In this document: in pieces, positions 1 to 42,069 of the stretch
How the letters are laid out: each line of letters opens with the position of its first letter
How positions within the stretch are numbered: position 1 is the first letter of the stretch
Source of the DNA: a virus
Taxonomy: Duplodnaviria > Heunggongvirae > Uroviricota > Caudoviricetes
Direction: 5' to 3' (one strand)
IMG/VR virus record: IMGVR_UViG_2541047817_000001
Location: 1 to 42,069 of that record
Length of the DNA: 42,069 nucleotides
The notes under the pieces: model-generated
The model's database searches: none
What the model was told of the DNA's origin: nothing
The model's input: the letters and a program-made list of their open reading frames with translations, nothing else
Program-made: the position numbers and the translations under genes

Positions 1-1254
1 ATGCTGGAACAAATGGGCATTGCCGCGAAGCAAGCCTCGTATAAATTAGCGCAACTCTCCAGCCGCGAAAAAAATCGTGTGCTGGAAAAAATCGCCGATG
101 AACTGGAAGCACAAAGCGAAAGTATCCTCAACGCTAACGCGCAGGATGTTGCAGACGCGCGTGCCAATGGCCTTAGCGAAGCGATGCTTGACCGTCTGGC
201 ACTGACGCCCGCACGGCTGAAAGACATTGCCGACGATGTGCGCCAGGTGTGCAATCTCGCCGATCCGGTGGGGCAGGTAATCGATGGCGGCGTACTGGAC
301 AGCGGCCTGCGTCTTGAGCGTCGTCGCGTACCGCTGGGGGTGATTGGCGTGATTTATGAAGCGCGCCCGAACGTGACGGTTGATGTTGCTTCCCTGTGCC
401 TGAAAACCGGTAACGCGGTGATCCTGCGCGGCGGCAAAGAAACCTGTCGCACTAACGCTGCAACGGTAGCGGTGATTCAGGACGCCCTGAAATCCTGCGG
501 CTTACCGGCGGGTGCCGTGCAGGCAATTGATAATCCTGACCGTGCGCTGGTCAGTGAAATGCTGCGTATGGATAAATACATCGACATGCTGATCCCGCGC
601 GGTGGGGCTGGTTTGCATAAACTGTGCCGCGAGCAGTCGACAATCCCGGTGATCACAGGCGGTATAGGCGTATGCCATATTTACGTTGATGAAAGCGCAG
701 AGATCGCTGAAGCATTAAAAGTGATCGTCAACGCGAAAACTCAGCGACCGAGCACATGTAATACGGTAGAAACGTTGCTGGTAAATAAAAACATCGCAGA
801 TAGCTTCCTGCCCGCATTAAGCAAACAAATGGCGGAAAGCGGCGTGACGTTACACGCTGATGTAGCCGCGCTGGCGCAGTTGCAGGCAGGCCCCGCGAAG
901 GTGGTGGCTGTTAAAGCCGAAGAGTATGACGATGAGTTTCTGTCATTAGATTTGAACGTCAAAATCGTTAGCGATCTGGATGACGCCATTGCCCATATTC
1001 GTGAACACGGCACGCAACACTCCGATGCGATCCTGACCCGCGATATGCGCAACGCCCAGCGTTTTGTTAACGAAGTGGATTCCTCCGCTGTTTACGTTAA
1101 CGCCTCTACGCGTTTTACCGACGGCGGCCAGTTTGGTCTGGGGGCGGAAGTTGCGGTAAGCACACAAAAACTCCACGCGCGCGGCCCAATGGGGCTGGAA
1201 GCTCTGACCACTTATAAGTGGATCGGCATTGGTGATTACACCATTCGTGCGTAA
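1..1254 (+). CDS. proA: gamma-glutamyl phosphate reductase (complete, 417 aa)
   Basis: The 417-aa translation matches E. coli ProA along its whole length as I recall it ([20 protein letters not shown]... to ...[11 protein letters not shown]). ATG at position 1, stop at 1252-1254. Confidence 0.95.
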
Positions 1255-1368
1255 ATAAAACCGGGTGATGCAAAAGTAGCCATTTGATTCACAAGGCCAT
1301 TGACGCATCGCCCGGTTAGTTTTAACCTTGTCCACCGTGATTCACGTTCGTGAACATGTCCTTTCAGG

Positions 1369-1444
1369 GCCGATATAGCTCAGTTGGTAGAGCAGCGCAT
1401 TCGTAATGCGAAGGTCGTAGGTTCGACTCCTATTATCGGCACCA
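1369..1444 (+). tRNA. thrW: tRNA-Thr (anticodon CGU)
   Basis: 76-nt sequence GCCGATATAGCTCAGTTGGTAGAGC...GGTTCGACTCCTATTATCGGCACCA folds as a cloverleaf with anticodon CGT at positions 34-36 and an encoded CCA end. It lies directly downstream of proA, as thrW does in E. coli. Confidence 0.93.
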
Positions 1445-1458
1445 TTTAAATCAATAAA

Positions 1459-2622
1459 TTACACATCATTAGTACCTTCCTTATTTTTTGACTGGGACAA
1501 ATTTGGGACCGATGGGTTCAGGATCGAGTCTATTTGCCGTGCGTGTTCGGTAAGGTGATTAGGTGCGAGGTGAGCATATCGACGAACCATTTCGATAGAC
1601 TCCCAGCCTCCCATTTCCTGTAACACTGACAACGGGACTCCGGCTTGAACCAGCCAACTTGCCCAGGTGTGTCTCAAGTCGTGAAATCTGAAATCATCAA
1701 TACCTGCTCGTCTCAGCGCCGCTTTCCAGGCTGTGTTTGCGTCATACCGCATCTTCCTGACCGTTGGCGCTTTCGTTCCGTCTGGTTTGGTACAGCTTTC
1801 CTTGTAAACAAATACCCAACGGTGATGATTCCCGATTTGTTTTTTCAATACGCGACATGCAGTATCATTCAGCGCAACGCCAATTGCGCGGTTTGATTTA
1901 CTCTCTTCCGGGTTTATCCATGCCACCCGGCGCTGCATGTCTATTTGTTGCCATTCAAGGTTGATGATGTTCGAGCGTCTTAAGCCTGTTGCCAGTGCAA
2001 ATTCAACAACAGACTTTAATGGCTCCGGACATTCATCAATCAGCCTTTGTGCTTCATGAGGCTCCAGCCAGCGGATACGTTTATTCTTCGGTTGAGGCAC
2101 TTTAATAATTGGTGCCTTATCCAGCATTTTCCATTCACGCTCTGCGGCTCTTAGCAGGGCCTTTATAAATGAAAGATGCGTAGCCTTCGTTGCAACGGAC
2201 GCTGGTTTTGGCGTGTATTCTGGAACAGGTTTCCCTTTTTTTCTGCATGCTTCTGCCCTGAGTTTCCAGTTTTCCTCATGACGCCGGTTTGTCATTTTCT
2301 GCATCGCTGAATAAATTTTTGATTCAGTGATGTCTCTTAGTTGCATCCCTGCGAAATGTTGAAGCCAGAATCCGATCCGGCTTTTGTCATCGTCCAGTGA
2401 TTTTTTATGTGCTTTCTCTTCAAGCCACCTGACACACGCTTCCTCGAACGTTATATCAGGTATTTCACCAAGTTTGCTGACCCGCCATGCTTCAGCCTTT
2501 AGCTTGTCATGGAGTTCTGTCGCCTGCCTTTTGTCCTTTGTTCCAAGAGACTGTTTAAATCTTTTACCGTTCGGCAATGTGAAACTGGCGTACCATATTT
2601 CACCTCTGCGGAAGAGTGACAT
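1459..2622 (-). CDS. int: Tyrosine site-specific integrase, P22 Int-like (387 aa)
   Basis: 387-aa ORF starting [47 protein letters not shown], closely resembling P22 integrase as recalled. C-terminal catalytic region carries [10 protein letters not shown] and RRYAHL. Adjacent to thrW, the known P22 attachment site. Confidence 0.93.
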
Positions 2623-2849
2623 TTTCTTTCCTCTGTTATGCCATCACCCGCGCTCACCTGGACAGTATGCAGCGGAGACTGAAGAGCCGCAATGCAGGCT
2701 TGTCGTGTTGTGAGGTAAGGAGATTTATTCTTAGTGGGATCTTTGCGTGTTGCCTGAAGACGCCCTGTGCGTATCCAGTTAATGGCAGTCGGTCTGGATA
2801 TCTTGAGAAAATGACAGGCCTCATCGAGTGTGAGGCTGTATGGCTCCAT
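2499..2849 (-). CDS. xis: Excisionase (Xis), HTH type (116 aa)
   Basis: Internal ATG at 2847-2849 gives a 116-aa protein [31 protein letters not shown] with an AlpA/Xis-type helix-turn-helix. It sits immediately upstream of int and overlaps its 5' end. Start is inferred from TAATG overlap with the upstream gene. Confidence 0.6.
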
Positions 2850-3154
2850 TATTTCACCTCTTGCTGTGACATTGTTGAAAAATGGATACCAGCTCGTTGC
2901 TGCCAGACGATCCAACCGAGAGTCATATCCCATGCCATGTATTCGTTATCGCCGTTTTTTGCTCTCCGACGATCTACTAAGTCACCGAAACGCTTTTCCA
3001 TGAATAATTCATAAGCTTCGCGTTCATCTGGTTCTACTTCCAGAGATAGGAGTGCGATTTCATAAGCACGGCGCTCAATATCGTCTCGCACGTCAAGGCT
3101 GCTGATACGCTCTTTAATTTCTTTAATCAGTTCTTTGTCGGTAAAAGTGGTCAT
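2849..3154 (-). CDS. Hypothetical acidic phage protein (101 aa), YfdT-like by size and position
   Basis: ORF-track ORF; start overlaps the upstream gene stop (ATGA). Same length and position as yfdT in the K-12 CPS-53 block (assignment from memory). Confidence 0.55.
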   Translation of the reverse strand: MTTFTDKELIKEIKERISSLDVRDDIERRAYEIALLSLEVEPDEREAYELFMEKRFGDLVDRRRAKNGDNEYMAWDMTLGWIVWQQRAGIHFSTMSQQEVK

Positions 3155-3510
3155 TATGCTCCAGCCTCCGGTGCTTTTGGCATTACTGCCCAGTGAGTGA
3201 TATTGACGTTTTCAAGGTCCCCGACCTGAAATGTCCACTGCCATTCTCCGGTTTCTTTTTGTCCCCAGGTGTACCAGAGAGAACGCCAGCCAATTAGCCA
3301 GCCTTCTCCGTTAGCATCGAATAACAAAACACTTTCATTTGCTGGTGGCAGTTCAGTTGACACTGGTATTACTTTGTTTTCCTGTGCTGCACATTTAGCT
3401 TCAAGCGCATCGAATTTACGCACCAGGTATTCAGCATCTGTTTCATTTACTTTCAGATCTCGCGGTACACATCTCCCACGAAGAAACCCTTCCATTTCGA
3501 AAACATTCAT
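3154..3510 (-). CDS. DUF551-like phage protein (YfdS-like)
   Basis: ORF-track ORF 3154..3516; the likely start is the ATG at 3508-3510, which overlaps the upstream stop (ATGA). Trp-rich C-terminus (WLIGWRSLWYTWGQKETGEWQW) is typical of DUF551 prophage proteins. Confidence 0.6.
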   Translation of the reverse strand: MNVFEMEGFLRGRCVPRDLKVNETDAEYLVRKFDALEAKCAAQENKVIPVSTELPPANESVLLFDANGEGWLIGWRSLWYTWGQKETGEWQWTFQVGDLENVNITHWAVMPKAPEAGA

Positions 3511-4043
3511 GCGCATTTGCGTAACTCCGATAACTCGTTAAAGCGTTCCATAAACATCCCGTAGGCATGGCCCGGTGCCAGTGGAATCACGTTGAACATC
3601 TCTGTTGCCGGGATACCTTCCAGTACAGGCCAGAAAGAGCCATCATCAAGCCCGAGATCGCGGCGTTCGGTTGCCAGCATGATGAGATCGGCATATTTCA
3701 CGGGCGTACTCATAACTGGGGGTAACCCGTATTTCTCACGGATTACGGCGTCTATTTTTTCTTCCATTTGTTTATAGTCAGGAAGAAGGCGTTTCAGTGG
3801 TGCGGGAATGTCCTGGCAATACGCTTCTGTTGCATCATGCATTAACGCTTCAAAAGCAAATTCCTGCGGCACCAGCTGGCTGCAAAGAACCGCATGTTGG
3901 GCGACGCTGTAGAAGTGCGAAAGATGACCGGCAAAGCGACAGATATTTGAAAGGGAAACCGCGATATCGTTAATATCGATGTCGTCTTTATTTATCCTGT
4001 CATAATAAAAATGCTTCCCGGAAAAAGTTTTAATAAATGACAT
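3507..4043 (-). CDS. yfdR: HD-domain phosphohydrolase / 5'-deoxynucleotidase-like protein (YfdR-like, 178 aa)
   Basis: Internal start MSFIKTFSGKHFYYD gives 178 aa. Contains an H..HD-type motif (ALMHDATEAY) consistent with an HD hydrolase. Size and context match YfdR of CPS-53 (from memory). Confidence 0.75.
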   Translation of the reverse strand: MSFIKTFSGKHFYYDRINKDDIDINDIAVSLSNICRFAGHLSHFYSVAQHAVLCSQLVPQEFAFEALMHDATEAYCQDIPAPLKRLLPDYKQMEEKIDAVIREKYGLPPVMSTPVKYADLIMLATERRDLGLDDGSFWPVLEGIPATEMFNVIPLAPGHAYGMFMERFNELSELRKCA

Positions 4044-4170
4044 TTTGTTCTCCACGTATATGCGCTGCACCGCGCTGAATTCTGGCAAAAAGAATCCCTC
4101 ACCATCCGGCGATTATTGAGTAAATTACGTTTCCATAAATGCCCCCGCAGGGGCATTTGCAGTAATGAAA

Positions 4171-4995
4171 TCAGGCGGTGAAAGTACCAATAAAGGTTTC
4201 TACTTTGCTGTCCTTGAATTTCTCAACAAGCAGATCACGAAATTCGTTAGCCATTTCTTCCTGCACCGCCTCCAGCTGAATAATGCGCAGAACCAGTACA
4301 GGACGATCGCCAGTGATAATACTGAGGCGTAATTTAAACGGACGTTCTTTCAGACCTTCAAACGGAACGCATTTAAATTCAAATGCCACTGGCATAATGT
4401 CTTTGGTCTTCGCTTCGACAGACTCCATCAGGGAGCGTTTGCCGCTGAAGTCATTATCTTCAAAATCAGCGGTCTGGTTTGCTTCAATCGTGATTTTACG
4501 GACAGCCGCAGCCGCTTTTGTTGCCTGAATAGCGTCACCATTAGCATCAAAGCCCACAAGATAGTCGGCCCAGTCTTCAATCCATTCTGCTAGTGACTTC
4601 TGGGAGTTACGCTCGCCGTTAACAGACAACAGAGCAGAGAACGGTGCTGTCTTTTTCAGTTTGAGTGTGGCGGTGTTATCTGCGTGACCTGGTTCATCAA
4701 TAGTACCCAGGTTAAGCACACTGACGGCACGCATATTATCAGCATCGATAAAGCAGCGGGTGCCTTCATCTGCAAGATCTTTAGAATAACGGGTAAAGTC
4801 ATCGATGCTGGCAGTGGAAAGCGCACCACGGAAACGGAAGCGATTTAAATTAAATTTTTCCAGATCATGAATGCGGAAATTCTCAGGCAATGCCACAGCA
4901 TCGGCACCAATCTTACTGATAATTTCATTAACACCCTGAGCAGAAATAAGGGCATGGATTTGATTAATTGCGGTTGCGTCTAAGTTCTGAGACAT
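4171..4995 (-). CDS. yfdQ: DUF2303-family phage protein (YfdQ-like, 274 aa)
   Basis: 274-aa ORF in the position and of the size of yfdQ in the CPS-53 early block. Family assignment is from memory. Confidence 0.7.
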
Positions 4996-5060
4996 AATAA
5001 GTCCTCACTATATAAAGATATTCAGTGATGAGATAAATAATCAGTTAATTAAAAACGATA

Positions 5061-5423
5061 TTAACGACCTGCTGCGCGGAGTTTTCCGTCAGGTTCACCG
5101 GCAAGAGTCAGTAACTGTCCCTGGTCTTCCTGCAGAATAGTCAGGCGACCACCGCGATTGACATACATCGGCGTTTCGGTGGTGTCTTCTTCGGAAATTT
5201 TCCCGCGGTTAGTCGGGCGAACATATGAGAGTTTGTGTTTGATTTTCACTCGGTTCTCATCAAACGGTTCGATTTCCAGGTTGAGCGAGACCTTACCTTT
5301 GGTTTTCGTGTTCATCACACCGGAAGCGACTTCACTGAGAACTGCGCCGATTTTGGTTTCAAATACGCCGCCGTCCAGCTCCCCGATAAATGCCTGCACA
5401 TCAGTACTGCGTTCGCTAGCCAT
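5061..5423 (-). CDS. Hypothetical phage protein (YfdP-like, 120 aa)
   Basis: Start chosen at the ATG at 5421-5423 (MASERSTDVQAFIGEL...), preceded by a strong Shine-Dalgarno GAGGAG. The ORF-track ORF runs further upstream to 5741 but that extension lacks a ribosome-binding site. Confidence 0.6.
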   Translation of the reverse strand: MASERSTDVQAFIGELDGGVFETKIGAVLSEVASGVMNTKTKGKVSLNLEIEPFDENRVKIKHKLSYVRPTNRGKISEEDTTETPMYVNRGGRLTILQEDQGQLLTLAGEPDGKLRAAGR

Positions 5424-5891
5424 TTTGCTGCTCCTCATCATATCGACCCTGCAAGGTCGGTTAGTTTCTCCACAAAACAGAGAAGAACACCTGCGGTGAC
5501 TGCCGCCCGGATGGATTGGGTTATGAGCCCGTCGTCCGGTGATGCTCTTCTCTGTTTTGTAAAAAGGACGGTACCAGCCGGAAGCAAGGGTACAAGCTGG
5601 TACCGCCAAGACTACACACAGCATAAAGTTGTGGTGCCGGGTGCCTCCCGGTGCCTGGCGAAGGTTGCACACCAGGCGGGTGGGTATCCACAGAAGGTCG
5701 ACTGTCAGCCTCAACCTTAACCCGCGTGCGCTGAGCCGCATTCACCACAACGCTAAGGATTCTCTCTGGTTGAAAATACTTAGCTGTTATGTGCCTGCTT
5801 TTAGCCACATCAGGCGAGGTGGACCTAGTTATTCCCCAACAACAAGGATTCGGTTAATCTGGTTATCCCCAACAACGTAAAAGGAAAAGAA
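5424..5891. other. GC-rich, highly structured non-coding region (several hairpins plus tandem direct repeats); candidate structured RNA or regulatory region
   Basis: No ORF with a ribosome-binding site. Perfect 14-bp inverted repeat CAAAACAGAGAAGA (5473-5486) / TCTTCTCTGTTTTG (5546-5559); 9-bp hairpin GGTACCAGC...GCTGGTACC (about 5570-5604); CCGGG...CCCGG and GCCTGG...CCAGGC stems (about 5636-5677); tandem direct repeats GTTAT(T)CCCCAACAAC at 5828-5843 and 5862-5876. Confidence 0.4.
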
Positions 5892-6326
5892 ATGTCCGGT
5901 AATATCTATACGCTGTACAAATCCCACTGTGAAAATGTTGGAAAGTATCGGGGCATTGAAATCAGTGGGGTAGTGTCATCAGTCGAAATAAGCAAAGTTG
6001 AATCAAGGGCAACATTACTTACTCTTTTGGACCTTGTCTTACATGAGCACCGGAAGAAATTCGGCACTCCCTATAATCAGTTGAATGGGAAAAAGGCTCT
6101 GGTTCACCTTATTCTGATGAAGCATCACTGGATGCCAAAACAGATTAATGAGATGAAATTTGATGAACTTCTTCTTTCAATTCAGGATGAACTCACACTT
6201 GATAAAATAAGCGTAACCGCCCAGAAATTTTTAGATTATCGAGACTGGAGATCACAAATTCATCACTTTGATGATTTTGACGAAAATGAATGGGATCCTA
6301 ATTTGTCTGCACAATATCTAAAGTAA
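5892..6326 (+). CDS. AT-rich orphan hypothetical protein (144 aa)
   Basis: ATG at 5892 preceded by AGGA. Visibly AT-rich compared with flanking DNA. No recognisable domain. Transcribed convergently with the first gene of the leftward early operon. Confidence 0.55.
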   Translation: MSGNIYTLYKSHCENVGKYRGIEISGVVSSVEISKVESRATLLTLLDLVLHEHRKKFGTPYNQLNGKKALVHLILMKHHWMPKQINEMKFDELLLSIQDELTLDKISVTAQKFLDYRDWRSQIHHFDDFDENEWDPNLSAQYLK

Positions 6327-6504
6327 CATCCTGTGATAAAACCGTGATTTCCTGATCCAGTTTTTTTAAGGAGTCTATTGTTTCCTGTCGATAAGACAGC
6401 ACTTCACGAAGCTGGTTTATAGCTGCCAGCTTCTTTGTCATCCACTCATAAATTTCCTCATCTGTGTAGCCAGGCGCGACGATTTTGGGTTCTGTTTTGT
6501 GCAT
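6298..6504 (-). CDS. Small hypothetical protein (68 aa), first gene downstream of the putative PL
   Basis: ATG at 6502-6504 (MHKTEPKIVAPGYTDEEIYEW...) preceded by GAGGAG at a 7-nt spacing. The ORF-track ORF extends to 6519 using a TTG. Confidence 0.5.
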   Translation of the reverse strand: MHKTEPKIVAPGYTDEEIYEWMTKKLAAINQLREVLSYRQETIDSLKKLDQEITVLSQDVTLDIVQTN

Positions 6505-6562
6505 TTCACATCTCCTCAAGTTATCAGTTACTTGTTGATGGGGACCAGATTGTTAAAGAGCT

Positions 6563-6590
6563 AAGCGTCCTGTAGGGCGCTTTTTTGTTG
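6563..6590 (+). terminator. Rho-independent terminator-like hairpin
   Basis: AAGCGTCC-TGTA-GGGCGCTT stem-loop followed by TTTTTTGTTG. Confidence 0.4.
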
Positions 6591-6639
6591 CTAACGAATC
6601 ATCCTGGACTTCATATGCCCCAGGCGGCTACTTCGTGGG

Positions 6640-6738
6640 CGTCCTGCCTGTTCGTTGTTTCGCTTGGGTACATTATGTATCTCAAGGGTACATTGTCAAG
6701 TATAAAAAAACCTGCCGAAGCAGGTTCATAAACATTGA
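6640..6738 (-). promoter_or_regulatory. Putative OL/PL region with repeated GGTACA-type operator motifs
   Basis: GGGTACATT occurs twice (6666-6674 and 6686-6694) and TACATTATGTA is palindromic. The same half-site recurs in the cI-cro intergenic region. Confidence 0.4.
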
Positions 6739-7413
6739 TTAGGCTTTGATTTTGTATCTTCTTGGTTTTCCTGAGAAAATCACTGTACCAATTATAGAGC
6801 AATTACCGTTGATCTTAATGTAAGGCTCAGGCCAGTTTGGGTTTAACGCTTTGAGATAACGCTGTGTCCCATCTTCTATCAACCTTTTGAAGGTGGTTTC
6901 ACCTGTATCGTGCATCAATGCAATAACGTCGTCACCGTGGCAGGCAGGTACTTCAGGATCGACAAAAATCATGTCTCCCGGGCGGTACTCATCAATCATT
7001 GAATCACCTATCACCCGCAAGATATAAGTCATTTCCCCACAGGGTACAGGGCAGGGATACGTTTCTGCTGTGCTCAAATCAACCTCAGAATATCCAACTT
7101 CTTTCCATGCTCCGGCCTGTACCCATGATATGACAGGGACTAATGTGATTTGTTTATTAGTGATTGAAACATCAGGTTTTTTTGTGATGTTCGTTGTCTG
7201 GTGTTCTTGATCGAGCCATCCGACAGGCAGGTCGAAACATTTTTCGATGTGTCGTGCCATGCTGTCACCGATATTTTTAGTAGCACCATCTCCCATAAAC
7301 CTGCTGGTCTGGGTTGGCTCGCGATCAATCATAGTGGCAAAGGAAGAATTCCCGCCAACACCATCTCTCAGTTTTCTGGCGTTAGACCGCCGGATGTCAT
7401 GGATTGTTTTCAT
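6739..7413 (-). CDS. cI: cI-like prophage repressor (LexA/S24 peptidase family, 224 aa)
   Basis: C-terminal S24 autopeptidase signature with the catalytic Ser in VIGDSM and the Lys in TFKRL. Positively charged N-terminal DNA-binding region. Divergent from a Cro-like gene across an operator-rich intergenic region. Confidence 0.85.
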   Translation of the reverse strand: MKTIHDIRRSNARKLRDGVGGNSSFATMIDREPTQTSRFMGDGATKNIGDSMARHIEKCFDLPVGWLDQEHQTTNITKKPDVSITNKQITLVPVISWVQAGAWKEVGYSEVDLSTAETYPCPVPCGEMTYILRVIGDSMIDEYRPGDMIFVDPEVPACHGDDVIALMHDTGETTFKRLIEDGTQRYLKALNPNWPEPYIKINGNCSIIGTVIFSGKPRRYKIKA

Positions 7414-7503
7414 AACGAAATTAAAACCCTTGTACCGTTAAGGTACAAGTATCTTGAAGGTTCATTTCAATCATGTAATATGTACACCGGAGGTACATAT
7501 TGT
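7414..7503. promoter_or_regulatory. Putative OR / PRM-PR region
   Basis: Two palindromes: CTTGTACC-GTTAA-GGTACAAG (7429-7449) and ATATGTAC-ACCGGAG-GTACATAT (7478-7500), lying between the divergent cI and cro genes. Confidence 0.5.
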
Positions 7504-7704
7504 ATGAAAGCGTATTGGGACTCTTTAACCAAAGAACAGCAGGGCGAGTTGGCCGGAAAAGTTGGCTCAACACCTGGCTACTTACGGCTGGTTTTCAATG
7601 GCTATAAAAAAGCCAGTTTTGTGCTGGCTAAAAAACTTGAGCAATGCACGTCAGGTGCAATTACGAAATCTGACTTAAGACCGGATATCTATCCGAAAGA
7701 TTAG
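7504..7704 (+). CDS. cro: Cro-like repressor (66 aa)
   Basis: Internal ATG at 7504 gives MKAYWDSLTKEQQGELAGKVGSTPGYLRLVFNGYKKAS..., a small HTH protein divergent from cI. Resembles YdaS/Cro-type regulators. Confidence 0.75.
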   Translation: MKAYWDSLTKEQQGELAGKVGSTPGYLRLVFNGYKKASFVLAKKLEQCTSGAITKSDLRPDIYPKD

Positions 7705-7735
7705 CAGAACACTTTCAATTTTTAACCACAGAACG

Positions 7736-8305
7736 ATGAGGCTAATCGTGGGTAAGCATCACTGGAAAATAGAAAAACAGCCTGAGTGGTACGTGAAAGC
7801 TGTCAGAAAAACTATCGCGGCGTTGCCGGGTGGTTACGCTGAAGCGGCTGACTGGCTCGATGTAACAGAAAACGCTTTATTCAACCGCCTTCGTGCAGAT
7901 GGCGATCAGATTTTCCCGCTGGGATGGGCAATGGTTTTACAGCGTGCTGGTGGCACTCACTTCATTGCTGATGCTGTGGCGCAGTCTGCAAATGGCGTCT
8001 TTGTGTCTCTTCCTGACGTCGAGGATGTGGACAACGCCGATATTAACCAGCGTCTGCTGGAAGTCATTGAACAGATCGGCAGTTATTCAAAACAGATTCG
8101 TTCAGCAATCGAAGACGGTGTAGTGGAACCGCATGAGAAGACAGCAATTAACGACGAGCTGTATCTCTCAATTTCGAAGCTGCAGGAGCATGCAGCACTT
8201 GTCTACAAAATTTTTTGCATTTCAGAAAGTAATGACGCCCGCGAGTGTGCAGCTCCGGGCGTCGTGGCGTCGATTGCTTCTGGTTGTGGAGAAACTAACG
8301 CATGA
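7736..8305 (+). CDS. Putative CII/YdaT-like early regulatory protein (189 aa)
   Basis: Sits where cII sits in lambdoid phages, immediately after cro. Family assignment is tentative and the start codon is uncertain (a GTG at 7748 has a better ribosome-binding site). Confidence 0.4.
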
Positions 8306-8640
8306 ACAGTTTAACAACACACTACCGTCGCTCGCAACTGATTGCGCTTCCTGTACCGGGTGGAAAAGCGAAGGTGGAATATTGCTATGCAGTGAATGTA
8401 CCAGGTGACAGGGAAATTGTAACCCACAGCTTTGCAGAGTGGGCTGTGGGTGATTTCAACCGGCAGAAGGAGACAGTCCTTTGCGACAAGTTAACCGCTG
8501 GTTCAAAGATCACTACGGAGTGCCCGTCAGAGTCATTCGTTGGGAGCCGGAAACACAACGTGTTATCTACCTCCGCGAAGGCTATGAGCATGAGTGCTTC
8601 AGCCCGCTCGAACAGTTTCGTCGTAAATTCAGGGAAATAG
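8302..8640 (+). CDS. Hypothetical protein; coding frame ambiguous (possible frameshift or two overlapping small genes)
   Basis: The C-terminal part of the ORF-track ORF is low-complexity. A second frame from about 8481 (TTG, preceded by AAGGAG) to 8657 encodes a more protein-like sequence ([45 protein letters not shown]). Confidence 0.3.
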
Positions 8641-8649
8641 AGGTCGGTC

Positions 8650-9591
8650 ATGAGCACTAAATTAACCGGCTATGTATGGGATGGTTGCGCTGCATCAGGC
8701 ATGAAATTATCCAGCGTGGCAATTATGGCCCGCCTGGCTGATTTCAGTAATGACGAAGGTGTGTGCTGGCCATCAATTGAAACCATTGCCCGCCAGATTG
8801 GCGCGGGAATGAGTACCGTCAGAACGGCTATCGCACGGCTGGAAGCAGAAGGCTGGTTAACGCGTAAGGCGCGTCGCCAGGGTAACCGCAATGCGTCGAA
8901 TGTTTATCAGCTTAACGTTGCGAAGCTTCAGGCAGCGGCATTTTCTCAACTGTCAGATTCTGACCCGTCAAAATCTGACGCATCAAAATCTGACCCGTCA
9001 AAATTTGATGCGTCGAAATCTGGCAAAAAAGCGGGTTTTCACCCGTCAGAATCTGGCGGGGATCCGTCAGTAAAATCAAAACATGATCCGTCAGATAAAA
9101 AAACTTCTCGTCCGGACGCTTCGCAACCGGACACGCAGACGGCTGAACAGGAGTTTTTAACTCGCCATCCTGATGCGGTTGTATTCAGCCCTAAAAAGCG
9201 CCAGTGGGGAACGCAGGATGATTTGACCTGCGCACAGTGGCTCTGGAAAAAAATCATCGCCCTGTACGAGCAGGCCGCCGAATGTGACGGCGAGGTGGTT
9301 CGTCCCAAAGAACCGAACTGGACAGCCTGGGCAAACGAAATTCGCCTGATGTGTGTGCAGGATGGTCGTACTCACAAACAAATCTGCGAGATGTACAGCC
9401 GCGTCAGCCGCGATCCGTTCTGGTGCCGTAACGTGCTCAGCCCGTCGAAGCTGCGGGAAAAATGGGATGAGCTTTCCCTGCGCTTATCGCCGTCCGTCAG
9501 CACGTACACCGAAAAACGCGAAGACCCGTACTTCAAAGCCAGTTACGACAACGTGGACTACAGCCAGATCCCGGCAGGATTCAGGGGGTGA
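8650..9591 (+). CDS. Replication initiation protein (O-like, N-terminal HTH; 313 aa)
   Basis: N-terminal winged-helix/HTH (WPSIETIARQIGAGMSTVRTAIARLEAEGWL). Central low-complexity DPSKSDASKSD region encoded by iteron-like DNA repeats. Sits at the lambdoid O position. Confidence 0.7.
   Translation: MSTKLTGYVWDGCAASGMKLSSVAIMARLADFSNDEGVCWPSIETIARQIGAGMSTVRTAIARLEAEGWLTRKARRQGNRNASNVYQLNVAKLQAAAFSQLSDSDPSKSDASKSDPSKFDASKSGKKAGFHPSESGGDPSVKSKHDPSDKKTSRPDASQPDTQTAEQEFLTRHPDAVVFSPKKRQWGTQDDLTCAQWLWKKIIALYEQAAECDGEVVRPKEPNWTAWANEIRLMCVQDGRTHKQICEMYSRVSRDPFWCRNVLSPSKLREKWDELSLRLSPSVSTYTEKREDPYFKASYDNVDYSQIPAGFRG
8950..9100 (+). repeat. Iteron-like tandem direct repeats (putative phage replication origin) inside the replication gene
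   Basis: About five 15-bp repeats with core TCAAAATCTGAC (8950-9024), then degenerate CCGTCAG-containing repeats and an A-rich tract (GATAAAAAAA) near 9090-9100. Confidence 0.55.
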
Positions 9592-9593
9592 TC

Positions 9594-10082
9594 ATGAGTC
9601 TTTTGAATGAAGTTCAGAAATACATTGAAGCCCATCCGGGGTGTACTTCCGGAGACATTGCGGATGCTTTTGCAGGTTACTCACGGCAGCGCGTTCTGCA
9701 GTCAGCAAGCAAGTTACGTCAGAGTGGGCGTGTGGCTCACCGTTGTGAAGGAGATACACGCAGACATTTCCCTCGCCTGACTGAGAGAGCGCAGGAGCCG
9801 GAACCACAACCAGTTCGTGAAACCAGACCTGTGCGCAATTTCTATGTCGGCACTAACGATCCACGGGTAATTTTGTGCCTGACCCGCCAGGCTGAAGAAC
9901 TGGAGTCCAGGGGCTTATACCGTCGTGCTGCAACCGTGTGGATGGCGGCATTCCGTGAAAGCCACTCCCAGCCAGAACGAAACAATTTTCTGGAGCGTCG
10001 TGAGCGGTGCTTACGGAAAAGCAGCAAGCGCGCGGCATCGGGTGAAGAGTGGTATCTGTCAGGGAATTACGTGGGGGCTTAA
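9594..10082 (+). CDS. PerC-family-like transcriptional regulator (162 aa)
   Basis: ATG at 9594 preceded by GGGGG. The motif AEELESRGLYRRAATVWMAAF resembles the PerC signature; N-terminus looks like a winged helix. Confidence 0.55.
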   Translation: MSLLNEVQKYIEAHPGCTSGDIADAFAGYSRQRVLQSASKLRQSGRVAHRCEGDTRRHFPRLTERAQEPEPQPVRETRPVRNFYVGTNDPRVILCLTRQAEELESRGLYRRAATVWMAAFRESHSQPERNNFLERRERCLRKSSKRAASGEEWYLSGNYVGA

Positions 10083-10735
10083 TGAGTAATAAATATTGCC
10101 AGGCGCTGGCGGAACTGCGGAACAAACCAGCCCATGAACTGAAGGAAGTGGGCGATCAGTGGCGCACGCCGGATAACATTTTCTGGGGAATTAACACCCT
10201 GTTTGGCCCGTTTGTTCTGGATCTGTTCACTGATGGTGATAACGCCAAATGTGCTGCGTATTACACGGCGGAAGACAACGCGCTGGCGCATGACTGGTCA
10301 GAACGTCTTGTGGAGCTTAAAGGTGCTGCCTTTGGTAATCCCCCATACAGCCGCGCCAGTCAGCATGAGGGGCAATACATCACCGGCATGCGTTACATCA
10401 TGAAACATGCCAGTGCCATGCGTGATAAGGGTGGGCGCTATGTTTTCCTGATCAAAGCTGCCACCAGCGAAGTGTGGTGGCCGGAAGATGCGGACCATAT
10501 TGCTTTTATTCGCGGGCGTATTGGTTTTGAACTGCCTGCCTGGTTTATCCCGAAAGATGAGAAGCAGGTGCCGACAGGCGCTTTCTTCGCTGGTGCTATT
10601 GCTGTTTTCGACAAGACCTGGAAGGGACCGGCAATCAGCTACATCGGGCGCGATGAACTTGAGGCATGTGGTGAGGCGTTTCTGGTGCAGGTTCGCCAGC
10701 AGGCGGAAAAACTGGTCAGGGAGATGGCGGCATGA
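10082..10735 (+). CDS. Phage DNA N6-adenine methyltransferase (Dam-like, orphan)
   Basis: Contains the NPPY catalytic motif (AFGNPPYSRA). ATG at 10082 overlaps the upstream stop. No adjacent restriction endonuclease. Confidence 0.8.
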   Translation: MSNKYCQALAELRNKPAHELKEVGDQWRTPDNIFWGINTLFGPFVLDLFTDGDNAKCAAYYTAEDNALAHDWSERLVELKGAAFGNPPYSRASQHEGQYITGMRYIMKHASAMRDKGGRYVFLIKAATSEVWWPEDADHIAFIRGRIGFELPAWFIPKDEKQVPTGAFFAGAIAVFDKTWKGPAISYIGRDELEACGEAFLVQVRQQAEKLVREMAA

Positions 10736-11058
10736 CGACGTTAACTCAATGCCAGCAGCAGGTGCTGGATATGCTGATTTCTTACCAGAAAGAACGTGGC
10801 TTCCCGCCAACCAATCAGGAGGTGGCAACCATGCTGGGATACCGTTCAGTGAATGCAGCGGTGGAACATCTTCGCGCACTGGAGAAAAAAGGCGTCATCA
10901 CGATAAAGCGTGGCGTGGCCCGGGGTATCACTCTTCATACCGCGGTGAAGGACGACGACAGCGAGGCGGTCGGGATTATCCGCTCACTGCTTGCCGGTGA
11001 GGAAAACGCCAGGCTGCGTGCAACCCACTGGTTACATGAGAGAGGCCTGAAAGTATGA
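10732..11058 (+). CDS. LexA N-terminal DNA-binding-domain protein (108 aa; no peptidase domain)
   Basis: LTQCQQQVLDMLISYQKERGFPPTNQEVATMLGYRSVNAAVEHLRALEKKGVI parallels the LexA N-terminal winged-helix domain. The ORF ends before any S24 peptidase region. Confidence 0.7.
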   Translation: MTTLTQCQQQVLDMLISYQKERGFPPTNQEVATMLGYRSVNAAVEHLRALEKKGVITIKRGVARGITLHTAVKDDDSEAVGIIRSLLAGEENARLRATHWLHERGLKV

Positions 11059-11444
11059 AGCTGATCCTGCCTTTCCCGCCCAGCGTGAACACGTACTGGC
11101 GACACCCCAACAAAGGGGCATTTGCTGGTAAGAGCCTGATAAGCGCGGCGGGGCGAAAATTTCAGAGCGCGGCGTGCGCAGCAATAGTTGAGCAGTTACG
11201 TCGTCTGCCAAAACCAACGTCGGCACCTGCTTCAGTGGAGATCGTGTTGTTTCCTCCGGATAACCGGATCCGCGATCTGGACAACTATAACAAGGCGCTG
11301 TTTGACGCGTTGACCCACGCGGGTGTGTGGGAAGACGACAGACAGGTGAAAAGAATGCTGGTGGAGTGGGGACCGGTTATCCCGAAAGGGAAGGTCGAGA
11401 TCACCATCAGTAAGTACGAGAAAACGGCGGGTGCAGCCGCCTGA
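11055..11444 (+). CDS. rusA: Holliday junction resolvase RusA
   Basis: 129-aa protein with the RusA-type motifs (PPSVNTYW, DLDNYNKALFDALT). Typical lambdoid position between the replication genes and Q. Confidence 0.85.
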   Translation: MKLILPFPPSVNTYWRHPNKGAFAGKSLISAAGRKFQSAACAAIVEQLRRLPKPTSAPASVEIVLFPPDNRIRDLDNYNKALFDALTHAGVWEDDRQVKRMLVEWGPVIPKGKVEITISKYEKTAGAAA

Positions 11445-11463
11445 TCAAGAGGAGAAACGAAGT

Positions 11464-12261
11464 ATGAATAATCTGATGGTCATTGATGGTATTGAAGTTC
11501 GTCGTGATGCTTATGGTCGTTACAGCCTGAACGATCTGCACAGGGCTGCCGGTTCTCTGGATAAGCATAAGCCTGCATTCTGGCTCCGCAATGAGCAAAC
11601 TGAACGTTTAATAAGCGAGTTGCAGATTTGCAACTCGGTCAATATAGAGCCAGTTAACGTTATTCGTGGCGGAAATAACCAGGGGACGTATGTCTGCAAA
11701 GAACTGGTGTATGCCTATGCAATGTGGATAAGCCCGTCATTCCATCTGAAGGTGATCCGTACTTTCGACATGGTAACCAGCGCACCGGAAAAATTATCCG
11801 GACAGGCTGCTGACAAGATGCAGGCTGGTGTGATTCTGCTGGACTTTATGCGCCGGGAATTAAACCTGTCTAACTCTTCAGTGCTTGGTGCCTGTCAGAA
11901 ACTCCAGGAGGCTGTTGGCTTACCGAATCTGGCACCGCGCTATGCCATTGATGCTCCTGCTGACGCGCCTGATGGCTCAAGCCGCCCCACGCTGTCACTG
12001 AGTGCACTGCTGAAGCAGTATGGTATCCGCCTGACAGCTAATCAGGCATATCACCAGATGGCGAAGCTGGGGATCGTTGAACAACGTGAACGATACAGCC
12101 GCACTGCGATTAACAACATCAAAAAATTCTGGTCGCTGACGGCGAAAGGCTGCATGTTCGGCAAGAACATCACCAGTCCCGCAAATCCGCGCGAGACGCA
12201 GCCGCATTTCTTCGAATCCCGGTTCCCTGAGCTGTTAAAGCTGCTCGATACCGTTCATTGA
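11464..12261 (+). CDS. KilA-N domain protein (antirepressor-like)
   Basis: ATG at 11464. N-terminal KilA-N-like segment (MNNLMVIDGIEVRRDAYGRYSLNDLHRAAG...KPAFWL). Confidence 0.65.
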   Translation: MNNLMVIDGIEVRRDAYGRYSLNDLHRAAGSLDKHKPAFWLRNEQTERLISELQICNSVNIEPVNVIRGGNNQGTYVCKELVYAYAMWISPSFHLKVIRTFDMVTSAPEKLSGQAADKMQAGVILLDFMRRELNLSNSSVLGACQKLQEAVGLPNLAPRYAIDAPADAPDGSSRPTLSLSALLKQYGIRLTANQAYHQMAKLGIVEQRERYSRTAINNIKKFWSLTAKGCMFGKNITSPANPRETQPHFFESRFPELLKLLDTVH

Positions 12262-12262
12262 G

Positions 12263-13258
12263 GTGACCGTGAGAGCGCTACTGATCCCTGAAATTGCCCC
12301 GCGTATGGGGATCGTATTGTTCAGGCCAGGTTCAGAGCTGATGCCCCTGTTTATGCAGGGGCGTGTCCTGCTGGAGCCTGAGCCGGAACGTTATTCATCT
12401 TTCGCCAGTGGTGCCGTTCCGGCGGCATCACAACCGCTGGCGGATGATCCTGCCGTTCGGGCCGTGTTCCGTAATGAGGCAGTGATTCGTCGTGCTGGTG
12501 GGTTGGAATGTCTTGAAAGCTGGTTACTTCGTGAAAAAGGCTGCCAGTGGCCTCATTCCGACTGGCACAGCGAGAACATGACCACAATGCGACACGCGCC
12601 GGGTGCAATCCGTCTGTGCTGGCACTGCGATAATCAGTTACGTGATCAGTTCACGGAGCGGCTGGAATCAATGGCAACGGATAACTGTGCCCGTTGGGTG
12701 TTGTCTGTAGTCCGTCGGGATCTCGATTTTGATGATAACCATGCCGTGACAATGCCGGAACTGTGCTGGTGGCTGATTCGTAATGACCTGGCGGATGCCT
12801 TACCTGAAAGCGCAGCCCGTAAGGCGCTGAGATTACCGAAACCTGTTGTGCCGTCTGTCACCCGGGAAAGTGACCTTGTGCCTTCGGTTCCTGCCACCAG
12901 CATCATCCTGGATAAAGCGAAAAAGGTGCTGGCGCTGAAAGTGGATCCGGAGTCGCCGGAGTCTTTTATGTTACGCCCAAAAAGCCGCCGCTGGGTTAAT
13001 GAAAAGTACACGCGCTGGGTTAAGACACAGCCGTGTGCATGTTGTGGAAAGCCTGCTGATGATCCCCACCATCTGATAGGCCACGGTCAGGGTGGAATGG
13101 GTACAAAAGCGCATGACCTCTTTGTGTTGCCTTTGTGCAGAAAGCATCACGACGAGCTGCATGCGGATACCGTGGCATTTGAAGAGAAGTATGGCTCTCA
13201 GCTGGAGCTGATATTTCGTTTTATCGATCGTGCGCTGGCAATTGGCGTACTGGCCTGA
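12263..13258 (+). CDS. DUF968-family phage protein (YdfU-like, 331 aa)
   Basis: Cys/His-rich C-terminus (CACCGKPADDPHHLIGHGQGGMGTKAHD...CRKHHDELH) typical of DUF968 proteins found upstream of Q in lambdoid prophages. Non-ATG start in the ORF track. Confidence 0.65.
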   Translation: MTVRALLIPEIAPRMGIVLFRPGSELMPLFMQGRVLLEPEPERYSSFASGAVPAASQPLADDPAVRAVFRNEAVIRRAGGLECLESWLLREKGCQWPHSDWHSENMTTMRHAPGAIRLCWHCDNQLRDQFTERLESMATDNCARWVLSVVRRDLDFDDNHAVTMPELCWWLIRNDLADALPESAARKALRLPKPVVPSVTRESDLVPSVPATSIILDKAKKVLALKVDPESPESFMLRPKSRRWVNEKYTRWVKTQPCACCGKPADDPHHLIGHGQGGMGTKAHDLFVLPLCRKHHDELHADTVAFEEKYGSQLELIFRFIDRALAIGVLA

Positions 13259-13275
13259 TTTTGTGGAGAAAGTTG

Positions 13276-13623
13276 ATGCGTGATATGTATGAAGTGATGG
13301 ATCGTTGGGGAGCTTGGGCTGCTTCAGACAATAGCGGAGTGGACTGGCAACCGGTAGCCGCTGGCTTCAAGGGGCTTTTACCTCATGGCAAAAAGTCCCG
13401 GATTCAGTGTGATGATGATGAGGGGCTCATGATCGATGGGTGCGTAGCTAGATTAAGAAAGTACAAACCAGAAGAGTATGAGTTAGTTATAGCCCATTTT
13501 GTGGTAGGGATTTCATTGCGAGCCATTGCTAAGAAGAGAAAGTGTTCGGATGGGACTATCAGGAAAGAGTTGCAAACATCGCTTGGTTTCATTGAAGGCA
13601 TTGTTTGCACTCTTGCCTGTTAA
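13276..13623 (+). CDS. Q: Late-gene antiterminator Q (small Q family, 115 aa)
   Basis: ATG at 13276 (MRDMYEVMDRW...). Small Q-like protein in the conserved position ahead of the lysis genes. Confidence 0.7.
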   Translation: MRDMYEVMDRWGAWAASDNSGVDWQPVAAGFKGLLPHGKKSRIQCDDDEGLMIDGCVARLRKYKPEEYELVIAHFVVGISLRAIAKKRKCSDGTIRKELQTSLGFIEGIVCTLAC

Positions 13624-13644
13624 CTATTCTTAACTGTCTTCTAG

Positions 13645-14529
13645 TTATATTGGGCGCTTTGAATTCGATTTAAAGCGTCTTCCACTTATTCCAGAAACCC
13701 AAATGTCTTCCTCAAGAAAGTCAAGAAGGGCTTTTATTTCTTTTTTTGATGAAGGCATGACAATTTTCTCAACACCGCCAACTATTATGGTTTGTAAGGG
13801 GAAATTAACTTTAGCAGCTTCGGATTTAAACTTTGACATATTTTGGGGTGTTAGCATCCCAGTCTGATTTATTAGTGTTACTTTATTTCTTATCACTGTA
13901 TCTGCAACGGATTTTAGATCAAAACCTTGGGGAGTAGAAAATATACTAAGTTGACTAAATGCATTAAGTTCTTGGTCAGTAGCAGCAGAAAAATAGGACG
14001 ACATGTCAAAAATGCTTCTTAGATTAAAGAAACTCTTAAATCGTATTGTATCATTGATAATTATTGCAACTAGTTTATCATCAACATTAAAACCGATGCT
14101 ATTAGCTTTACTAAAGGTAGTTTTGCTTGCAAAAAGCTTTCCAAAGAATGATTTTGAGGTATCTAAGATTTGTTTTTTGTTGAAAGTTTGTAGTGCAATA
14201 ATATTGGGGTTTGCTGGCGCGTCAACACCAACAAATAATGCTTTAATATAACCAATATCAATTTGGCTAGGATCCCAGATAGGCACGGCGGTAGGCCTAT
14301 TGACTGCGTCAATCAGGCGTGCAGAATCAGTAAAGTTTTGTATTTCAAAACACTCACTATGTTTTGGTGTATAACCGGCATAGAATGGTATCATATTGTT
14401 ATGATGACTTTCAAAATATTGACGCTGTTGTTGGAAAATGGCCGTAACAGAAGTACTTGCTGTTGCATCAAGTTCGACTCTAACAATTCTCGTTGCAATT
14501 GTATTATCTATTACTGCAAAAAGTGCCAT
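13645..14529 (-). CDS. Hypothetical protein (294 aa); second gene of the AT-rich antisense island; candidate defence component
   Basis: ORF with no recognisable motif, visibly AT-rich, on the opposite strand to the late operon, 5 nt downstream of the membrane-protein gene. Confidence 0.6.
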   Translation of the reverse strand: MALFAVIDNTIATRIVRVELDATASTSVTAIFQQQRQYFESHHNNMIPFYAGYTPKHSECFEIQNFTDSARLIDAVNRPTAVPIWDPSQIDIGYIKALFVGVDAPANPNIIALQTFNKKQILDTSKSFFGKLFASKTTFSKANSIGFNVDDKLVAIIINDTIRFKSFFNLRSIFDMSSYFSAATDQELNAFSQLSIFSTPQGFDLKSVADTVIRNKVTLINQTGMLTPQNMSKFKSEAAKVNFPLQTIIVGGVEKIVMPSSKKEIKALLDFLEEDIWVSGISGRRFKSNSKRPI

Positions 14530-14534
14530 GGTTA

Positions 14535-15056
14535 TTATCCTTTAACATGTAGAAATGTGTAGTCTGTTAATTGAATAACTGTAAATTTGATATCTTTAAT
14601 ATCAGTAATAACTGATTTAGAAATCAATACAAAACCTACGCCGGTGTCATCTTCAGCTTCGTAAAATTTATAACCGATAAGTGACAATACTGGGTTAAAG
14701 TTATAGTTCTCGGAAAAGCTGATGTAAAATAACAATGATAAATAAAAGAATAACGCATATGCTTTATTTTCAGCAATAGAATCTGTTCCTAGGAGAGGGA
14801 ATAAATAGCTTAAGAAATAATTAGTTACTTCTTTGTTAGCGGGAGAAACTGAACTAATATTTTTTGTCAGAGGTTCAAGTTGTTTCTCAGCATATTGAAT
14901 CAGGCCTATTGCTAATAACCAACTTGCTATGCCAACGCATAAGCTATATTGCATCAGCCAAACCGTATCTTTTACATATCCAATAAAAAATAGAGTTGCG
15001 CAAACAGGTGCAATTGAGCTGGCTGTTAATAATAAGCGTGCTAATTTGTTCATCAT
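14535..15056 (-). CDS. Integral membrane protein (173 aa, about 4 TM helices); first gene of the AT-rich antisense island
   Basis: Hydrophobic segments at roughly residues 8-28, 36-56, 80-91 and 100-118. AAGGA ribosome-binding site ahead of the ATG at 15054-15056. Visibly AT-rich. Confidence 0.6.
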   Translation of the reverse strand: MMNKLARLLLTASSIAPVCATLFFIGYVKDTVWLMQYSLCVGIASWLLAIGLIQYAEKQLEPLTKNISSVSPANKEVTNYFLSYLFPLLGTDSIAENKAYALFFYLSLLFYISFSENYNFNPVLSLIGYKFYEAEDDTGVGFVLISKSVITDIKDIKFTVIQLTDYTFLHVKG

Positions 15057-15213
15057 GATATCCTTTGTACTGTTTATGCATACAGCACTTTACATCATGT
15101 ACTCCAAAGTATCTATCTTGTGAAGAATCTTACACTAAATACTACAGAAAAAGTTAACGCGTACGCAAAAAGTATTATATCGTGTTAAGAGTGGTTACTT
15201 TGCCACACAGCTT

Positions 15214-15246
15214 AAACCCGCCGTCGAGCGGGTTTTGTCATTTCTG
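15214..15246 (+). terminator. Hairpin plus T-tract; candidate tR' of the late leader transcript
   Basis: AAACCCGC-CGTCGA-GCGGGTTT followed by TGTCATTTCT, in the intergenic region upstream of the holin. Confidence 0.35.
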
Positions 15247-15387
15247 GGCCTTGGTATTCGTTGGGCTTGGTCTATCTAGTACTTATCCATTGGCTCGGCT
15301 TCTTTTACGTTTCCGCTTCTGGTTTGCGGTTCGTGGTACTCCCTCAATTTGCACCTCCTGTATCGGCGAGGTGAGAGATAACTACAA

Positions 15388-15714
15388 ATGCCTCATAACC
15401 CAAATACTTGGCTGGACTTGGTCCAGAGCTGGTGGCGTGGAGACACACCGCTGGGCGCAGTGATTATGTCGATTGTTATGGCTGGTTTGCGTATCGCCTA
15501 CTTTGATGGTGGTGGCGGCTGGAAGCGAAAAACGCTCGAGATTTTGCTCTGTGGCGCTCTGACTCTGACTTTTGCATCCGCGCTTGAGTATGTCGGATGG
15601 CCTAAATCGCTTTCTGTTGCCATTGGTGGTGGCGTTGGGTTGATCGGTGTCGATGCTATTCGTGGGGCTGCAATGAGAGTAATCGGTAATAAGTTTGGTG
15701 GCTCTAAGGAGTAA
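15388..15714 (+). CDS. Holin (lambda S-like class, 108 aa)
   Basis: Small membrane protein with about 3 TM segments and a charged C-terminus, immediately upstream of the endolysin. Confidence 0.75.
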   Translation: MPHNPNTWLDLVQSWWRGDTPLGAVIMSIVMAGLRIAYFDGGGGWKRKTLEILLCGALTLTFASALEYVGWPKSLSVAIGGGVGLIGVDAIRGAAMRVIGNKFGGSKE

Positions 15715-15717
15715 TTT

Positions 15718-16194
15718 ATGCAGGTACTAAATTCCCAGCGTAAAGCTTTCCTCGATATGGTGGCATGGTCAGAAGGAACGGATAACGGGCGACAACCGAC
15801 ACGTAACCACGGTTATGATGTTATTGTTGGCGGCGAACTGTTCACTGATTACTCCGATCACCCTCGCAAACTTGTCACGCTAAACCCCAAACTCAAATCA
15901 ACAGCCGCCGGGCGTTATCAGCTTCTTTCACGCTGGTGGGATGCTTACCGTAAACAGCTTGGTTTGAAAGACTTCTCCCCCAAAAGCCAGGACGCAGTGG
16001 CATTGCAGCAGATTAAAGAGCGTGGCGCTTTACCGATGATTGATCGCGGTGATATCCGTCAGGCTATCGATCGTTGCAGCAATATCTGGGCGTCATTACC
16101 CGGCGCTGGTTACGGTCAGTATGAACATAAAATCGGTGACCTGATTGCCCGATTCAAAGAGGCTGGCGGGGTGGTAAATGAAGTTGAGCTATAA
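15718..16194 (+). CDS. R: Endolysin, lambda R-type lytic transglycosylase (158 aa)
   Basis: Near-identical to lambda R as recalled (NSQRKAFLDMVAWSEGTDNGRQPTRNHGYDVIVGGELFTDYSDHPRK...). Confidence 0.9.
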   Translation: MQVLNSQRKAFLDMVAWSEGTDNGRQPTRNHGYDVIVGGELFTDYSDHPRKLVTLNPKLKSTAAGRYQLLSRWWDAYRKQLGLKDFSPKSQDAVALQQIKERGALPMIDRGDIRQAIDRCSNIWASLPGAGYGQYEHKIGDLIARFKEAGGVVNEVEL

Positions 16195-16639
16195 GCTGGT
16201 TATCGTTGCTTTCTTCGTTACTGTCATTGGTTCTTTCATCTGTTCAGTGAATCGTTACCACAATAAAGCCATTGAATACAAAATGCAGCGTGATGAGAAT
16301 GCTATGGCATTAGATTCGGCTATGGCGACCATCTTTGATATGCAGAAGCGTCAACGTGACGTAGCAGAACTTGACGCCAGATACACAAAGGAGCTTGCTG
16401 ATGCTAATGCGACTATCGAAAGTCTCCGTGCTGATGTTTCTTCTGGGCGTAAGCGCCTGCAAGTCGCCGCCACCTGTGCAAAATCAACGACCAGAGCCAG
16501 CGGCATGGGCGATGGAGAAAGCCCAGGACTTACAGCAGATGCTGAATTCAATTATTACCGTCTCCGAAGTGGAATCGACAGGATAACCGCACAGGTTAAT
16601 TACCTACAGGAATACATCAGAACTCAATGCATGAATTAA
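16178..16639 (+). CDS. Rz: Rz i-spanin (153 aa)
   Basis: N-terminal TM anchor followed by a coiled-coil region; homologous to lambda Rz (NRYHNKAIEYKMQRDENA..., QRDVAELDARYTKELADA...). Confidence 0.8.
   Translation: MKLSYKLVIVAFFVTVIGSFICSVNRYHNKAIEYKMQRDENAMALDSAMATIFDMQKRQRDVAELDARYTKELADANATIESLRADVSSGRKRLQVAATCAKSTTRASGMGDGESPGLTADAEFNYYRLRSGIDRITAQVNYLQEYIRTQCMN
16401..16586 (+). CDS. Rz1: Rz1 o-spanin lipoprotein, embedded in Rz in the +1 frame
   Basis: Signal peptide with lipobox (MRLSKVSVLMFLLGVSAC) followed by a proline-rich mature segment (KSPPPVQNQRPEPAAW), all within the Rz gene. The start could be the ATG at 16401 or 16407. Confidence 0.65.
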   Translation: MLMRLSKVSVLMFLLGVSACKSPPPVQNQRPEPAAWAMEKAQDLQQMLNSIITVSEVESTG

Positions 16640-17248
16640 AAGAGGCAGATTGATCGTGTTTTCGAAGTGTTATACCACGCCCGTTCTGTTAATTTGGCAA
16701 AATCTGTTCTGATGCAATGAGTATCGAAAGATTTATTGGACTGGTTGCTTTGGTTATCACTGTTATCGCTGGAGTTGTTGGCCTAGGGCGTATCCGTGGC
16801 ACTAGTAAAAGAAGAGGTTAAAACTGCTCTGTTATACACTGAAGTTAACGCAGCGGCTAAGCACTCAGCAGCAGGACACCGTGTAGAGGCAACGGAAGAG
16901 GCCAGAAATATACAGCAGACTATTAACCATATTCCTGGTGACTCTGTTGAGCGCGGTATGCATAAGAAATACAAACGTACAATTTGAAGTGGTATATTTT
17001 TCTTGTTAGTAGATGAATATAATATACCACACAGAATACGATATAATTATTGCTCATGCTTACCTAAATATGAAAAACAATAAAGTTATAAGTAGACAAG
17101 TGTTTTGTTACTTTTAATAATTGATGTGATGTATATATTAAGATTGAAAAATTTAATCATTCTTTCCACATATAAATTAAGTGGTTCCCTTAGCTTGTCA
17201 TTTTTGATGATAAGTGAGAGAATATGAACATTATATGATGGAGATAAT

Positions 17249-17560
17249 ATGTCAAACATAAAAATCAAACAAGCTATTGAAAAGATTGCGGAGTTCAGAG
17301 CAGCATCTGCTGCGATGGCTGATGCTCACATGGTTCTTATTACAGAGCTATTGAACTCAATTGAGGATATCCGCAAAAACTCTGGTGATAATCTCTCTGA
17401 GTTTGAAAAAGGACAGGTTGCTCTCTACATAAAAATTAGCCCAGTTGTGAAAAATGGAATTTCGAGTATTGAAAAATATAATGAGTCTTTAAGTTCAGAC
17501 TATGTTGAGGCTATGAACTCCTTATCTAAAATTGCGGGAGGGAATTCAAATGTCGATTGA
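17249..17560 (+). CDS. Hypothetical soluble helical protein (103 aa); gene 1 of the AT-rich three-gene cassette
   Basis: ATG at 17249 preceded by GGAG. Visibly AT-rich. No recognisable motif. Confidence 0.55.
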   Translation: MSNIKIKQAIEKIAEFRAASAAMADAHMVLITELLNSIEDIRKNSGDNLSEFEKGQVALYIKISPVVKNGISSIEKYNESLSSDYVEAMNSLSKIAGGNSNVD

Positions 17561-17936
17561 AGATGTTGGAAGCATCCTTGATAGATTAAAAGTAGCCAGG
17601 ATCGAAAATAAAAAAATTGAAGAGTCAGCTGGAAAAGCAGAGGAAAATGCTGTTAACTCTAAGCATACTGATGGTAAAACACGAAGCGCCTTAACTATTA
17701 CGTTTCTCTGGTTCTTTTTTTGCCTTCTTATTTTTAGCTGTCTTTTTGTTCTTTGGTATAATAATTCTGTTGTGAATTGGGCTTTAGAGTTAAAGAGCAA
17801 AGGTGTTGATGATTACGTTCAATATTTAAAGCCACTCGAGCTGGAAAAGGTATTGTCAATAATGATTACTGCCCTTGGTACTTCATTAGGATTTATAATT
17901 GGGTATTATTTTAAGGATAAAGAAAATCATTCTTAA
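17550..17936 (+). CDS. Small membrane protein (128 aa, 2 TM); gene 2 of the AT-rich three-gene cassette
   Basis: ATG at 17550 preceded by GGGAGGG; overlaps the end of gene 1, suggesting translational coupling. TM segments ALTITFLWFFFCLLIFSCLFVLWY and VLSIMITALGTSLGFIIGYYF. Confidence 0.55.
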   Translation: MSIEDVGSILDRLKVARIENKKIEESAGKAEENAVNSKHTDGKTRSALTITFLWFFFCLLIFSCLFVLWYNNSVVNWALELKSKGVDDYVQYLKPLELEKVLSIMITALGTSLGFIIGYYFKDKENHS

Positions 17937-17981
17937 TATAGAGTTATCTCTAAAGATAACGAATTTTAATAGGAGGGCAGA

Positions 17982-18284
17982 ATGTCTGAACTGAATTATG
18001 AAGCAATAGGTCGCTGCAAAATCCTTAATGAAAAGATCAAAGATCTTCATGCTGAACGAATGAAAGCTATTGGTGATTTACGTACTGCTGTCTATGCCCT
18101 TCATCAGAAAGGGAATGTAAACCTCATCCCACCAGAAATTGTTGAATTCAACCCCCAATCGCTTACATCCCTTGTAGAGAAGGTTGGTCACTATGATGGT
18201 GAGCTGATGCGAGCTGTACATGAGTACAACAACTGGTGTGTAGAAGCAGGCGAGAAACCCGTAAAACTTATAAAGCTAGACTGA
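17982..18284 (+). CDS. Hypothetical protein (100 aa); gene 3 of the AT-rich three-gene cassette
   Basis: ATG at 17982 preceded by AGGAGGG. Visibly AT-rich. No recognisable motif. Confidence 0.55.
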   Translation: MSELNYEAIGRCKILNEKIKDLHAERMKAIGDLRTAVYALHQKGNVNLIPPEIVEFNPQSLTSLVEKVGHYDGELMRAVHEYNNWCVEAGEKPVKLIKLD

Positions 18285-18309
18285 AACAACAAATTTATGC
18301 AAATCATTA

Positions 18310-18335
18310 GCCTCGCACATGCGGGGCTTTTTTAT
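18310..18335 (+). terminator. Rho-independent terminator after the three-gene cassette
   Basis: GCCTCGC-ACAT-GCGGGGC stem-loop followed by TTTTTT. Confidence 0.5.
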
Positions 18336-18369
18336 GCGCACCACACATGCACATCAAAGAGAGTCTTCA

Positions 18370-18720
18370 ATGCCGCCACGAATCCCAAAAGCCTGCCGTG
18401 TTCGCGGTTGCCGCCATACCACGACTGACCCGTCAGGCTACTGCGAAAGCCACAAAAGCGAAGGCTGGAAGCAATACAAACCTAGACAATCCCGTCATCA
18501 GCGCGGCTACGGTTCGAAGTGGGACAGTATCCGCGCGCGTGTCCTGAAGCGTGACAAAGGCCTGTGTCAGTTATGTCTGCGTGCCGGTGTGGTGCGTGAG
18601 GCGAAAGCCGTTGACCACATCATCCCTAAAGCGCATGGCGGCACTGATGCCGACTGTAATCTGCAGAGTCTGTGCTGGTCGTGTCATAAGGCGAAGACGG
18701 CCCGTGAACGGCTGAAGTGA
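18370..18720 (+). CDS. HNH endonuclease (packaging-associated)
   Basis: Cys/His HNH signature (CQLCLRAGVVREAKAVDHIIPKAHGG...NLQSLCWSCHKAK), immediately upstream of the small terminase gene. Start chosen at the ATG at 18370 (MPPRIPK). Confidence 0.8.
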   Translation: MPPRIPKACRVRGCRHTTTDPSGYCESHKSEGWKQYKPRQSRHQRGYGSKWDSIRARVLKRDKGLCQLCLRAGVVREAKAVDHIIPKAHGGTDADCNLQSLCWSCHKAKTARERLK

Positions 18721-18845
18721 TAATAATTCTCAACTGTCTGAGGGGAGGGGCGGGTCAAATCCCTGTGACCTGACGTCTTCCGGACTGCCCGCCCCATCGT
18801 TTTTTTATACCCGCGAAAAATGAAATTTAACCAGGAGTGCCGCAT

Positions 18846-19340
18846 ATGGCTGGAACGGCGGGGCGTTCCGGGCGTCGCCCCAAGCCAACGGCGCGCAAGG
18901 CGCTGGCCGGAAACCCCGGCAAGCGAGCCCTGAATAAAGATGAACCTGTTTTTACGCCCATCAAAGGTGTTGAGCCACCGGAGTGGTTCGCTGAAGAAGA
19001 TCTCCCTCTCGCTACGATCATGTGGCAACTGACAACTAAAGAACTCTGCGGTCAGGGCCTGCTGTGCGTGACTGACCTCGCGGTGCTTGAGCGGTGGTGT
19101 GTGGCCTACGAGTTCTGGCGACGTGCCGTGAAAAATATTGCCAGACAGGGCAACACCATCACCGGTGCAATGGGCGGCAGGGTCAAAAATCCGGAGCTGA
19201 CCGCCAAAAAAGAACAGGAGTCCGAGATGAGCAGTACGGGGGCAATGCTCGGACTCGACCCCAGCAGCCGCCAGCGTCTGATTGGCCTGGCGGGGAAGAA
19301 GAAAGCCACTAACCCGTTTCTGAAAATCATCGAATCATGA
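18846..19340 (+). CDS. Terminase small subunit
   Basis: ATG at 18846 preceded by GGAG. Basic N-terminus ([27 protein letters not shown]), directly upstream of and overlapping the large terminase gene (ATGA). Confidence 0.75.
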
Positions 19341-21070
19341 GCCGGAAATCTTACCCCAACGTAAATGCTGCCAATCAGTATGCCCGGGATGTCGTGCGCG
19401 GAAAGATTGTGGCCTGCCAGTTTGTGATTCAGGCCTGCCAGCGCCATCTTGATGACCTGATGGCGGAAAAAAGTAAGTCGTTTCGTTACCGCTTCGACAA
19501 GGACCTGGCTGAACGGGCCGCCAAATTTATTCAGCTGTTGCCGCACACCAAGGGTGAGTGGGCATTCAAGAGGATGCCCATCACGCTGGAGCCGTGGCAG
19601 CTCTTTGTGATCTGCTGCGCGTTTGGCTGGGTCAATAAAGGCTCCCGGCTGCGCCGCTTCCGTGAGGTGTATACCGAAATCCCCCGTAAGAACGGCAAAT
19701 CGGCAATCTCTGCCGGTGTCGCCCTGTATTGTTTTGCCTGTGATAACGAGTTCGGCGCGGAAGTGTATTCCGGTGCCACGACGGAGAAACAGGCATGGGA
19801 AGTCTTTCGTCCGGCAAGACTGATGTGTAAACGCACACCCATGCTGACGGAAGCGTTCGGGATTGAGGTTAACGCCTCAAACATGAACCGTCCGGAGGAT
19901 GGTGCGCGTTTTGAACCGCTGATCGGTAACCCCGGTGATGGTTCATCACCCCACTGTGCGGTGGTGGATGAATATCACGAGCACGCCACAGATGCGCTTT
20001 ACACCACGATGCTTACCGGGATGGGGGCGCGACGTCAGCCACTGATGTGGGCTATCACTACCGCCGGGTACAACATTGAGGGGCCGTGCTACGACAAACG
20101 GCGGGAAGTCATCGAGATGCTCAACGGCTCGGTGCCTAACGATGAACTGTTCGGGATCATCTATACCGTTGATGAAGGTGACGACTGGACCGACCCGCAG
20201 GTGCTGGAAAAAGCCAATCCAAATATTGGCGTGTCGGTTTATCGCGAATTTTTGTTAAGTCAGCAGCAGCGTGCGAAAAATAACGCCCGTCTGGCAAACG
20301 TCTTTAAAACAAAACACCTCAATATCTGGGTGTCGGCGCGTTCGGCGTATTTCAACCTGGTGAGCTGGCAGAGCTGCGAGGATAAATCACTGACCCTTGA
20401 GCAGTTCGAGGGGCAGCCGTGCATTCTGGCCTTTGACCTGGCGCGTAAGCTGGATATGAACAGCATGGCGCGACTTTATACCCGTGAGATTGACGGTAAA
20501 ACGCATTACTACAGTGTGGCCCCGCGTTTCTGGGTACCGTATGACACGGTGTACAGCGTCGAGAAAAATGAAGATCGACGGACAGCCGAACGCTTTCAGA
20601 AATGGGTGGAAATGGGCGTTCTGACCGTTACCGATGGTGCGGAGGTGGATTATCGCTACATCCTCGAGGAGGCCAAAGCGGCGAACAAAATCAGCCCGGT
20701 CAGTGAGTCACCCATCGACCCCTTCGGGGCGACCGGGTTGTCACATGACCTTGCTGATGAAGACCTGAACCCCATCACTATCATTCAGAACTACACCAAC
20801 ATGTCCGACCCGATGAAAGAGCTGGAAGCGGCAATTGAATCGGGGCGCTTTCATCATGATGGCAATCCCATCATGACCTGGTGTATCGGCAACGTGGTCG
20901 GCAAAACCATTCCGGGTAACGATGATGTGGTGAAGCCCGTCAAAGAGCAGGCGGAAAACAAAATCGATGGTGCAGTTGCGCTGATTATGGCAGTTGGCAG
21001 AGCCATGCTGTACGAGAAAGAAGACACGCTGTCTGACCACATTGAGTCCTATGGGATCCGCTCGCTTTAA
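19337..21070 (+). CDS. Terminase large subunit (577 aa)
   Basis: Size, position and ATPase/nuclease-type architecture; a Walker-A-like motif (PRKNGKS) near residue 110. Confidence 0.9.
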
Positions 21071-21081
21071 CTGAGGTAATT

Positions 21082-21264
21082 ATGATCATGCTGATTCTCG
21101 CGCCTCTGGTGGGCGTGCTGGGGGCGCTTTTGCTGGCGTATGGTGCCTGGCTGATTTATCCCCCGGCGGGGTTTGTTGTTGCCGGGGCGTTGTGCCTGTT
21201 CTGGTCGTGGCTGGTGGCGCGATATCTCGACCGTACACAGTCGTCTGTCGGCGGAGGTAAATAG
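21082..21264 (+). CDS. Small hydrophobic protein (60 aa, 2 TM) between terminase and portal
   Basis: [52 protein letters not shown], tightly packed between terL and the portal gene. Confidence 0.4.
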
Positions 21265-22505
21265 TGTTCTTTTCGGGATTATTTCAACGAAAAAGTGACG
21301 CACCGGTGACCACGCCAGCAGAGCTGGCGGATGCTATCGGGTTGTCCTACGACACCTATACCGGAAAGCAGATCAGCAGCCAGCGGGCCATGCGACTGAC
21401 GGCGGTTTTTTCCTGTGTCAGGGTGCTGGCGGAGTCGGTCGGGATGTTGCCCTGCAACCTGTATCACCTGAACGGCAGCCTGAAGCAGAGAGCCACTGGC
21501 GAACGTCTGCATAAGCTGATCTCCACGCATCCCAATGGCTATATGACGCCGCAGGAGTTCTGGGAGCTGGTGGTCACCTGTCTGTGCCTGCGGGGAAACT
21601 TTTACGCCTACAAAGTGAAAGCATTTGGCGAAGTGGCTGAACTGCTGCCCGTCGATCCCGGCTGTGTGGTACCGAAGCTTAACAGTAGCTGGGAGCCGGT
21701 CTATCAGGTCACATTCCCGGATGGCTCCACGGATGTACTGAGCCAGGAGGATATCTGGCATGTGCGCACGCTGACGCTGGACGGACTGGTGGGGCTGAAT
21801 CCCGTCGCCTATGCCCGCGAGGCAATATCGCTGGCGGCAGCGACCGAAGAGCACGGGGCCAGACTGTTCAGCAATGGCGCGGTGACGTCGGGTGTGTTGC
21901 GTACAGAGCAGACGCTGTCAGATCAGGCTTATGAGCGCCTGAAGAAAGATTTTGAGGAGCGTCACACCGGGCTTGGCAATGCTCACCGCCCGATGATCCT
22001 TGAGATGGGGCTGGACTGGAAGTCGATGGCGCTGAACGCCGAGGACAGCCAGTTCCTGGAAACCCGCAAGTTTCAGCTTGAAGAAATCTGTCGTCTGTTC
22101 CGGGTGCCGTTGCACATGGTGCAGAACACCGATCGCGCCACCTTCAACAATATCGAAGAGCTGGGGCTGGGATTTATCAACTATTCACTGGTGCCGTATC
22201 TGACCCGCATCGAACAGCGGATCAACACCGGACTGGTACGAAAAAGTAAGCAGGGCGTTTATTACGCCAAATTTAACGCCGGGGCGTTACTGCGTGGAGA
22301 TATGAAGTCCCGTTTTGAAGCCTACGCCACCGGGATCAACTGGGGAATTTACTCTCCCAATGACTGCCGCGACCTGGAAGATATGAATCCACGACCCGGT
22401 GGTGATGTCTATCTCACACCGATGAACATGACCACGAAACCCTCCGATGGCAGTAAAGCCGGTAAGCAGAAGGATAACGCCAATGCAGACGAAACAACGT
22501 CTTGA
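21264..22505 (+). CDS. Portal protein (HK97-like family)
   Basis: 413-aa ORF directly downstream of the terminase; GTG start preceded by GGAGG. Confidence 0.85.
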   Translation: MFFSGLFQRKSDAPVTTPAELADAIGLSYDTYTGKQISSQRAMRLTAVFSCVRVLAESVGMLPCNLYHLNGSLKQRATGERLHKLISTHPNGYMTPQEFWELVVTCLCLRGNFYAYKVKAFGEVAELLPVDPGCVVPKLNSSWEPVYQVTFPDGSTDVLSQEDIWHVRTLTLDGLVGLNPVAYAREAISLAAATEEHGARLFSNGAVTSGVLRTEQTLSDQAYERLKKDFEERHTGLGNAHRPMILEMGLDWKSMALNAEDSQFLETRKFQLEEICRLFRVPLHMVQNTDRATFNNIEELGLGFINYSLVPYLTRIEQRINTGLVRKSKQGVYYAKFNAGALLRGDMKSRFEAYATGINWGIYSPNDCRDLEDMNPRPGGDVYLTPMNMTTKPSDGSKAGKQKDNANADETTS

Positions 22506-23133
22506 TGTACCGCTGAGTCTGAAATCTGTCAGTGACTCCGGTGAGTTTGAAGGGTATGGCTCCGTCTTTGGTGTAAAGGACAGCCACGATGATGTGGTGA
22601 TGTCCGGGGCATTTGCTGCTTCCCTGCGGGCGTGGAGTGACAGAAAAGCGTTACCTGCGCTGCTCTGGCAGCACCGCATGGATGAACCCATCGGTGTTTA
22701 CACTGAAATGAAGGAAGACGATGTCGGGCTTTACGTCAGGGGACGGTTGCTTATTGATGATGATCCCCTCGCAAAACGCGCACATGCACACATGAAGGCC
22801 GGTTCGTTAACCGGCCTTTCTATTGGGTACGTCCTGAAAGACTGGGAATACGACCGGAGCAAAGAAGCCTTTCTGCTGAAAGAAATCGACCTCTGGGAAG
22901 TCAGCCTGGTGACGTTCCCGTCTAACGACGAGGCGCGGATCAGCGACGTCAAGAACGCACTGGCCCGCGGGGAAATCCCCGAACAGAAAAAAATCGAAAG
23001 AGTCCTGCGTGATGTCGGACTCTCCCGTACCCAGGCCAAAGCATTCATGGCCGGGGGCTATGGCGCACTGTCCCTGCGCGACGCTGAGGATGTGGGCTCT
23101 GCACTGAATGCACTGAAAAATCTGAACTTCTAA
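22483..23133 (+). CDS. Prohead maturation protease (HK97-like)
   Basis: Sits between the portal and major capsid genes; start chosen at the ATG at 22483 (MQTKQRLDVPLSLKSV...). Confidence 0.8.
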   Translation: MQTKQRLDVPLSLKSVSDSGEFEGYGSVFGVKDSHDDVVMSGAFAASLRAWSDRKALPALLWQHRMDEPIGVYTEMKEDDVGLYVRGRLLIDDDPLAKRAHAHMKAGSLTGLSIGYVLKDWEYDRSKEAFLLKEIDLWEVSLVTFPSNDEARISDVKNALARGEIPEQKKIERVLRDVGLSRTQAKAFMAGGYGALSLRDAEDVGSALNALKNLNF

Positions 23134-23147
23134 TCAGGAGAAATACG

Positions 23148-24353
23148 ATGGCGGTTGATATTAAAGATGTCGAACAGGTCGCGCAGGAGCTGCAGCAGAA
23201 GTTTGACGACTTCAAAGCAAAGAACGACAAGCGCGTGGATGCGATTGAGCAGGAAAAAGGCAAGCTTGCCGGGCAGGTGGAAACCCTGAACGGGAAACTC
23301 AGCGAGCTGGAAAACCTCAAAAGCGATCTTGAAAAAGAGCTGCTTGAGCTGAAACGTCCGGCAGGTGGTGCGCAAAATAAACTGGCCACCGAGCATAAAG
23401 AAGCGTTTGTGGGCTTCCTGCGTAAAGGCCGTGAAGATGGTCTGCGCGATCTGGAGCGCAAGGCATTACAGGTGGGCACCGATGAAGACGGCGGCTATGC
23501 CGTGCCGGAAGCACTGGATCGCAACATTCTCACCCTGCTGAAAGATGAAGTGGTGATGCGCCAGGAAGCCACGGTGATCACCGTTGGTGGTTCCGAATAC
23601 AAAAAACTGGTGAATCTGGGCGGCACGGATTCCGGATGGGTTGGCGAGACTGACGCGCGCTCCCAGACTGCCACCTCAAAACTGGGCCTGATTGAACCTT
23701 TCATGGGGGAAATCTACGGTAACCCGCAGGCCACCCAGAAAATGCTGGATGATGCCTTTTTCAACGTGGAAGCATGGATCAACAGCGAGCTGGCAACCGA
23801 ATTTGCCGAACAGGAAGAAATTGCCTTTACCACCGGCGATGGTACCAAGAAGCCGAAAGGGTTCCTGGCGTATGAATCCACGGATGAAACCGATAAGGTC
23901 CGGGCGTTCGGCAAACTTCAGCATATTGTATCCGGCGACGCGACGGCGGTGACCGCAGACGCCATTATCAAACTGATTTACACGCTGCGTAAGGCACACC
24001 GCACAGGCGCGAAGTTCATGATGAACAACAACAGCCTGTTTGCCATCCGTCTGCTGAAAGACAGCGAGGGTAACTATCTGTGGCGTCCGGGGCTGGAGCT
24101 GGGGCAGCCGTCCTCTCTGGCGGGTTACGGTATCGCTGAAAACGAACAGATGCCGGATATCGCCGCTGATGCGAAAGCCATTGCATTTGGTAACTTCAAA
24201 CGGGGTTACACCATCGTTGACCGTATCGGCACCCGCATTCTGCGTGACCCGTACACCAATAAACCGTTTGTCGGTTTTTATACCACCAAACGCACCGGCG
24301 GCATGCTGGTCGATTCGCAGGCCATCAAACTGCTGAAGATTGCAGTGGCGTAA
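23148..24353 (+). CDS. Major capsid protein (HK97 fold)
   Basis: 401-aa ORF with a coiled-coil N-terminal delta domain (MAVDIKDVEQVAQELQQKFDDFKAKNDKRVDAIEQEKGKLAGQVETLN) and a capsid body. GAGAAATACG ribosome-binding context. Confidence 0.9.
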   Translation: MAVDIKDVEQVAQELQQKFDDFKAKNDKRVDAIEQEKGKLAGQVETLNGKLSELENLKSDLEKELLELKRPAGGAQNKLATEHKEAFVGFLRKGREDGLRDLERKALQVGTDEDGGYAVPEALDRNILTLLKDEVVMRQEATVITVGGSEYKKLVNLGGTDSGWVGETDARSQTATSKLGLIEPFMGEIYGNPQATQKMLDDAFFNVEAWINSELATEFAEQEEIAFTTGDGTKKPKGFLAYESTDETDKVRAFGKLQHIVSGDATAVTADAIIKLIYTLRKAHRTGAKFMMNNNSLFAIRLLKDSEGNYLWRPGLELGQPSSLAGYGIAENEQMPDIAADAKAIAFGNFKRGYTIVDRIGTRILRDPYTNKPFVGFYTTKRTGGMLVDSQAIKLLKIAVA

Positions 24354-24360
24354 TCACTCA

Positions 24361-24380
24361 GGGGCGCGGAACCGCGCCCC
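24361..24380 (+). terminator. Strong GC hairpin immediately after the capsid gene (partial terminator or RNA stabiliser)
   Basis: GGGGCGCGG-AA-CCGCGCCCC, a perfect 9-bp stem. No following T-tract. Confidence 0.35.
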
Positions 24381-24401
24381 TGTTCTGACGGGTGAAGAAT
24401 C

Positions 24402-24602
24402 ATGATCCTGAAACAAGATCTGAAATGGTCACCGGACGGTATGCGTGTTGAGGTCATTCGGGCCGGTGAGTATGACGACGGGGCGCTTCCTGCCCGGGTG
24501 CAGGAGATTGCACTTCAGGCCGGGTTAGCAGAGCGCGGAACCAGTGCAAAAAGCAGTAAAGCGACAAAAGAGAAAAAAGCCACGACCAGTAAAGAGGGCT
24601 GA
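24402..24602 (+). CDS. Hypothetical head-module protein (66 aa)
   Basis: ORF-track ORF between the capsid and connector genes; Lys/Ser-rich C-terminus. Confidence 0.4.
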   Translation: MILKQDLKWSPDGMRVEVIRAGEYDDGALPARVQEIALQAGLAERGTSAKSSKATKEKKATTSKEG

Positions 24603-24604
24603 GT

Positions 24605-24928
24605 ATGCTTCTGACAATGGAAGAGATTAAAGCCCAACTCCGGCTGGATGAGGATTTCGATGCTGATGACCGCCATCTGCAACTGCTGGCCTGTGCGGCA
24701 CAAAAGCGGACGGAAACGTATCTGAACCGGAAGCTCTATGCACCGGATGAAACCATTCCGGACAGCGATCCGGACGGGCTGCACCTGCCGGATGATATTC
24801 GTCTGGGGATGCTGATGCTTATCAGCCATTTTTACGAAAACCGCTCGTCGGTTACGGAAGTGGAGAAACTCGACATGCCGCAGAGTTTTGGCTGGCTTGT
24901 CGGCCCGTACAGGTACTTTCCGCAATGA
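24605..24928 (+). CDS. Head-tail connector protein (gp6-like)
   Basis: 107-aa ORF beginning MLLTMEEIKAQLRLDEDFDADDRHLQLL, in the conserved position after the capsid gene. Confidence 0.65.
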   Translation: MLLTMEEIKAQLRLDEDFDADDRHLQLLACAAQKRTETYLNRKLYAPDETIPDSDPDGLHLPDDIRLGMLMLISHFYENRSSVTEVEKLDMPQSFGWLVGPYRYFPQ

Positions 24929-25335
24929 AAATTCGTCAGGCGCAGACCAGCGCAACCTACATTCTGCCGGACCCCGGTGAACTGAATAAACGCGTCCTGA
25001 TCCGCCAGCGGGTGGATATGCCCGCGGATAACTTTGGCGTGGAGCCTCAATACCCGGTTACGTTCCGGACATGGGCGAAGGTTATCCAGACCAGTGCCAC
25101 CACCTGGCAGGAAACCGCGCAGACCGGGGACGCCATCACCCATTACATCACCATTCGTTACCGCCGGGGGATCACTGCTGATTATGAGGTGGTCTGTGAT
25201 GACAGTGTGTACCGGGTGAAACGTCAGCGTGATCTGAACGGGGCGCGGCGCTTTCTGCTGCTGGAGTGTACGGAGCTGGGCGAATGTAGGCAGAGTCACG
25301 GAGGCAGCAATGGCGACTCCCTTTTTTCACGTTGA
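24925..25335 (+). CDS. Head-tail adaptor / head closure protein
   Basis: Position in the module and size; overlaps its neighbours. Confidence 0.55.
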   Translation: MKIRQAQTSATYILPDPGELNKRVLIRQRVDMPADNFGVEPQYPVTFRTWAKVIQTSATTWQETAQTGDAITHYITIRYRRGITADYEVVCDDSVYRVKRQRDLNGARRFLLLECTELGECRQSHGGSNGDSLFSR

Positions 25336-25816
25336 TGTTCAGCAGCCCGCCGAGATGCGCTTTAACCGCGCCCGTGTCCGGCGGGCGTTTGTCACGATTG
25401 GGCAGCGTCATATGCGTGATGCCCGTCGGCTGGTGATGCGCCGTGCGCGGTCGGCACCGGGTGAAAACCCCGGTTATCAGACCGGACGCCTGGCTCGTTC
25501 GATTGGTTATATGGTGCCGAGAGCCAGTAAAAAGCGAGCCGGTTTTATGACACGCATTGCCCCTAACCAGCGCAACGGGAAGGGGAACCGGATGATCTCT
25601 GGTGACTTCTATCCGGCGTTTCTGTTTTTTGGTGTCCGGGGAGGAGCAAAACGTCGTCGTAGTCATCATCGTGGTGCATCCGGTGGCAGCGGCTGGCGAC
25701 TGGCTCCACGTAATAACTTCATGGTGGAAACTCTTGAAAAGAACCGCAGCTGGACACGCTATTTTCTGGCGCGGGAATTGCGTAAATCACTGAAGCCGGA
25801 GCGACGACACAGATGA
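25310..25816 (+). CDS. HK97 gp10-like neck protein
   Basis: Basic 168-aa protein in the neck-gene position. Confidence 0.5.
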   Translation: MATPFFHVDVQQPAEMRFNRARVRRAFVTIGQRHMRDARRLVMRRARSAPGENPGYQTGRLARSIGYMVPRASKKRAGFMTRIAPNQRNGKGNRMISGDFYPAFLFFGVRGGAKRRRSHHRGASGGSGWRLAPRNNFMVETLEKNRSWTRYFLARELRKSLKPERRHR

Positions 25817-26373
25817 AACTGACACCTGTTATTGCTGCGCTGCGTGCCCGCTGCCCGTATTTTGAAAACCGGGTGGCAGGCGCGGCACAGTTCAAAAATC
25901 TGCCGGAGGTCGGAAAGCTGAGACTCCCGGCGGCGTATGTGGTACCGGGTGATGACTCTCCGGGAGAAAACAAAAGCCAGACCGACTACTGGCAGGAGCT
26001 GAAAGAGGGCTTCTCCGTGGTTGTCATACTGAGTAACGGGCGTGATGAGCGCGGTCAGTTTGCCTCGTATGATGTGGTGGACGATGTCCGGCAGATGCTC
26101 TTTAAGGCCCTGCTGGGCTGGAACCCGGAAGCGTGCGGTAACCCGATTACCTATGACGGCGGCACGCTGCTGGATCTGAATCGTCATGAGCTGATTTATC
26201 AGTTCGATTTTTCGGTCATCAGCGAGCTGACTGAAGACGATACCCGCCAGCAGGATGATCTGAACAGTCTGGATGAACTGCAAACGCTGGCGATTGATGT
26301 CGATTATCTCGATCCCGGTAACGGGCCTGACGGCGATATCGAACATCACACCGAAATAACCCTTCCTTCCTGA
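25813..26373 (+). CDS. Putative tail completion / terminator protein
   Basis: Position immediately upstream of the tail sheath module. Confidence 0.45.
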   Translation: MKLTPVIAALRARCPYFENRVAGAAQFKNLPEVGKLRLPAAYVVPGDDSPGENKSQTDYWQELKEGFSVVVILSNGRDERGQFASYDVVDDVRQMLFKALLGWNPEACGNPITYDGGTLLDLNRHELIYQFDFSVISELTEDDTRQQDDLNSLDELQTLAIDVDYLDPGNGPDGDIEHHTEITLPS

Positions 26374-26381
26374 GGATCCTC

Positions 26382-26552
26382 ATGTTTGTCAAACCTGTTA
26401 AAGGGCGGTCAGTGCCTGACCCTGCCCGCGGCGACCTTTTGCCCGCCGAAGGGCGAAATGTTGACGAGAACAACTACTGGCTGCGCCGTGAAGCAGCGGG
26501 TGATATCCGGCGCGTGAATAAAAAGGTGAACACCGATGACGATAAGCTTTAA
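26382..26552 (+). CDS. Small hypothetical protein (56 aa) upstream of the tail sheath gene
   Basis: ATG at 26382 preceded by GAGGA; translation MFVKPVKGRSVPDPARGDLLPAEGRNVDENNYWLRREAAGDIRRVNKKVNTDDDKL. Below the ORF-track size cut-off; overlaps the sheath start. Confidence 0.35.
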   Translation: MFVKPVKGRSVPDPARGDLLPAEGRNVDENNYWLRREAAGDIRRVNKKVNTDDDKL

Positions 26553-37621: not shown

Positions 37622-38010
37622 TATCCCAGTACCAGAAAATCACCTGTTTCAGTTGCGGCTGAAGTTGATATAGTCCTTGCAGCACAAATGGCCTTTAATT
37701 CTGTTTTTGTTAGTTCTGACACTCCCCAGGAATTAATACCTATTGGGCCTGTGGATACTGCGGTTTTTTCAGCAATAAATGCCATAAATGCAGAATTTGG
37801 AAAAGCAATAGGATAACTTCCTGTTGCAACACCAGTTTTACTATCAGAAGGTCCGATTCTTCCCCATTGGATAATAAAAGACTTCCCCTCTATAACAGGG
37901 ATTTTTATCCAGCCAGATGATGATAAAGAGCCACTAATCGCAGGCAATTTGGCCGCTTCTCCCAAACCAACGTTTATGAAAATGCAGAAATAACGAGAAA
38001 ATGGCATCAT
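37618..38010 (-). CDS. Alternative tail fibre variable C-terminal segment (silent in the current orientation)
   Basis: Its N-terminal region (NVGLGEAAKLP) parallels the tail fibre junction ([11 protein letters not shown]); the ORF starts at the right recombination site. Confidence 0.65.
   Translation of the reverse strand: MMPFSRYFCIFINVGLGEAAKLPAISGSLSSSGWIKIPVIEGKSFIIQWGRIGPSDSKTGVATGSYPIAFPNSAFMAFIAEKTAVSTGPIGINSWGVSELTKTELKAICAARTISTSAATETGDFLVLGY
37957..37982. repeat. Right hix/gix-like recombination site of the invertible segment
   Basis: TTCTCCCAAACC-AA-CGTTTATGAAAA, in inverted orientation relative to the left site. Confidence 0.6.
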
Positions 38011-38036
38011 TCCTGCTTTTGTCAGAGGGAGCTACC

Positions 38037-38228
38037 ATGCTTATTGGCTATGTTTTCGTATCAACAAATGACCAGAAAATCGATCTACAACGTAATGCGT
38101 TGAACTGTGCAGGATGCGAGCTGATTTTTGAAGACAAGATAAGCAGTACAAAGTCCGAGAGCCTAGGGCTGACACTGCTGTTCTTGATGCAAATTAAAGG
38201 ATTTAATAGTGAGTTGTGGCCTTACTAA
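38037..38228 (+). pseudogene. Truncated serine DNA invertase (Pin/Gin/Hin family), N-terminal roughly 40 codons only
   Basis: MLIGYVFVSTNDQKIDLQRNALNCAGCELIFEDK matches the invertase N-terminus including the catalytic Ser motif (VSTNDQ); after about residue 41 the sequence diverges and stops at 63 aa. A full invertase is about 185-190 aa. Confidence 0.75.
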
Positions 38229-38261
38229 TGTAAGGCCGCTATAATCATTTTATTAATTGCA

Positions 38262-40151
38262 TTAATCGTGTTTTGGCCATACTTTCAATGCAATTTCCCC
38301 CAACTTTTTACCCCGCTCCAGGATTTCACCCTCATCCCATTTATCCTTAAGTATAAGTGGTATGTTCAGTCGTAGATTGGTGTGGACGATGAGAGCATCA
38401 CGTTTTTTCAGAAATACAGCATTCTGAACAGAACGGTTTACGCTAAGGTTAAGCAAAGTTAGATTTCCCAACGTAGCTATCGCTTGTTGCCGTTTCCTTA
38501 CCAGTAGCTGCTCAGGGGTAAGATCTGTTCCAGACAGAACAATTTGGTTCAATACCGTTGCATCTGAATTTGTCACCATATGACCATTTTCGAGAGGCCA
38601 ACAGGAATACCAACTTTGAGGCATAAGATGATCGATATCGAGATTGGAAAGATTTGGAACATCAGGCTTCTCTGTCTTCACTTGGCGACAAAGTTCTCTT
38701 TCAAGTTCCGTTAACATTGAGCGCATTTTCGGTGCGTCGAGCCTGCCAGGATAAAGTGGAGCATTGATGCAAGCATTGAGAAATTCTGAGTCACCAGGCC
38801 AACGTGAGGCTTCGCCATTTAAGCTATTGAGGATATTACGTAACTCAACACTGGAAATTTCCGTTTTAGACAAGTGCCGCAATACATTCATAAATACATT
38901 GTTGTAATTCTTTGGCGTCAGGCCACATACGGCTCTTCGTACTACGTAGGAGACAAGATCATTATACATGGCTGCTTTCTCATCATCGGCGATATTAGCT
39001 ATCGAAATGAACAAAGCAAGCGGATAAAGTGTCGTCACATCATAGGCTGCGATGCGATGTCCAAAGTGTGAGATGGGGGTTGTGCCAAAACCACCAACTA
39101 ATTCTTTATATTGTGATGCATATTGTTTGAGGCGCTTTACTTGCAGATCAGCTCGTTGTGAAGGCAAGTCCTTACTTACATAATCACGATACTCATTGTA
39201 AAGACGAGACAGATCAATTTCACGTTGCCTTTCTGATTGCAATGTCGCATGCACTAGCCACTCCATGCGTGGTTTATTAATACGTCCACGGCGTTGCCTT
39301 TCCGACCAGTATGTATCTTCAAAGCTCTTCCACTCATTTTCATATAATTCAATAGCATTAATATTTTCATGCTCAGCGCACATAAAGATGTAGTTGCGAA
39401 TAAGATCCGTGGCATGAAGTTCCGCCCCTCGGCCATTTAATGTTTCAAAAATTATTTGGGCATCATCTTCAGCTTCGAGAAATATGCTTACCAGTTTCAG
39501 ATCCGTCAAGACAGCCTCAATTAGTGCTACAGCATTTTCATGTGGTGAGTACTTTTCTATTTTAATCCATTTTATAAAGGCTTCAGTAAAAAACCATAAT
39601 GCCTCTAGTGACGGCGGGTGGTTGAAATGTTTACGTAACGTACCATGTTGCGTGAAACTATCAGAAAATACATCACGGAGATCGTCAATATTTTCAACAT
39701 TAAAACTTTGAATAAAATGAGTTTGGTCTCGAAAAGTTGGCCACAGTTTGAAGCATTCTACCTTTTTATTTCGCATAGTTGCTTCGTTTGTATTTTTCAA
39801 GCAAGTCAATACTAACCCTTCCAAATCAGAAAGGCCTGTAGCACGCAATGATAATCGAATGGATGCCAGAATATATTGAAGAGTGGTTAAACGTTGCTGG
39901 CCGTCAATAATATGTATGGTATCTACACCTAACAAGCTGTTTTTGAGTTGAGGTTCCAGCACCACCGCGCCAAGGAAATGGGGAGTTGGTTTTGTTCCCA
40001 AAAGTCGGCTATGTGCTTTTTCGAAGATATCCTCCAGCAAAGCTGACCATTGGTTTTGTTGCGTCCATACGTAGGCACGTTGATAGAATGGAACACGATA
40101 TTGTCGTTGATTTTGGAAAAGTTGCTGGATGGTTAGCGTTTCGGATTTCAT
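38262..40151 (-). CDS. GmrSD-like type IV (modification-dependent) restriction endonuclease, fused DUF262 + DUF1524 (629 aa)
   Basis: N-terminal DUF262/ParB-like motif IIDGQQRLTTLQ (DGQQR); C-terminal DUF1524 His-Me finger-like motifs (DIDHLMPQSW, LGNLTLLNLSVNRS). Confidence 0.8.
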   Translation of the reverse strand: MKSETLTIQQLFQNQRQYRVPFYQRAYVWTQQNQWSALLEDIFEKAHSRLLGTKPTPHFLGAVVLEPQLKNSLLGVDTIHIIDGQQRLTTLQYILASIRLSLRATGLSDLEGLVLTCLKNTNEATMRNKKVECFKLWPTFRDQTHFIQSFNVENIDDLRDVFSDSFTQHGTLRKHFNHPPSLEALWFFTEAFIKWIKIEKYSPHENAVALIEAVLTDLKLVSIFLEAEDDAQIIFETLNGRGAELHATDLIRNYIFMCAEHENINAIELYENEWKSFEDTYWSERQRRGRINKPRMEWLVHATLQSERQREIDLSRLYNEYRDYVSKDLPSQRADLQVKRLKQYASQYKELVGGFGTTPISHFGHRIAAYDVTTLYPLALFISIANIADDEKAAMYNDLVSYVVRRAVCGLTPKNYNNVFMNVLRHLSKTEISSVELRNILNSLNGEASRWPGDSEFLNACINAPLYPGRLDAPKMRSMLTELERELCRQVKTEKPDVPNLSNLDIDHLMPQSWYSCWPLENGHMVTNSDATVLNQIVLSGTDLTPEQLLVRKRQQAIATLGNLTLLNLSVNRSVQNAVFLKKRDALIVHTNLRLNIPLILKDKWDEGEILERGKKLGEIALKVWPKHD

Positions 40152-40736
40152 TGTTTACCTATAAGTGACATTCCACAAGAGTAAGAAATTAATCTGAGTC
40201 AGAATAATCATTTTTATGTAGTCATGATACAGTGTATTTGTTGCTGGTGAAGTAAAAACGAGAAATCCCGCTTTTGAATGCTGACGTGCTACGGTTTCAT
40301 TGGATATTCTCTTTTGTCTGTTCTCCATTGCGTCGGTGTTTTTTCGAGATTGTTAGCACATTGTTGCTGCTGTTTTTTTATCCAAGCGCTGCTAAATCAT
40401 TGTAGATGGCACTATCGGGTATTGAAGCTGCAGACATGTCGTATACAATAGTCAGCTGCGGCTGGCTGGTGAACTTCCGATAGTGCTAGTATTGAATTAT
40501 GTCAAGCCGTTATCGATTTTACGTATTTTTTGTATGAGAGGATTTGCACCTCCTCCCACCGCTCCTCCATGACTTTACGCCACTGTCTCTAGGGCTGCTA
40601 AGTGCCAGGAACAGACATTGGTGGTATGCAGGGTCAGAGGGGAATAAAAAACTTATTATATTGATCAAGATGGGGCTATTCTTCGCAACTTAAGCCGATA
40701 TAATACAGATCAAGTGTGCTCTTTTAGGGTTCCATA

Positions 40737-41672
40737 TTGATTAACAGAAAATTAATCAGGGAGATAAGCTTGAGCGAATCCACTATAATCCTTGCTAAAG
40801 AATCAATTTCAGATGGACGTGAAGTAAACGAGATAAATGAAATAAGACCCCTTAATAATGAGGAAATTGAAGTGTATGATACACAAAAAAATATACTTAT
40901 GGAGTTTGTGAATGATTTTGCCTTAGTAGAATATGTAAGATTGAACTATGAGTCACTAATGGAACTTCTGGATGAAACGGTTAAAAAAGTAGCCGAAGAA
41001 CCTTCTTTTATTGGTTCATATCCCTTCAAAACCTTCAAATTCTTTTTAAATACAAGAATACTGAACTATATGATGTCAGTGAAAACTTTACTTGACCATA
41101 TGGAAACCAGTATTAACAGGAGGTATGGGGCTAATTCAACGGAATTTGTCGAGTTTAAAACGCTGACGGGAAATGAATTTGATAGCAAGTTTTCATATAG
41201 ATTCATGTATAAGCTCAGAAATTTTGTTCAGCATTGTGGAATGCCACCACTTTCGTACACGATATCAAAATCACTTGATGAAACCAGTAGTACTTTAATT
41301 GTAGAGTTAATCGTATATTTCATGAGAGATGAATTGATTCGTGGATTTTCTAAGTGGGGGAGTCAGGTAAAGACTGACCTGACACAGATGGATGAATCTT
41401 TCCCAATAATGCCGATTTTTAATGAGCACATCAATTCTATTTTCAAAGTGTATATTCTATTCAATGAAAAATATCACATCACAAAAGCTTTAAAAGCAAA
41501 AGAATTCATAATAAACTTCATTGGAGAGAGAGAGGATTATATTGATGATGAATACATTATCGCAGAACTAAAAAATACACAAACAGGTTTGAGTATAAAC
41601 AAAAAAACCATTCCTACATCAGCGCTTGAGAAAATATCCGATTTTTACAGAATAAAAGAATACCTATTTTAG
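40737..41672 (+). CDS. AT-rich hypothetical protein (311 aa) with an Rx4H HEPN-like motif; candidate Abi-like effector
   Basis: Visibly AT-rich ORF; motif RNFVQH (residues 161-166) fits the HEPN Rx4-6H signature. Start is a non-ATG (TTG) in the ORF track, so the true N-terminus is uncertain. Confidence 0.5.
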   Translation: MINRKLIREISLSESTIILAKESISDGREVNEINEIRPLNNEEIEVYDTQKNILMEFVNDFALVEYVRLNYESLMELLDETVKKVAEEPSFIGSYPFKTFKFFLNTRILNYMMSVKTLLDHMETSINRRYGANSTEFVEFKTLTGNEFDSKFSYRFMYKLRNFVQHCGMPPLSYTISKSLDETSSTLIVELIVYFMRDELIRGFSKWGSQVKTDLTQMDESFPIMPIFNEHINSIFKVYILFNEKYHITKALKAKEFIINFIGEREDYIDDEYIIAELKNTQTGLSINKKTIPTSALEKISDFYRIKEYLF

Positions 41673-42069
41673 CAATGGACATGGCTTAGAGAAACTAACA
41701 CATTTTTACAGAGAAAGCCGCGGATATCACTGGTTGCGCTAACATATTTTTCGAACTATGTGTAATTGTATTCGCTGCCTGAGACTGAGTATCGGCAGGT
41801 CACCAGCACGTTTTCCATTATAGATGGCGTGACCTGCTCCCCACTGATTAATACGCCTCAATGCCAGTCATGTTGTTGAGGCTGCCAATGTCCGCATCTC
41901 GCTCATAACACATTCACTACAGTTATGGTAGAAGGTATGCATGCTGGGTGGGGAAAGTATGAAGGAAAAGAAGACTGCTGCGCCGTTTGTTGTCACATTT
42001 ATCTTCATTGGCTATGCAAGTCGTAATACAAGGTGGGACAAAACTGAGACACATAAGGCCTCGCAATGA

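Follow-up and report, generated by a model that had tools for sequence, protein, structure and literature searches.

The window, by which we mean the whole analysed stretch of 42,069 nucleotides, begins inside proA and runs through a threonine tRNA gene into an integrase gene, which lies 14 bases past the tRNA on the minus strand, and an excisionase gene. The interval that was flagged in the initial annotation (1369-2849) consists of this tRNA gene, thrW, together with int and xis. The left part of the window is organized as follows.

1-1254: proA, with the window start inside the gene; a 417-aa open reading frame that is so annotated in RefSeq genomes
1369-1444, plus strand: thrW, tRNA-Thr(CGU), anticodon CGT (ARAGORN; Rfam tRNA, 71.8 bits), 114 nt past proA
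1399-1444, plus strand: attL core of 46 bp, ATTCGTAATGCGAAGGTCGTAGGTTCGACTCCTATTATCGGCACCA, equal to the attP core of SfIV and P22
1445-1560: P' arm of the att site, overlapping the int 3' end; by alignment, it is conserved in the attP sites of SfIV and P22
1459-2622, minus strand: int, P22-type tyrosine integrase, 387 aa (PF00589 over its full length, E=3e-48)
2499-2849, minus strand, ATG at 2849: xis, P22-type excisionase, 116 aa (HTH_17; TIGR01764 excisionase motif)
2849-3154, minus strand: yfdT homologue, 96.0% amino acid identity to K-12 YfdT
3154-3516, minus strand: yfdS homologue, 95.8% amino acid identity to K-12 YfdS
3507-4088, minus strand: yfdR homologue, 97.8% amino acid identity to K-12 YfdR
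4171-4995, minus strand: yfdQ homologue, 99.3% amino acid identity to K-12 YfdQ
5061-5741, minus strand: yfdP homologue, 99.2% amino acid identity to K-12 YfdP
5892-6326, plus strand: ECs1072-family phage-associated gene (NCBIfam NF033230, E=1.7e-46)
6660-6730, minus strand: candidate early-left promoter/operator (consensus scan and repeats)
6739-7413, minus strand: cI, S24 LexA-like repressor (Pfam)
7504-7704, plus strand: cro-like gene (Pfam)
7748-8305, plus strand: cII-like gene (Pfam); the immunity region spans 6739-8305
8302-13623, plus strand: replication and nin-like region (Pfam; iterons; SfIV comparison)
8650-9591, plus strand: replication protein with origin iterons (8938-9060)
13261-13623, plus strand: antiterminator Q

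The integration module and its attachment sites

The same 114 nt separate proA from the tRNA gene in Escherichia coli K-12; that gene, thrW, marks the left end of the cryptic prophage CP4-6. An Rfam scan of the entire window returned this tRNA as its sole match. Insertion at thrW, the attachment site of P22, had been proposed in the initial annotation and was borne out by the position of the tRNA-Thr gene after proA and by a core identical to that of P22 attP. The same core has been published for SfI, SfII, SfV, SfX and P22, and it is through this sequence in common with P22 that SfV-like phages target thrW beside proA (PMC3636060). Similarity to phage DNA begins exactly at position 1399, and thrW is intact at attL because the phage supplies the 46 nt of the tRNA 3' end.

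Int aligned with the integrase of Salmonella phage P22 (NC_002371) over 387 of 387 residues at 89.9% identity (BLASTP) and was 100% identical to the integrase of SfIV. Its catalytic residues R215 (ATGLRRS), H314-x-x-R317 (HDLRHT) and Y349 (RRYAH) align with those of the HP1 integrase catalytic domain, which places the protein among the tyrosine recombinases with their Arg, His-x-x-Arg and Tyr nucleophile. For Xis, the identity to P22 Xis was 87.1% over 116 of 116 residues (BLASTP), and that to SfIV Xis was 100%. The resemblance of both proteins to those of P22, as originally claimed, is thus well founded. At E≤1e-3, BLASTP gave no match between Int and the CPS-53 integrase IntS, nor between Xis and TorI, and a PDB sequence search with Xis returned noise only (E≥0.045). 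At the DNA level, similarity to P22 begins exactly where the core begins, ends at the ATG of xis (1399-2849) and is otherwise found in a short stretch of Rz (16330-16639, 310 nt), the 3' part of Rz being 91.6% identical. The element and P22 accordingly have in common the 46-bp core, the tRNA target and a xis/int overlap of exactly 124 nt, but the integration module differs in that its nucleotide identity to P22 is just 80.6%.

Within the window, only the thrW copy was recovered, both when direct repeats were sought and when 25 nt of the 3' end of thrW served as a search pattern (≤3 mismatches). The right boundary therefore rests on another genome, that of E. coli LH13-b, which is 99.3% identical over window positions 33000-42069 (the last 9 kb). 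In LH13-b, a second copy of the core is located 90 nt further on than the position corresponding to the end of the window. The ∼135 nt before this copy correspond to the P arm of SfIV, and past it come a fragment of a LysR gene and paoD. By this comparison, the attR core would lie about 90 nt past the end of the window, and the phage genome would measure ∼40,760 bp if the source genome matches LH13-b at its right end. To reconstruct the empty site, the proA-thrW flank was joined to the sequence past attR (proA-thrW-LysR remnant). The rebuilt site was contiguous in 948 of the 5426 genomes (≥80% coverage), the best matches having 100% coverage and 99.3% identity, which means that the element is a precise insertion. 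Both arms contain TGGGAC repeats that may be arm-type sites for Int; two of them lie at ∼1493-1512 in the P' arm.

Early-left, immunity and replication genes

Directly upstream of xis, five genes match the yfd genes of the K-12 prophage CPS-53 (KplE1) in identity (96-99% at the protein level) and in order, as judged by BLASTP against the CPS-53 comparison region (K-12 NC_000913, 2464000-2480000). Both the correspondence of these genes to yfdT/S/R/Q/P and their location at a different tRNA site in K-12, which is argW, had been noted correctly in the initial annotation. The block (2849-5741) encodes DUF551, HD/YfbR-like and DUF2303 domains, and its proteins are 98.7-100% identical to SfIV p30-p34. 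With E-values that are effectively zero, chance is of no concern for the Int, Xis, yfd, head and tail matches. Over-expression of K-12 yfdQRST inhibits DnaA-dependent initiation at oriC, and YfdR binds DnaA (PMC4776307). It is plausible that the yfd genes help the phage to take over its host in the lytic cycle.

A promoter scan identified the near-consensus sequence TTGACA-16-CATAAT at 6672-6699 on the minus strand, with 11 of 12 consensus positions conserved. It comes next after a terminator-like hairpin (6708-6727) that is located downstream of cI, and it is flanked by GTACA half-sites, which are found again in palindromic form between cI and cro. We infer from this arrangement that the early-left promoter and operator are situated here. 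The cI repressor and Cro match their SfIV counterparts at 100% identity, for which reason immunity to superinfection by SfIV is predicted. In addition to the replication gene and Q, the region 8302-13623 encodes orf112, PerC/YfdN, a Dam methylase, a LexA-DNA-binding protein, RusA, a KilA-N protein and a DUF968 protein.

Late genes and cargo

The right part of the window contains the lysis, head and tail genes, interspersed with cargo.

13645-14529, minus strand: kwaB (DUF4868; PADLOC KwaB, 3.5e-150)
14535-15056, minus strand: kwaA (PADLOC KwaA, 1.9e-83)
15388-16639, plus strand: lysis cassette with holin, endolysin and Rz; holin and lysin 97-99% identical to SfIV
18319-24353, plus strand: packaging and head genes, namely HNH, cos, TerS, TerL, portal, S78 protease and HK97-type capsid (Pfam)
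18786-18795: cos, the SfI decamer TGCCCGCCCC, upstream of TerS
24605-35770, plus strand: connector and contractile tail, with sheath, tube, chaperone, tape measure and Mu gp43-gp48-type baseplate (Pfam)
35774-38228: tail fibre with a Mu G-segment-like invertible region; crossover repeats at 36058-36077 and 37956-37975
38262-40151, minus strand: GmrSD type IV restriction enzyme (Pfam GmrSD_N and GmrSD_C; PADLOC mREase_IV, 1481 bits)
40770-41672, plus strand: orphan open reading frame, 300 aa, 41 homologues
42035-42069, plus strand: start of the conserved attR P arm (LH13-b attR aligned with SfIV and P22 attP)

The description of the head as HK97-like and the tail as Mu-like was confirmed by both Pfam and tblastn searches. 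Portal (PF04860), S78 prohead protease (PF04586) and capsid (PF05065) belong to HK97-type families, and TerL, portal, protease and capsid are 26-36% identical to their HK97 counterparts. The baseplate genes form the Mu series DNA_circ_N/gp43, GpP/gp44, Gp45, GP46, Baseplate_J/gp47 and Gp48, and the identities to the Mu sheath and gp43-48 are 27-45%. The cos decamer is that of SfI (PMC3636060). Two lesions were observed in the late region: a premature stop codon (Q169-stop) removes the final 14 residues of gp45, and the Gin-like invertase gene (38001-38228) is truncated.

The full-length and co-oriented kwaA and kwaB genes on the minus strand are 5 nt apart and constitute a Kiwa system. The pair (13645-15056) is a moron of low GC content (0.33) inserted between Q and the holin and other lysis genes. 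Other E. coli prophages carry Kiwa or a KAP NTPase at this same spot between Q and holin. A second block of low GC content (16640-18320) contains three small open reading frames to which no function was assigned. The cargo at 38262-41672 occupies the attR-proximal slot, which holds gtrABC in the Shigella phages and is filled here by GmrSD and the orphan open reading frame. The orphan 300-aa protein belongs to no Pfam family, has 41 detectable homologues among 5.8 billion proteins and contains an invariant LRNFVQHCGMPP motif. In the one other prophage examined, an unrelated one in Morganella (at least three loci), a homologue of the orphan directly follows the integrase gene at the prophage end. 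On a metagenomic contig, a homologue is located beside a weak HEPN_RiboL-PSP match and an integrase fragment. A tentative idea, which we consider rather doubtful, is that this one gene by itself confers a new form of phage exclusion or abortive infection, and that SfV-type phages exchange surface-modification for intracellular defence cargo in one slot.

Similarity to SfIV, SfV and other phages

Among the closest known relatives is Shigella phage SfIV (NC_022749 / KC814930), with 98.7% nucleotide identity over window positions 1399-10085 and 97.5% over 21976-36077. Protein identity reaches 100% for Int, Xis, p30-33 (the YfdT/S/R/Q homologues), p36, cI, Cro and the replication protein, and the attP core, the P arm, the head and tail genes and the thrW site are all shared (PMC3851460). 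Where SfIV has gtrA-gtrB-gtrIV and IS elements beside attP, the element has GmrSD and the orphan gene; Kiwa, which the element has between Q and holin, is not found at that position in SfIV. The low-GC block at 16640-18320 is likewise additional to SfIV; the tail-fibre tip differs between the two and has an invertible segment in the element, and the SfIV similarity ends at position 37210. Proteins that diverge from SfIV to 55-78% identity are Neck1, the KilA-N protein (67%), Q (55%), Rz and the tail fibre.

Shigella phage SfV (NC_003444 / U82619), the type phage of the SfV-like group, is 98.4% identical at the nucleotide level over 88% of window positions 1369-8000. It has the same int-xis-yfdTSRQP order, thrW integration and a Mu-type tail (PMC3603311; PMC4776307). 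SfV differs in its portal, protease and capsid, which are a divergent HK97-type set (PMC3851460), in the presence of gtrV, and in that megablast covers only 32% of window positions 8001-33000. Over the left 6.6 kb of the element, nucleotide identities are 98.9% to SfIV and 98.4% to SfV. Late genes that are 97% identical to those of the element are found in SfII and SfI, while the late region of Salmonella phage ST64B is ∼82% identical at the nucleotide level. Both ST64B and the E. coli prophage e14, which is reportedly related to SfI and SfV (PMC3636060), have the set of HK97-type head and Mu-type tail, but their integration and early regions appear to be different.

Assignment to the SfV-like family

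These data indicate that the element is almost certainly a temperate phage of the SfV/SfIV family (a lambdoid myovirus) of ∼40.8 kb, almost all of which lies in the window, inserted in the thrW 3' end of an E. coli chromosome. The identities, the boundaries, the att core and the empty-site reconstruction are direct observations. The term SfV-like has been used for lambdoid phages with a myovirus tail (PMC3603311), and the features by which SfV, SfIV, SfII and SfI are recognized are largely present. Integration in thrW proceeds via the 46-bp attP core, with P22-type Int and Xis beside it; cI, cro and cII, the replication genes, Q and the lysis cassette follow in lambdoid order (Pfam and SfIV protein comparison). 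HK97-type head genes (PF04860, PF04586 and PF05065) are combined with cos packaging, as judged by the SfI decamer, and the contractile tail with its Mu gp43-48-type baseplate is known here from the genes. The exception is the gtrABC cluster for O-antigen glucosylation beside attP, since gtr genes are absent from the window. The element is therefore a member of the SfV-like family, but it is not serotype-converting. The position of attR outside the window, the absence of gtrABC, the stop codon in gp45 and the truncated invertase are points against this assignment, and in view of the last two the full viability of the phage is uncertain.

The mosaic that was described in the initial annotation is real, yet it was already known: it is the published hallmark architecture of the SfV/SfIV family and it contains no new junction. 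SfIV and SfV, both thrW integrators, have Int/Xis and the orf30-34 cluster in common (PMC3851460), and orf29-31 of SfV have been noted as YfdQRST homologues (PMC4776307). Of the 5426 complete E. coli genomes, 266 have ≥80% of window positions 1-8000 contiguous in one place, which shows that this type of element is common. The architecture itself was reportedly first described in 2002 and extended by the SfI, SfII and SfIV genomes. By the same ≥80% measure, the stretch from Q to HNH (13200-18400) was found in one place in no complete genome or phage record of the collections searched, so that the exact mosaic variant is not found entire in those collections.

CPS-53 as a relative of the element

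CPS-53 matches window positions 2793-5442 (96.6% nucleotide identity), jumps directly to 8883-10348 (97.6%), continues with 35836-36077 and then matches 36886-37446 in inverted orientation. The yfdP-T genes, the C-terminal part of the replication gene (yfdO), yfdN, yfdM and the tail-fibre fragments are collinear and 91-98% identical at the nucleotide level, whereas positions 5443-8882 (immunity region) and 10349-35835 (late genes) are missing from CPS-53 as two deletions. In addition, CPS-53 keeps gtr genes (yfdGHI), which the element lacks, and from gtrA onwards it stays collinear with SfIV until a position short of the attP core. The sole non-homologous part is the integration cassette, which reads torI-att(argW)-intS in CPS-53 and xis-int-att(thrW) in the element. 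The element thus shares the yfdP-Q-R-S-T block with CPS-53/KplE1, but it has neither the IntS and TorI module nor the argW location, its site being thrW. Next to yfdT, CPS-53 retains 57 nt of a P22-type xis, the first 18 codons of which survive as the end of the annotated open reading frame ypdJ, from which it follows that the xis-yfdT junction predates the present form of CPS-53.

Judged by sequence, CPS-53 is most plausibly a decayed member of this phage lineage that has undergone deletions and in which the integration cassette was swapped for the argW-targeting intS/torI. The composition of the mosaic given in the initial annotation holds, while the direction implied by calling the block CPS-53-like does not; this block is better described as the early-left operon that belongs to the family itself.

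Alternative interpretations

Among the alternatives to a nearly whole SfV/SfIV-family phage, the strongest is that the element is a defective cryptic remnant, comparable to CPS-53 or CP4-6, which is fixed and can neither excise nor form particles. The nonsense codon in gp45, the truncated invertase, the several cargo insertions and an attR that was not directly seen are consistent with such a remnant. It is nonetheless unlikely, given that every functional module is present at full length, that most modules have 91-100% protein identity to the viable phage SfIV (100% for Int, Xis, cI and Cro), and that cos is present and both att arms are conserved.

Much less probable is a recent recombination event of an unusual kind that would have newly joined a P22-like integration module to a block from CPS-53. 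Such an event is suggested by the sharp end of the P22 similarity at the xis start codon, where the CPS-53 similarity takes over, and by the location of the K-12 yfd block at another tRNA site. This reading was rejected, as the xis-yfdT junction is standard in SfIV and SfV, which have it at 98-99% nucleotide identity, as ≥80% of window positions 1-8000 is contiguous in the 266 E. coli genomes mentioned above, and as CPS-53 itself keeps the 57 nt of P22-type xis beside yfdT. The join that drew attention to this locus is therefore real, but it is not a peculiarity of the element: it is the usual SfV/SfIV arrangement, with 98.7-98.9% nucleotide identity across. The two observations that would have contradicted the initial annotation, an integrase from a non-P22 family or yfd-like genes without similarity to CPS-53, were both looked for and neither was made. 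Lastly, a P22-like podovirus (Lederbergvirus) prophage, which the thrW site and the P22-type Int, Xis and attP might suggest, can be dismissed with near certainty, since DNA similarity to P22 is limited to 1399-2849 and 310 nt of Rz, and cos together with HK97-type head and contractile Mu-type tail genes takes the place of podovirus structural genes and headful (pac) packaging. In P22, a podovirus that packages by the headful, the gene upstream of xis is eaC and not yfdT.

Proposed mechanism of integration and excision

For the element as a member of the SfV/SfIV family, the following scheme can be proposed. The attP site of the phage bears the last 46 bp of thrW, and the P22-type Int would recombine this core with the tRNA gene. 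The int-proximal junction (attL) would thereby restore a whole thrW, and the far junction (attR) would retain a 46-bp partial copy. The P22-type Xis, a winged-helix recombination directionality factor, would act together with Int to reverse integration via the conserved P and P' arms. Homology to characterised systems directly implies that Int recombines the core of attP with the 3' end of thrW and that Xis directs excision; the capacity of the element to excise is an inferred property. The int and xis genes would be the last ones of an early operon that runs leftward and includes yfdP-Q-R-S-T. This operon is probably driven by a cI-repressed promoter just left of cI.

Implications

As a discovery, the finding is of slight weight, and what is gained is in the annotation. 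We suggest that the element be labelled an SfIV-like prophage with SfIV immunity and without gtr, and neither P22-like nor CPS-53-like. The comparison furthermore provides exact breakpoints for CPS-53 as a deletion relic with a swapped cassette. In this member of the family, defence cargo (Kiwa, GmrSD and the orphan gene) fills moron slots that in related phages are taken up by genes for O-antigen modification or by other inserts.

Defence genes in accessory slots

Anti-phage and restriction genes were found by PADLOC in the SfIV/SfV-family prophage at the following window positions:

13645-15056, minus strand: complete Kiwa anti-phage pair
14535-15056, minus strand: kwaA (E=1.9e-83)
13645-14529, minus strand: kwaB (E=3.5e-150)
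38262-40151, minus strand: type IV restriction enzyme of the GmrSD family, modification-dependent and full length (mREase_IV, 1481 bits)

The Kiwa pair forms a moron of 33% GC, placed between the antiterminator gene Q and the holin gene, where SfIV instead has IS and hypothetical genes; in other E. coli prophages this same slot is occupied by Kiwa or by a KAP NTPase. GmrSD lies in the att-proximal slot, whereas SfIV, SfV and P22 carry the gtrABC cluster there. A low-GC block (GC ∼0.32) that SfIV lacks was also observed between Rz and the HNH gene (16640-18320), and its three small ORFs match only PHROGs of unknown function:

17249-17560: small ORF
17532-17936: small ORF
17982-18284: small ORF

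Candidate replication and control sites and the cohesive-end sequence

Six 15-nt-spaced iterons resembling TCAAAATCTGAC lie at 8938-9060, within the replication initiator gene (8650-9591), and this array is presumably the phage origin. Palindromes of GTACA/TGTAC half-sites, such as CTTGTACCGTTAAGGTACAAG, occupy the cI-cro intergenic region (7425-7500), and the half-sites recur at 6660-6730 around a near-consensus leftward promoter immediately downstream of cI. These half-site arrays are candidate OR and OL operators. Forty nucleotides upstream of the small terminase gene, at 18786-18795, we found TGCCCGCCCC, the 10-nt cohesive end reported for SfI (PMC3636060).

Tail genes

The tail module includes one invertible region:

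36058-38228: Mu G-segment-like invertible tail-fibre region

Its 20-nt inverted crossover repeats (AAACCTTGGTTTGGGAGAAG) are located at 36058-36077 and 37956-37975, and the minus strand carries alternative genes for the fibre tip and chaperone. Since the Gin-like invertase, which is 57% identical to Mu Gin, is shortened to 75 aa, the orientation of the segment is probably locked. The gene for the Mu gp45-type baseplate spike carries a nonsense codon at 33681-33683 (Q169 to stop, with SfIV as reference), which removes the 14 C-terminal residues from a protein that is otherwise identical to that of SfIV.

Relation to CPS-53

Comparison with the K-12 cryptic prophage CPS-53 placed breakpoints at 2793, 5442/8883 and 10348/35836 in the window and at 9586/9587, 8122-8124 and 12235 in the K-12 locus L003 (that locus's own numbering). 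The CPS-53 integration cassette has been exchanged, with torI-attP-intS in place of the xis-int-attP of an SfIV-type phage, and K-12 ypdJ includes the first 18 codons (1-18) of a P22-type xis. The points of deletion and exchange are exact, and they show that the K-12 prophage is what is left of an SfIV-type phage, with which it is still collinear.

Follow-up and report, generated by a model that had tools for sequence, protein, structure and literature searches.

The window, a 42,069-nucleotide stretch of tailed-phage DNA (IMG/VR record IMGVR_UViG_2541047817_000001), carries a lambdoid prophage that adjoins thrW and proA. The region studied here, 5424-5891, lies in the early-left operon between the repressor and PL on one side and yfdP on the other. 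The initial annotation had described it as a GC-rich, hairpin-dense and non-coding segment with inverted and direct repeats. GC content is indeed 52-58% against about 40-45% in the flanks, and the repeats and hairpins were found essentially where they had been placed, with small coordinate shifts. The features of the locus, in the order in which leftward transcription would meet them, are as follows.

6672..6699, minus strand: probable PL promoter (TTGACA-16-CATAAT, matching the consensus at 11 of 12 positions), lying immediately downstream of the repressor gene with its terminator
6656-6694: two operator-like 19-nt repeats overlapping the probable PL promoter
5892-6326, plus strand: 144-aa gene of the ECs1072 family (NF033230, 157.8 bits)
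5828-5843 and 5862-5876, plus strand: two direct copies of GTTAT(T)CCCCAACAAC, in the leader/promoter region of the 144-aa gene
5785..5821, minus strand: conserved block CCACCUCGCCUGAUGUGGCUAAAAGCAGGCACAUAACA, common to otherwise divergent phages, as seen in a sequence alignment and among cluster representatives
5628..5751, minus strand: STnc100-like multi-hairpin domain, with closing helix GUUGUGGUG (5751..5743) / CACCACAAC (5636..5628)
5651..5637, minus strand: 3'-proximal hairpin CCGGG-AGGCA-CCCGG within that domain
5627..5624, minus strand: 4-nt linker UUUA, directly before the pairing motif
5608..5623, minus strand: pairing motif UGCUGUGUGUAGUCUU, single-stranded, with the same sequence as nt 62-77 of E. 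coli RprA
5561..5607, minus strand: intrinsic (Rho-independent) terminator, made of a stem of 13 bp (5607..5595 paired to 5579..5567), a loop of 15 nt and U5 (5565..5561)
5467..5565, minus strand: three-way-junction leader with an outer helix of about 25 bp (core 5560..5472)
5459..5444, minus strand: small variable hairpin, differing in sequence between lineages while some hairpin is always present
5436..5431, minus strand: Shine-Dalgarno sequence GAGGAG, followed by the ATG (5423..5421) of the yfdP-like gene 5061..5423

Prophages of at least 10 enterobacterial genera harbour related loci, and 2782 of 5426 complete E. coli genomes contain sequence matching the studied region; as this is more than half, the element is common rather than exotic. 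Homology to other phages stops at about 5822, which marks a module junction.

The region 5424-5891 encodes RNA, and does so on the minus strand, to which the early-left PL operon also belongs. A structured small RNA had been among the initial proposals, with the strand left unspecified and folding of both strands suggested as a check. The minus strand folds to -186.8 kcal/mol (z = -4.9, equalled by 0 of 100 shuffles) and the plus strand to -165.8 kcal/mol (z = -2.8). The strand was assigned from these energies together with the excess of G.U over A.C pairings in the junction and the relative stability of terminator hairpin variants, both described below. The minus strand comprises four parts, namely the STnc100-like domain, the RprA-identical motif, a DicF-type intrinsic terminator and the three-way-junction leader before yfdP.

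The junction is built on a large inverted repeat whose 25-nt arms (5472-5496 / 5536-5560) are 84% complementary, with a perfect 14-nt core at 5472-5485 / 5547-5560 enclosing 61 nt. This hairpin alone gives z = -8.1 (0 of 200 shuffles), and its outer helix can extend over the terminator U-tract by pairing UUUUU with GGAGA. Covariation analysis, a further check proposed at the outset, gave a strong signal here: across 27 distinct sequences 95% of cells are paired and nine pairs have changed on both sides, a result equalled by none of 500 shuffles and compared with 41-51% in slid controls. G.U pairings occupy 50 cells and A.C mismatches 15, which favours the minus strand. One arm of the junction is nearly invariant, and its apex GGGCUCAUAACCC (5530..5518) matches the anticodon stem-loop of initiator tRNA at 13 of 13 positions, the tRNA sequence having been verified; the second arm is a variable hairpin. 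Of the earlier proposal that the region forms an antitermination or processing element of the PL transcript, the processing half is plausible for the junction by analogy with DicF. The antitermination half found no support: the region does not resemble HK022 putL, and leftward transcription reaches the terminator before the junction. The put RNAs of HK022 are cis-acting antiterminators located just downstream of PL and PR, and the likeness is that PL gives rise early to a structured RNA in a phage with no N-like protein; the PL-nun interval has no sequence or architectural resemblance to the present locus, and a put-like antiterminator is no more than a remote lead.

Immediately upstream of the junction, the terminator contains a perfect 10-bp stem, CGGTACCAGC/GCTGGTACCG (5569-5578 / 5596-5605), first reported as a 9-bp hairpin and reaching 13 bp when G.U pairs are included. 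A simple terminator scan missed it because its loop exceeds 8 nt. The Rfam DicF model (RF00039) aligns to this hairpin in the window with 19.4 bits (E 0.22), and in e14 with 28.5 bits, to be read against a gathering score of 48 bits and the 76.7 bits of genuine DicF. In related loci the hairpin is replaced by 57 distinct sequences in a first set and 76 in a larger one. Nearly all of the 57 variants fold and nearly all are followed by a U-run, and the sense strand is the more stable one in 52 of the 76 distinct hairpins. A terminator with a U-tail and a conserved, predicted-unpaired seed are general traits of Hfq-dependent sRNAs, and both are present here.

An Rfam scan had also been suggested initially. 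At gathering thresholds it returned only the thrW tRNA, and the informative matches came from E-value mode. STnc100 (RF02076) matches 5781..5558 on the minus strand over model positions 1-206 of 206 with 43.4 bits, below the gathering score of 47 bits (E 8e-8 in a local scan, 2.8e-6 across the whole window). Equally sub-threshold matches lie at the equivalent position in e14, SfIV, ST64B and phiES15. The closing helix is kept through compensatory variants (AUUGUGGUG/CACCACAAU and GUUGUGAUGU/GUGUCACAAC, and GUGAUGCGGUG/CACCGCAUCAC in Qin), and in the 3'-proximal hairpin, one of the shorter GC stems of the initial description (CCGGG-N5-CCCGG, 5637-5651), the stem varies (CCGGG, GGUGG, CCUGG) around a constant AGGCA loop. 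The domain alone folds modestly better than shuffles (z = -2.2), and its internal covariation is thin owing to the few divergent sequences of its subtype available. Comparison with the STnc100/PasD prophage sRNAs (Zhu, Shabalina and Storz, bioRxiv 2026) shows a full-length model alignment, an identical core CACCGGGAGGCACCCGGCACCA and a prophage location in both cases. The closing helix, the internal hairpins, among them the CCGGGAGGCACCCGG hairpin, and the terminal terminator are likewise shared, as seen from alignment, fold and compensatory variants. In contrast, canonical STnc100 copies belong to the late region, where they follow stx2 or are close to Q, esterase and lysis genes, rather than to the early-left operon, and the unpaired segment before their terminator has another sequence. 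Separately, a 7-9-bp closing helix with a T-arm-like hairpin beside it, together with GGTTCGATTCC hairpins seen in some relatives, had invited a tRNA-like reading of the domain; ARAGORN found nothing at these positions in 35 loci, and this reading found no support.

Between domain and terminator lies the pairing motif, which is identical to RprA at 16 of 16 positions and aligns over 19 positions with one mismatch (UGCUGUGUGUAGUCUU(.GC)); the RprA sequence was taken from PMC5606850 and PMC7311995. RprA nt 62-77 form the start of the processed 47-nt RprA, a biologically active species (PMC9262595), and the conserved 3' region of RprA (AAUUGCUGUGUGUAGUCUUUGCCC), which is retained as far as Xenorhabdus and Arsenophonus, has its counterpart at 5623..5608, with a terminator directly after it in both RNAs. 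The motif is predicted to be unpaired in centroid structures. Its invariance in loci L010-L129 is a consequence of the search pattern that found them, but BLAST-derived homologues, found independently of the motif, also conserve it while their flanks have diverged. In a junction-anchored sample, 95 of 165 sites (58%) carry it with at most one mismatch, and about 40% have another linker or none. In some members of the family the identity to processed RprA is about 90% over all 47 nt, and sister loci score 41-47 bits on the Rfam RprA model (RF00034, cut-off 70 bits); within 5200-6400 of the window this model gave no match at E-values as high as 10. In local alignments the correspondence with RprA starts at its nt 59-62, and upstream of that point the window has the STnc100-like domain instead. 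RprA nt 1-58 are absent, including the part that pairs with rpoS, hdeD and the narP TIR, the terminator sequences differ, and the element occupies a site other than rprA. Of the characterised RprA targets, most (rpoS, hdeD, narP TIR) pair with nt ~30-70, of which only the last third is common to the window motif. When the window was searched for the complement of the motif with up to three mismatches, only the motif's own site was returned, and a phage-internal target was rejected. For other host sRNAs, mimics or sponges carried by phages are known; in the literature we found no RprA-type prophage sRNA described and no phage-borne RprA mimic or sponge reported. The identity of the motif suggests that regulation would be in trans, on host mRNAs.

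The layout matches that of the Qin dicF locus, so the present locus is homologous to dicF in position and structure but carries another pairing motif. Both lie in the early-left operon of a lambdoid prophage, embedded between structured spacer domains and ending in a terminator-type 3' end. In both, structured domains closed by GGUUGUGG lie upstream, an STnc100-like domain adjoins, and a short unpaired motif leads into the terminator. The dicB operon of Qin runs from such a domain through DicF and an STnc100-like domain (38.8 bits) to dicB. The terminator hairpins are similar (UUGGCGGUAUCAG... in DicF and UUGGCGGUACCAG... here), whereas the pairing motifs differ (UUUCUGGUGACGUUU against UGCUGUGUGUAGUCUU), as do the downstream neighbours, which are the three-way junction and yfdP here and the STnc100-like domain and dicB in Qin. 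No complementarity to ftsZ came to notice at the present locus. In phiES15 the element is directly upstream of kil, just as DicF precedes dicB. The work of Faubladier and Bouché (1994) on dicF-like prophage sequences reportedly may already describe some of these dicF-like relatives. DicF is excised by RNase E, has its 3' end at a terminator or RNase III site, and binds Hfq (PMC5069750). The AU-rich linker and the downstream helix of at least 25 bp are candidate RNase sites at the present locus.

The probable PL promoter would be the source of the RNA. An identical PL promoter directly precedes the RNA domains in one related locus (L020), and an analogous strong PL-type promoter does so in an Stx2c phage (L009). 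In this phage, PL lies about 900 nt upstream of the sRNA, across a convergent moron, and a promoter scan found no sigma-70 promoter near 5780-5900; expression in the lysogen is therefore doubtful. Manual sigma-70 candidates (CTGATG-17-CATAAC) have no -7 T and were rejected. The conserved block at 5785..5821 could be a 5' RNA motif whose CACA(U)AAC strand pairs alternatively with GUUGUGG, and the whole-region MFE structure pairs 5793..5786 with 5751..5743; it could also be a plus-strand promoter for the adjoining moron.

Taken together, the data make it probable that the locus is an RNA-rich spacer of the leftward early (PL) operon encoding a minus-strand, DicF-type small RNA. Transcription from PL (6699..6672) would proceed leftward into the STnc100-like domain and then through linker, motif and terminator, where most transcripts would be expected to stop. 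By analogy with DicF, RNase E cleavage in the linker would release an RNA of about 60 nt, consisting of motif, hairpin and U-tail, that would bind Hfq and be the direct counterpart of processed RprA and of DicF. In trans, this sRNA would pair with host mRNAs that are ordinarily targets of the RprA 3' domain. Transcripts that read through would fold the three-way junction, whose helix of about 25-30 bp takes in the U-tract and is a likely RNase III site. Cleavage there would separate the sRNA from the yfdP-yfdQ-yfdR...xis-int mRNA and define the 5' end of the latter.

The same elements could act in cis only, as a tL-type attenuator with processing or stability structures that set PL output to yfdP...int and have no role in trans. 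We regard this as unlikely. The terminator separates PL from the genes for recombination and excision, and the three-way junction, the best-supported structure of the locus, travels with whichever gene comes next. The sites that bear a junction and have no RprA-type motif also fit such a function, as does the other short linker of Stx2c phages. [quoted passage not shown] A Shine-Dalgarno sequence is missing from the loop in the window, and a small ORF starting there was rejected. However, an unpaired 16-nt motif identical to a host sRNA, and the whole 47-nt RprA sequence in some members, are hard to explain by a function in cis alone, the DicF RNA of the homologous locus has been proven to act in trans as an Hfq sRNA, and roles in cis and trans can coexist.

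A DNA-level element, in which the repeats, mainly at 5828-5876, are operator or binding sites or recombination scars, is improbable as an account of the region. The 11-mer TCCCCAACAAC recurs exactly within 33 nt (5833-5843 and 5866-5876), where by our own estimate about 0.03 such repeats would be expected in 468 nt; the longer copies require one indel. A third copy, inverted, is found at 6531-6551 in the leader of a convergent 68-aa gene, so that the motif stands three times 15-45 nt upstream of the start codon of a convergent cassette gene, and the break in homology at the module junction also fits a DNA-level element. The direct repeats are no part of the sRNA; they lie in the leader of the ECs1072-family moron cassette, which has the opposite orientation. 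A DNA-level reading leaves 5424-5822 unaccounted for, where covariation and G.U pairs indicate RNA, and the protein-binding array proposed initially finds no support in this main part. The repeat motif could equally work as RNA, as a shared 5'-UTR element or through long-range pairing inside the PL transcript.

It is very improbable that the functional product is instead a plus-strand RNA, an antisense or "anti-sRNA" carrying AAGACUACACACAGCA that would sponge host RprA and/or the phage sRNA. Prophage anti-sRNAs, AgvB and AsxR, exist in EHEC. Both are also cited in the Zhu et al. preprint. The sole expression datum found for the e14 homologue in K-12 has this polarity: the most abundant e14-derived small RNA is a 35-nt plus-strand species, GAAAAAACUGGUACCGCCAAGACUACACACAGCAU, antisense to the predicted sRNA (PMC4398507). 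That dataset reads in RNA sense for ChiX, 6S and tmRNA, the strand of the 35-mer was set by calibration against the paper's own table, and its 3' end coincides with the position equivalent to the processed RprA 5' end. The 35-mer could, however, be a protected duplex fragment or read-through from the e14-specific plus-strand gene lit. U-runs after the hairpin variants, the better minus-strand fold and Rfam matches confined to the minus strand all argue against a plus-strand product, in which G.U pairs would turn into A.C mismatches. Every upstream gene in this phage is on the minus strand, so no plus-strand promoter is evident.

A coding function, as a YmfH-like protein (a frameshifted pseudogene here) or as an N-terminal extension of YfdP like that of SfIV gp34, is the least credible reading. 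Annotation pipelines do place ORFs over the region, with ymfH (103 aa) on the homologous e14 sequence of K-12, a PGAP "frameshifted hypothetical protein" on the identical sequence in DX6 and a 226-aa ORF for SfIV gp34, and the window's own yfdP frame is open back to 5741. The initial judgement that there is no credible ORF nevertheless holds, in that no reading frame is conserved. The open frame varies by lineage (0 in e14, 2 in the window, 1 in ST64B and none in Klebsiella types), spacings between conserved anchors differ by non-multiples of three, substitutions fall evenly over codon positions (9/9/12, 10/13/11, 19/24/21), and 1-nt indels fall in RNA loops. The e14 deletion that opens ymfH also disrupts the conserved CCGGG-AGGCA-CCCGG hairpin, and a Pfam search of the flanking small proteins found nothing. 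The frameshifted gene annotated in DX6 is formally the kind of finding named at the outset as refuting an RNA, but it is itself not credible, given the patterns of frame, codon position and indels. We conclude that spurious ORFs have been mis-annotated as ymfH in the K-12 reference genome, as pseudogenes by PGAP and as the extended gp34 of SfIV.

We tentatively extend the DicF-type interpretation to a joint reading, possible though short of probable, in which the dicF position in temperate phages of Enterobacterales houses a modular sRNA cassette, with an exchangeable pairing motif, mimicry of RprA and a leader that presents the initiator-tRNA loop. The motif in this phage would be a copy of the second (3') seed domain of RprA, and upon induction, or from the cryptic e14, a mimic of processed RprA would enter the Rcs, RpoS, curli and conjugation network. 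The converse may also apply, with the 3' half of RprA itself being of phage origin. The anticodon stem-loop copy in the leader, GGGCUCAUAACCC with its three G-C pairs, could serve as a decoy or ligand for factors that read this loop, candidates being VapC-type tRNAfMet nucleases, MetRS, IF3 and the 30S P site. Should the RNA be made and act through its motif, a prophage sRNA would share its seed with a core stress-responsive sRNA of the host. Prophage induction, or the cryptic e14 in K-12, would then be linked to biofilm and curli formation, conjugation and envelope stress. The comparison shows the dicF locus to be one member of a much larger modular family, composed of a structured domain, a seed and a terminator that are both exchangeable, and a leader junction, which offers a natural system in which to study sRNA seed swapping.

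The window opens inside proA, which is followed by a thrW-type tRNA and then a minus-strand integrase and excisionase, and is therefore a lambdoid prophage of the SfV/SfIV/e14 type integrated at thrW. Its relevant features are as follows:

Start of window: proA
1369-1441: thrW-type tRNA
After the tRNA, minus strand: integrase and excisionase
5061..5423, minus strand: yfdP-like gene, one flank of the RNA locus
5560..5472, minus strand: three-way junction, from covariation and fold
5623..5608, minus strand: RprA-type motif, directly 5' of a 10-13-bp hairpin and U5 run
5828-5876: two direct repeats in the leader of the plus-strand 144-aa gene, beyond a homology break at ~5822
5892-6326, plus strand: 144-aa ECs1072-family gene (NF033230), the other flank
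6531-6551: third, inverted repeat copy in the leader of the convergent 68-aa gene
6699..6672, minus strand: strong promoter TTGACA-16-CATAAT with two operator-like repeats, directly left of the repressor's terminator
6739..7413, minus strand: repressor

By its position, the promoter at 6699..6672 is expected to be PL, and leftward transcription from it would traverse the RNA locus on the minus strand. PL as the source of transcription is supported because PL-type promoters in Stx2c-type and Klebsiella-type relatives read directly into the structured domain upstream of the motif; in the Stx2c phage L009, the promoter TTGACA-17-TACATT places the transcription start right at GUUGUGGUG (minus strand). 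Terminator-like hairpins lie on both sides of PL. The one at 6708-6727 (minus) is the end of the repressor gene, and the one at 6563-6582 (plus) could stop transcripts of the 144-aa moron beyond the 68-aa gene, which they cross in antisense.

The initial annotation had described 5424-5891 as a tract of repeats and hairpins that might encode a structured small RNA, and all of the elements it listed are present. A structured RNA is borne out by folding: the minus strand (-186.8 kcal/mol, z = -4.9 against shuffles) folds much better than the plus strand (-165.8 kcal/mol, z = -2.8). At the core of the three-way junction is the reported 14-bp perfect inverted repeat. Among 27 distinct sequences, 95% of junction cells are paired and nine pairs are changed on both sides, while none of 500 shuffles did as well and slid controls reached 41-51%; the window sequence gives a junction fold z of -8.1. 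G.U cells outnumber A.C cells (50 vs 15) and pairing is higher on the minus strand (95.0%) than on the plus strand (91.2%), and thus the junction structure is under selection in minus-strand RNA. Length differences in arm 2 are not multiples of three. The outer helix can be extended across the terminator U-tract (UUUUU with GGAGA), so this helix requires read-through transcripts to form. At the apex of arm 1, GGGCUCAUAACCC (5518-5530, minus) is identical at 13 of 13 positions to the anticodon stem-loop of the initiator tRNA-fMet of E. coli, whose sequence was checked; the match takes in the CAU anticodon and its three G-C pairs. This apex is near-invariant in 34 distinct junction versions, with variants CUCAUUA (ST64B, Klebsiella) and UUAAUAA (the defective e14). 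Some related loci (L004, L012, L046, L049, L070, L094, L102 and others) have long terminator hairpins with GGAGG-N7-(A/G)TGTTC, an SD and start codon, in the loop; the resulting ORF continues across the U-tract and junction, in some cases sharing the frame of the yfdP-like gene (123-126 aa). This insert is missing from the terminator loop of the window.

In an alignment of seven phage homologues, obtained by BLAST with a 468-nt query independently of the motif, (A)UUGCUGUGUGUAGUCUU is near-invariant while its surroundings are divergent or replaced. A full-text sequence search traced this motif to the core sRNA RprA, where it forms the conserved 3' region; the final 47 nt of RprA, AAUUGCUGUGUGUAGUCUUUGCCCAUCUCCCACGAUGGGCUUUUUUU, are a processed species that retains regulatory activity (PMC9262595). 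Scanning IMG/VR with a motif-based pattern returned at least 120 loci, among which motif invariance is circular since the motif served as the search key. The motif is followed in these loci by 57 distinct hairpin sequences, nearly all of which fold and end in a T-run, and some loci are ~90% identical to the entire 47-nt processed RprA or score 41-47 bits against Rfam's model of RprA. A control scan keyed on the downstream junction found the motif with at most one mismatch at 95 of 165 sites; the remainder carry other short linkers, such as AGCCACUGCUUU in Stx2c phages, or none. The motif is therefore the commonest of several alternative "seeds" on one common scaffold. At 2690-2900 (minus) of L009 and of phage mEp460, the terminator, junction and yfdP leader are shared with the window, homology stops at window 5609, and a different domain and the linker AGCCACUGCUUU stand where the window has the RprA-type motif. 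With one genome per species, the phage-type element was found in Escherichia, Serratia, Klebsiella, Raoultella, Enterobacter, Buttiauxella, Scandinavium, Superficieibacter, Pseudocitrobacter and Izhakiella. In Xenorhabdus and Arsenophonus the matched sequence is rprA on the chromosome, indicating that this part of RprA is highly conserved.

At curated thresholds, Rfam returned no match in 5424-5891. In E-value mode, the whole STnc100 model (RF02076) aligned to minus-strand 5781..5558 at 43.4 bits, below its gathering score of 47 bits (E = 8e-8 in a local scan, 2.8e-6 over the whole window), and the terminal hairpin showed a weak resemblance to DicF. Sub-threshold STnc100 matches also occur at the homologous positions of K-12 e14, SfIV, ST64B and Cronobacter phage phiES15. 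STnc100, a prophage sRNA already described and related to PasD, has its canonical copies in the late region, either downstream of stx2 or close to Q; the window copy is a relative that has diverged and sits in another operon. Its domain is closed upstream of the motif by GUUGUGGUG (5751..5743) paired with CACCACAAC (5636..5628), and a 5-bp hairpin adjoins the 3' strand of this helix. Across 27 divergent representatives the interior measures 53-135 nt, compensatory variants (AUUGUGGUG/CACCACAAU and GUUGUGAUGU/GUGUCACAAC) keep the closing helix paired, and the adjoining stem varies in sequence with pairing maintained. Within the STnc100-like subtype, internal covariation is thin and the fold z is only -2.2. 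In six loci (L005, L007, L012, L025, L049, L052) the first domain upstream of GUUGUGG has T-loop-like hairpins (CUGGUUCGAUUCCAG, GUCCGUUCGAUUCGGAC), at which ARAGORN called no tRNA or tmRNA. In related phages, above-threshold isrK (64-67 bits) and C4 antisense RNA (83.6 bits) lie in the right-hand part of the immunity region (L009 4873-5061 and L004 5232-5308); the window has neither.

The same structured-domain family flanks DicF in prophage Qin (L232 1290-1500, ydfC-dicF spacer; 1565-1705, dicF-dicB spacer). The ydfC-dicF spacer contains GAAAGCGCAC...GUGCGCUUCC and GGUUGUGG-closed domains like those of Klebsiella and Salmonella phage relatives, the GGUUGUGG-closed ones being of the window's kind, and is followed by DicF itself (76.7 bits). 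The spacer on the other side, dicF-dicB, is an STnc100-like domain (38.8 bits, E = 3e-6). Both its closing helix, GUGAUGCGGUG/CACCGCAUCAC, and its hairpin, CCUGG-AGGCA-CCAGG, differ from the window's by compensatory changes. In phiES15 the element stands immediately before kil, much as DicF precedes dicB. Because of these matching domains and the parallel gene order, the window locus is homologous to dicF in both position and structure, with a different pairing motif. DicF is Hfq-bound, its 5' end is produced by RNase E cleavage of a polycistronic transcript, and its 3' end by termination (53 nt) or RNase III (72 nt) (PMC5069750). Carried over by homology, this mechanism would put RNase E cleavage within UUUA (5627..5624), the AU-rich linker, and have the transcript end at the terminator (5561-5565) or, on read-through, be cut by RNase III in the junction helix.

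The literature yielded no expression data for the locus beyond the top-abundance e14 small RNA in K-12, a 35-mer (Ghosal et al. 2015, PMC4398507) whose reads are tabulated in RNA sense. It lies on the plus strand (L001 4156-4190, the homologue of window 5589-5623), which makes it antisense to the predicted sRNA, and includes a perfect complement of the RprA-type motif. Its 3' end coincides with the complement of the nucleotide that corresponds to the 5' end of processed RprA, as would fit either a duplex-protected fragment or a plus-strand anti-RprA RNA; the upstream e14 plus-strand gene lit could also read through into the region. Since every conserved signal is on the minus strand, we consider a functional plus-strand RNA improbable. 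A protein-coding reading fails: the open frame depends on lineage (e14 frame 0, which is ymfH; window frame 2, in phase with yfdP; ST64B frame 1; none in Klebsiella types), anchor-to-anchor spacing shifts by 1-2 nt, single-nucleotide indels occur, substitutions are even over codon positions (9/9/12, 10/13/11 and 19/24/21, e14 vs relatives), and the ymfH frame was opened by an e14 deletion that breaks a conserved hairpin. On these sequence grounds, the ORF calls across the locus (the K-12 reference gene ymfH, L001 4002-4313; a PGAP "frameshifted" pseudogene in the window-identical DX6 sequence, L002 4015-4325; and the extended SfIV gp34, L003 3638-4318) are artefacts.

The direct repeats at 5828-5876, which the initial annotation had included in the region, are present but lie beyond the homology break and outside the sRNA. 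The inverted copy at 6531-6551 corresponds to 5833-5846 and 5856-5875; the motif (AAUCUGGU..CCCCA.CAACA in mRNA sense) stands 15-45 nt before the start codon of each of the two convergent genes. As its copies sit in the leaders of the 144-aa and 68-aa genes, it is a common upstream element of a two-gene moron cassette. In a PL transcript, pairing across ~660 nt would also be possible between the 6531-6551 copy and the direct repeats in antisense.

STnc100, DicF and RprA are each already known. In the searchable literature, a DicF/STnc100-type prophage scaffold bearing an RprA-type motif, dicF as a member of a wider modular family, and the junction leader are all unreported, although two older papers might bear on them. 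The sequence common to the window and RprA is the part of RprA left after processing. In 2015, Papenfort et al. reportedly described this 3' part as a second seed domain, for ricI, separate from the rpoS-activating region. The region of RprA that pairs with rpoS, hdeD and the narP TIR (nt ~30-70) is mostly missing from the window locus, and for this reason the phage RNA should act as a mimic of processed RprA and not of full RprA.

Follow-up and report, generated by a model that had tools for sequence, protein, structure and literature searches.

A convergent, 3'-overlapping pair of ECs1072-family and YdfC-family genes in enterobacterial prophages

Results

The gene pair and its setting

The stretch of DNA analyzed here (the window, 42,069 nt) is an SfIV/SfV-like lambdoid prophage of Escherichia coli. 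Its integrase gene adjoins a tRNA (1369-1441) and is followed by a leftward block carrying the RefSeq names yfdT, yfdR, yfdQ, and yfdP; beyond the region of interest lie the S24 repressor gene (ymfK/cI, 6739-7413, minus strand), a cro-like gene, and ymfL. Between yfdP and cI are two convergent genes, a large one of 144 codons on the plus strand (5892-6326, ATG start) and a small one of 68 codons on the minus strand (6298-6504, ATG at 6504), whose 3' ends overlap by 29 bp (6298-6326). Both open reading frames and their overlap are as given in a preliminary description of this region, which had also assigned to each gene a ribosome-binding site of its own. The large gene has AAGGA at 5881-5885, and the small gene has GAGGAG (the reverse complement of 6512-6517) 7 nt upstream of its start. 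An in-frame TTG at 6519 would extend the small product to 73 residues; its homologues begin at the ATG instead. The AT-richness remarked on earlier is confirmed, the GC content being 0.379 in the large gene and 0.406 in the small gene versus 0.498 in the window; it is 0.550 in the left flank.

The surrounding 1.8 kb are 98.2% identical to Shigella phage SfIV, and of 5426 complete E. coli genomes examined, 272 contain at least 80% of this region. The pair is thus common, this allele alone being present in about 5% of these genomes.

Comparison with related phages (L003, L006, L007, and L008) identifies the gap between yfdP and cI (approximately 5822-6595) as a cargo hotspot of this phage group. 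SfV, mEp460, Ayreon, and PhiR29 have flanks in common with the window and different genes in the gap: orf33 (98 aa, minus strand) in SfV, a 122-aa HTH protein (minus strand) in mEp460, a 64-aa ORF (plus strand) and a 39-aa ORF (minus strand) in Ayreon, and a 242-aa protein (plus strand) in PhiR29. The left breakpoints of the cassette fall at about 5822-5876, both end points included (5609 in Ayreon), and the right ones at 6545-6595 (6545 in PhiR29; 6642 in Ayreon). Among the SfV orf33, mEp460 122-aa, Ayreon 64-aa, and PhiR29 242-aa products, no recognizable defence gene was found and an HTH domain was the only identifiable feature. The cassette of the window is an accessory gene insert, a conserved two-gene module without a characterized function.

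The large gene encodes a protein of the ECs1072 family

The large gene had previously been called an orphan. This is incorrect: both genes belong to catalogued families, the large one to NF033230/phrog_5286 and the small one to YdfC/phrog_1744. The 144-aa protein matches the NCBIfam model NF033230 ("ECs1072 family phage-associated protein") with 157.8 bits (E = 1.7e-46; curated cut-off 70 bits), spanning model positions 2-142 of 142, and it matches phrog_5286 over its full length; neither of these catalogued families has an assigned function. A profile search of 1.84 billion representatives collected 76 clusters at 50% identity, with nearly all members being single-domain proteins of 143-157 residues, and the 90% cluster of the window protein has 547 members. 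In an alignment of 48 sequences W134 is invariant, and L50, R54, L64, G66, A69, and H72 are nearly so. Between the window and an allele from E. albertii the dN/dS ratio is 0.225 at a dS of 0.76, a substitution pattern by which the gene is under purifying selection; when the cassette sequence was shuffled 5000 times, 144 or more consecutive codons without a stop were obtained 8 times. The preliminary description had made the reality of this gene depend on its being retained as an ORF in homologous prophages, and throughout the 76 clusters it is.

The AlphaFold2 model of the 144-aa protein, built from the family alignment, is all-alpha and confident (pLDDT 94.1, pTM 0.88). The homology and structure searches suggested earlier for the pair succeeded in that families were found for both proteins, and failed in that relatives in Pfam, PADLOC, PDB, and BFVD were not. 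Thus, no Pfam family was detected at E-values up to 0.1 for the 144-aa protein, none among 48 members of its family, and none for the 68-aa protein. No component family of PADLOC-DB 2.0 (systems to 2023) matched either protein at E-values up to 1; a sequence-profile search of the PDB with the 144-aa protein gave no match, and a Foldseek search of its model against BFVD gave no relative (best E-value 0.66). No DNA-binding or RNA-binding fold was recognized in it. Judged from the predicted structure, the fold is provisionally new relative to PDB and BFVD. The protein is hydrophilic (GRAVY -0.47), the highest Kyte-Doolittle mean over 19 residues being 0.84, and no membrane-spanning hydrophobic segment was found in such windows. 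A literature search on ECs1072, the protein accessions, the PHROG and NCBIfam identifiers, and the PhiR phages returned nothing functional.

The small gene encodes a protein of the YdfC family

The 68-aa protein is related to YdfC (b1573) of E. coli K-12, with 27 of 66 residues identical (41%, E = 9e-18) and no gaps, and it matches phrog_1744; K-12 YdfC in turn scores 60.8 bits against a profile of the small partners described below. These partners have in common an N-terminal motif, P-x-I-x-x-x-G-x-S/T-x-E-E-L-x-x-W-L/M, and are acidic and helical, with pI values of 4.5-6.1 (4.8 for the window protein). The dN/dS ratio of the small gene is 0.26. A profile search recovered 222 clusters at 90% identity across Enterobacterales, annotated as hypothetical throughout. 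YdfC itself is an uncharacterized small protein encoded at the head of the dicBF operon of the Qin prophage (PMC5069750). When this operon was induced in K-12 in a form lacking dicF and dicB, growth was not inhibited and ydfA, ydfB, and ydfC were still expressed (PMC5069750), and so YdfC is no strong toxin.

The codons for the invariant W134-D-P of the large protein, TGGGATCC(T/C)A, form a near-perfect palindrome (6288-6297 in the window), and the extended small ORFs of four loci (L011, L095, L103, and L104) read the same bases on the other strand, which gives them a conserved FPWDP tail. The conservation of this tail is probably a by-product of the overlap.

Candidate regulatory elements

A PL-like promoter (TTGACA 6699-6694, a 16-nt spacer, CATAAT 6677-6672, minus strand; 11 of 12 positions matching) is situated just after the cI terminator (6727-6708), with two operator-like repeated 19-mers (family D1, 6656-6694) around it. 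The leftward operon thus begins with the small gene as its first ORF, and the preliminary description had likewise placed this gene at the operon's head. The leader between this promoter and the small gene contains the plus-strand intrinsic terminator proposed earlier at 6563-6590, where there is indeed a hairpin (6563-6582) followed by TTTTTTGTT; PhiR29 keeps this terminator behind its different plus-strand cargo gene. Directly after the hairpin, in the leftward direction, comes a boxA-like GCTCTTTAACAA (6550-6561, minus strand), the only exact match in the window to what we take to be the rrn boxA core. Hairpin and boxA-like sequence together may work as a terminator in one direction and as a nut-like site in the other. 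PhiR29 retains this combined element as well, with no leftward gene ahead of yfdP. No N-like protein is evident. A second boxA as a nutR counterpart was looked for and dropped, none being convincing; the idea that the PL leader is a structured RNA was also abandoned (z-score 0.27).

A scan for consensus promoters found none on the plus strand. The candidate promoter of the large gene (TTCCCC 5832-5837, 17 nt, TAATCT 5855-5860) is a weak sigma-70 match at 6 of 12 positions. An element of the form TTC(C/T)(C/T)C-N17-TA(A/T/C)(T/C)(C/T)T occurs at -62 to -33 from the ATG in four other loci (L004, L010, L098, and L100), where the large proteins are 22-56% identical. In the two loci L010 and L100 the 65 nt upstream of the large gene are, by eye, far more alike than the coding regions (25% protein identity). 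The candidate promoter also lies within the swapped cassette, as delimited by the left breakpoints at 5822 and 5876. The conservation of this upstream element in divergent loci is evidence, though no proof, that the cassette carries its own promoter. A direct repeat, TTATyCCCCAACAAC, is present in two copies 33 nt apart (5829-5876, plus strand; family D4, 5833-5843 and 5866-5876), spanning the candidate -35 box and the 5' UTR, with an AAGGA-like stretch after each copy. A similar duplicated unit precedes the homologue in L004, and the repeat could be a binding site for a regulator or of the Hfq type.

Two plus-strand hairpins could mark the ends of the large-gene transcript. One, a predicted weak terminator within the small gene (6408-6433), is conserved in the E. 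albertii locus L005, and comparable plus-strand hairpins lie within the small gene in L011 and L101; the other is the terminator at 6563-6590, and a transcript that extends to it would cover, in antisense, all of the small gene together with the ribosome-binding site of that gene. The idea that plus-strand termination occurs at a fixed place past the small gene was considered and dropped, as positions differ among the loci. In the opposite direction, no convincing minus-strand terminator was found between the small and the large gene, and transcripts from PL should therefore cross the large gene antisense.

Further along the leftward operon, the gap between the cassette and yfdP (5430-5830, minus strand) is strongly structured, the MFE being -172.9 kcal/mol and the z-score -6.25; the gap contains an inverted repeat of 25 nt (5472-5560) and, at 5569-5605, a hairpin with a U-run. 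Rfam STnc100 matches 5558-5781 (minus strand) just below threshold, with 43.4 bits versus 47 (E = 1e-7), and there is a weak DicF match at 5566-5620. With these matches the leftward operon reads as a ydfC-like gene, a long UTR, and an sRNA, like ydfC-dicF in Qin. A frameshifted pseudogene called here by PGAP and a 226-aa ORF annotated in SfIV are both probably spurious.

Linkage of the two families

Contigs encoding homologues of the large gene (22-72% identity) were scanned in six frames with the profiles of both families; a separate search for related loci returned 80 identical E. coli copies from viral contigs and three loci from genome contigs. A convergent, overlapping YdfC-like ORF was found in the window, in E. 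albertii (L005), in metagenomic or assembled prophages (L010, L096, and L098), in Serratia quinivorans (L095), in L011/L012, L099, L100, and L101, in Salmonella phage ST64B (L103), in Klebsiella phage KPP5665-2 (L104), and next to the namesake of the large family, ECs1072 (now ECs_5703) of the Sakai prophage Sp4 (L106). One partner is missing from the annotation in each of the last three: in ST64B, where sb50 is the small gene, the large gene (2845-3279, plus strand) is unannotated, as is that of KPP5665-2 (2818-3291, plus strand), and in Sp4 it is the small partner (approximately 19170-19677, plus strand). All of the pairs examined have overlapping 3' ends, with an overlap of 29 bp in the window and up to about 317 bp in Sp4. 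The only sampled large-gene locus without a partner is L004.

The linkage also holds from the other side. Four randomly picked YdfC-like genes, from Citrobacter, Serratia marcescens, Pantoea, and Superficieibacter, all have a convergent overlapping gene of the ECs1072 family (148-178 bits). The exception is the Qin/PPompW clade of ydfC, in which the small gene has no large partner; a decayed ECs1072 gene was sought in the ydfC-dicF gap of K-12 and in PPompW, and this possibility was dropped when no remnant was found. The identity matrices of the two families are correlated (Mantel r = 0.80, p = 2e-4). On these comparisons, the ECs1072-family and YdfC-family genes constitute one conserved, co-diverging module of enterobacterial prophages. 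We found no paper describing this pairing.

In the E. albertii locus L005 (699-1312, corresponding to 5892-6504 of the window), recombination has replaced the large gene alone with a divergent allele (72% identical), with a sharp drop in identity between about 5890 and 6340 and a dS of 0.76, compared to 0.19 in cI and in the first 48 codons of the small gene. The small protein is approximately 98% identical over its first 48 residues, and its C-terminus is frameshifted to give 80 aa.

Orientation and operon context

The module occupies three kinds of position. In the window, L005, L010, L098, L099, and L100 it lies between the early-left genes and the repressor, on the PL side; in L096 and Sakai Sp4 it lies in the cro/cII/O operon, on the PR side; and in L101, L103, L104, and L108-L111 it is found between the Q antiterminator and the holin. 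In L011, Q is just upstream and the contig ends short of any holin. In every locus with readable flanks the small gene runs along the lytic operon, usually near its promoter, and the large gene is antisense to it; ECs1072 of Sakai, for example, is antisense between a cII-like gene and O. Such agreement in many loci would be very unlikely if orientation were free, and it is what a design based on convergent transcription requires.

Several neighbouring genes were recorded as well. In L099 the pair is followed by a true SieB gene (PF14163; 5827-6321, plus strand), which shares its strand with the large gene; in L101 a Tad2-like (anti-Thoeris) gene (2739-3497, minus strand) is located just upstream of the small gene; and a DUF6731 gene (2424-3832, minus strand) lies antisense between Q and the pair in L108.

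Discussion

The pair recalls a known arrangement of lambdoid phages. In lambda, sieB (34482-35036, plus strand) abuts N (35037-35438, minus strand) just after nutL and OL, so the correspondence in position drawn by the preliminary description is accurate; with lambda and P22 the window has in common PL, a nut-type leader, a small leftward gene (N in lambda, gene 24 in P22), and a convergent rightward gene that meets it at the 3' ends. In P22, the lysogen expresses the rightward sieB, which keeps other phages out; the sas antisense RNA comes from PL transcription of the phage itself, and the Esc escape product protects that phage (PMC12197685). The proteins themselves are of other kinds. SieB is a membrane protein of Pfam family PF14163, whereas the 144-aa protein has neither a PF14163 match nor a hydrophobic segment, and since a true SieB gene lies beside the pair in L099, the two are not equivalent. 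A lambda N-type antiterminator has an arginine-rich N-terminus that binds boxB, whereas the 68-aa protein has no arginine in its first 25 residues and a pI of 4.8. Judged from their sequences, neither protein is related to N or SieB. Moreover, Esc is an internal product of sieB, whereas the candidate antidote considered here is a separate convergent gene.

We tentatively propose that the large gene encodes a protein expressed in the lysogen and the small gene an antagonist of this protein made in the lytic cycle, with convergent transcription making their expression reciprocal. The large gene would be made in the lysogen from its own weak promoter (5832-5860) while PL is repressed. Upon firing of PL, at induction or infection, RNA polymerase would transcribe the small gene and continue into the large one in the antisense direction; the small protein would thus be produced at the same time as collision and RNA pairing silence the large gene. 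The small protein would then act on the large one, most probably as an antidote, and the prophage could in this way hinder incoming phages and still complete a lytic cycle of its own. The proposal is in line with the linkage, co-divergence, and orientation of the pair, with the promoter-like element kept in position ahead of the large gene, and with the SieB and Tad2-like neighbours in L099 and L101. This polarity is favoured by the layout of lambda N/sieB and of P22 sieB/esc/sas, by the finding that YdfC alone is not toxic in K-12 (PMC5069750), by the account that it gives of stand-alone ydfC genes as escape genes, and by the small, acidic, helical character of the YdfC-like proteins, which is typical of inhibitors. 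Several observations are awkward for it. The 144-aa protein has no defence-family match, the other cargo of the hotspot is not recognizable as defence either, and the candidate promoter is weak. The exchange of the large gene alone in E. albertii fits poorly with a strict cognate pairing, and at the Q-holin position the small gene may be part of the leader transcribed from a late promoter that is always on, in which case its restriction to the lytic cycle is not assured. In uninduced Sakai, the ECs1072 probe was more than 4-fold down at the transition to stationary phase and the O, P, cII, and Q probes were up (PMC2241611), which gives weak support to a reciprocity between lysogenic and lytic expression. 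The interpretation advanced in the preliminary description is partly supported: the position taken by N and sieB in lambda, the orientation, and the conservation of the ORF bear it out, and the regulation of the large gene by antisense PL transcription and the superinfection-exclusion or anti-defence role that it suggested are conjectural.

The closest relative of the small gene in a known operon has a similar place. Like the 68-aa gene, ydfC of Qin is promoter-proximal in a repressor-controlled, leftward-type early operon, and in both a long untranslated stretch with an sRNA lies downstream (dicF in Qin; the sub-threshold STnc100-like element with its weak DicF match here). In K-12, ydfC comes third behind the promoter controlled by DicA (ydfA-ydfB-ydfC-dicF-dicB); the 68-aa gene is the first ORF after PL. 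Unlike the window, neither Qin nor PPompW has an ECs1072-family gene opposite ydfC.

Other systems resemble the pair in one respect each. BstA with its aba element and HepS of Gifsy-1 also combine a phage-harming prophage protein with a built-in means of self-escape (PMC8585504, PMC13043305). They have no sequence or fold relationship to the pair, for which a defence role is only proposed, and in these systems self-immunity is attributed to a DNA element or to a non-triggering tail-tip variant, not to a convergent partner gene.

Convergent units with overlapping 3' ends are likewise typical of some type I toxin-antitoxin systems, such as par/fst of pAD1 and txpA/ratA and bsrG/SR4 of B. subtilis prophages, in which each RNA is antisense to the other, the toxin being a short hydrophobic peptide and the antitoxin a non-coding RNA. 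The pair differs from these in that both partners are conserved, hydrophilic, soluble proteins under purifying selection. Nor does it have the features of a type II system, being convergent in every locus and matching no toxin or antitoxin family of Pfam.

The polarity could be the opposite one, although we regard this as unlikely: the YdfC-like protein would be a lytic factor, engaged in host takeover or mildly toxic, and the 144-aa protein its inhibitor expressed in the lysogen, guarding it from leaky lytic promoters or neutralizing the factor of incoming phages. Linkage, co-divergence, and orientation fit this arrangement equally well. The Q-holin loci even lend it some appeal, since the small gene there lies approximately 100-175 nt after Q, a place at which one would expect constitutive activity of a late promoter of the lambda type and at which an inhibitor made in the lysogen would make sense; the partnerless large gene of L004 could similarly be an orphan immunity protein. 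On the other hand, the harmless induction of the dicBF operon without dicF and dicB, with ydfABC expressed (PMC5069750), is difficult to reconcile with a strongly toxic YdfC, and phages of the Qin and PPompW types carry ydfC without a large partner or a remnant of one.

It is also rather improbable that the two proteins function independently and travel together by virtue of their overlapping ends and common terminator hairpins, the antisense arrangement tuning expression without any interaction of the products. Each family does occur alone (the large gene in L004, the small one in Qin and PPompW), the large gene of L005 was exchanged by itself, and the small-protein tails in the overlap are variable, as can be explained if the small frame simply continues into sequence antisense to the large gene. 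Against this, the two genes are still together in loci ranging from 100% to about 22% identity and have moved as a unit among three operon contexts, and an overlap of 29-90 bp alone would not stop partner loss over such divergence.

A role of the large protein in the phage's own lysis-lysogeny switch or lytic transcription (antitermination or leaky read-through) rather than against other phages has still less to recommend it. The module is always near the promoter of antitermination-dependent operons, either PL with its boxA-like leader or just after Q, and a convergent promoter would damp leaky transcription into toxic genes such as the holin or the dicB-like region. However, no DNA-binding or RNA-binding fold is recognized in the large protein, and SfV, mEp460, Ayreon, and PhiR29 lack the cassette and have other cargo in its place, so that it behaves as an accessory element and not as part of core regulation.

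Finally, its base composition, the absence of a consensus promoter, and its omission from the annotations of ST64B and KPP5665-2 might suggest that the 144-aa ORF is no gene and has stayed open by chance in AT-rich sequence facing a genuine transcript. This is effectively refuted by its dN/dS of 0.225 at a dS of 0.76, the invariant or nearly invariant R54, G66, H72, and W134, the 76 clusters of about equal length, the confident fold prediction, and the rarity of such an ORF in shuffled sequence (8 of 5000).

Returning to the proposed lysogen-expressed protein and its convergent antagonist, the pair may belong to a widespread, hitherto unrecognized prophage system in which an effector of new fold, made in the lysogen, blocks superinfecting phages and a small antidote is encoded convergently within the lytic operon of the prophage itself, with convergent transcription acting as the switch and the stand-alone YdfC proteins being anti-exclusion factors; in this full form the proposal is speculative, and we hold it to be possible but somewhat doubtful. 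Relatives of the pair are present in Salmonella, Klebsiella, Citrobacter, Serratia, Pantoea, and other Enterobacterales. If the proposal is correct, the lone YdfC genes of Qin and of PPompW phages would help phages to overcome resident copies of the system, and two uncharacterized families, including the K-12 y-gene ydfC, would receive their first functional context. It would also mean that the sieB-type design, in which a gene expressed in the lysogen opposes a lytic operon whose transcript carries the escape function, arose with unrelated proteins and can be transferred in cassette form among operons of the PL, PR, and late types.

Follow-up and report, generated by a model that had tools for sequence, protein, structure and literature searches.

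The two genes that lie antisense between the Q antiterminator and the holin of this lambdoid E. coli prophage encode, with a probability that we put near 90%, a Kiwa defense system, carried in a self-contained cassette of ~1.5 kb that has its own predicted promoter and, within it, a predicted LexA operator. The window (the whole stretch of DNA analysed) is 42,069 nt long; the features that matter here are the following.

13261–13623, plus strand: Q antiterminator (Pfam PF06530 Phage_antitermQ, 1.5e-45)
13625–15154, no strand: extent of the AT-rich Kiwa cassette, from alignment with the LP50-1 prophage and the GC profile; ends accurate to ~10 nt
13645–14529, minus strand: kwaB, 294 aa, the cytoplasmic partner, carrying a DUF4868 domain (ORF, PADLOC, Pfam and fold match)
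14535–15056, minus strand: kwaA, 173-aa membrane protein (ORF, PADLOC and fold match)
15068–15087, minus strand: predicted LexA (SOS) operator, TGCTGTATGCATAAACAGTA, terminating 11 nt before the kwaA ATG
15087–15115, minus strand: predicted sigma-70 promoter of kwaAB, by likeness to the consensus
15155–15250, plus strand: conserved block, hairpin plus T-run at 15214–15235; candidate PR'/tR'-like late promoter/terminator region
15388–15714, plus strand: lambda-family holin (holin S), first gene of the lysis cassette (PF05106, 7.7e-25)

The first-pass annotation had described two tightly spaced genes on the strand opposite the late operon, and both ORFs are confirmed: kwaA comes first, a 5-nt gap separates the two, and each is preceded by a Shine-Dalgarno-like AAGGA/AAAGGA, that of kwaB lying within the 3' end of kwaA. 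A terminator scan found nothing between them; judged by this layout, kwaA and kwaB are an operon. Q and kwaB converge, 21 nt apart, and the same scan detected no terminator in that gap, whose folding is unremarkable (z = −0.83). The placement between Q and the holin holds as well, with PF06530 to the left and PF05106 to the right; RefSeq annotates the same gene in H1827/12 as a holin. The AT-rich, horizontally acquired look noted earlier is borne out by a GC content of 0.34 across 13624–15200, against 0.50 in the remaining window and 0.51–0.57 in the immediate flanks. Uninterrupted reading frames this long (294 and 173 aa) at 34% GC far exceed what chance would give, and each has dozens of conserved full-length homologues.

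The first-pass annotation could name neither protein, and suggested profile and structure searches (AlphaFold plus Foldseek), a PADLOC run, and comparison of prophages with and without the island. The searches settle on KwaA and KwaB, and PADLOC matches both proteins end to end as Kiwa. For the 173-aa protein, PADLOC model PDLC00216 (KwaA) matches at 1.9e-83, covering positions 1–172 of 173, and homologues carry PF28043, named KwaA in Pfam. The AlphaFold model (pLDDT 77.7) has helices at 2–28, 32–59, 76–96 and 98–114, and strands at 62–72 and 130–170. Used as a Foldseek query, it returned solved KwaA structures as sole matches (9mrg_A, E=3.6e-6, TM 0.67; also 9mrx_A and 9mrr), with TM scores of 0.59–0.69 and probability 1.0; the next match stood at E of at least 0.6. 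In sequence space the link is more distant: single-sequence and clade-profile searches of the PDB with KwaA found no Kiwa chain, and a broader KwaA family profile was needed to match 'Kiwa protein KwaA', at 3.8e-13. The NCBIfam KwaA model NF041622 scores 46 bits, below its equivalog cutoff of 100, and the solved KwaA sequence, used as a query against viral contigs, gave no match. The earlier assignment of four transmembrane (TM) segments is supported only indirectly: the model superposes on the solved four-TM KwaA; a simple hydropathy analysis marks two segments as strongly hydrophobic. If translation starts at the second ATG, at 15053, the kwaA product has 172 aa.

KwaB gives a similar picture. 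PADLOC model PDLC00225 matches it over its full length at 3.5e-150, and Pfam PF16162 (KwaB) matches residues 108–281 at 31.4 bits, against a gathering cutoff of 26.3. Its AlphaFold model (pLDDT 81) matched solved KwaB and nothing else in Foldseek (9mrx_D, E=7.4e-7, TM 0.56; also 9nyu and 9mtn; probability 1.0), the next match being at E=0.49. Together the PF16162 match and the full-length fold match fit the two domains of KwaB, N-terminal Rossmann-like and C-terminal DUF4868. NCBIfam models did not match the 294-aa protein; sequence and profile searches of the PDB returned no KwaB chain, and fold comparison alone made that link. BLASTP against canonical KwaB gave E=1.2, which is not significant, and hhalign between two KwaB profiles gave E=0.093 over 239 collinear columns, weak and likewise not significant.

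The pair is thus placed, by profile and fold, inside the Kiwa family and outside the canonical NCBIfam equivalog subtype, and is a divergent subtype: identity to solved KwaA and KwaB is 11–18% in structural alignments. The suspicion of a diverged Kiwa-like pair was therefore well founded; the other option raised with it, something undescribed, was not, because PADLOC v2 already includes models matching this subtype at full length and the genes are called 'Kiwa KwaB-like' and 'KwaA family' in RefSeq. PHROGs places both proteins in families of unknown function. Of 5,426 complete E. coli genomes, 33 have the genes, labelled Kiwa by RefSeq; neither ORF is broken in any of the 33, and identity is never below 99%. 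None of these carriers is named ECOR8, ECOR12, ECOR49, D9 or RM12579. Full-length homologues at 46–86% identity are kept across Enterobacterales, and kwaA precedes kwaB, adjacent and on the same strand, in every related locus examined. The same Kiwa clade adjoins Q in prophages of Citrobacter, Klebsiella and Proteus, and a Q-type protein is the convergent gene after kwaB in 26/32 dereplicated viral loci. The clade also occurs in Salmonella away from prophages, on an island bounded by an integrase, where its neighbors are a DUF87 ATPase and a methyltransferase. Megablast against the GenBank phage collection found no isolated phage with the cassette, and Pfam, in a non-exhaustive check, found no Gam homologue among the early-left ORFs.

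Comparison of related prophages bears on the location. In the E. coli LP50-1 prophage the same slot holds a different cassette; the alignment breaks off just past the Q stop codon and picks up again at ~15155. Related prophages with ~90% identical flanks carry a different antisense two-gene cassette there, while the block at 15155–15250 is ~95% identical between prophages whose cassettes differ. Pfam and PADLOC gave nothing confident for the alternative cassette, the sole hit being a marginal one to DndH (E=0.0032). Searching complete E. coli genomes with the two flanks joined, as if the island were absent, turned up no empty site and recovered the alternative cassette instead, so that the with-and-without comparison suggested earlier yields a replaced island and no vacant one. 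The ~1.5-kb cassette is bordered on one side by the Q stop codon and on the other by a conserved block that probably holds the late promoter. Because shared sequence resumes at ~15155, ahead of the conserved hairpin at 15214–15235, the cassette appears to sit upstream of the late-promoter region and outside the late transcript; the late promoter itself may lie at 15155–15213. The first-pass reading of the Q-S junction as a classical cargo site thus survives as regards exchange of content among relatives, and probably has to be modified as regards position. The stx genes of Stx phages are downstream of PR' and co-transcribed with the late genes. Stx-phage cargo shares with this cassette the general region of the phage map and the variation in content among related prophages; the Kiwa cassette differs in being antisense, with its own predicted promoter, and apparently upstream of the late-promoter block.

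That promoter consists of a predicted −35 element, TAGATA (15115–15110), a 17-nt spacer, and a −10 element, TAAAGT (15092–15087). The closest relatives keep the spacing: their −35 is TAGATA or TGGATA, and 17 nt further on the −10 reads TAAAGT, TAAAAT or TATAAT. A standard promoter scan gave no excess over shuffled sequence and missed the proposed kwaA promoter. Adjoining the −10 element is a palindrome at 15068–15087; no other CTGT-N8-ACAG site occurs in the window. Transcription of kwaA would start inside the palindrome, ~7 nt downstream of 15087. LexA of E. coli has the consensus TACTGT...ACAGTA. When candidate boxes were scored over 20 positions against TACTGTATATATATACAGTA, the kwaA box alone, among the CTG-N10-CAG sites of the window, reached 16/20; the other 23 scored at most 12. 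Chance alone would supply 0.48 CTGT-N8-ACAG palindromes per 42-kb window, too many for a single one to count as rare, so the case for an SOS box rests on conservation among relatives. The box occupies the same place in 56/57 viral-contig loci, 11–25 nt before the kwaA start across a span of KwaA identity from 37 to 100%, and is found in 34/34 distinct upstream regions of the clade. Positions that the search pattern does not force are conserved as well (T1 in 31/34, A2 in 33/34, T6 in 34/34, T19 in 32/34); the centre is variable yet AT-rich, and the flanks have diverged past alignment. Over 441 kb of clade loci the CTG-N10-CAG scores are bimodal. Strong boxes are also marked by this scoring at other places in these prophages, one of which (position 8006 of locus L035) would lie, by coordinate offset, ~20 nt upstream of a dinI homologue. 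We predict from these patterns that the palindrome is a LexA operator and that kwaAB is under SOS control. The first-pass annotation had expected cargo of this kind to be expressed from the prophage; constitutive expression is doubtful, because a conserved predicted LexA operator adjoins the predicted −10.

Other Kiwa lineages bear on how far such control extends. A box also lies 67–72 nt before kwaA, beside a −10 element, in four distinct Kiwa loci of the canonical E. coli type, and one of these loci encodes a KwaA identical over 136/136 residues to the aligned part of solved KwaA. In an O55:H7-type promoter (locus L164) the box spans 1407–1426. The Kiwa loci of plasmids pMUT2, pLAO2 and pINF177.2 contain no CTG-N10-CAG site anywhere, and 27/29 canonical-clade gammaproteobacterial loci are without a box; for these reasons SOS control is not general to Kiwa. 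Distant KwaA relatives, on non-gammaproteobacterial metagenome contigs, also show no CTG-N10-CAG box. Boxless distant relatives are expected if LexA motifs vary by phylum. Within Enterobacterales, we consider it somewhat probable that Kiwa operons are members of the LexA/SOS regulon. A literature search on Kiwa or DUF4868 together with LexA or SOS found no paper, and the only new observation here is the predicted conserved LexA (SOS) operator in a Kiwa promoter.

Among known systems the nearest is canonical Kiwa, from E. coli O55:H7 and ECOR strains (9mrg, 9mrr, 9mrx, 9mtn, 9nyu; PMC11785009). The two share the kwaA-kwaB operon, carriage on mobile elements, the four-TM plus beta-domain fold of KwaA, the two-domain fold of KwaB with C-terminal DUF4868, and an SOS-box-like palindrome in the promoter region. 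They differ in protein length (173 and 294 aa here, ~195 and ~315 aa in canonical Kiwa), in the position of the box (adjoining the −10 and 11 nt from the ATG here, ~70 nt upstream near the −35 region there), and in KwaB sequence, where BLASTP detects no similarity. The plasmid Kiwa loci (E. coli Nissle pMUT2, pLAO2, and K. pneumoniae pINF177.2) have the same gene order and also reside on mobile elements; RefSeq labels the pair KwaA and KwaB-like on pMUT2 and pLAO2, and hypothetical protein and DUF4868 on pINF177.2. They differ in encoding longer proteins and in that, on small plasmids, kwaA follows or overlaps a rep gene.

One alternative to the Kiwa-plus-operator reading accepts the genes as Kiwa and doubts the box: the palindrome would belong to the core promoter, serve as the site of another regulator, or fold as an RNA hairpin in the 5' UTR, and expression would be constitutive. 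A transcribed palindrome could indeed form such a fold, and a single site per window is near what chance allows; the fit of its arms to the LexA consensus, around a centre that varies while staying AT-rich, speaks for the operator. The compared loci share descent, so that conservation of the box is partly inherited, but it persists where the flanks no longer align, and the motif recurs in a second Kiwa lineage, placed elsewhere in the promoter. SOS goes unmentioned in the published Kiwa work, which relied on native promoters; on the other side, the scoring that marks this box also places one beside the dinI homologue, by coordinate offset. We consider a palindrome unrelated to LexA unlikely.

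Two further alternatives concern the genes themselves. The lambda RexA/RexB pair is a prophage-encoded multi-pass membrane protein with a ~280-aa cytoplasmic partner that excludes other phages. The genes here could be a Kiwa-shaped module with some other function, such as exclusion or abortive infection in the manner of RexAB, or service to the prophage's own lytic cycle; the subtype is very divergent from the Kiwa systems that have been tested, its constant location beside Q could hint at a role in the phage cycle, and a small four-TM protein with a ~300-aa partner is also the RexB/RexA architecture. Likeness to Rex goes no further than that pairing of membrane and cytoplasmic proteins: Rex is abortive, through membrane depolarisation, whereas Kiwa spares the cell. 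Homology to RexA or RexB, which the first-pass annotation had suggested checking, finds no support: PADLOC (which may lack Rex models) and fold searches returned Kwa proteins only; the PADLOC scan of curated defense HMMs was run with an E-value limit of 1 and still matched no models beyond KwaA and KwaB. The Salmonella clade member, set among a DUF87 ATPase and a methyltransferase away from any prophage, and the non-abortive behavior of tested Kiwa systems also count against another function, which we hold to be very improbable. Less credible still is that the cassette is a non-functional relic, passively retained in the prophage. Rarity (33 of 5,426 genomes) and a host element that may be partly defective would suit it; the ORFs are nevertheless intact and nearly invariant in 33/33 genomes, homologues are retained at full length across Enterobacterales, and the promoter-proximal operator is conserved.

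For the Kiwa reading, a mechanism can be borrowed from published work. KwaA crosses the membrane with four TM segments and has a beta-barrel in the cytoplasm; its tetramers hold KwaB dimers in a membrane supercomplex; the DUF4868 domain of KwaB binds incoming DNA, so that phage replication and late transcription are blocked and the cell survives (PMC11785009). In five other Kiwa systems, protection extends to phages and to conjugation, and the cell is not killed (PMC11785009). Inhibition by Gam is a further Kiwa trait. Of the original proposal of a defense or abortive-infection system, the defense half is kept through the Kiwa match; the abortive half falls, Kiwa having been shown, in other systems, not to act by abortive infection (PMC11785009). 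By homology, KwaA and KwaB here would work like the published supercomplex. The cassette would supply its own weak sigma-70 promoter, with kwaAB transcribed convergently with Q, and host LexA would repress kwaAB in unstressed lysogens, as expected where the −10 element adjoins a LexA operator. An SOS response would then derepress kwaAB while the prophage's S24-type repressor is also cleaved, and derepression would coincide with release of induced phage by neighboring cells. Tight LexA repression is a poor fit for sensing the first step of infection.

The locus is one more prophage-borne Kiwa, and rediscovery of a catalogued system otherwise adds little. It does reveal, in these lambdoid prophages, an exchangeable cargo slot from Q to the probable late promoter, which one Kiwa clade fills across several genera. 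If Kiwa operons of Enterobacterales do belong to the SOS regulon, Kiwa levels would rise with DNA damage, coupling them to RecBCD/RecA activity and to prophage induction; the prophage's own 108-aa protein with a LexA DNA-binding domain only (10732–11058) may modulate the circuit. Confirmation would make DNA damage a regulatory input to Kiwa that is absent from the mechanistic literature searched, and might be relevant to how Kiwa reportedly interacts with RecBCD and Gam. Assays of phage susceptibility in strains with Kiwa could then vary with SOS-inducing conditions, for example exposure to quinolones.

Between the Q antiterminator and the holin, two minus-strand genes lie 5 nt apart, each with an AAGGA-type ribosome-binding site upstream:

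13261-13623, plus strand: Q antiterminator (PF06530, 1.5e-45)
13645-14529, minus strand: kwaB, 294 aa
14535-15056, minus strand: kwaA, 173 aa
15388-15714, plus strand: lambda-type holin (PF05106, 7.7e-25)

At 0.34, the GC fraction in 13624-15200 is below that of the flanks (0.51-0.57) and of the remaining window (0.50); coordinates, composition and neighbours agree with the first-pass annotation, which had described a tight, AT-rich, antisense pair at this place. Q and kwaB converge (13623-13645), with stop codons just 21 nt apart; a terminator scan found no terminator between them, and the fold of the gap gives z = -0.83. After induction, early-right transcription through Q should cross kwaB and kwaA antisense, and kwaAB transcripts should extend antisense into Q; transcriptional interference between them is possible.

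The suggestion that this is a diverged Kiwa-like pair is borne out. PADLOC identifies the 294-aa protein end to end as KwaB (PDLC00225, 3.5e-150) and the 173-aa protein as KwaA (PDLC00216, 1.9e-83); its scan returned no other defence family for either. PF16162 (KwaB, formerly DUF4868) scores 31.4 bits on the former (gathering score 26.3), and PF28043, named KwaA, is present in homologues of the latter. The NCBIfam KwaA equivalog is matched below threshold (46 bits; cutoff 100), the NCBIfam scan of KwaB matched no model, and sequence searches of the PDB with both proteins found no Kiwa chain. AlphaFold models built on clade alignments (pLDDT 81 for KwaB, 77.7 for KwaA) match, in Foldseek at probability 1.0, solved Kiwa structures only: for KwaB, 9mrx_D, 9nyu and 9mtn over the full length (E 7e-7 to 2e-5, TM ~0.5-0.57; best non-Kiwa match E=0.49); for KwaA, 9mrg, 9mrx_A and 9mrr (E 4e-6 to 3e-5, TM up to 0.69; best non-Kiwa match E=0.6). 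KwaA is 26% identical to the solved type over 90 residues (E=9e-6), and a broader KwaA profile that contains it matches the PDB entry 'Kiwa protein KwaA' at 3.8e-13. KwaB has no BLASTP similarity to canonical KwaB; hhalign against the canonical KwaB profile gives a collinear but weak match (E=0.093). The canonical proteins, of 195 and 315 aa, are longer than the window pair. Taken together, the PADLOC, Pfam, structural and pairwise results mark the pair as true Kiwa, of a strongly divergent subtype.

It is not something undescribed, the other possibility first entertained, as RefSeq and PADLOC already carry Kiwa names for such genes: in RefSeq kwaB is a 'Kiwa anti-phage protein KwaB-like domain-containing protein', and kwaA a 'hypothetical protein' or, in some records, a 'KwaA family protein'. 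What the window carries is a defence system catalogued before, in a divergent subtype, and the overall view of a horizontally acquired defence pair at the Q-to-lysis site is supported. Among 5,426 complete E. coli genomes, megablast finds the cassette in 33; in every one it is a single chromosomal copy of at least 99% identity, again set between Q and holin. Of Kiwa loci in general, about half are on mobile elements, roughly 198 prophages among them (PMC11785009). The subtype appears to lie outside the experimentally tested Kiwa systems, supplements to that paper aside, because none of the 33 strains is a tested source (ECOR8, ECOR12, ECOR49, D9 and O55:H7 RM12579).

The slot itself is variable. 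Of the annotated relatives, E. coli H1827/12 is the closest (99.6% across the locus), and it carries a lambdoid prophage with the order repressor and Cro, replication genes, RusA, KilA-N, DUF968, Q and Kiwa, followed by holin, endolysin, spanin, HNH, terminase and HK97-type head. An island-deleted query found no empty site in complete E. coli genomes, but it found 14 genomes (E. coli LP50-1 and 13 others) with ~90% identical Q and holin flanks around another cassette, likewise of two antisense genes. In LP50-1 (L002) this is:

L002 2146-3146, minus strand: two genes of 246 aa (phrog_5814) and 87 aa (phrog_31842), function-unknown PHROGs

This pair lacks an SOS box, and neither Pfam nor PADLOC matches it confidently (marginal DndH only, E=0.0032); it may represent an undescribed pair serving as cargo or defence. 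Alignment of both arrangements puts the cassette boundaries just past the Q stop (~13624) and at ~15155. The shared sequence resuming at 15155 contains a hairpin and T-run at 15214-15235, 150 nt before the holin, and is probably the late promoter/terminator region, which would place the cassette upstream of, not within, the late transcript. In Citrobacter, Klebsiella and Proteus prophages (KwaB identity 82%, 76% and 52%), members of the same Kiwa clade converge on a Q-type gene, and the holin, lysozyme and terminase families of these prophages differ; a Salmonella member (62%) sits in a non-phage, integrase-bounded island. Directly after kwaB, 25 of 32 dereplicated IMG/VR loci carry a PF06530 Q and one a Q-like DUF1133 gene.

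What is new lies upstream of kwaA, where the sole conserved block in an alignment of five genera is a palindrome similar to the LexA box of E. coli, whose consensus is TACTGTATATATATACAGTA:

15068-15087, minus strand: predicted LexA (SOS) operator, TGCTGTATGCATAAACAGTA, ending 11 nt before the kwaA ATG

No other CTGT-N8-ACAG site occurs in the 42-kb window, and no other CTG-N10-CAG site there scores above 12/20; as 0.48 such CTGT-N8-ACAG sites are expected by chance, the single site alone is not significant. The survey covered 61 viral-contig loci (KwaA 37-100% identical), 57 of them with upstream sequence: a box lies 11-25 nt before the kwaA start in 56, and the upstream region of the remaining one is interrupted by the contig end. 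Across 34 distinct upstream regions, positions outside the search pattern are near-invariant (T1 31/34, A2 33/34, T6 34/34, A7 30/34, A15 30/34, T19 32/34), while the centre and flanks vary freely. Over 441 kb of these viral-contig loci, CTG-N10-CAG scores are bimodal, with 213 sites at 14 or below and 70 at 15-19; about 52 of the 70 are the kwaA site. The promoter predicted for the window and the nearest relatives (-35 TAGATA/TGGATA, 17-nt spacer, -10 TAAAGT/TAAAAT/TATAAT) has its -10 directly abutting the box, as expected of a LexA-repressed promoter. Other strong boxes (17-19/20) occur in early regions of related prophages, 3-4 kb from kwaA, among others at:

L034 8050
L035 8006
L040 7258
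L058 5645
L059 5256

By coordinate offset to the Klebsiella locus L011, the L035 box is probably ~20 nt upstream of a homologue of dinI; since dinI belongs to the classical SOS genes, this box serves as an internal positive control.

Three plasmid-borne Enterobacterales Kiwa loci have no CTG-N10-CAG site at all, and among 29 canonical-clade gammaproteobacterial loci only those of Pantoea (L081) and Rahnella (L082) have the box. As these two are the nearest relatives of the solved KwaA, canonical E. coli loci were examined next. Four distinct types, named 'anti-phage protein KwaA/KwaB' in RefSeq, carry a CTG-N10-CAG box as well, at 67-72 nt upstream of kwaA:

L161 2502-2521
L162 1499-1518
L163 1500-1519
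L164 1407-1426 (O55:H7 TB182A; KwaA matches the solved KwaA at 136/136 aligned residues)

These boxes are immediately upstream of -10-like elements (TATGAT, TATGCT, TATACT and TGGTAGAAT). Two enterobacterial Kiwa lineages that have diverged widely thus both have an SOS-type operator, differently placed, which argues for function over shared promoter ancestry. On a 58% GC metagenome contig (L076 3900-4000), IS1595 transposases separate a distant KwaA from a KwaB fragment; this KwaA is preceded by GTTCGCTATTTGTTT, one mismatch from GTTC-N7-GTTC, the alphaproteobacterial LexA motif, and the likeness may be chance.

The window also encodes a possible player in such control:

10732-11058, plus strand: LexA DNA-binding-domain-only protein, 108 aa (PF01726, 2.9e-19), without the S24 peptidase part

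Its match to the DNA-binding domain of E. coli LexA (1LEA, 6.9e-16) covers residues 2-69 of that domain; its recognition helix is RSVNAAVEHLRAL (E. coli LexA, RSPNAAEEHLKAL). The protein might be a non-cleavable LexA mimic of the early operon that re-occupies SOS boxes, the kwaA box included. A similar LexA-domain ORF adjoins DUF968/Q in L011. Separately, a second AT-rich island (16800-18300, plus strand, GC 0.31-0.36) lies between the spanin and HNH/terminase genes, with three function-unknown PHROGs:

17249-17560, plus strand: 103 aa
17532-17936, plus strand: 134 aa; weak PADLOC 2TM_IV match (E=0.003)
17982-18284, plus strand: 100 aa

Among the 5,426 complete E. coli genomes just 2 have the whole island, its products labelled hypothetical proteins; in H1827/12 another gene takes this slot. 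The site upstream of the packaging module is a common place for Tai defence genes (PMC11364771).

In published work, the Kiwa complex is found where phages attach and senses distortion of the membrane; KwaB then binds ejected DNA via DUF4868, and replication and late transcription stall (PMC11785009). KwaB is inhibited by lambda Gam, an inhibition that RecBCD buffers (PMC11785009). Nothing in the window sequence appears to contradict this mechanism. Kiwa-bearing cells survive, so Kiwa is not abortive infection (PMC11785009), contrary to the label first considered for the pair. The Kiwa paper has no mention of LexA or SOS (PMC11785009), and full-text literature searches for Kiwa/DUF4868 with LexA/SOS gave nothing relevant; the SOS box, as a predicted operator, is the new element here.

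As submitted, the finding is a rediscovery of little interest, and the conserved SOS operator is the sole result deserving experimental follow-up. The main counter to Kiwa being inducible only is that the system has to be present by the time a phage attaches; some basal kwaAB expression would therefore be needed. In an unstressed lysogen LexA would hold kwaAB low, and DNA damage would release it. The same conditions would cleave the prophage's own S24-peptidase repressor (6739-7413), and induced neighbour cells would then release phages. If SOS control is real, Kiwa could therefore guard cells, or the induced prophage's lytic cycle, just when repressor immunity is lost; the resident genome should be spared, because the target of Kiwa is DNA coming in at the membrane.

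Follow-up and report, generated by a model that had tools for sequence, protein, structure and literature searches.

A conserved moron-like gene pair and an independent Sb55-family gene between the spanin and HNH endonuclease genes of an Escherichia coli prophage

Gene layout of the spanin-HNH interval

The DNA analyzed here (the window) is the entire 42,069-nt viral record IMGVR_UViG_2541047817_000001 from IMG/VR. Between the intact Rz/Rz1 genes (16178-16639) and an HNH endonuclease gene (18370-18720), which lies downstream of a terminator, the window contains three small genes on the plus strand: g1 (17249-17560; 103 aa, soluble), g2 (17550-17936, with its ATG at 17550; 128 aa, membrane) and g3 (17982-18284; 100 aa, soluble). 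The overlap between g1 and g2, already noted in an initial annotation of this DNA, amounts to 11 nt, and g3 follows g2 after a gap of 45 nt that contains no terminator. The strong ribosome-binding sites ascribed to the three genes were all located by reading the sequence, namely GGAG (17240-17243) for g1, GGGAGGG (17536-17542) for g2 and AGGAGGG (17968-17974) for g3. The region had also been described as AT-rich relative to its neighbors, and this was borne out by a G+C content of 0.29-0.36 across 16900-18100, whereas the lysis genes lie at 0.45-0.52 and the HNH/terminase genes at 0.52-0.60. The G+C content of g3 (0.416) is intermediate between the cassette and flank values, and differs from that of g1-g2.

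Hydrophobic segments were detected only in g2, at residues ~48-70 and 101-121, in agreement with the initial description of one protein with two transmembrane (TM) helices and two soluble ones. That description had also reported no recognizable motif in any of the three proteins, and searches of Pfam, NCBIfam and PADLOC v2.0 (2023, predating Sucellos, which is discussed below) likewise returned nothing significant for g1, g2 or g3. For g1 and g3, there was no match at all in PADLOC-DB v2.0, in which 3HP, the CBASS 2TM effectors and Kiwa are included. A match of g2 to PADLOC 2TM_IV (E 0.0028) was discarded because it was reproduced in only 2 of 38 family members. The three proteins belong to phrog_21707 (g1), phrog_20796 (g2) and phrog_4827 (g3), families without functional annotation, and a literature search by protein accessions and PHROG identifiers yielded no papers. 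The dN/dS values of 0.04-0.08 for g2 and 0.08-0.44 for g1 indicate that both are real genes under purifying selection.

Downstream of the intact Rz/Rz1 lies a second, i-spanin-like gene, present as a frameshifted remnant (16717-16987, plus strand) and identified by BLASTP and by phrog_1026. Its N-terminal TM part occupies 16717-16821 and its C-terminal part 16796-16987, in the +1 frame. In BLASTP against the 91-aa gene that comes before g1-g2 in Klebsiella phage P7641, the matches cover residues 1-31 with 55% identity and residues 31-87 with 33% identity (E 7e-10); the remnant also matches phrog_1026, annotated as 'Rz-like spanin' (E 4.6e-10). The remnant marks the left boundary of an imported block.

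An AT-rich intergenic leader (16988-17248, plus strand; G+C ~0.29) follows the remnant and is the putative promoter region of g1-g2. It contains two sigma-70-like sites (17093-17121 and 17195-17223), recognized at the level of the consensus; the number of promoter-like sites shows no excess over shuffles, and conservation was sought but not found among the g1-g2 upstream regions of related loci. The inverted repeat of 9 bp that had been reported in this leader is real, and actually consists of 10 perfect bp (16989-16998 versus 17021-17030), but such a repeat arises in 8% of dinucleotide shuffles of 16640-18355 and was not found in the corresponding stretch upstream of the pair in eight related loci. 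A role as operator or terminator was therefore rejected, the repeat being near chance level and unconserved.

The intrinsic terminator at the other end of the interval (18309-18335, plus strand) comprises an 8-bp stem (18309-18328) with six G-C pairs, followed by a T-run. It had been described as the Rho-independent terminator that closes the three-gene cassette. The terminator is present, but it is not specific to the cassette, since in two loci without g3 (L022 and L024) the same terminator and HNH leader come directly after g2. A homologous terminator is found after g3 in E. coli M9 and in ST64B; in the g3 loci of Hafnia, the terminator-like site is a different one.

g3 and the g1-g2 pair as separate units

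g3 belongs to the family of Sb55 from Salmonella phage ST64B (86% identity over 100 aa), and matches phrog_4827 over its full length (E 4.9e-44). Like g3, Sb55 lies directly upstream of genes for an HNH endonuclease and a P27-type small terminase and is followed by the homologous terminator, and the position upstream of HNH and P27-type TerS is kept in ST64B, Proteus and Hafnia prophages. The two loci differ in what comes before, which is Sb54 in ST64B and g1-g2 here. The AF2 model of g3 (pLDDT 88.3) is a helical hairpin with helices 6-43 and 58-86, for which a search for specific fold matches returned none. The possibility that g3 is a diverged g1 paralogue, both proteins having a C-terminal Y-N motif, was rejected at an hhalign probability of 0.85%. 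Like Sb55 itself, g3 is a conserved phage gene without an assigned role.

The initial annotation regarded the three genes as a single compact system. They are co-oriented, with no terminator in the 45 nt between g2 and g3 and a single one after g3, and on this basis they are probably co-transcribed in this prophage. That they form one three-component system is nevertheless highly improbable, and has already been largely refuted by comparative data: g3 is missing from ~38 other distinct g1-g2 loci, adjoins the pair only in near-identical E. coli copies, and occurs without it in ST64B and in E. coli M9, Proteus and Hafnia prophages, while its mean column identity of 77% is far above that of g1 (22%), to which it is unrelated and from which it differs in G+C content. 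Because g3 is separable from g1-g2, the membrane protein between two soluble partners, which had been taken for a functional arrangement, is an accident of two adjacent modules. The region is made up of two independent accessory units in the spanin-HNH/terminase slot of an ST64B/SfV-like E. coli prophage, namely the g1-g2 pair and g3, a single-gene unit that travels with the packaging module and is unrelated to the pair. The unit for cloning is g1 plus g2 rather than all three genes, which corrects the annotation logic of the locus.

Distribution of the g1-g2 pair

Homologues of g2 form 226 representative clusters at E<=1e-3. Directly upstream of every homologue with usable upstream sequence is a coupled ORF of ~90-133 aa, or of 163 aa in the P2-like loci, which either overlaps g2 by 8-14 nt or ends within 28 nt of it. 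The g1 family was assembled from these genomic neighbors, as a word-indexed homologue search gave only g1's own cluster; of the 40 distinct proteins specified by these upstream genes, 39 group with g1 in a single HMM family. In remote members of the g2 superfamily too, an ORF of 86-95 aa adjoins the gene on its upstream side.

In 38 of 39 loci, the pair has a lower G+C content than the flanking DNA, with a mean difference of 12.9 points, and it is followed by a terminator-like hairpin no more than 200 nt after g2 in 31 of 39. The presence/absence comparison proposed in the initial annotation was carried out, and the full cassette was found in 2 of 5426 complete E. coli genomes, compared with 2780 for the flanking modules. 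In related E. coli prophages the Rz-HNH interval is variable and contains instead DUF6236, a trypsin-like peptidase or other hypothetical genes, consistent with the earlier assignment to a lambda bor-type position that holds accessory cargo at the lysis/packaging junction. The pair (~0.7 kb) is a conserved, translationally coupled and widespread two-gene moron, judged by its deviating composition, presence/absence polymorphism and own terminator, and moron features are present in most loci. The lambda gene bor is itself a moron downstream of Rz, following the 'moron' concept of Hendrix and Juhala. It resembles g1-g2 in position, deviating composition, own terminator and presence/absence polymorphism, but consists of one lipoprotein gene, in the opposite orientation, whereas g1-g2 comprises two co-oriented genes for a cytoplasmic and an integral membrane protein.

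The genes that neighbor the pair are diverse, with at least five families of holins, four types of endolysins and three families of terminases represented. Every lambdoid-type locus has the pair straight after the spanin genes, in the orientation of the late operon. It is also found in the P2 gpA-gpQ slot, a defence hotspot that holds old/tin (PMC9122126), in a Serratia chromosomal island next to icd, and adjacent to an IS in one phage contig, where it occupies a strand of its own. In Vibrio vulnificus, the pair constitutes a single superintegron cassette of 945 bp with attC-like repeats on both sides, in an array with 12 repeats in 7.5 kb. The hosts and environments of the family are many, and include marine Vibrio and metagenomic phage contigs. 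Only ~3-4 of ~38 loci have known defence genes right beside the pair; these include AbiLi/AbiLii, 390 nt downstream of the pair in a Providencia locus, and a PD-Lambda-3_B-like gene in the neighboring cassette of a Vibrio locus. A complete Kiwa system occupies the other cargo slot (13645-15056) of the prophage studied here. Much like the gpA-gpQ hotspot of P2, the spanin-HNH junction in ST64B/SfV-like prophages serves as a slot for cargo.

The g1 and g2 proteins and candidate functions of the pair

g1 is predicted to be all-helical, with no hydrophobic segment, and is highly divergent, with a median pairwise identity of 22%. In g2, residues 1-40 are similarly variable (18%), compared with 57% for the remainder of the protein. 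From hydropathy, charges and an AF2 monomer model (pLDDT 76.5, pTM 0.46; helices 4-83 and 98-126), g2 is predicted to be an inner-membrane helical hairpin with an N-in/C-in topology, in which a variable cytoplasmic N-terminal helix (residues 1-47) is followed by TM1 (48-70), a loop of ~30 aa, TM2 (101-121) and a YYFK tail. TM2 contains a glycine zipper (G110xxxG114xxxG118) within the motif LGxxLGFxIGYYFK. Residues Y120-F121-K122 are invariant, and R45, F52, F57, N71, G114, F115, G118 and Y119 are near-invariant. Searches of the PDB with the g1 and g2 family profiles gave only generic helical matches (helical bundles for g1) or membrane noise. g1 and the N-terminus of g2 co-vary only weakly (partial correlation 0.15), both being saturated at ~20% identity.

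For g1 and g2, the initial suggestion of a role at the membrane in exclusion, defence or toxin-antitoxin-like action is still the preferred reading. We tentatively propose, at slightly less than even confidence, that the pair serves as a minimal two-component module for exclusion or abortive infection that acts at the membrane. In the proposed mechanism, g2 would insert into the inner membrane as an N-in/C-in hairpin, and its near-invariant glycine-zipper TM2 would most likely drive homo-oligomerization to form a pore or other membrane-perturbing assembly; pore formation is suggested by the motif and by a monomer model with a pTM of 0.46. g1, a small cytoplasmic helical protein, would be the cognate regulator or specificity subunit of g2, and would probably bind its hypervariable cytoplasmic N-terminal helix. 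The pair would be expressed from the prophage, and g1 would either sense infection or be titrated away, leading to gating of g2. The ensuing membrane depolarization, or a block at the membrane, would exclude or abort other phages, and the pair would be a minimal functional analogue of RexAB and Sucellos.

Several features make exclusion or abortive infection the most likely function. These include the strict pairing of g1 with g2 in an autonomous unit, which in the V. vulnificus superintegron is one cassette, and the moron features of a dispensable, mobile element that is independent of lysis and packaging type. The pair also occurs at defence-associated sites, namely the P2 hotspot, the loci with AbiLi/AbiLii and the PD-Lambda-3_B-like gene, and a prophage that also carries Kiwa. 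In addition, g2 is effector-like, with two TM helices, a glycine zipper and a dN/dS of 0.04-0.08, and is accompanied by variable surfaces on g1 and on its own N-terminus. Sucellos offers a precedent by analogy, as a two-gene cassette with a predicted pore. Against exclusion are the lack of homology to defence, toxin-antitoxin or holin families (in PADLOC, Pfam, NCBIfam and the PDB) or to RexAB, the small number of loci (~3-4 of ~38) adjoined by defence genes, the promoter-site count at shuffle level with unconserved upstream regions, and the weak co-variation (0.15).

Among known systems, lambda RexA/RexB resembles g1-g2 in being a prophage two-gene unit, with a soluble protein encoded directly upstream of a small polytopic inner-membrane protein. 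RexA is the presumed infection sensor and RexB the effector in the membrane, a division of labor that our model adopts for g1-g2. RexA has 279 aa compared with 103 aa for g1, RexB (144 aa) has four TM helices compared with two in g2, and rexAB is located in the immunity region, whereas g1-g2 lies at the lysis/packaging junction. Homology was rejected, with hhalign probabilities of 0.2% for the g1 family with RexA and 0.3% for the g2 family with RexB. Kiwa (KwaA/KwaB) also combines a membrane protein with a soluble partner in two genes, but in reverse order (membrane protein first) and with larger proteins (173 and 294 aa), and neither g1 nor g2 matched the KwaA/KwaB models. Sucellos (SclA/SclB; VCA0367-VCA0368), described as structurally RexAB-like, is a two-gene cassette of the Vibrio cholerae superintegron that occurs in prophages as well; SclB is predicted to form a membrane pore, the system needs both of its genes and has its own promoter, and it acts by abortive infection (bioRxiv 10.1101/2024.07.02.601686). 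The g1-g2 pair is similarly found both in one integron cassette (V. vulnificus) and in prophages. By description the two differ in cassette size and host range, which, together with the RexAB-like structure of Sucellos, argues indirectly against identity: the Sucellos cassette is 4 kb including an IS, versus 945 bp for g1-g2 in V. vulnificus, and Sucellos is reported mostly from Salmonella and V. cholerae, neither of which is named among 103 g2 homologue clusters, many of them nameless.

It is possible, though we consider it doubtful, that g1-g2 founds an undescribed abortive-infection or exclusion system of ~0.7 kb, with a new glycine-zipper two-helix pore family and specificity residing in the hypervariable partner of ~100 aa. 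Such a system would be among the smallest two-gene defence systems, spread over phages, P2-type defence hotspots and integron cassettes in Enterobacterales, Vibrio and other groups, and its hypervariable partner beside an invariant effector would offer a tractable model of infection sensing coupled to a membrane pore. A defence or exclusion function would add a new, very small membrane effector family to the prophage immune systems, and DefenseFinder or PADLOC could adopt LGxxLGFxIGYYFK as its clear sequence signature.

An addiction-type toxin-antitoxin function is unlikely. Here g2 would be a membrane toxin and g1 its labile upstream antitoxin, and the pair would stabilize its carrier element, with defence secondary. 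A layout of two small genes that overlap, the upstream one evolving faster, would suit such a module, and it resembles CptB/CptA (YgfY/YgfX), in which a soluble protein of ~90 aa is encoded upstream of a two-TM protein of ~135 aa. The TM helices of CptA are N-terminal and its effector part is cytoplasmic, unlike g2. The location in a Vibrio superintegron cassette is also consistent with addiction, as toxin-antitoxin cassettes are the commonest recognizable system in superintegron arrays, which they stabilize (bioRxiv 10.1101/2024.07.02.601686). However, g1 and g2 have no significant match to toxin-antitoxin families in Pfam, NCBIfam or PADLOC, nor to the CptA/CptB or pinholin families in Pfam or NCBIfam, and g1 lacks a recognizable DNA-binding domain such as type II antitoxins typically have. 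The pair is often lost or replaced among closely related prophages, which would be unexpected if it were strongly addictive. Toxin-antitoxin action and abortive-infection defence cannot be separated by sequence alone.

Somewhat more doubtful is a late lytic-cycle accessory, acting in lysis timing, membrane energization or superinfection as an antiholin- or holin-like regulator. The pair mostly follows straight on from the spanin genes and runs in the same direction as the lysis and packaging genes; in the lambdoid-type loci it would therefore also be transcribed late, which fits a role in the lytic cycle as well as it fits exclusion. The small, two-TM g2 with its glycine zipper recalls TMD2 of pinholin S21, where a glycine-zipper TM helix mediates oligomeric hole formation, and the spanin remnant suggests that the end of a lysis cassette was carried along with the pair. 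On the other hand, the pair is not tied to one holin or endolysin family, having at least five holin families as neighbors, and the P2 gpA-gpQ, Vibrio integron, Serratia icd island and IS-side phage contig loci are without nearby lysis genes. The great majority of prophages with the same lysis and packaging modules lack the pair, which has a moron composition and its own terminator. Homology to lysis proteins, which the initial annotation had named as an outcome that would count against an exclusion or defence role, was looked for, and the pair matched neither the Pfam holins nor the PHROG lysis families.

It is very unlikely that g2 is a lysogenic-conversion membrane protein that aids host physiology, for example in envelope stress, colonization or resistance to host factors, with no role between phages. 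The lambda bor position downstream of Rz and the heterogeneous cargo of the slot (trypsin-like peptidase, DUF6236) would be consistent with this function. An obligatory hypervariable cytoplasmic partner is hard to explain in this way, and g2 would expose only its loop of ~30 aa outside the cytoplasm. The broad spread over hosts and environments, from marine Vibrio to metagenomic phage contigs, argues for a phage-centered rather than a host-niche function.

Layout of the locus and its prophage setting

The three small plus-strand genes were found as first described: g1 (17249–17560, 103 aa), g2 (17550–17936, ATG at 17550, 128 aa), which overlaps g1 by 11 nt, and g3 (17982–18284, 100 aa), preceded by Shine-Dalgarno sites GGAG (17240), GGGAGGG (17536) and AGGAGGG (17968), respectively. 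Two hydrophobic segments are present in g2 and none in g1 or g3. The AT-rich composition was likewise borne out, with a G+C content of 0.29–0.36 across 16900–18100 versus 0.45–0.52 in the lysis genes and 0.52–0.60 in the HNH/terminase genes, as was an intrinsic terminator after g3 (stem at 18309–18328, followed by a T-run). The inverted repeat noted upstream of g1 does exist, as a perfect 10-bp repeat (16989–16998/17021–17030), but carries no weight, because such a repeat also arises in 8% of sequences obtained by dinucleotide shuffling of the variable region, and eight related loci lack it in the corresponding leader.

The prophage is an ST64B/SfV/e14-like myovirus, and a near-identical copy lies at the thrW tRNA gene, beside proA, in E. 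coli VTB97420v. Its genes run from the Q antiterminator through a cargo slot, holin (15388), endolysin (15718) and Rz/Rz1 (16178–16639) to the cassette region, HNH (18370–18720), TerS, TerL and portal. Among E. coli prophages sharing these flanks, the interval from the end of Rz (~16639) to ~18355–18370 is variable. The flanks were matched in 2780 of 5426 complete E. coli genomes and the full three-gene cassette was present in two of the 5426; elsewhere the same slot holds a DUF6236 protein, a trypsin-like peptidase or unrelated hypothetical genes, some of them on the opposite strand. Directly left of the cassette is a frameshifted second i-spanin-like gene (16717–16987), with its N-terminal TM part and C-terminal part in different frames, which we interpret as a recombination scar since an intact Rz/Rz1 already lies just upstream. 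Its homologue is the 91-aa gene preceding a g1-g2 pair in Klebsiella phage P7641, and our reading is that the pair was imported along with the terminal portion of a foreign lysis cassette.

A second AT-rich island (G+C 0.30–0.35), between the Q antiterminator and holin, carries a complete Kiwa system on the minus strand (13645–15056), comprising KwaA (14535–15056, 173 aa, PADLOC E 1.9e-83) and KwaB (13645–14529, 294 aa, PADLOC E 3.5e-150). The otherwise near-identical VTB97420v prophage (locus L001) has a KAP-family NTPase in place of Kiwa; its early region contains an IS1 transposase and a frameshifted gene (9369–10066), so this prophage may be defective.

Two modules in one cargo slot

Homologues of g2 were sampled in 103 clusters (90% identity), and 57 loci drawn from collections of phages, plasmids, genomes and viral contigs were searched by tblastn with all three proteins. 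The cassette consists of two modules, g1+g2 and g3, rather than the single compact system initially proposed: g3 was found beside the pair only in near-identical E. coli copies (L001, L019–L021), and in none of ~38 other distinct loci. It belongs to the ST64B Sb55 family (phrog_4827; Sb55 shares 86% identity with g3) and occurs without the pair in Salmonella phage ST64B, E. coli M9-type mouse strains, and Proteus and Hafnia prophages. Stand-alone g3 directly precedes HNH or an equivalent small gene, in one block with P27-type TerS, TerL, portal, S78 protease and HK97-type capsid. It is highly conserved, with a mean column identity of 77% from E. coli to Proteus, and shows no relationship to g1. 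The confident model of g3 (pLDDT 88) is a simple helical hairpin, for which structure comparison gave no specific match.

Nor does the terminator close a three-gene operon. A terminator-like site lies 3' of g3 in five of six loci, and the homologue of the window terminator follows g3 in M9 and ST64B; in two related loci lacking g3 (L022 and L024), the same terminator and HNH leader stand directly 3' of g2 (6492–6560). Because it lies behind g3 or g2 alike, the terminator delimits the cargo slot on the right. The stretch of terminator and ~40-nt HNH leader (18309–18370) is conserved between phages with different cargo. Both elements are missing in L058–L061, where the cargo differs or lies on the opposite strand, and the terminator thus seems to travel with plus-strand cargo. 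As no terminator separates g2 from g3, the three genes are probably co-transcribed in the window.

Conservation and genomic contexts of the g1-g2 pair

In every locus with available upstream sequence, g2 follows an ORF of ~90–133 aa (163 aa in P2-like loci), which overlaps it by 8–14 nt or stops within 28 nt. Of 40 distinct proteins encoded in this position, 39 group with g1 in a single HMM family, which does not extend to the strongly diverged V. vulnificus partner. An exhaustive profile search placed 226 representative clusters (50% identity) in the g2 family at E ≤ 1e-3, nearly all of ~100–150 aa and including Vibrio species, marine and other metagenomic sequences; two remote members that were inspected lie on phage-like contigs with an adjacent upstream ORF of 86–95 aa.

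Within the pair, the membrane part is invariant and the cytoplasmic parts are hypervariable. Pairwise identity has a median of 22% for g1, 18% for g2 residues 1–40 and 57% for the remainder of g2, and dN/dS is 0.08–0.44 for g1 and 0.04–0.08 for g2. Across 51 diverse g2 representatives, Y120-F121-K122 is invariant and R45, F52, F57, N71, G114, F115, G118 and Y119 nearly so, giving the signature LGxxLGFxIGYYFK with a GxxxGxxxG glycine zipper in TM2. An AlphaFold2 model built on the family alignment predicts a helical hairpin (helices 4–83 and 98–126, pLDDT 76.5), and the charges fit an N-in/C-in topology with a periplasmic loop of ~30 aa.

These two genes constitute an autonomous, mobile and dispensable module under purifying selection. 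Pfam domains were tallied at 38 distinct loci, in the three ORFs on the upstream side and as many as four on the downstream side. Upstream were Rz/Rz1/LysC spanins, four endolysin types (GH19, GH24, M15, GH108) and at least five holin families; downstream were HNH, three small-terminase families, three large-terminase families and portals. Given this many neighbouring families, the pair, co-oriented with the late genes, occupies the lysis/packaging junction in numerous phage lineages that are unrelated to one another. It also occurs elsewhere. In P2-like contigs it adjoins the portal gene gpQ, lying between the replication gene gpA and gpQ in one (L047) and beside gpQ, followed by P2-type terminase, scaffold and capsid genes, in another (L042); the gpA–gpQ interval has been defined as a defence hotspot holding old/tin (Rousset et al., PMC9122126). 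The pair also forms a single superintegron cassette between attC-like repeats in Vibrio vulnificus, sits in a small island beside icd in Serratia, and is isolated on its own strand next to an IS in one phage contig. In Providencia sp. SKLX146130 (L018), the g1-g2 homologues have a phage tail tube gene upstream and, 390 nt to their 3' side, the abortive-infection pair AbiLi/AbiLii (AAA_21 + RloB, 6729–8705), which suggests a small defence cluster within a prophage. Known defence genes are immediate neighbours at only a few loci, so this association is suggestive, not statistical. The G+C content of the pair is below that of its flanks in 38 of 39 loci (mean difference 12.9 points), and a terminator-like hairpin follows g2 within 200 nt in 31 of 39.

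The V. vulnificus contig (L010, JBECNB010000047.1, 1–7484) is an array of 12 attC-like repeats spaced 450–970 nt apart, in which the g1-g2-like cassette (764–1484) neighbours a minus-strand cassette (1646–2551) for a PD-Lambda-3_B-like/Hypoth_Ymh HEPN protein (PADLOC E 1e-91). A P7641-like lysis/packaging block including g1-g2 was observed on K. pneumoniae plasmid pBio30 (L072, NZ_CP093857.1, 1872–8369), whose 316-kb record is classed as conjugative IncF; the block could be a prophage integrated in the plasmid or an assembly join.

Candidate function of the pair

The best-supported reading of these sequence features is a role in exclusion or abortive infection. In the proposed mechanism, g2 would be a membrane effector whose glycine-zipper TM2 drives oligomerization into a pore or other membrane-perturbing assembly, and g1 its cognate regulator or sensor, contacting the variable cytoplasmic N-terminal helix of g2; expressed in the lysogen, the two together would exclude or abort infection by other phages. 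The initial annotation, accurate in its sequence observations, had suggested an exclusion, toxin-antitoxin (TA)-like or compact defence function for all three genes together; that interpretation is partly supported, with g1+g2 as the unit of interest at this locus.

A soluble regulator paired with a membrane effector is also the logic of lambda RexAB, although g1-g2 has no RexAB membership. The pair falls in no PADLOC v2.0 family, matches no TA or holin family in Pfam, NCBIfam or PHROGs, and has no related solved structure. The recently described Sucellos cassette has the same logic: its SclB is a predicted pore, neither gene can be dispensed with, and infection ends in the death of the cell (bioRxiv 10.1101/2024.07.02.601686). 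The Sucellos description argues indirectly against identity with g1-g2 in cassette size (a much larger 4 kb, including an IS), likeness (structurally RexAB-like) and hosts: it is reported in Salmonella and V. cholerae (bioRxiv 10.1101/2024.07.02.601686), which are unlisted among the named species of the g2 clusters, many of which are nameless. The g1-g2 pair is thus a widespread but uncharacterised moron of two genes that bears a distinctive membrane effector signature; it is a reasonable candidate, one of many, for a minimal RexAB-like defence module.

An addiction-type TA module would have the same architecture, integron arrays are rich in TA cassettes, and sequence alone does not separate this reading from a defence role; we consider it unlikely. 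Somewhat less probable still is a late lytic-cycle accessory, which would match the position and orientation of the pair but is contradicted by its sporadic distribution, by its occurrence at sites remote from lysis genes and by its independence of any lysis cassette type. A conversion gene that benefits the host is a further possibility, less likely than exclusion or abortive infection.

Some g1 homologues (L007, L016–L018, L054 and L056) are 131–133 aa long and were called with a hydrophobic N-terminal extension of ~35 aa (e.g. ...VIFVNLFRAIFFPLFALWMLWK...); the usual start corresponds to an internal Met in these proteins, and the extension may be either a membrane anchor or the product of a mis-called start.

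Follow-up and report, generated by a model that had tools for sequence, protein, structure and literature searches.

How did a gene for a type IV restriction enzyme come to lie beside a broken tail-fibre invertase in a virus of the Caudoviricetes, and is the enzyme a novel one? The window, by which we mean the whole 42,069-nucleotide stretch that was analysed (IMG/VR record IMGVR_UViG_2541047817_000001), contains both genes together with an invertible tail-fibre segment and variable cargo (Table 1). The account that we consider highly probable is that the restriction gene is an allele of gmrSD, that its acquisition replaced part of the invertase gene pinE in an ancestor, and that the product of this exchange later spread among prophages.

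Table 1 Position and basis of the features discussed in the text
Feature	Position	Strand	Basis and remarks
Intact invertible tail-fibre segment	36058-37975	.	Inverted repeats, Pfam, in-silico flip
tfa	36574-37176	+	Inside invertible segment
Alternative tfa	37148-37621	-	Inside invertible segment
Alternative fibre C-terminus	37618-38010	-	Listed within invertible segment
Pin/Gin-type serine invertase remnant (pinE stub), codons 1-46/49 of 184	38037-38183	+	blastn, tblastn, 7-locus alignment, Pfam
gmrSD cassette, ~2.25 kb, in place of pinE codons ~47-181	38173-40429	.	Alignment to L019; composition
GC-rich hairpin, GGCCTTAC-loop-GTAAGGCC, between convergent stub and gmrSD	38220-38239	.	3'-region folding
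gmrSD, single-chain type IV (modification-dependent) restriction endonuclease, 629 aa	38262-40151	-	Pfam, PADLOC, identity, dN/dS
gmrSD upstream region, part of cassette, presumed promoter	40152-40429	-	Conserved together with gmrSD in L003, L004, L005, L009 and L011
Retained pinE terminator hairpin	40427-40466	+	Alignment with L019 (intact pinE), L011 and L004
Variable cargo slot, from gmrSD block to conserved attR-proximal end (41885-42069)	40609-41884	.	Comparison of relatives
300-aa protein of unknown function in the variable slot	40770-41672	+	Slot comparison

An allele of a known restriction enzyme

The first-pass annotation had described a 629-aa minus-strand reading frame that combines the DGQQR motif of DUF262 with DUF1524, and had assigned it to a GmrSD-like type IV enzyme. 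The frame is present as described, and a Pfam search recovers both domains: GmrSD_N/DUF262 (PF03235) at residues 8-256 (E 6.4e-34) and GmrSD_C/DUF1524 (PF07510) at residues 451-619 (E 1.6e-18). The PADLOC model mREase_IV aligns over profile positions 1-629 of 629 with 1481 bits. DGQQR occupies residues 83-87, within IIDGQQRLTT, in the DUF262/ParB-like NTPase domain, and the His-Me/HNH nuclease residues D507, H508 and N522 are unsubstituted. Among the sequences given in Suppl. Fig. S1 of He et al. 2015, the window protein is 97.0% identical to Eco94GmrSD (E. coli STEC_94C, WP_000834395) and to the prototype CT596 GmrSD (Bair and Black 2007; He et al. 2015), with 19 substitutions and no gaps across all 629 residues. 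These two enzymes are likewise 629 aa long and share DGQQR, E271/E273 and D507-H508-N522 with the window protein; its D507-H508-LMP block and N522, N528 and N535 stand at the positions that they occupy in Eco94GmrSD. Identity to the UTI89 enzyme (UTI89_C2960), which is of equal length, is 93.5%, and 25 of the 41 substitutions that separate the two lie within the first 133 residues. The assignment to the type IV GmrSD family is therefore upheld by domains, catalytic residues and near-identity to a biochemically characterised enzyme, and only the qualifier 'like' has to go: judged by its sequence, the window gene is an ordinary allele of the known GmrSD. The enzyme, its biochemistry and its location in an SfII-like prophage, after the tail-fibre genes and beside the invertase, are already published. 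The genes for Eco94GmrSD and CT596 GmrSD occupy such a place, directly after tail-fibre genes and invertase in an SfII-like myovirus-type prophage, and these neighbours have been noted for CT596 gmrSD (PMC4619093). No close copies were found in deposited phage genomes, where the best tblastn identity was below 40% and mostly 24-30%.

Small sequence differences matter in this family because the UTI89 enzyme, about 93% identical, is inactive in vitro; strain UTI89 does not restrict T4, and IPI*, the T4 inhibitor to which gmrSD alleles are described as differing in sensitivity, reportedly has no effect on its enzyme. He et al. 2015 (PMC4437046) describe Eco94GmrSD as an ATP-stimulated nuclease of 5hmC and glc-5hmC DNA, with a roughly 10^6-fold restriction of T4 delta-ip1; alanine mutations at D507, H508, N522 or E271/E273 killed that enzyme, and all of these residues are kept in the window protein. 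Could the window allele nonetheless have lost or altered its activity, and be a silent passenger or an enzyme with another phage range or inhibitor sensitivity? Nine substitutions are specific to it (H47, L51, D109, K200, Y201, H204, T280, R285 and G608), and K280T falls where the Eco94 double mutant E278A/K280A, inactive or weakly active, lost most of its activity. About half of the 19 substitutions relative to Eco94GmrSD are shared with the UTI89 allele, and gmrSD alleles form a mosaic over their first 135 codons (dS 0.69, against 0.11 in the remainder). On the other hand, several intact alleles, of both the window type and the UTI89 type, also have T280, no catalytic or NTP-binding motif is disrupted, and 367 contigs carry a protein sequence identical to that of the window. 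The frame is unbroken in seven of the seven loci compared and dN/dS is 0.12-0.16: gmrSD is under purifying selection, and the ratio indicates selection for a working GmrSD protein. A lost or altered activity is, in our judgement, unlikely.

Replacement of the invertase interior

The truncated Pin/Gin-like invertase reported beside gmrSD is real. The remnant was compared by blastn and tblastn with intact pinE of three relatives (L007, L008 and L019) and aligned across seven stub-bearing loci; it matches Pfam Resolvase (E 1.9e-05), and its counterpart in a near-identical locus is a pseudogene in the RefSeq annotation. Its open frame (38001-38228, plus strand) has its true start at ATG 38037 and continues into cassette DNA as far as the stop at 38228, and what makes a full-length serine invertase, namely about 184 aa, a complete catalytic domain (R8, S10) and a C-terminal HTH, is absent. 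The stub is decaying, and independently so in different loci: next to other substitutions in the window, R8 has become F both there and in L003, and 1-nt deletions have occurred in L009 and L011.

Comparison with relatives that retain an intact invertase had been proposed as the way to find the junctions, and alignment to one of them, L019, locates both. Window positions 37956-38172 align to 8152-8368 of that locus, and 40430-40619 to 8792-8979, immediately past its pinE stop at 8787, which places the left junction at 38172-38183 and the right one at about 40417-40430. The cassette between them comprises a hairpin, gmrSD and about 280 bp upstream of gmrSD, and it has a GC content of about 40-42%, lower than the 55-58% of the tail genes. 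By tblastn the 3' part of pinE is found nowhere in the window, which rules out a simple insertion that split the gene. As far as the alignment can tell, the cassette is a replacement of the 3' three-quarters of pinE, either in one step or by insertion and then deletion, two courses with the same outcome that are indistinguishable here. The first-pass annotation was thus right that the arrival of the defence gene destroyed the invertase, the pinE 5' end and terminator flanking the cassette when set against L019, and wrong in calling it an insertion. Its distance of 34 bp between the loss of invertase homology and the 3' end of gmrSD also needs correction: pinE homology ends 79-90 bp from the gmrSD stop, and 33-34 bp is the spacing from the stop codon of the stub frame (38228) to that of gmrSD (38262).

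The 86-nt region at the 3' ends of the two convergent frames (38185-38270) has a folding energy of -18.8 kcal/mol (z = -4.0 relative to shuffled sequences), and the hairpin within it is likely the terminator for gmrSD; a simple terminator scan made no call for it. Upstream of gmrSD no promoter was found above chance, a promoter-like site at 40251-40224 being at chance level. Past the retained pinE terminator hairpin, the conserved post-pinE sequence runs on to 40619 and is 82% identical to the phage lambda b-region (24160-24352).

The upstream region also holds an inverted 19-nt copy of a pinE stop/terminator arm (40283-40301). It prompted a model in which an ancestral co-directional pin-gmrSD pair underwent inversion from inside pin; this was rejected because the predicted minus-strand pin codons 184-47 from 40302 onward are absent.

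One old junction in many prophages

Of 5426 complete E. coli genomes, 306 have gmrSD at a nucleotide identity of at least 90%, and a 401-bp probe across the junction is covered to 80% or more in 287; the stub-gmrSD layout is shared by about 5-5.5% of complete E. coli genomes. It is found in prophages at four chromosomal sites, the UTI89-like loci (for instance L009, at ssrA) included, and the loci at thrW, ssrA and icd share the junction to the nucleotide with one another and with a second type of phage. The annotation had implied a truncating event at the present locus, but the 306 gene-bearing and 287 junction-bearing genomes point to one old ancestral event, inherited by roughly 290-300 complete genomes.

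The truncation of pinE might nevertheless have nothing to do with gmrSD, if a later deletion struck a prophage in which gmrSD already lay downstream. Other cargo does truncate invertases independently, as in phage vB_EcoM-611R5, where a different gene cuts pinE at about codon 87, and the inverted 19-nt arm hints at an earlier, different arrangement with gmrSD placed after a pin gene. Among the loci examined, however, no gmrSD lies beside an intact pinE, 287 of about 300 genomes with a near-full-length gmrSD give the junction-probe coverage stated above, and the pinE pieces flank the cassette exactly, for which a single replacement is the simplest account. We hold a separate deletion to be improbable.

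The likeness to e14 of E. coli K-12 that had been pointed out is apt, because an e14-site prophage (L010) has stub-gmrSD where K-12 e14 has pinE-mcrA; in strain 181.1 stub-gmrSD stands at icd, the same site as e14. Both the window and e14 have a tail module of ymfQ, stf, tfa, invertible segment and pin, with a type IV gene after the invertase. In e14 pinE is intact and mcrA co-directional, whereas in the window pinE is broken, as originally stated, with 46-49 codons left, and gmrSD is convergent with it. The two restriction enzymes are unrelated: McrA, an HNH enzyme, acts on 5mC/5hmC and not on glc-5hmC. Of the enzymes proposed for alignment, characterised GmrSD is close, but BrxU and SspE, which have the same two-domain DUF262-DUF1524 architecture, are only distant. 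The SspE models of PADLOC match only the N-terminal ~100 residues (E 1e-14 to 5e-11), and the window is without BREX or Ssp/Dnd gene context. A sequence search of solved structures returned no BrxU or SspE chain at E <= 0.01; all matches were distant, the best being the DUF262 protein 9jfl (E 1.4e-06, N-terminal domain only). DUF262 is a member of the ParB/Srx superfamily (PMC4619093), but a ParB-like partition or DNA-binding protein in place of a nuclease, named at the outset as what would refute the assignment, is ruled out for practical purposes by the complete C-terminal His-Me domain with D507/H508/N522, by 97% identity to an enzyme of demonstrated endonuclease activity and by the location in a prophage cargo slot without parA or parS context.

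In the account that we favour, an allele of gmrSD acquired by ancestral replacement, a lysogen would make the 72-kDa GmrSD from gmrSD's own promoter. Judging from its near-identity to Eco94GmrSD, the N-terminal DUF262/ParB-like domain (DGQQR) would bind and hydrolyse NTP, and the C-terminal DUF1524 His-Me finger (D507-H508-N522) would cleave DNA that contains 5-hydroxymethylcytosine or glucosyl-5hmC, so that T-even phages without a matching inhibitor such as T4 IPI* would be excluded. The low-GC cassette of ~2.25 kb would have replaced the 3' three-quarters of pinE once, in an e14/SfV-type tail module; of pinE, a decaying 46-49-codon stub and the terminator survive, one at each end of the cassette. 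Stub-gmrSD would then have moved between prophages at several attachment sites, and mosaic patterns suggest that the probable route was homologous recombination via the conserved invertase/hix and post-pin flanks.

Tail-fibre segment and cargo slot

The invertible segment has the hallmarks of the Gin/Pin type: inverted 20-bp crossover sites at its bounds (36058-36077 and 37956-37975, 95% complementary), alternative fibre C-termini and tfa genes, and an in-frame fusion after a flip in silico, which yields a 213-aa fibre. Its genes match the Pfam families Caudo_TAP, Gp53-like_C and Collar. The flipped left junction was found in one complete genome only, UPEC_U013, which has an intact pinE.

The slot that follows the gmrSD block is occupied in relatives by a retron I-C RT-Toprim (L003), a type IIG/ISP R-M enzyme (L004) or other genes (L009 and L011), and is deleted in L005. 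Taken more broadly, the position behind the invertase houses McrA, PD-T4-3, Ppl, retron or type IIG cargo in relatives. In the window it holds a gene for a confidently folded 300-aa protein with an invariant KLRNxxQHCGMP (Rx4H) motif, which belongs to no known family and has no Foldseek match in the PDB and BFVD libraries searched. It is a tentative idea, which we think less probable than its opposite, that the post-invertase position of e14/SfV-type modules is an unrecognised defence hotspot and the 300-aa protein, perhaps a HEPN-like RNase, a new anti-phage defence encoded by a single gene. McrA, GmrSD, PD-T4-3, Ppl, retron I-C and type IIG R-M cargo would be swapped there via the conserved pin/hix and post-pin flanks, an exchange that may sometimes cost the invertase. 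The invertase is present in ~1,800 E. coli genomes. No description of an invertase-adjacent defence hotspot was found in the literature searched.

Significance

The presence of gmrSD matters little in itself, since enzyme, biochemistry and place in a prophage had all been described before. What is added is modest: the boundaries of the cassette are mapped, the interior of pinE appears to have been replaced once, and the resulting unit is found at several attachment sites. The stub-gmrSD junction provides a clean marker for following the gmrSD allele series, and the uncharacterised genes of the cargo slot, among them that for the 300-aa protein, are good candidates for new defence functions. 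In lysogens of stub-gmrSD prophages, the prophage's own invertase can no longer drive the tail-fibre switch.

Identity and setting of the restriction enzyme

The product of gmrSD carries GmrSD_N (PF03235, residues 8-256, E 6.4e-34) and GmrSD_C (PF07510, residues 451-619, E 1.6e-18) in Pfam, and the PADLOC model mREase_IV matches it end to end (1481 bits). The DUF262/DUF1524 pair with DGQQR and His-Me motifs reported by the first-pass annotation is thereby borne out, DGQQR occupying residues 83-87 and the C-terminal motif reading D507-H508-L-M-P ... N522. Aligned without gaps to the reference sequences of Supplementary Fig. S1 in He et al. 2015 (PMC4437046), the protein is 97.0% identical (19 substitutions) to both Eco94GmrSD and the resequenced prototype from CT596, and 93.5% identical (41 substitutions) to UTI89 GmrSD. 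The catalytic residues of Eco94GmrSD, D507, H508 and N522 (PMC4437046), are kept together with E271/E273, all of them inactivating when mutated in that enzyme; the single notable change, K280T, also occurs in several other intact alleles. This near-identity and the intact catalytic residues rule out a ParB-like partition protein. BrxU and SspE share the domain architecture alone, their sequences being distant. Judged by its sequence, the gene is gmrSD itself, the known enzyme: the type IV assignment stands, and the qualifier in 'GmrSD-like' falls away.

Near-identity to characterised relatives predicts an endonuclease stimulated by NTP, with 5hmC and glucosyl-5hmC DNA as its substrates; T-even phages would be excluded unless they inject an inhibitor that matches the enzyme, for example IPI* of T4. 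The UTI89 enzyme (93% identical) behaves differently (PMC4437046), and the window allele may have a phage range and inhibitor sensitivity of its own. Both the identity of gmrSD and its setting in the genome are already published: Eco94GmrSD, of 629 aa, is encoded in an SfII-like prophage, where its gene comes directly after those for the tail fibre (He et al. 2015, PMC4437046), and UTI89 GmrSD was likewise assigned to an SfII-like prophage beside tail-fibre genes (PMC4437046).

Beyond thrW lies a lambdoid prophage of ~40.7 kb with a contractile tail module of the e14/SfV type. Since the att core is repeated beyond the window end, gmrSD belongs to the prophage and occupies the attR-proximal end of it. 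GC content is 55-58% in the tail genes and drops to ~40% across gmrSD and ~36% beyond it. The same prophage also encodes a complete Kiwa system. The genes lie in an island of low GC (~33-36%) that separates the Q antiterminator from the lysis genes and is missing from the otherwise similar LH13-b prophage. A second low-GC island, with the lysis genes on one side and the terminase region on the other, is not common to LH13-b either; its small ORFs have no Pfam or PADLOC match.

Features of the window and defence cargo of related loci
Locus	Feature	Coordinates	Strand	Remarks
Window	proA	1-1254
Window	thrW	1369-1444
Window	att core	1399-1454		second copy ~90 bp past right end
Window	Kiwa system	13645-15056	-	KwaB 13645-14529 (PADLOC 497 bits), KwaA 14535-15056 (277 bits)
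Window	second low-GC island	~16640-18300		~32% GC
Window	small ORFs in second island	17249-17560, 17532-17936, 17982-18284
Window	crossover sites	36058-36077, 37956-37975		inverted, 20 bp
Window	stub-bearing ORF	38001-38228	+	true invertase start ATG 38037
Window	hairpin	38220-38239		cassette
Window	gmrSD	38262-40151	-	cassette; 629 aa
Window	DNA upstream of gmrSD			cassette; ~280 bp
Window	19-nt inverted copy	40283-40301
Window	pinE terminator hairpin	~40427-40466
Window	variable slot	40609-41884		between gmrSD block and conserved attR-proximal end
Window	300-aa protein	40770-41672	+	in variable slot adjoining gmrSD
e14 (L020)	McrA			directly after intact pinE
L007	PD-T4-3 (464 bits) + type II R-M system	4697-5470		directly after intact pinE
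L019	Ppl (356 bits) + 165-aa unknown	9130-12365		directly after intact pinE
L003	retron I-C RT-Toprim	8152-9828		variable slot beyond stub-gmrSD
L004	type IIG/ISP R-M enzyme	7924-11100		variable slot beyond stub-gmrSD

Replacement of the pinE interior

From its true start the stub encodes a serine invertase N-terminus (MLIGYVFVSTNDQ...; Pfam Resolvase, E 1.9e-05), and in a near-identical E. coli locus RefSeq annotates the stretch as a pseudogene, a truncated 'recombinase family protein'. Homology to intact pinE (comparison loci L007, L008 and L019) runs from the crossover site through codons 1-46 and stops at 38172, with weak further homology up to 38183; the stop codon of gmrSD is therefore 79-90 bp away from the breakpoint. 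The 34 bp given earlier is the distance to the fortuitous stop of the stub ORF. The decisive comparator for the right junction is UPEC_U013 (L019), whose pinE is intact and whose invertible segment is 94-98% identical to that of the window in flipped orientation. Window 40430-40619 aligns to L019 8792-8979, starting right after the pinE stop at 8787, and the pinE terminator hairpin is still recognisable. Comparison with intact-invertase relatives thus located both junctions, at 38172-38183 and ~40417-40430, and these alignments together show ~2.25 kb (38173 to ~40429) in place of pinE codons ~47-181. No other piece of pin occurs anywhere in the window, and simple insertion or mere adjacency is rejected. 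That the arrival of gmrSD broke the invertase is supported; the gene was not inserted beside the invertase, the junctions indicating replacement within it.

Upstream of gmrSD, the pinE stop codon and left terminator arm recur as an exact, inverted 19-nt copy (cf. L007 4632-4650), ~130 bp to the left of where the pinE terminator is retained in direct orientation. An older pin-gmrSD arrangement may have left this trace; a simple inversion model fails. The post-pinE sequence (40426-40619) shares 82% identity with a stretch of the phage lambda b region that lies between ea47 and ea31 (lambda 24160-24352). In strain KMi012 a similar sequence, which overlaps ydfV, matches window ~40156-40620 at 77% identity. 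The post-pinE sequence has the look of a conserved boundary between modules, within the accessory region of lambdoid phages that extends from the tail fibre to att.

The tail-fibre invertible segment itself is intact, and flipping it in silico yields an in-frame alternative fibre of 213 aa. With pinE truncated, the prophage has lost the means of flipping this segment with an invertase of its own. The sole flipped segment found is that of UPEC_U013, in a prophage with intact pinE.

Inheritance and selection

The proposed resemblance to e14, with the invertase broken here, is confirmed by the K-12 order ymfQ-stf-tfa-tfa-stf'-pinE-mcrA-icd' and by strain 181.1 (L010), which carries stub-gmrSD at the icd site where e14 resides. 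In e14 pinE is intact, and, unlike in e14, gmrSD and the invertase stub of the window are convergent. The broken invertase is no peculiarity of this prophage. The junction is the same nucleotide for nucleotide at thrW (L004, L005, L011), ssrA (L009) and icd (L010), and in L003, a prophage of different baseplate type; the gmrSD alleles of these loci differ by up to ~7% from that of the window. Among 5426 complete E. coli genomes, 306 carry gmrSD (at least 90% nucleotide identity), and a probe of stub, junction and gene end is at least 80% covered in 287. No close copy was found in the deposited phage genomes searched. Stub-gmrSD is evidently one old event, ancient, shared and widely inherited.

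The stub has decayed separately in different lineages (R8F in the window and L003; 1-nt deletions in L009 and L011) and behaves as an unselected pseudogene adjoining a selected gene. Between the window gmrSD and UTI89-type alleles dN/dS is 0.12-0.16, and the gene is therefore under purifying selection. Over codons 1-135 dS is 0.69 vs 0.11 in the remainder (~six times), which points to allelic mosaicism, not positive selection, and indicates recombination between alleles inside the N-terminal domain.

Defence cargo around the invertase

Such novelty as the locus has lies in the neighbourhood of gmrSD. In relatives, known defence systems of the region lie right after intact pinE or in the variable slot past the stub-gmrSD block. 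Several of these cargos, like McrA and GmrSD, target T-even phages. In phage vB_EcoM-611R5 (L006 5090-6254, ON470588.1) pinE is clipped at codon ~87, leaving a 104-aa ORF, and a 281-aa cargo gene of unknown function replaces the remaining pinE and the cargo gene present in its relative L008; this is a second, independent truncation, by a different cargo gene.

In the window the variable slot encodes a 300-aa protein that belongs to none of the families in Pfam, NCBIfam or PADLOC; its sole family assignment is to a PHROG of unknown function. Its ~50 homologues are scattered, mainly in Enterobacterales, with more distant metagenomic ones besides, and those examined occupy prophage cargo positions, for example in Morganella and Klebsiella. 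The AlphaFold (AF2) model is confident (pLDDT 92), and Foldseek found no relative of it in PDB or BFVD. The protein carries an invariant motif KLRNxxQHCGMP (Rx4H, HEPN-like) and is a candidate new defence gene. The putative hotspot and this neighbour of gmrSD are the leads worth pursuing.

What the first reader, a model, noticed from the sequence alone, without database searches (positions are those of the whole stretch)
40737..41672. AT-rich 311-aa orphan protein with a HEPN-type Rx4H motif: candidate abortive-infection RNase
The gene is visibly AT-rich, transcribed divergently from the GmrSD-like gene across a 585-bp non-coding gap, and carries RNFVQH at residues 161-166, which fits the HEPN Rx4-6H catalytic signature seen in AbiD/AbiF-type (Abi_2) and other HEPN abortive-infection proteins. 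With the neighbouring type IV enzyme this would make the right end of the prophage a small defence island.
Basis: inference. Interest (0 to 1): 0.55.

Follow-up and report, generated by a model that had tools for sequence, protein, structure and literature searches.

The report
Widespread uncharacterised HEPN-like prophage defence candidate
The last gene of this E. coli prophage belongs to a large, unnamed protein family found across bacteria and archaea whose only invariant residues form an RNase-type (HEPN-like) Rx4H motif, which makes it a credible but untested single-gene anti-phage suicide nuclease.

Summary
The ORF and the RNFVQH motif are real. The likely start is the TTG at 40770, giving 300 aa with the motif at residues 150-155. 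The protein is not an orphan: a profile search found 3,768 cluster representatives in many bacterial phyla and in archaea. None has a Pfam, NCBIfam or PADLOC match.

In 97 diverse members only R150, H155 and W196 are invariant, and N151 is kept in 96 of 97. Two AlphaFold models (pLDDT 92) place the motif at the C-terminal end of the third long helix of a helical bundle, which is where HEPN domains carry it. A beta-hairpin follows directly.

Genomic context is defence-like. The gene sits in prophage accessory slots and islands next to TIR, HEPN, restriction-modification and YobI genes, and it has no conserved partner. In E. coli, 12 of 17 carriers hold a disrupted copy. DefensePredictor already lists this exact protein as a predicted novel defence gene (log-odds 13.2), untested. 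The gene moves as a roughly 1.3 kb cassette bounded by a hairpin motif that also marks other cargo hotspots.

The parts
40770..41672 (+). Coding sequence of the 300-aa protein (identical to or about 99% identical to RefSeq WP_074468291.1). TTG start; 32% G+C.
   Evidence: ORF. RefSeq boundaries. Conserved TTG start and SD. G+C content. AF2 model with pLDDT 92.5.
41217..41234 (+). Codons for R150-N151-F152-V153-Q154-H155, the Rx4H motif. It lies at the C-terminal end of helix 141-156 and is followed by the conserved C156-G157-M158-P159 loop and a beta-hairpin at 161-185.
   Evidence: R150 and H155 are invariant and N151 is 96/97 in 97 diverse members. Helix position comes from DSSP on two independent models.
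41094..41120 (+). Codons for D109-H110-M-E112-T-S-I-N116-R117 in helix 2. This is the second conserved block (family consensus LDHxETxLKR, i.e. an E-x3-K/R pattern).
   Evidence: D109 91/97, H110 94/97, E112 as E or D 81/97, K116 60/97, R117 as R or K 85/97. Spatial proximity to the Rx4H motif could not be measured.
40590..40769 (+). Conserved 5' leader of the cassette. It contains a TATAAT -10-like hexamer at 40699-40704 and the SD GGGAGA at 40759-40764.
   Evidence: Conserved in seven enterobacterial genera, while the sequence further upstream is unrelated. In E. coli genomes it occurs only together with this gene. The promoter is inferred; the scan tool did not call it because the -35 is weak.
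40602..40624 (+). 5' boundary motif GTGCCAGGAACAGACATTGGTGG. The consensus is GTGCCAGGAGCGGAC(A/G)TTGG. In most copies it is preceded by GTCCGCT, which forms a 7-bp stem; the stem is degenerate here.
   Evidence: The same 20-mer flanks unrelated cargo in 8 viral contigs. A 31-nt version occurs intergenically in 2,001 of 5,426 E. coli genomes, including the gap between the tail-fibre-assembly and sheath genes of a P2-like prophage.
41673..41905 (+). Conserved 3' flank of the cassette. It has two inverted repeats (41773-41799 and 41856-41881) and ends with CCAATGTCCGC (41885-41895), an inverted copy of the core of the 5' boundary motif.
   Evidence: Alignments of seven genera. Coordinates. No Rfam match and no intrinsic terminator called on this strand.
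38262..40151 (-). Neighbouring but independent defence gene: a GmrSD-family type IV restriction enzyme. It is not part of the cassette.
   Evidence: Pfam GmrSD_N and GmrSD_C; PADLOC mREase_IV at 1481 bits. It is absent from the neighbourhood of orthologues in other genera.

Best explanation
The gene encodes a stand-alone, prophage-borne anti-phage effector of a large family that has not been described before. Its catalytic core works like a HEPN ribonuclease.

Proposed mechanism. The protein is made at a low level from its own leader, which has a weak -35 and a TTG start. Its helical bundle (helices 30-76, 89-119, 124-156 and about 214-251) dimerises so that two R150-N151-x3-H155 motifs, each at the tip of helix 3, form a metal-independent endoribonuclease site. 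The beta elements wrapped around the bundle (N-terminal hairpin 4-27, post-motif hairpin 161-185, C-terminal hairpin 262-280) keep the site inactive until a phage-derived trigger is sensed. Cleavage of tRNA, mRNA or rRNA then arrests the cell and aborts the infection.

Shown: a conserved family; invariant R and H; the motif at the end of the third bundle helix; a conserved fold; mobile and defence-type genomic context; no conserved partner gene.

Inferred: dimerisation, RNase chemistry, the trigger, the abortive outcome, and the role of the beta elements.
For: Conservation. R150 and H155 are two of only three invariant residues in 97 members at 19-39% identity to the window protein. N151 is 96/97 (the polar residue after R that is typical of HEPN), and the helix-2 block D109/H110/E112-x3-K116 is also conserved.

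Context.
- It is the last gene before attR of a thrW prophage that also carries GmrSD and Kiwa.
- In Klebsiella it lies between lambda-P-type replication genes and the Q antiterminator.
- In Morganella it lies next to a prophage integrase.
- In Celerinatantimonas it lies between int/Dam and cI, with TIR and DUF4145 genes nearby.
- Other homologues lie next to a RiboL-PSP-HEPN gene, a TIR_2 gene in Yersinia and a YobI-ATPase gene in Leclercia.
- The distribution across phyla and archaea is patchy.
- No partner gene is conserved; at most 4 of 97 immediate neighbours share a Pfam family.

Loss in E. coli. 12 of 17 carriers have the gene disrupted, by an IS5-family insertion or by a 5' deletion that removes the motif.

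Independent prediction. DefensePredictor gives this exact protein a mean log-odds of 13.2 against a strict cut-off of 4 and labels it 'Predicted novel defense gene' (PMC13092281, Table S10).

Precedent. HepS of Gifsy-1 is a solo, partner-less prophage HEPN Abi anticodon nuclease (PMC13043305).
Against: No sequence or profile link to any HEPN family was found.
- Pfam, NCBIfam and PADLOC gave nothing for the protein, for 97 relatives or for the family consensus.
- PDB profile searches found no related chain: only marginal hits to unrelated proteins outside the motif region, best E 0.005.
- hhalign against a RiboL-PSP-HEPN profile gave 0.2% probability.
- DefensePredictor's own HHblits and Foldseek columns are blank for this protein.

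Geometry is uncertain. Simple helical-hairpin reasoning puts the E112-x3-K block roughly 25 A from the Rx4H tip rather than next to it.

No experimental data exist. A second conserved polar cluster (N59, R105, D109, H110, D138) could indicate different chemistry.
Confidence: 0.45

Rival explanations
1. It is a defence or exclusion protein, but not a HEPN-type RNase. The helical bundle uses other chemistry, for example a metal or ligand site built from D109/H110/D138/H155. Alternatively it acts non-enzymatically as a sensor or blocker. On this reading the Rx4H resemblance is convergent or coincidental.
Against: The only invariant polar residues are exactly R-x4-H, with N after the R, at the HEPN-typical helix end. 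Only two histidines are conserved, which is too few for hemerythrin-type or DinB-type metal sites. HEPN families are notoriously undetectable from one another by sequence (PMC3710099).
Confidence: 0.25
2. It is the toxin of a toxin-antitoxin-like module. The antidote would be an unannotated small RNA or peptide encoded in the conserved 170-nt leader or the 240-nt 3' flank, as in type I or type III TA systems or the RNA-regulated AbiF system. On this reading it is not a self-contained sensor-effector.
For: The non-coding flanks are about as conserved as the gene across seven genera and contain inverted repeats. A 34-aa ORF overlaps the start of the gene in Morganella. HEPN toxins often have antitoxins (PMC3710099).
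Against: There are no tandem repeats of the ToxI or AbiQ type and no Rfam match. No conserved neighbouring protein gene was found in 97 neighbours from 59 diverse loci. Distant homologues lack these flanks. Part of the flank conservation is explained by the boundary motif that is shared with unrelated cassettes.
Confidence: 0.12
3. It is a prophage accessory gene with a non-defensive role, such as anti-defence, lysogeny or host-physiology modulation. It would be found in cargo slots simply because that is where all morons sit.
For: No function has been tested. DefensePredictor's experimental validation rate was 45% overall. Some homologues sit among ordinary chromosomal genes, for example in Pantoea and Flavobacterium. 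No complete phage genome in INPHARED carries the gene.
Against: A log-odds of 13.2 is in the high range, where validation rate rose with score (r = 0.95). The gene co-locates repeatedly with TIR, HEPN, restriction-modification, Kiwa and YobI genes. It is present in archaea and many phyla outside prophages. An enzyme-like invariant motif also argues against a purely regulatory role.
Confidence: 0.15

Closest known systems
HepS, the solo HEPN abortive-infection anticodon nuclease of Salmonella prophage Gifsy-1 (PMC13043305)
   Same: A single-gene, partner-less protein carried in a prophage accessory slot. The Klebsiella orthologue of the window gene sits in the equivalent lambdoid slot after the replication genes. 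HepS has a canonical Rx4-6H motif and is expected to be inactive until triggered. Both are widespread and patchy in distribution.
   Different: HepS-family members are under 250 aa, with the motif at R100-H105. No PDB sequence, HepS included if deposited, matches the family profile. The window protein is 300 aa and has three beta-hairpins around the bundle. Its oligomeric state, trigger and substrate are unknown.
HEPN superfamily in general (HepT/DUF86 toxins, Csm6/Csx1, Cas13, RnlA; defined in PMC3710099)
   Same: Single proteins of about 300-350 aa with an RNxxxH motif, associated with phage defence.
   Different: PF07751 does not match the window protein, its 97 relatives or the family consensus, even at permissive E-values. 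The window protein is not a member.
DefensePredictor 'predicted novel defense genes' of the E. coli pangenome (PMC13092281, Table S10)
   Same: The very same RefSeq protein, WP_074468291.1, is listed there. Mean log-odds is 13.2 and no remote homologue is found among known defence proteins.
   Different: That listing is a machine-learning score only. It gives no family description, motif, structure, cassette anatomy or experiment.
Cargo cassettes of the P2 Z/fun-type hotspot between the tail-fibre-assembly and sheath genes (Rousset et al. 2022, PMC9122126)
   Same: The hairpin motif GTCCGCT-N-GTGCCAGG-AGCGGAC-GTTGG that starts this cassette also sits at the start of the variable cargo in a P2-like prophage, between the tail-fibre-assembly and sheath genes.
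   Different: In the window the cassette lies at the attR end of a thrW prophage with a Mu/e14-type tail region, not in P2. PMC9122126 does not mention such a motif. Nilsson et al. 2004 (Mol Biol Evol 21:1) may describe it, but the paper could not be read.

Membership tests
HEPN superfamily (PMC3710099) | Conserved Rx4-6H motif with a polar residue (N, D or H) immediately after the R | tested here: met
   R150 97/97, N151 96/97 and H155 97/97 in 97 members at 19-39% identity to the window protein.
HEPN superfamily (PMC3710099) | Motif located at the C-terminal end of core helix 3 and the start of the loop to helix 4, within an all-alpha up-down four-helix core | tested here: met
HEPN superfamily (PMC3710099) | Conserved acidic residue in helix 2 (often E-x3-[KR]) positioned next to the motif | tested here: inconclusive
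   E112 is E or D in 81/97, K116 is 60/97 and R117 is R or K in 85/97, all in helix 2. Hairpin geometry suggests the block may lie far from the motif.
HEPN superfamily (PMC3710099) | Profile or profile-profile recovery of known HEPN families (HHpred 75-98% in the defining study) | tested here: not met
   Pfam hmmscan of the protein, 97 relatives and the family consensus gave no HEPN family. hhalign against a RiboL-PSP-HEPN profile gave 0.2%. Comparisons with single DUF4145 and RiboL-PSP sequences gave nothing. Only one HEPN profile could be built, and a full HHpred library was not available.
HEPN superfamily (PMC3710099) | Structural similarity that is specific to HEPN domains | tested here: inconclusive
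HEPN superfamily (PMC3710099) | Dimer with a composite active site, and metal-independent endoRNase activity | not testable with these tools
   No multimer prediction or biochemistry was available.
Abi_2 (AbiD/AbiF, PF07751) | Match to the PF07751 profile | tested here: not met
   No hit at E<=10 for the protein or the consensus, nor at E<=1 for 97 relatives.
HepS family (PMC13043305) | Standalone HEPN protein under 250 aa that is homologous to STM14_3211 | tested here: not met
   The protein is 300 aa. No solved chain is matched by the family profile: at E<=10 only marginal hits to unrelated proteins outside the motif region. The HepS sequence itself was not available for a direct comparison.
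Type III toxin-antitoxin / ToxIN-AbiQ-like | Tandem direct repeats (an RNA antitoxin) upstream of the toxin gene | tested here: not met
   No tandem repeat lies in the non-coding flanks of 40100-42069; the single weak array reported (9-nt period, score 31, 40820-40845) is inside the coding sequence. No Rfam match.
Known anti-phage systems (PADLOC-DB 2.0) | Match to any defence-protein model | tested here: not met
   No hit for the protein at E<=10. For 97 relatives there were only isolated, noise-level hits.

The most novel reading that the evidence does not exclude
The protein would be the founding member of a very large immune family, spanning many bacterial phyla and archaea, that has not been recognised before. 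Its Rx4H site would either be a convergent invention or belong to a HEPN clade too diverged for every current library to detect, and it would be built into a new alpha+beta sensor-effector architecture. In addition, the gene would be shuffled between P2-like, lambdoid and Mu-like prophages, islands and plasmids as a discrete cassette through a dedicated hairpin boundary site (GTCCGCT..GTGCCAGG..AGCGGAC). That would amount to an integron-like cargo-exchange system for defence genes in enterobacterial mobile elements.
Probability: 0.15. Interest if true: 0.8.

Novelty: new variant of a known kind. Interest (0 to 1): 0.55.

Why it matters
If the prediction holds, one more single-protein abortive-infection nuclease joins the bacterial immune repertoire. 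It would be a large addition: thousands of sequence clusters in many bacterial phyla and in archaea, none covered by Pfam, NCBIfam, PADLOC or any solved structure. A compact 300-aa protein that both senses infection and kills, like HepS, is an attractive system for studying how HEPN-type sites are held in check and released, and it is a potential RNA-targeting tool. The family also shows the limits of homology-based defence annotation. Only a motif-plus-topology argument and a language-model score point to its function. Separately, the boundary hairpin shared with other cargo hotspots offers a testable handle on how defence cassettes move between unrelated mobile elements.

Tried and rejected
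- Family libraries: Pfam, NCBIfam, PADLOC and PHROGs scans of the protein gave only PHROG 30874, of unknown function.
- Relatives and consensus: Pfam and PADLOC scans of 97 relatives, and a Pfam scan of the HMM consensus, gave noise only.
- Solved structures: PDB sequence and profile searches found nothing relevant.
- Profile comparisons: hhalign of the family against single DUF4145, RiboL-PSP and DUF5677 sequences, and against a 36-sequence RiboL-PSP-HEPN profile, was not significant. An attempt to build a DUF4145 profile from viral contigs yielded one sequence. The pNP40 AbiF record was not in the plasmid collection.
- Adjacent DUF5677 genes (two loci) as paralogues: only a faint 'Y..L....HC.M' resemblance at 0.3% probability, so dropped.
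- Conserved partner gene or antitoxin: none found among 97 immediate neighbours.
- ToxIN-like repeats, Rfam families, a terminator or a strong promoter: none.
- Membrane anchoring or domain fusions: no TM segments. The only extras are an occasional C-terminal Zn-ribbon and a 'YxEGWDRIFGK' tail in one subgroup.
- tblastn against complete phage genomes: no hit.
- attR inside the window: not present. It lies about 106 nt beyond the window end.
- Literature: searches for the accession, the motif sequence and pBS32+HEPN returned nothing, apart from DefensePredictor Table S10.
- Nilsson et al. 2004 could not be read.

Full report
**1. The observation**

The window holds an ORF at 40737..41672 (+) whose translation contains RNFVQH. 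The RefSeq annotation of an essentially identical locus in E. coli LH13-b starts the protein (WP_074468291.1, 300 aa) at the TTG that corresponds to window 40770. That TTG is preceded by GGGAGA six bases upstream. TTG plus SD is conserved in orthologues from Pantoea, Morganella, Klebsiella, Yersinia, Tatumella and Leclercia, whereas the 40737 TTG is not. I therefore take 40770-41672 as the gene, with the motif at R150-H155 (nt 41217-41234).

The gene has 32% G+C against 50% for the window. It is divergent from a bona fide GmrSD-type type IV restriction gene at 38262-40151. In a single sequence the motif is not beyond chance: Rx4H occurs in 15% of shuffles and R[NDH]x3-5H in 6%.

**2. Not an orphan**

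A first search found 41 clusters in Enterobacterales, all labelled 'hypothetical' and mostly 300 aa. An exhaustive profile search found 3,768 representatives at 50% clustering with E<=1e-3, of which 1,829 are at E<=1e-10. A second indexed search and a genome scan placed members in the following groups:
- Gammaproteobacteria, Bacteroidota, Bacillota (Priestia, Dethiobacter) and Cyanobacteria
- Myxococcota, Chloroflexota, Actinomycetota and Gemmatimonadota
- Archaea (Methanosarcina, Methanobacteriaceae, Bathyarchaeota)

A homologue sits on the Bacillus subtilis plasmid pBS32, next to the terminase genes of its defective prophage. None of these proteins has a Pfam domain. The window protein, 97 diverse relatives and the family consensus give no Pfam, NCBIfam or PADLOC match. 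Only PHROG 30874, of unknown function, matches.

**3. Conservation and structure**

In an alignment of 97 members at 19-39% identity to the window protein, the only invariant residues are R150, H155 and W196. The nearly invariant ones are N151 (96/97), Q154, G157 and P159, and in the preceding helix D109, H110, N99 and D138, plus an E112-x3-K116/R117 pattern.

AlphaFold2 gives a confident model (pLDDT 92.5) with these elements in order:
- a beta-hairpin at 4-27
- long helices at 30-76, 89-119 and 124-139/141-156
- a beta-hairpin at 161-185
- short helices
- helices at 214-251
- a beta-hairpin at 262-280
- a helix at 283-299

A separate model of a 29%-identical Priestia homologue has the same architecture (pLDDT 92.1). 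In both, the Rx4H motif occupies the C-terminal end of the third long helix and a hairpin follows. [quoted passage not shown] It notes a polar N/D/H after the R and an acidic E-x3-[KR] in helix 2, and it describes a beta-hairpin right after the motif in Csx1 (PMC3710099). On motif, neighbouring residue and topology, the family fits.

**4. Where the HEPN claim falls short**

I built a RiboL-PSP-HEPN profile from a gene that happens to sit next to a family member. hhalign against the family profile gave 0.2% probability. HEPN membership thus fails the homology criterion as far as I could test it. 'Works like a HEPN RNase' rests on the motif and its structural position. Simple hairpin geometry suggests it may not.

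**5. Genomic context**

The window is a prophage integrated at thrW (tRNA-Thr at 1369-1444). A 30-nt copy of the tRNA 3' end lies about 106 nt beyond the window's right end. The gene is therefore the last cargo gene before attR. The same prophage carries a complete Kiwa system (KwaA and KwaB at 13645-15056) and the GmrSD gene.

Orthologues and distant homologues occupy accessory slots and islands:
- next to a prophage integrase in Morganella
- between lambda-P-type replication genes and DinI/DUF968/Q in Klebsiella
- in a prophage early region in Tatumella
- between int/Dam and cI in Celerinatantimonas, with TIR and DUF4145 genes beyond the integrase
- just upstream of the HNH and terminase genes in Priestia and pBS32
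- next to TIR_2 in Yersinia, YobI-ATPase in Leclercia, RiboL-PSP-HEPN plus an integrase in a metagenome contig, and DUF5677/AAA_15/GIY-YIG in Dethiobacter

Among 97 immediate neighbours in 59 diverse loci, no family recurs more than four times. A minority are restriction-modification, Mrr, MmeI, Schlafen, PIN, mad2, integrase or IS110 genes. The gene is therefore a stand-alone unit in mobile, defence-rich surroundings.

Only 17 of 5,426 complete E. coli genomes carry the gene. Five copies are intact. Two are interrupted by an IS5-family element. Ten have lost the first 525 nt, which includes the motif. This is the turnover expected of a costly defence or toxin gene.

**6. Prior knowledge**

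The exact protein appears in Table S10 of the DefensePredictor paper, among 1,041 E. coli clusters of 'predicted, uncharacterized defense proteins'. Its mean log-odds is 13.2 against a strict cut-off of 4, and the HHblits and Foldseek columns are empty, meaning no similarity to known defence proteins. It is not among the tested systems (PMC13092281). That is independent support for a defence role, and independent confirmation that homology methods see nothing. The closest functional precedent is HepS, a solo HEPN Abi protein of prophage Gifsy-1. HepS senses tail-tip proteins and cleaves tRNA anticodon loops (PMC13043305).

**7. Cassette anatomy**

This goes beyond the original finding. Across seven enterobacterial genera, conservation begins about 170 nt upstream of the TTG, at GTGCCAGGAGCGGAC(A/G)TTGG (window 40602-40624). 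It continues about 240 nt past the stop. In the E. coli-type flank it ends at CCAATGTCCGC (41885-41895), an inverted copy of the motif core. In Yersinia a direct copy lies 384 nt after the stop, and a TIR gene starts 153 nt beyond it. In most copies the motif is preceded by GTCCGCT, which gives a 7-bp stem.

The same 20-mer occurs in eight viral contigs, each time in front of different AT-rich cargo. A 31-nt version occurs intergenically in 2,001 of 5,426 E. coli genomes at 1-5 copies per genome. Examples include the gap between the tail-fibre-assembly and sheath genes of a P2-like prophage (the P2 Z/fun-type hotspot), a lambdoid prophage after its replication genes, an island in strain Nissle, and a plasmid. 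It has no Rfam match, and I found no paper containing the sequence. A 2004 paper on site-specific recombination in P2-like phages may describe it, but I could not read it. The rest of the leader is specific to this gene.

**8. Verdict**

Best explanation (confidence 0.45): a stand-alone prophage defence effector that works as a HEPN-like, metal-independent RNase. Its beta elements would act as a sensor or lock, and it would trigger abortive infection.

Rivals:
- a defence protein with different chemistry (0.25)
- a toxin with an unrecognised RNA or peptide antidote encoded in the conserved flanks (0.12)
- a non-defensive accessory gene (0.15)

The family is a new, unnamed one. The candidate-defence status of this protein is already in the literature as a machine-learning prediction, but the mechanism is not.

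Noticed in passing
window 13645-15056 (- strand): A low-GC island (33% G+C) lies between the DUF968/HNHc gene and the holin/Rz lysis cassette. It encodes a complete Kiwa defence system: KwaA at 14535-15056 (PADLOC, 277 bits) and KwaB at 13645-14529 (497 bits).
   Followed up: yes
window 40602-40624 and 41885-41895; also L079 4288, L082-L089, L090 3501-3530: A short hairpin-type motif (GTCCGCT-nn-GTGCCAGG-AGCGGAC-GTTGG) bounds the gene cassette. It also precedes unrelated AT-rich cargo in 8 viral contigs. It is present at intergenic sites in 2,001 of 5,426 E. coli genomes, including the gap between the tail-fibre-assembly and sheath genes of a P2-like prophage. It may be a cargo-exchange or regulatory site. 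It has no Rfam match and no literature hit for the sequence.
   Followed up: partly
window 38001-38228 (+): The Pin/Gin-type invertase gene next to the invertible tail-fibre segment is truncated (RefSeq: 'recombinase family protein, missing C-terminus'). The truncation falls exactly where the low-GC GmrSD cargo begins, so the cargo insertion probably destroyed the invertase.
   Followed up: partly
E. coli genomes, loci L001/L002 and hits H46-H62: Only 5 of the 17 E. coli genomes that carry the gene have it intact. Two carry an ISKpn26 (IS5-family) insertion near codon 24. Ten share a deletion of about 540 bp that runs from leader position 167 to gene nt 525 and leaves a 270-nt remnant ORF.
   Followed up: yes
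window 17000-18000: A second low-GC patch (32% G+C) contains small ORFs (17249-17560 and 17532-17936) with no Pfam or PADLOC match. It may be further moron cargo.
   Followed up: partly
L014 6903-7760 and L012 4242-5099: DUF5677 genes of 285 aa lie immediately next to family members in two unrelated genomes (Dethiobacter and Priestia). They share a faint 'Y..L....HC.M' string with the motif helix. hhalign probability was only 0.3% against a single sequence.
   Followed up: partly
proteins P0087, P0110, P0137, P0173 (about 345 aa) and P0124: One subgroup of the family has a 45-aa N-terminal extension and a conserved C-terminal tail, 'Y(A/I/R)EGWD(R/T)(I/V)FG(K/S)'. One member ends in a Cys-rich zinc-ribbon-like segment. 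No member has a predicted transmembrane segment.
   Followed up: no
NZ_PQRW01000015.1 (DefensePredictor Table S10): In another E. coli strain the identical protein lies about 2.6 kb from a TIGR04141 'sporadically distributed protein' that is itself a top DefensePredictor hit (log-odds 13.9). The neighbouring cargo therefore varies between strains.
   Followed up: no
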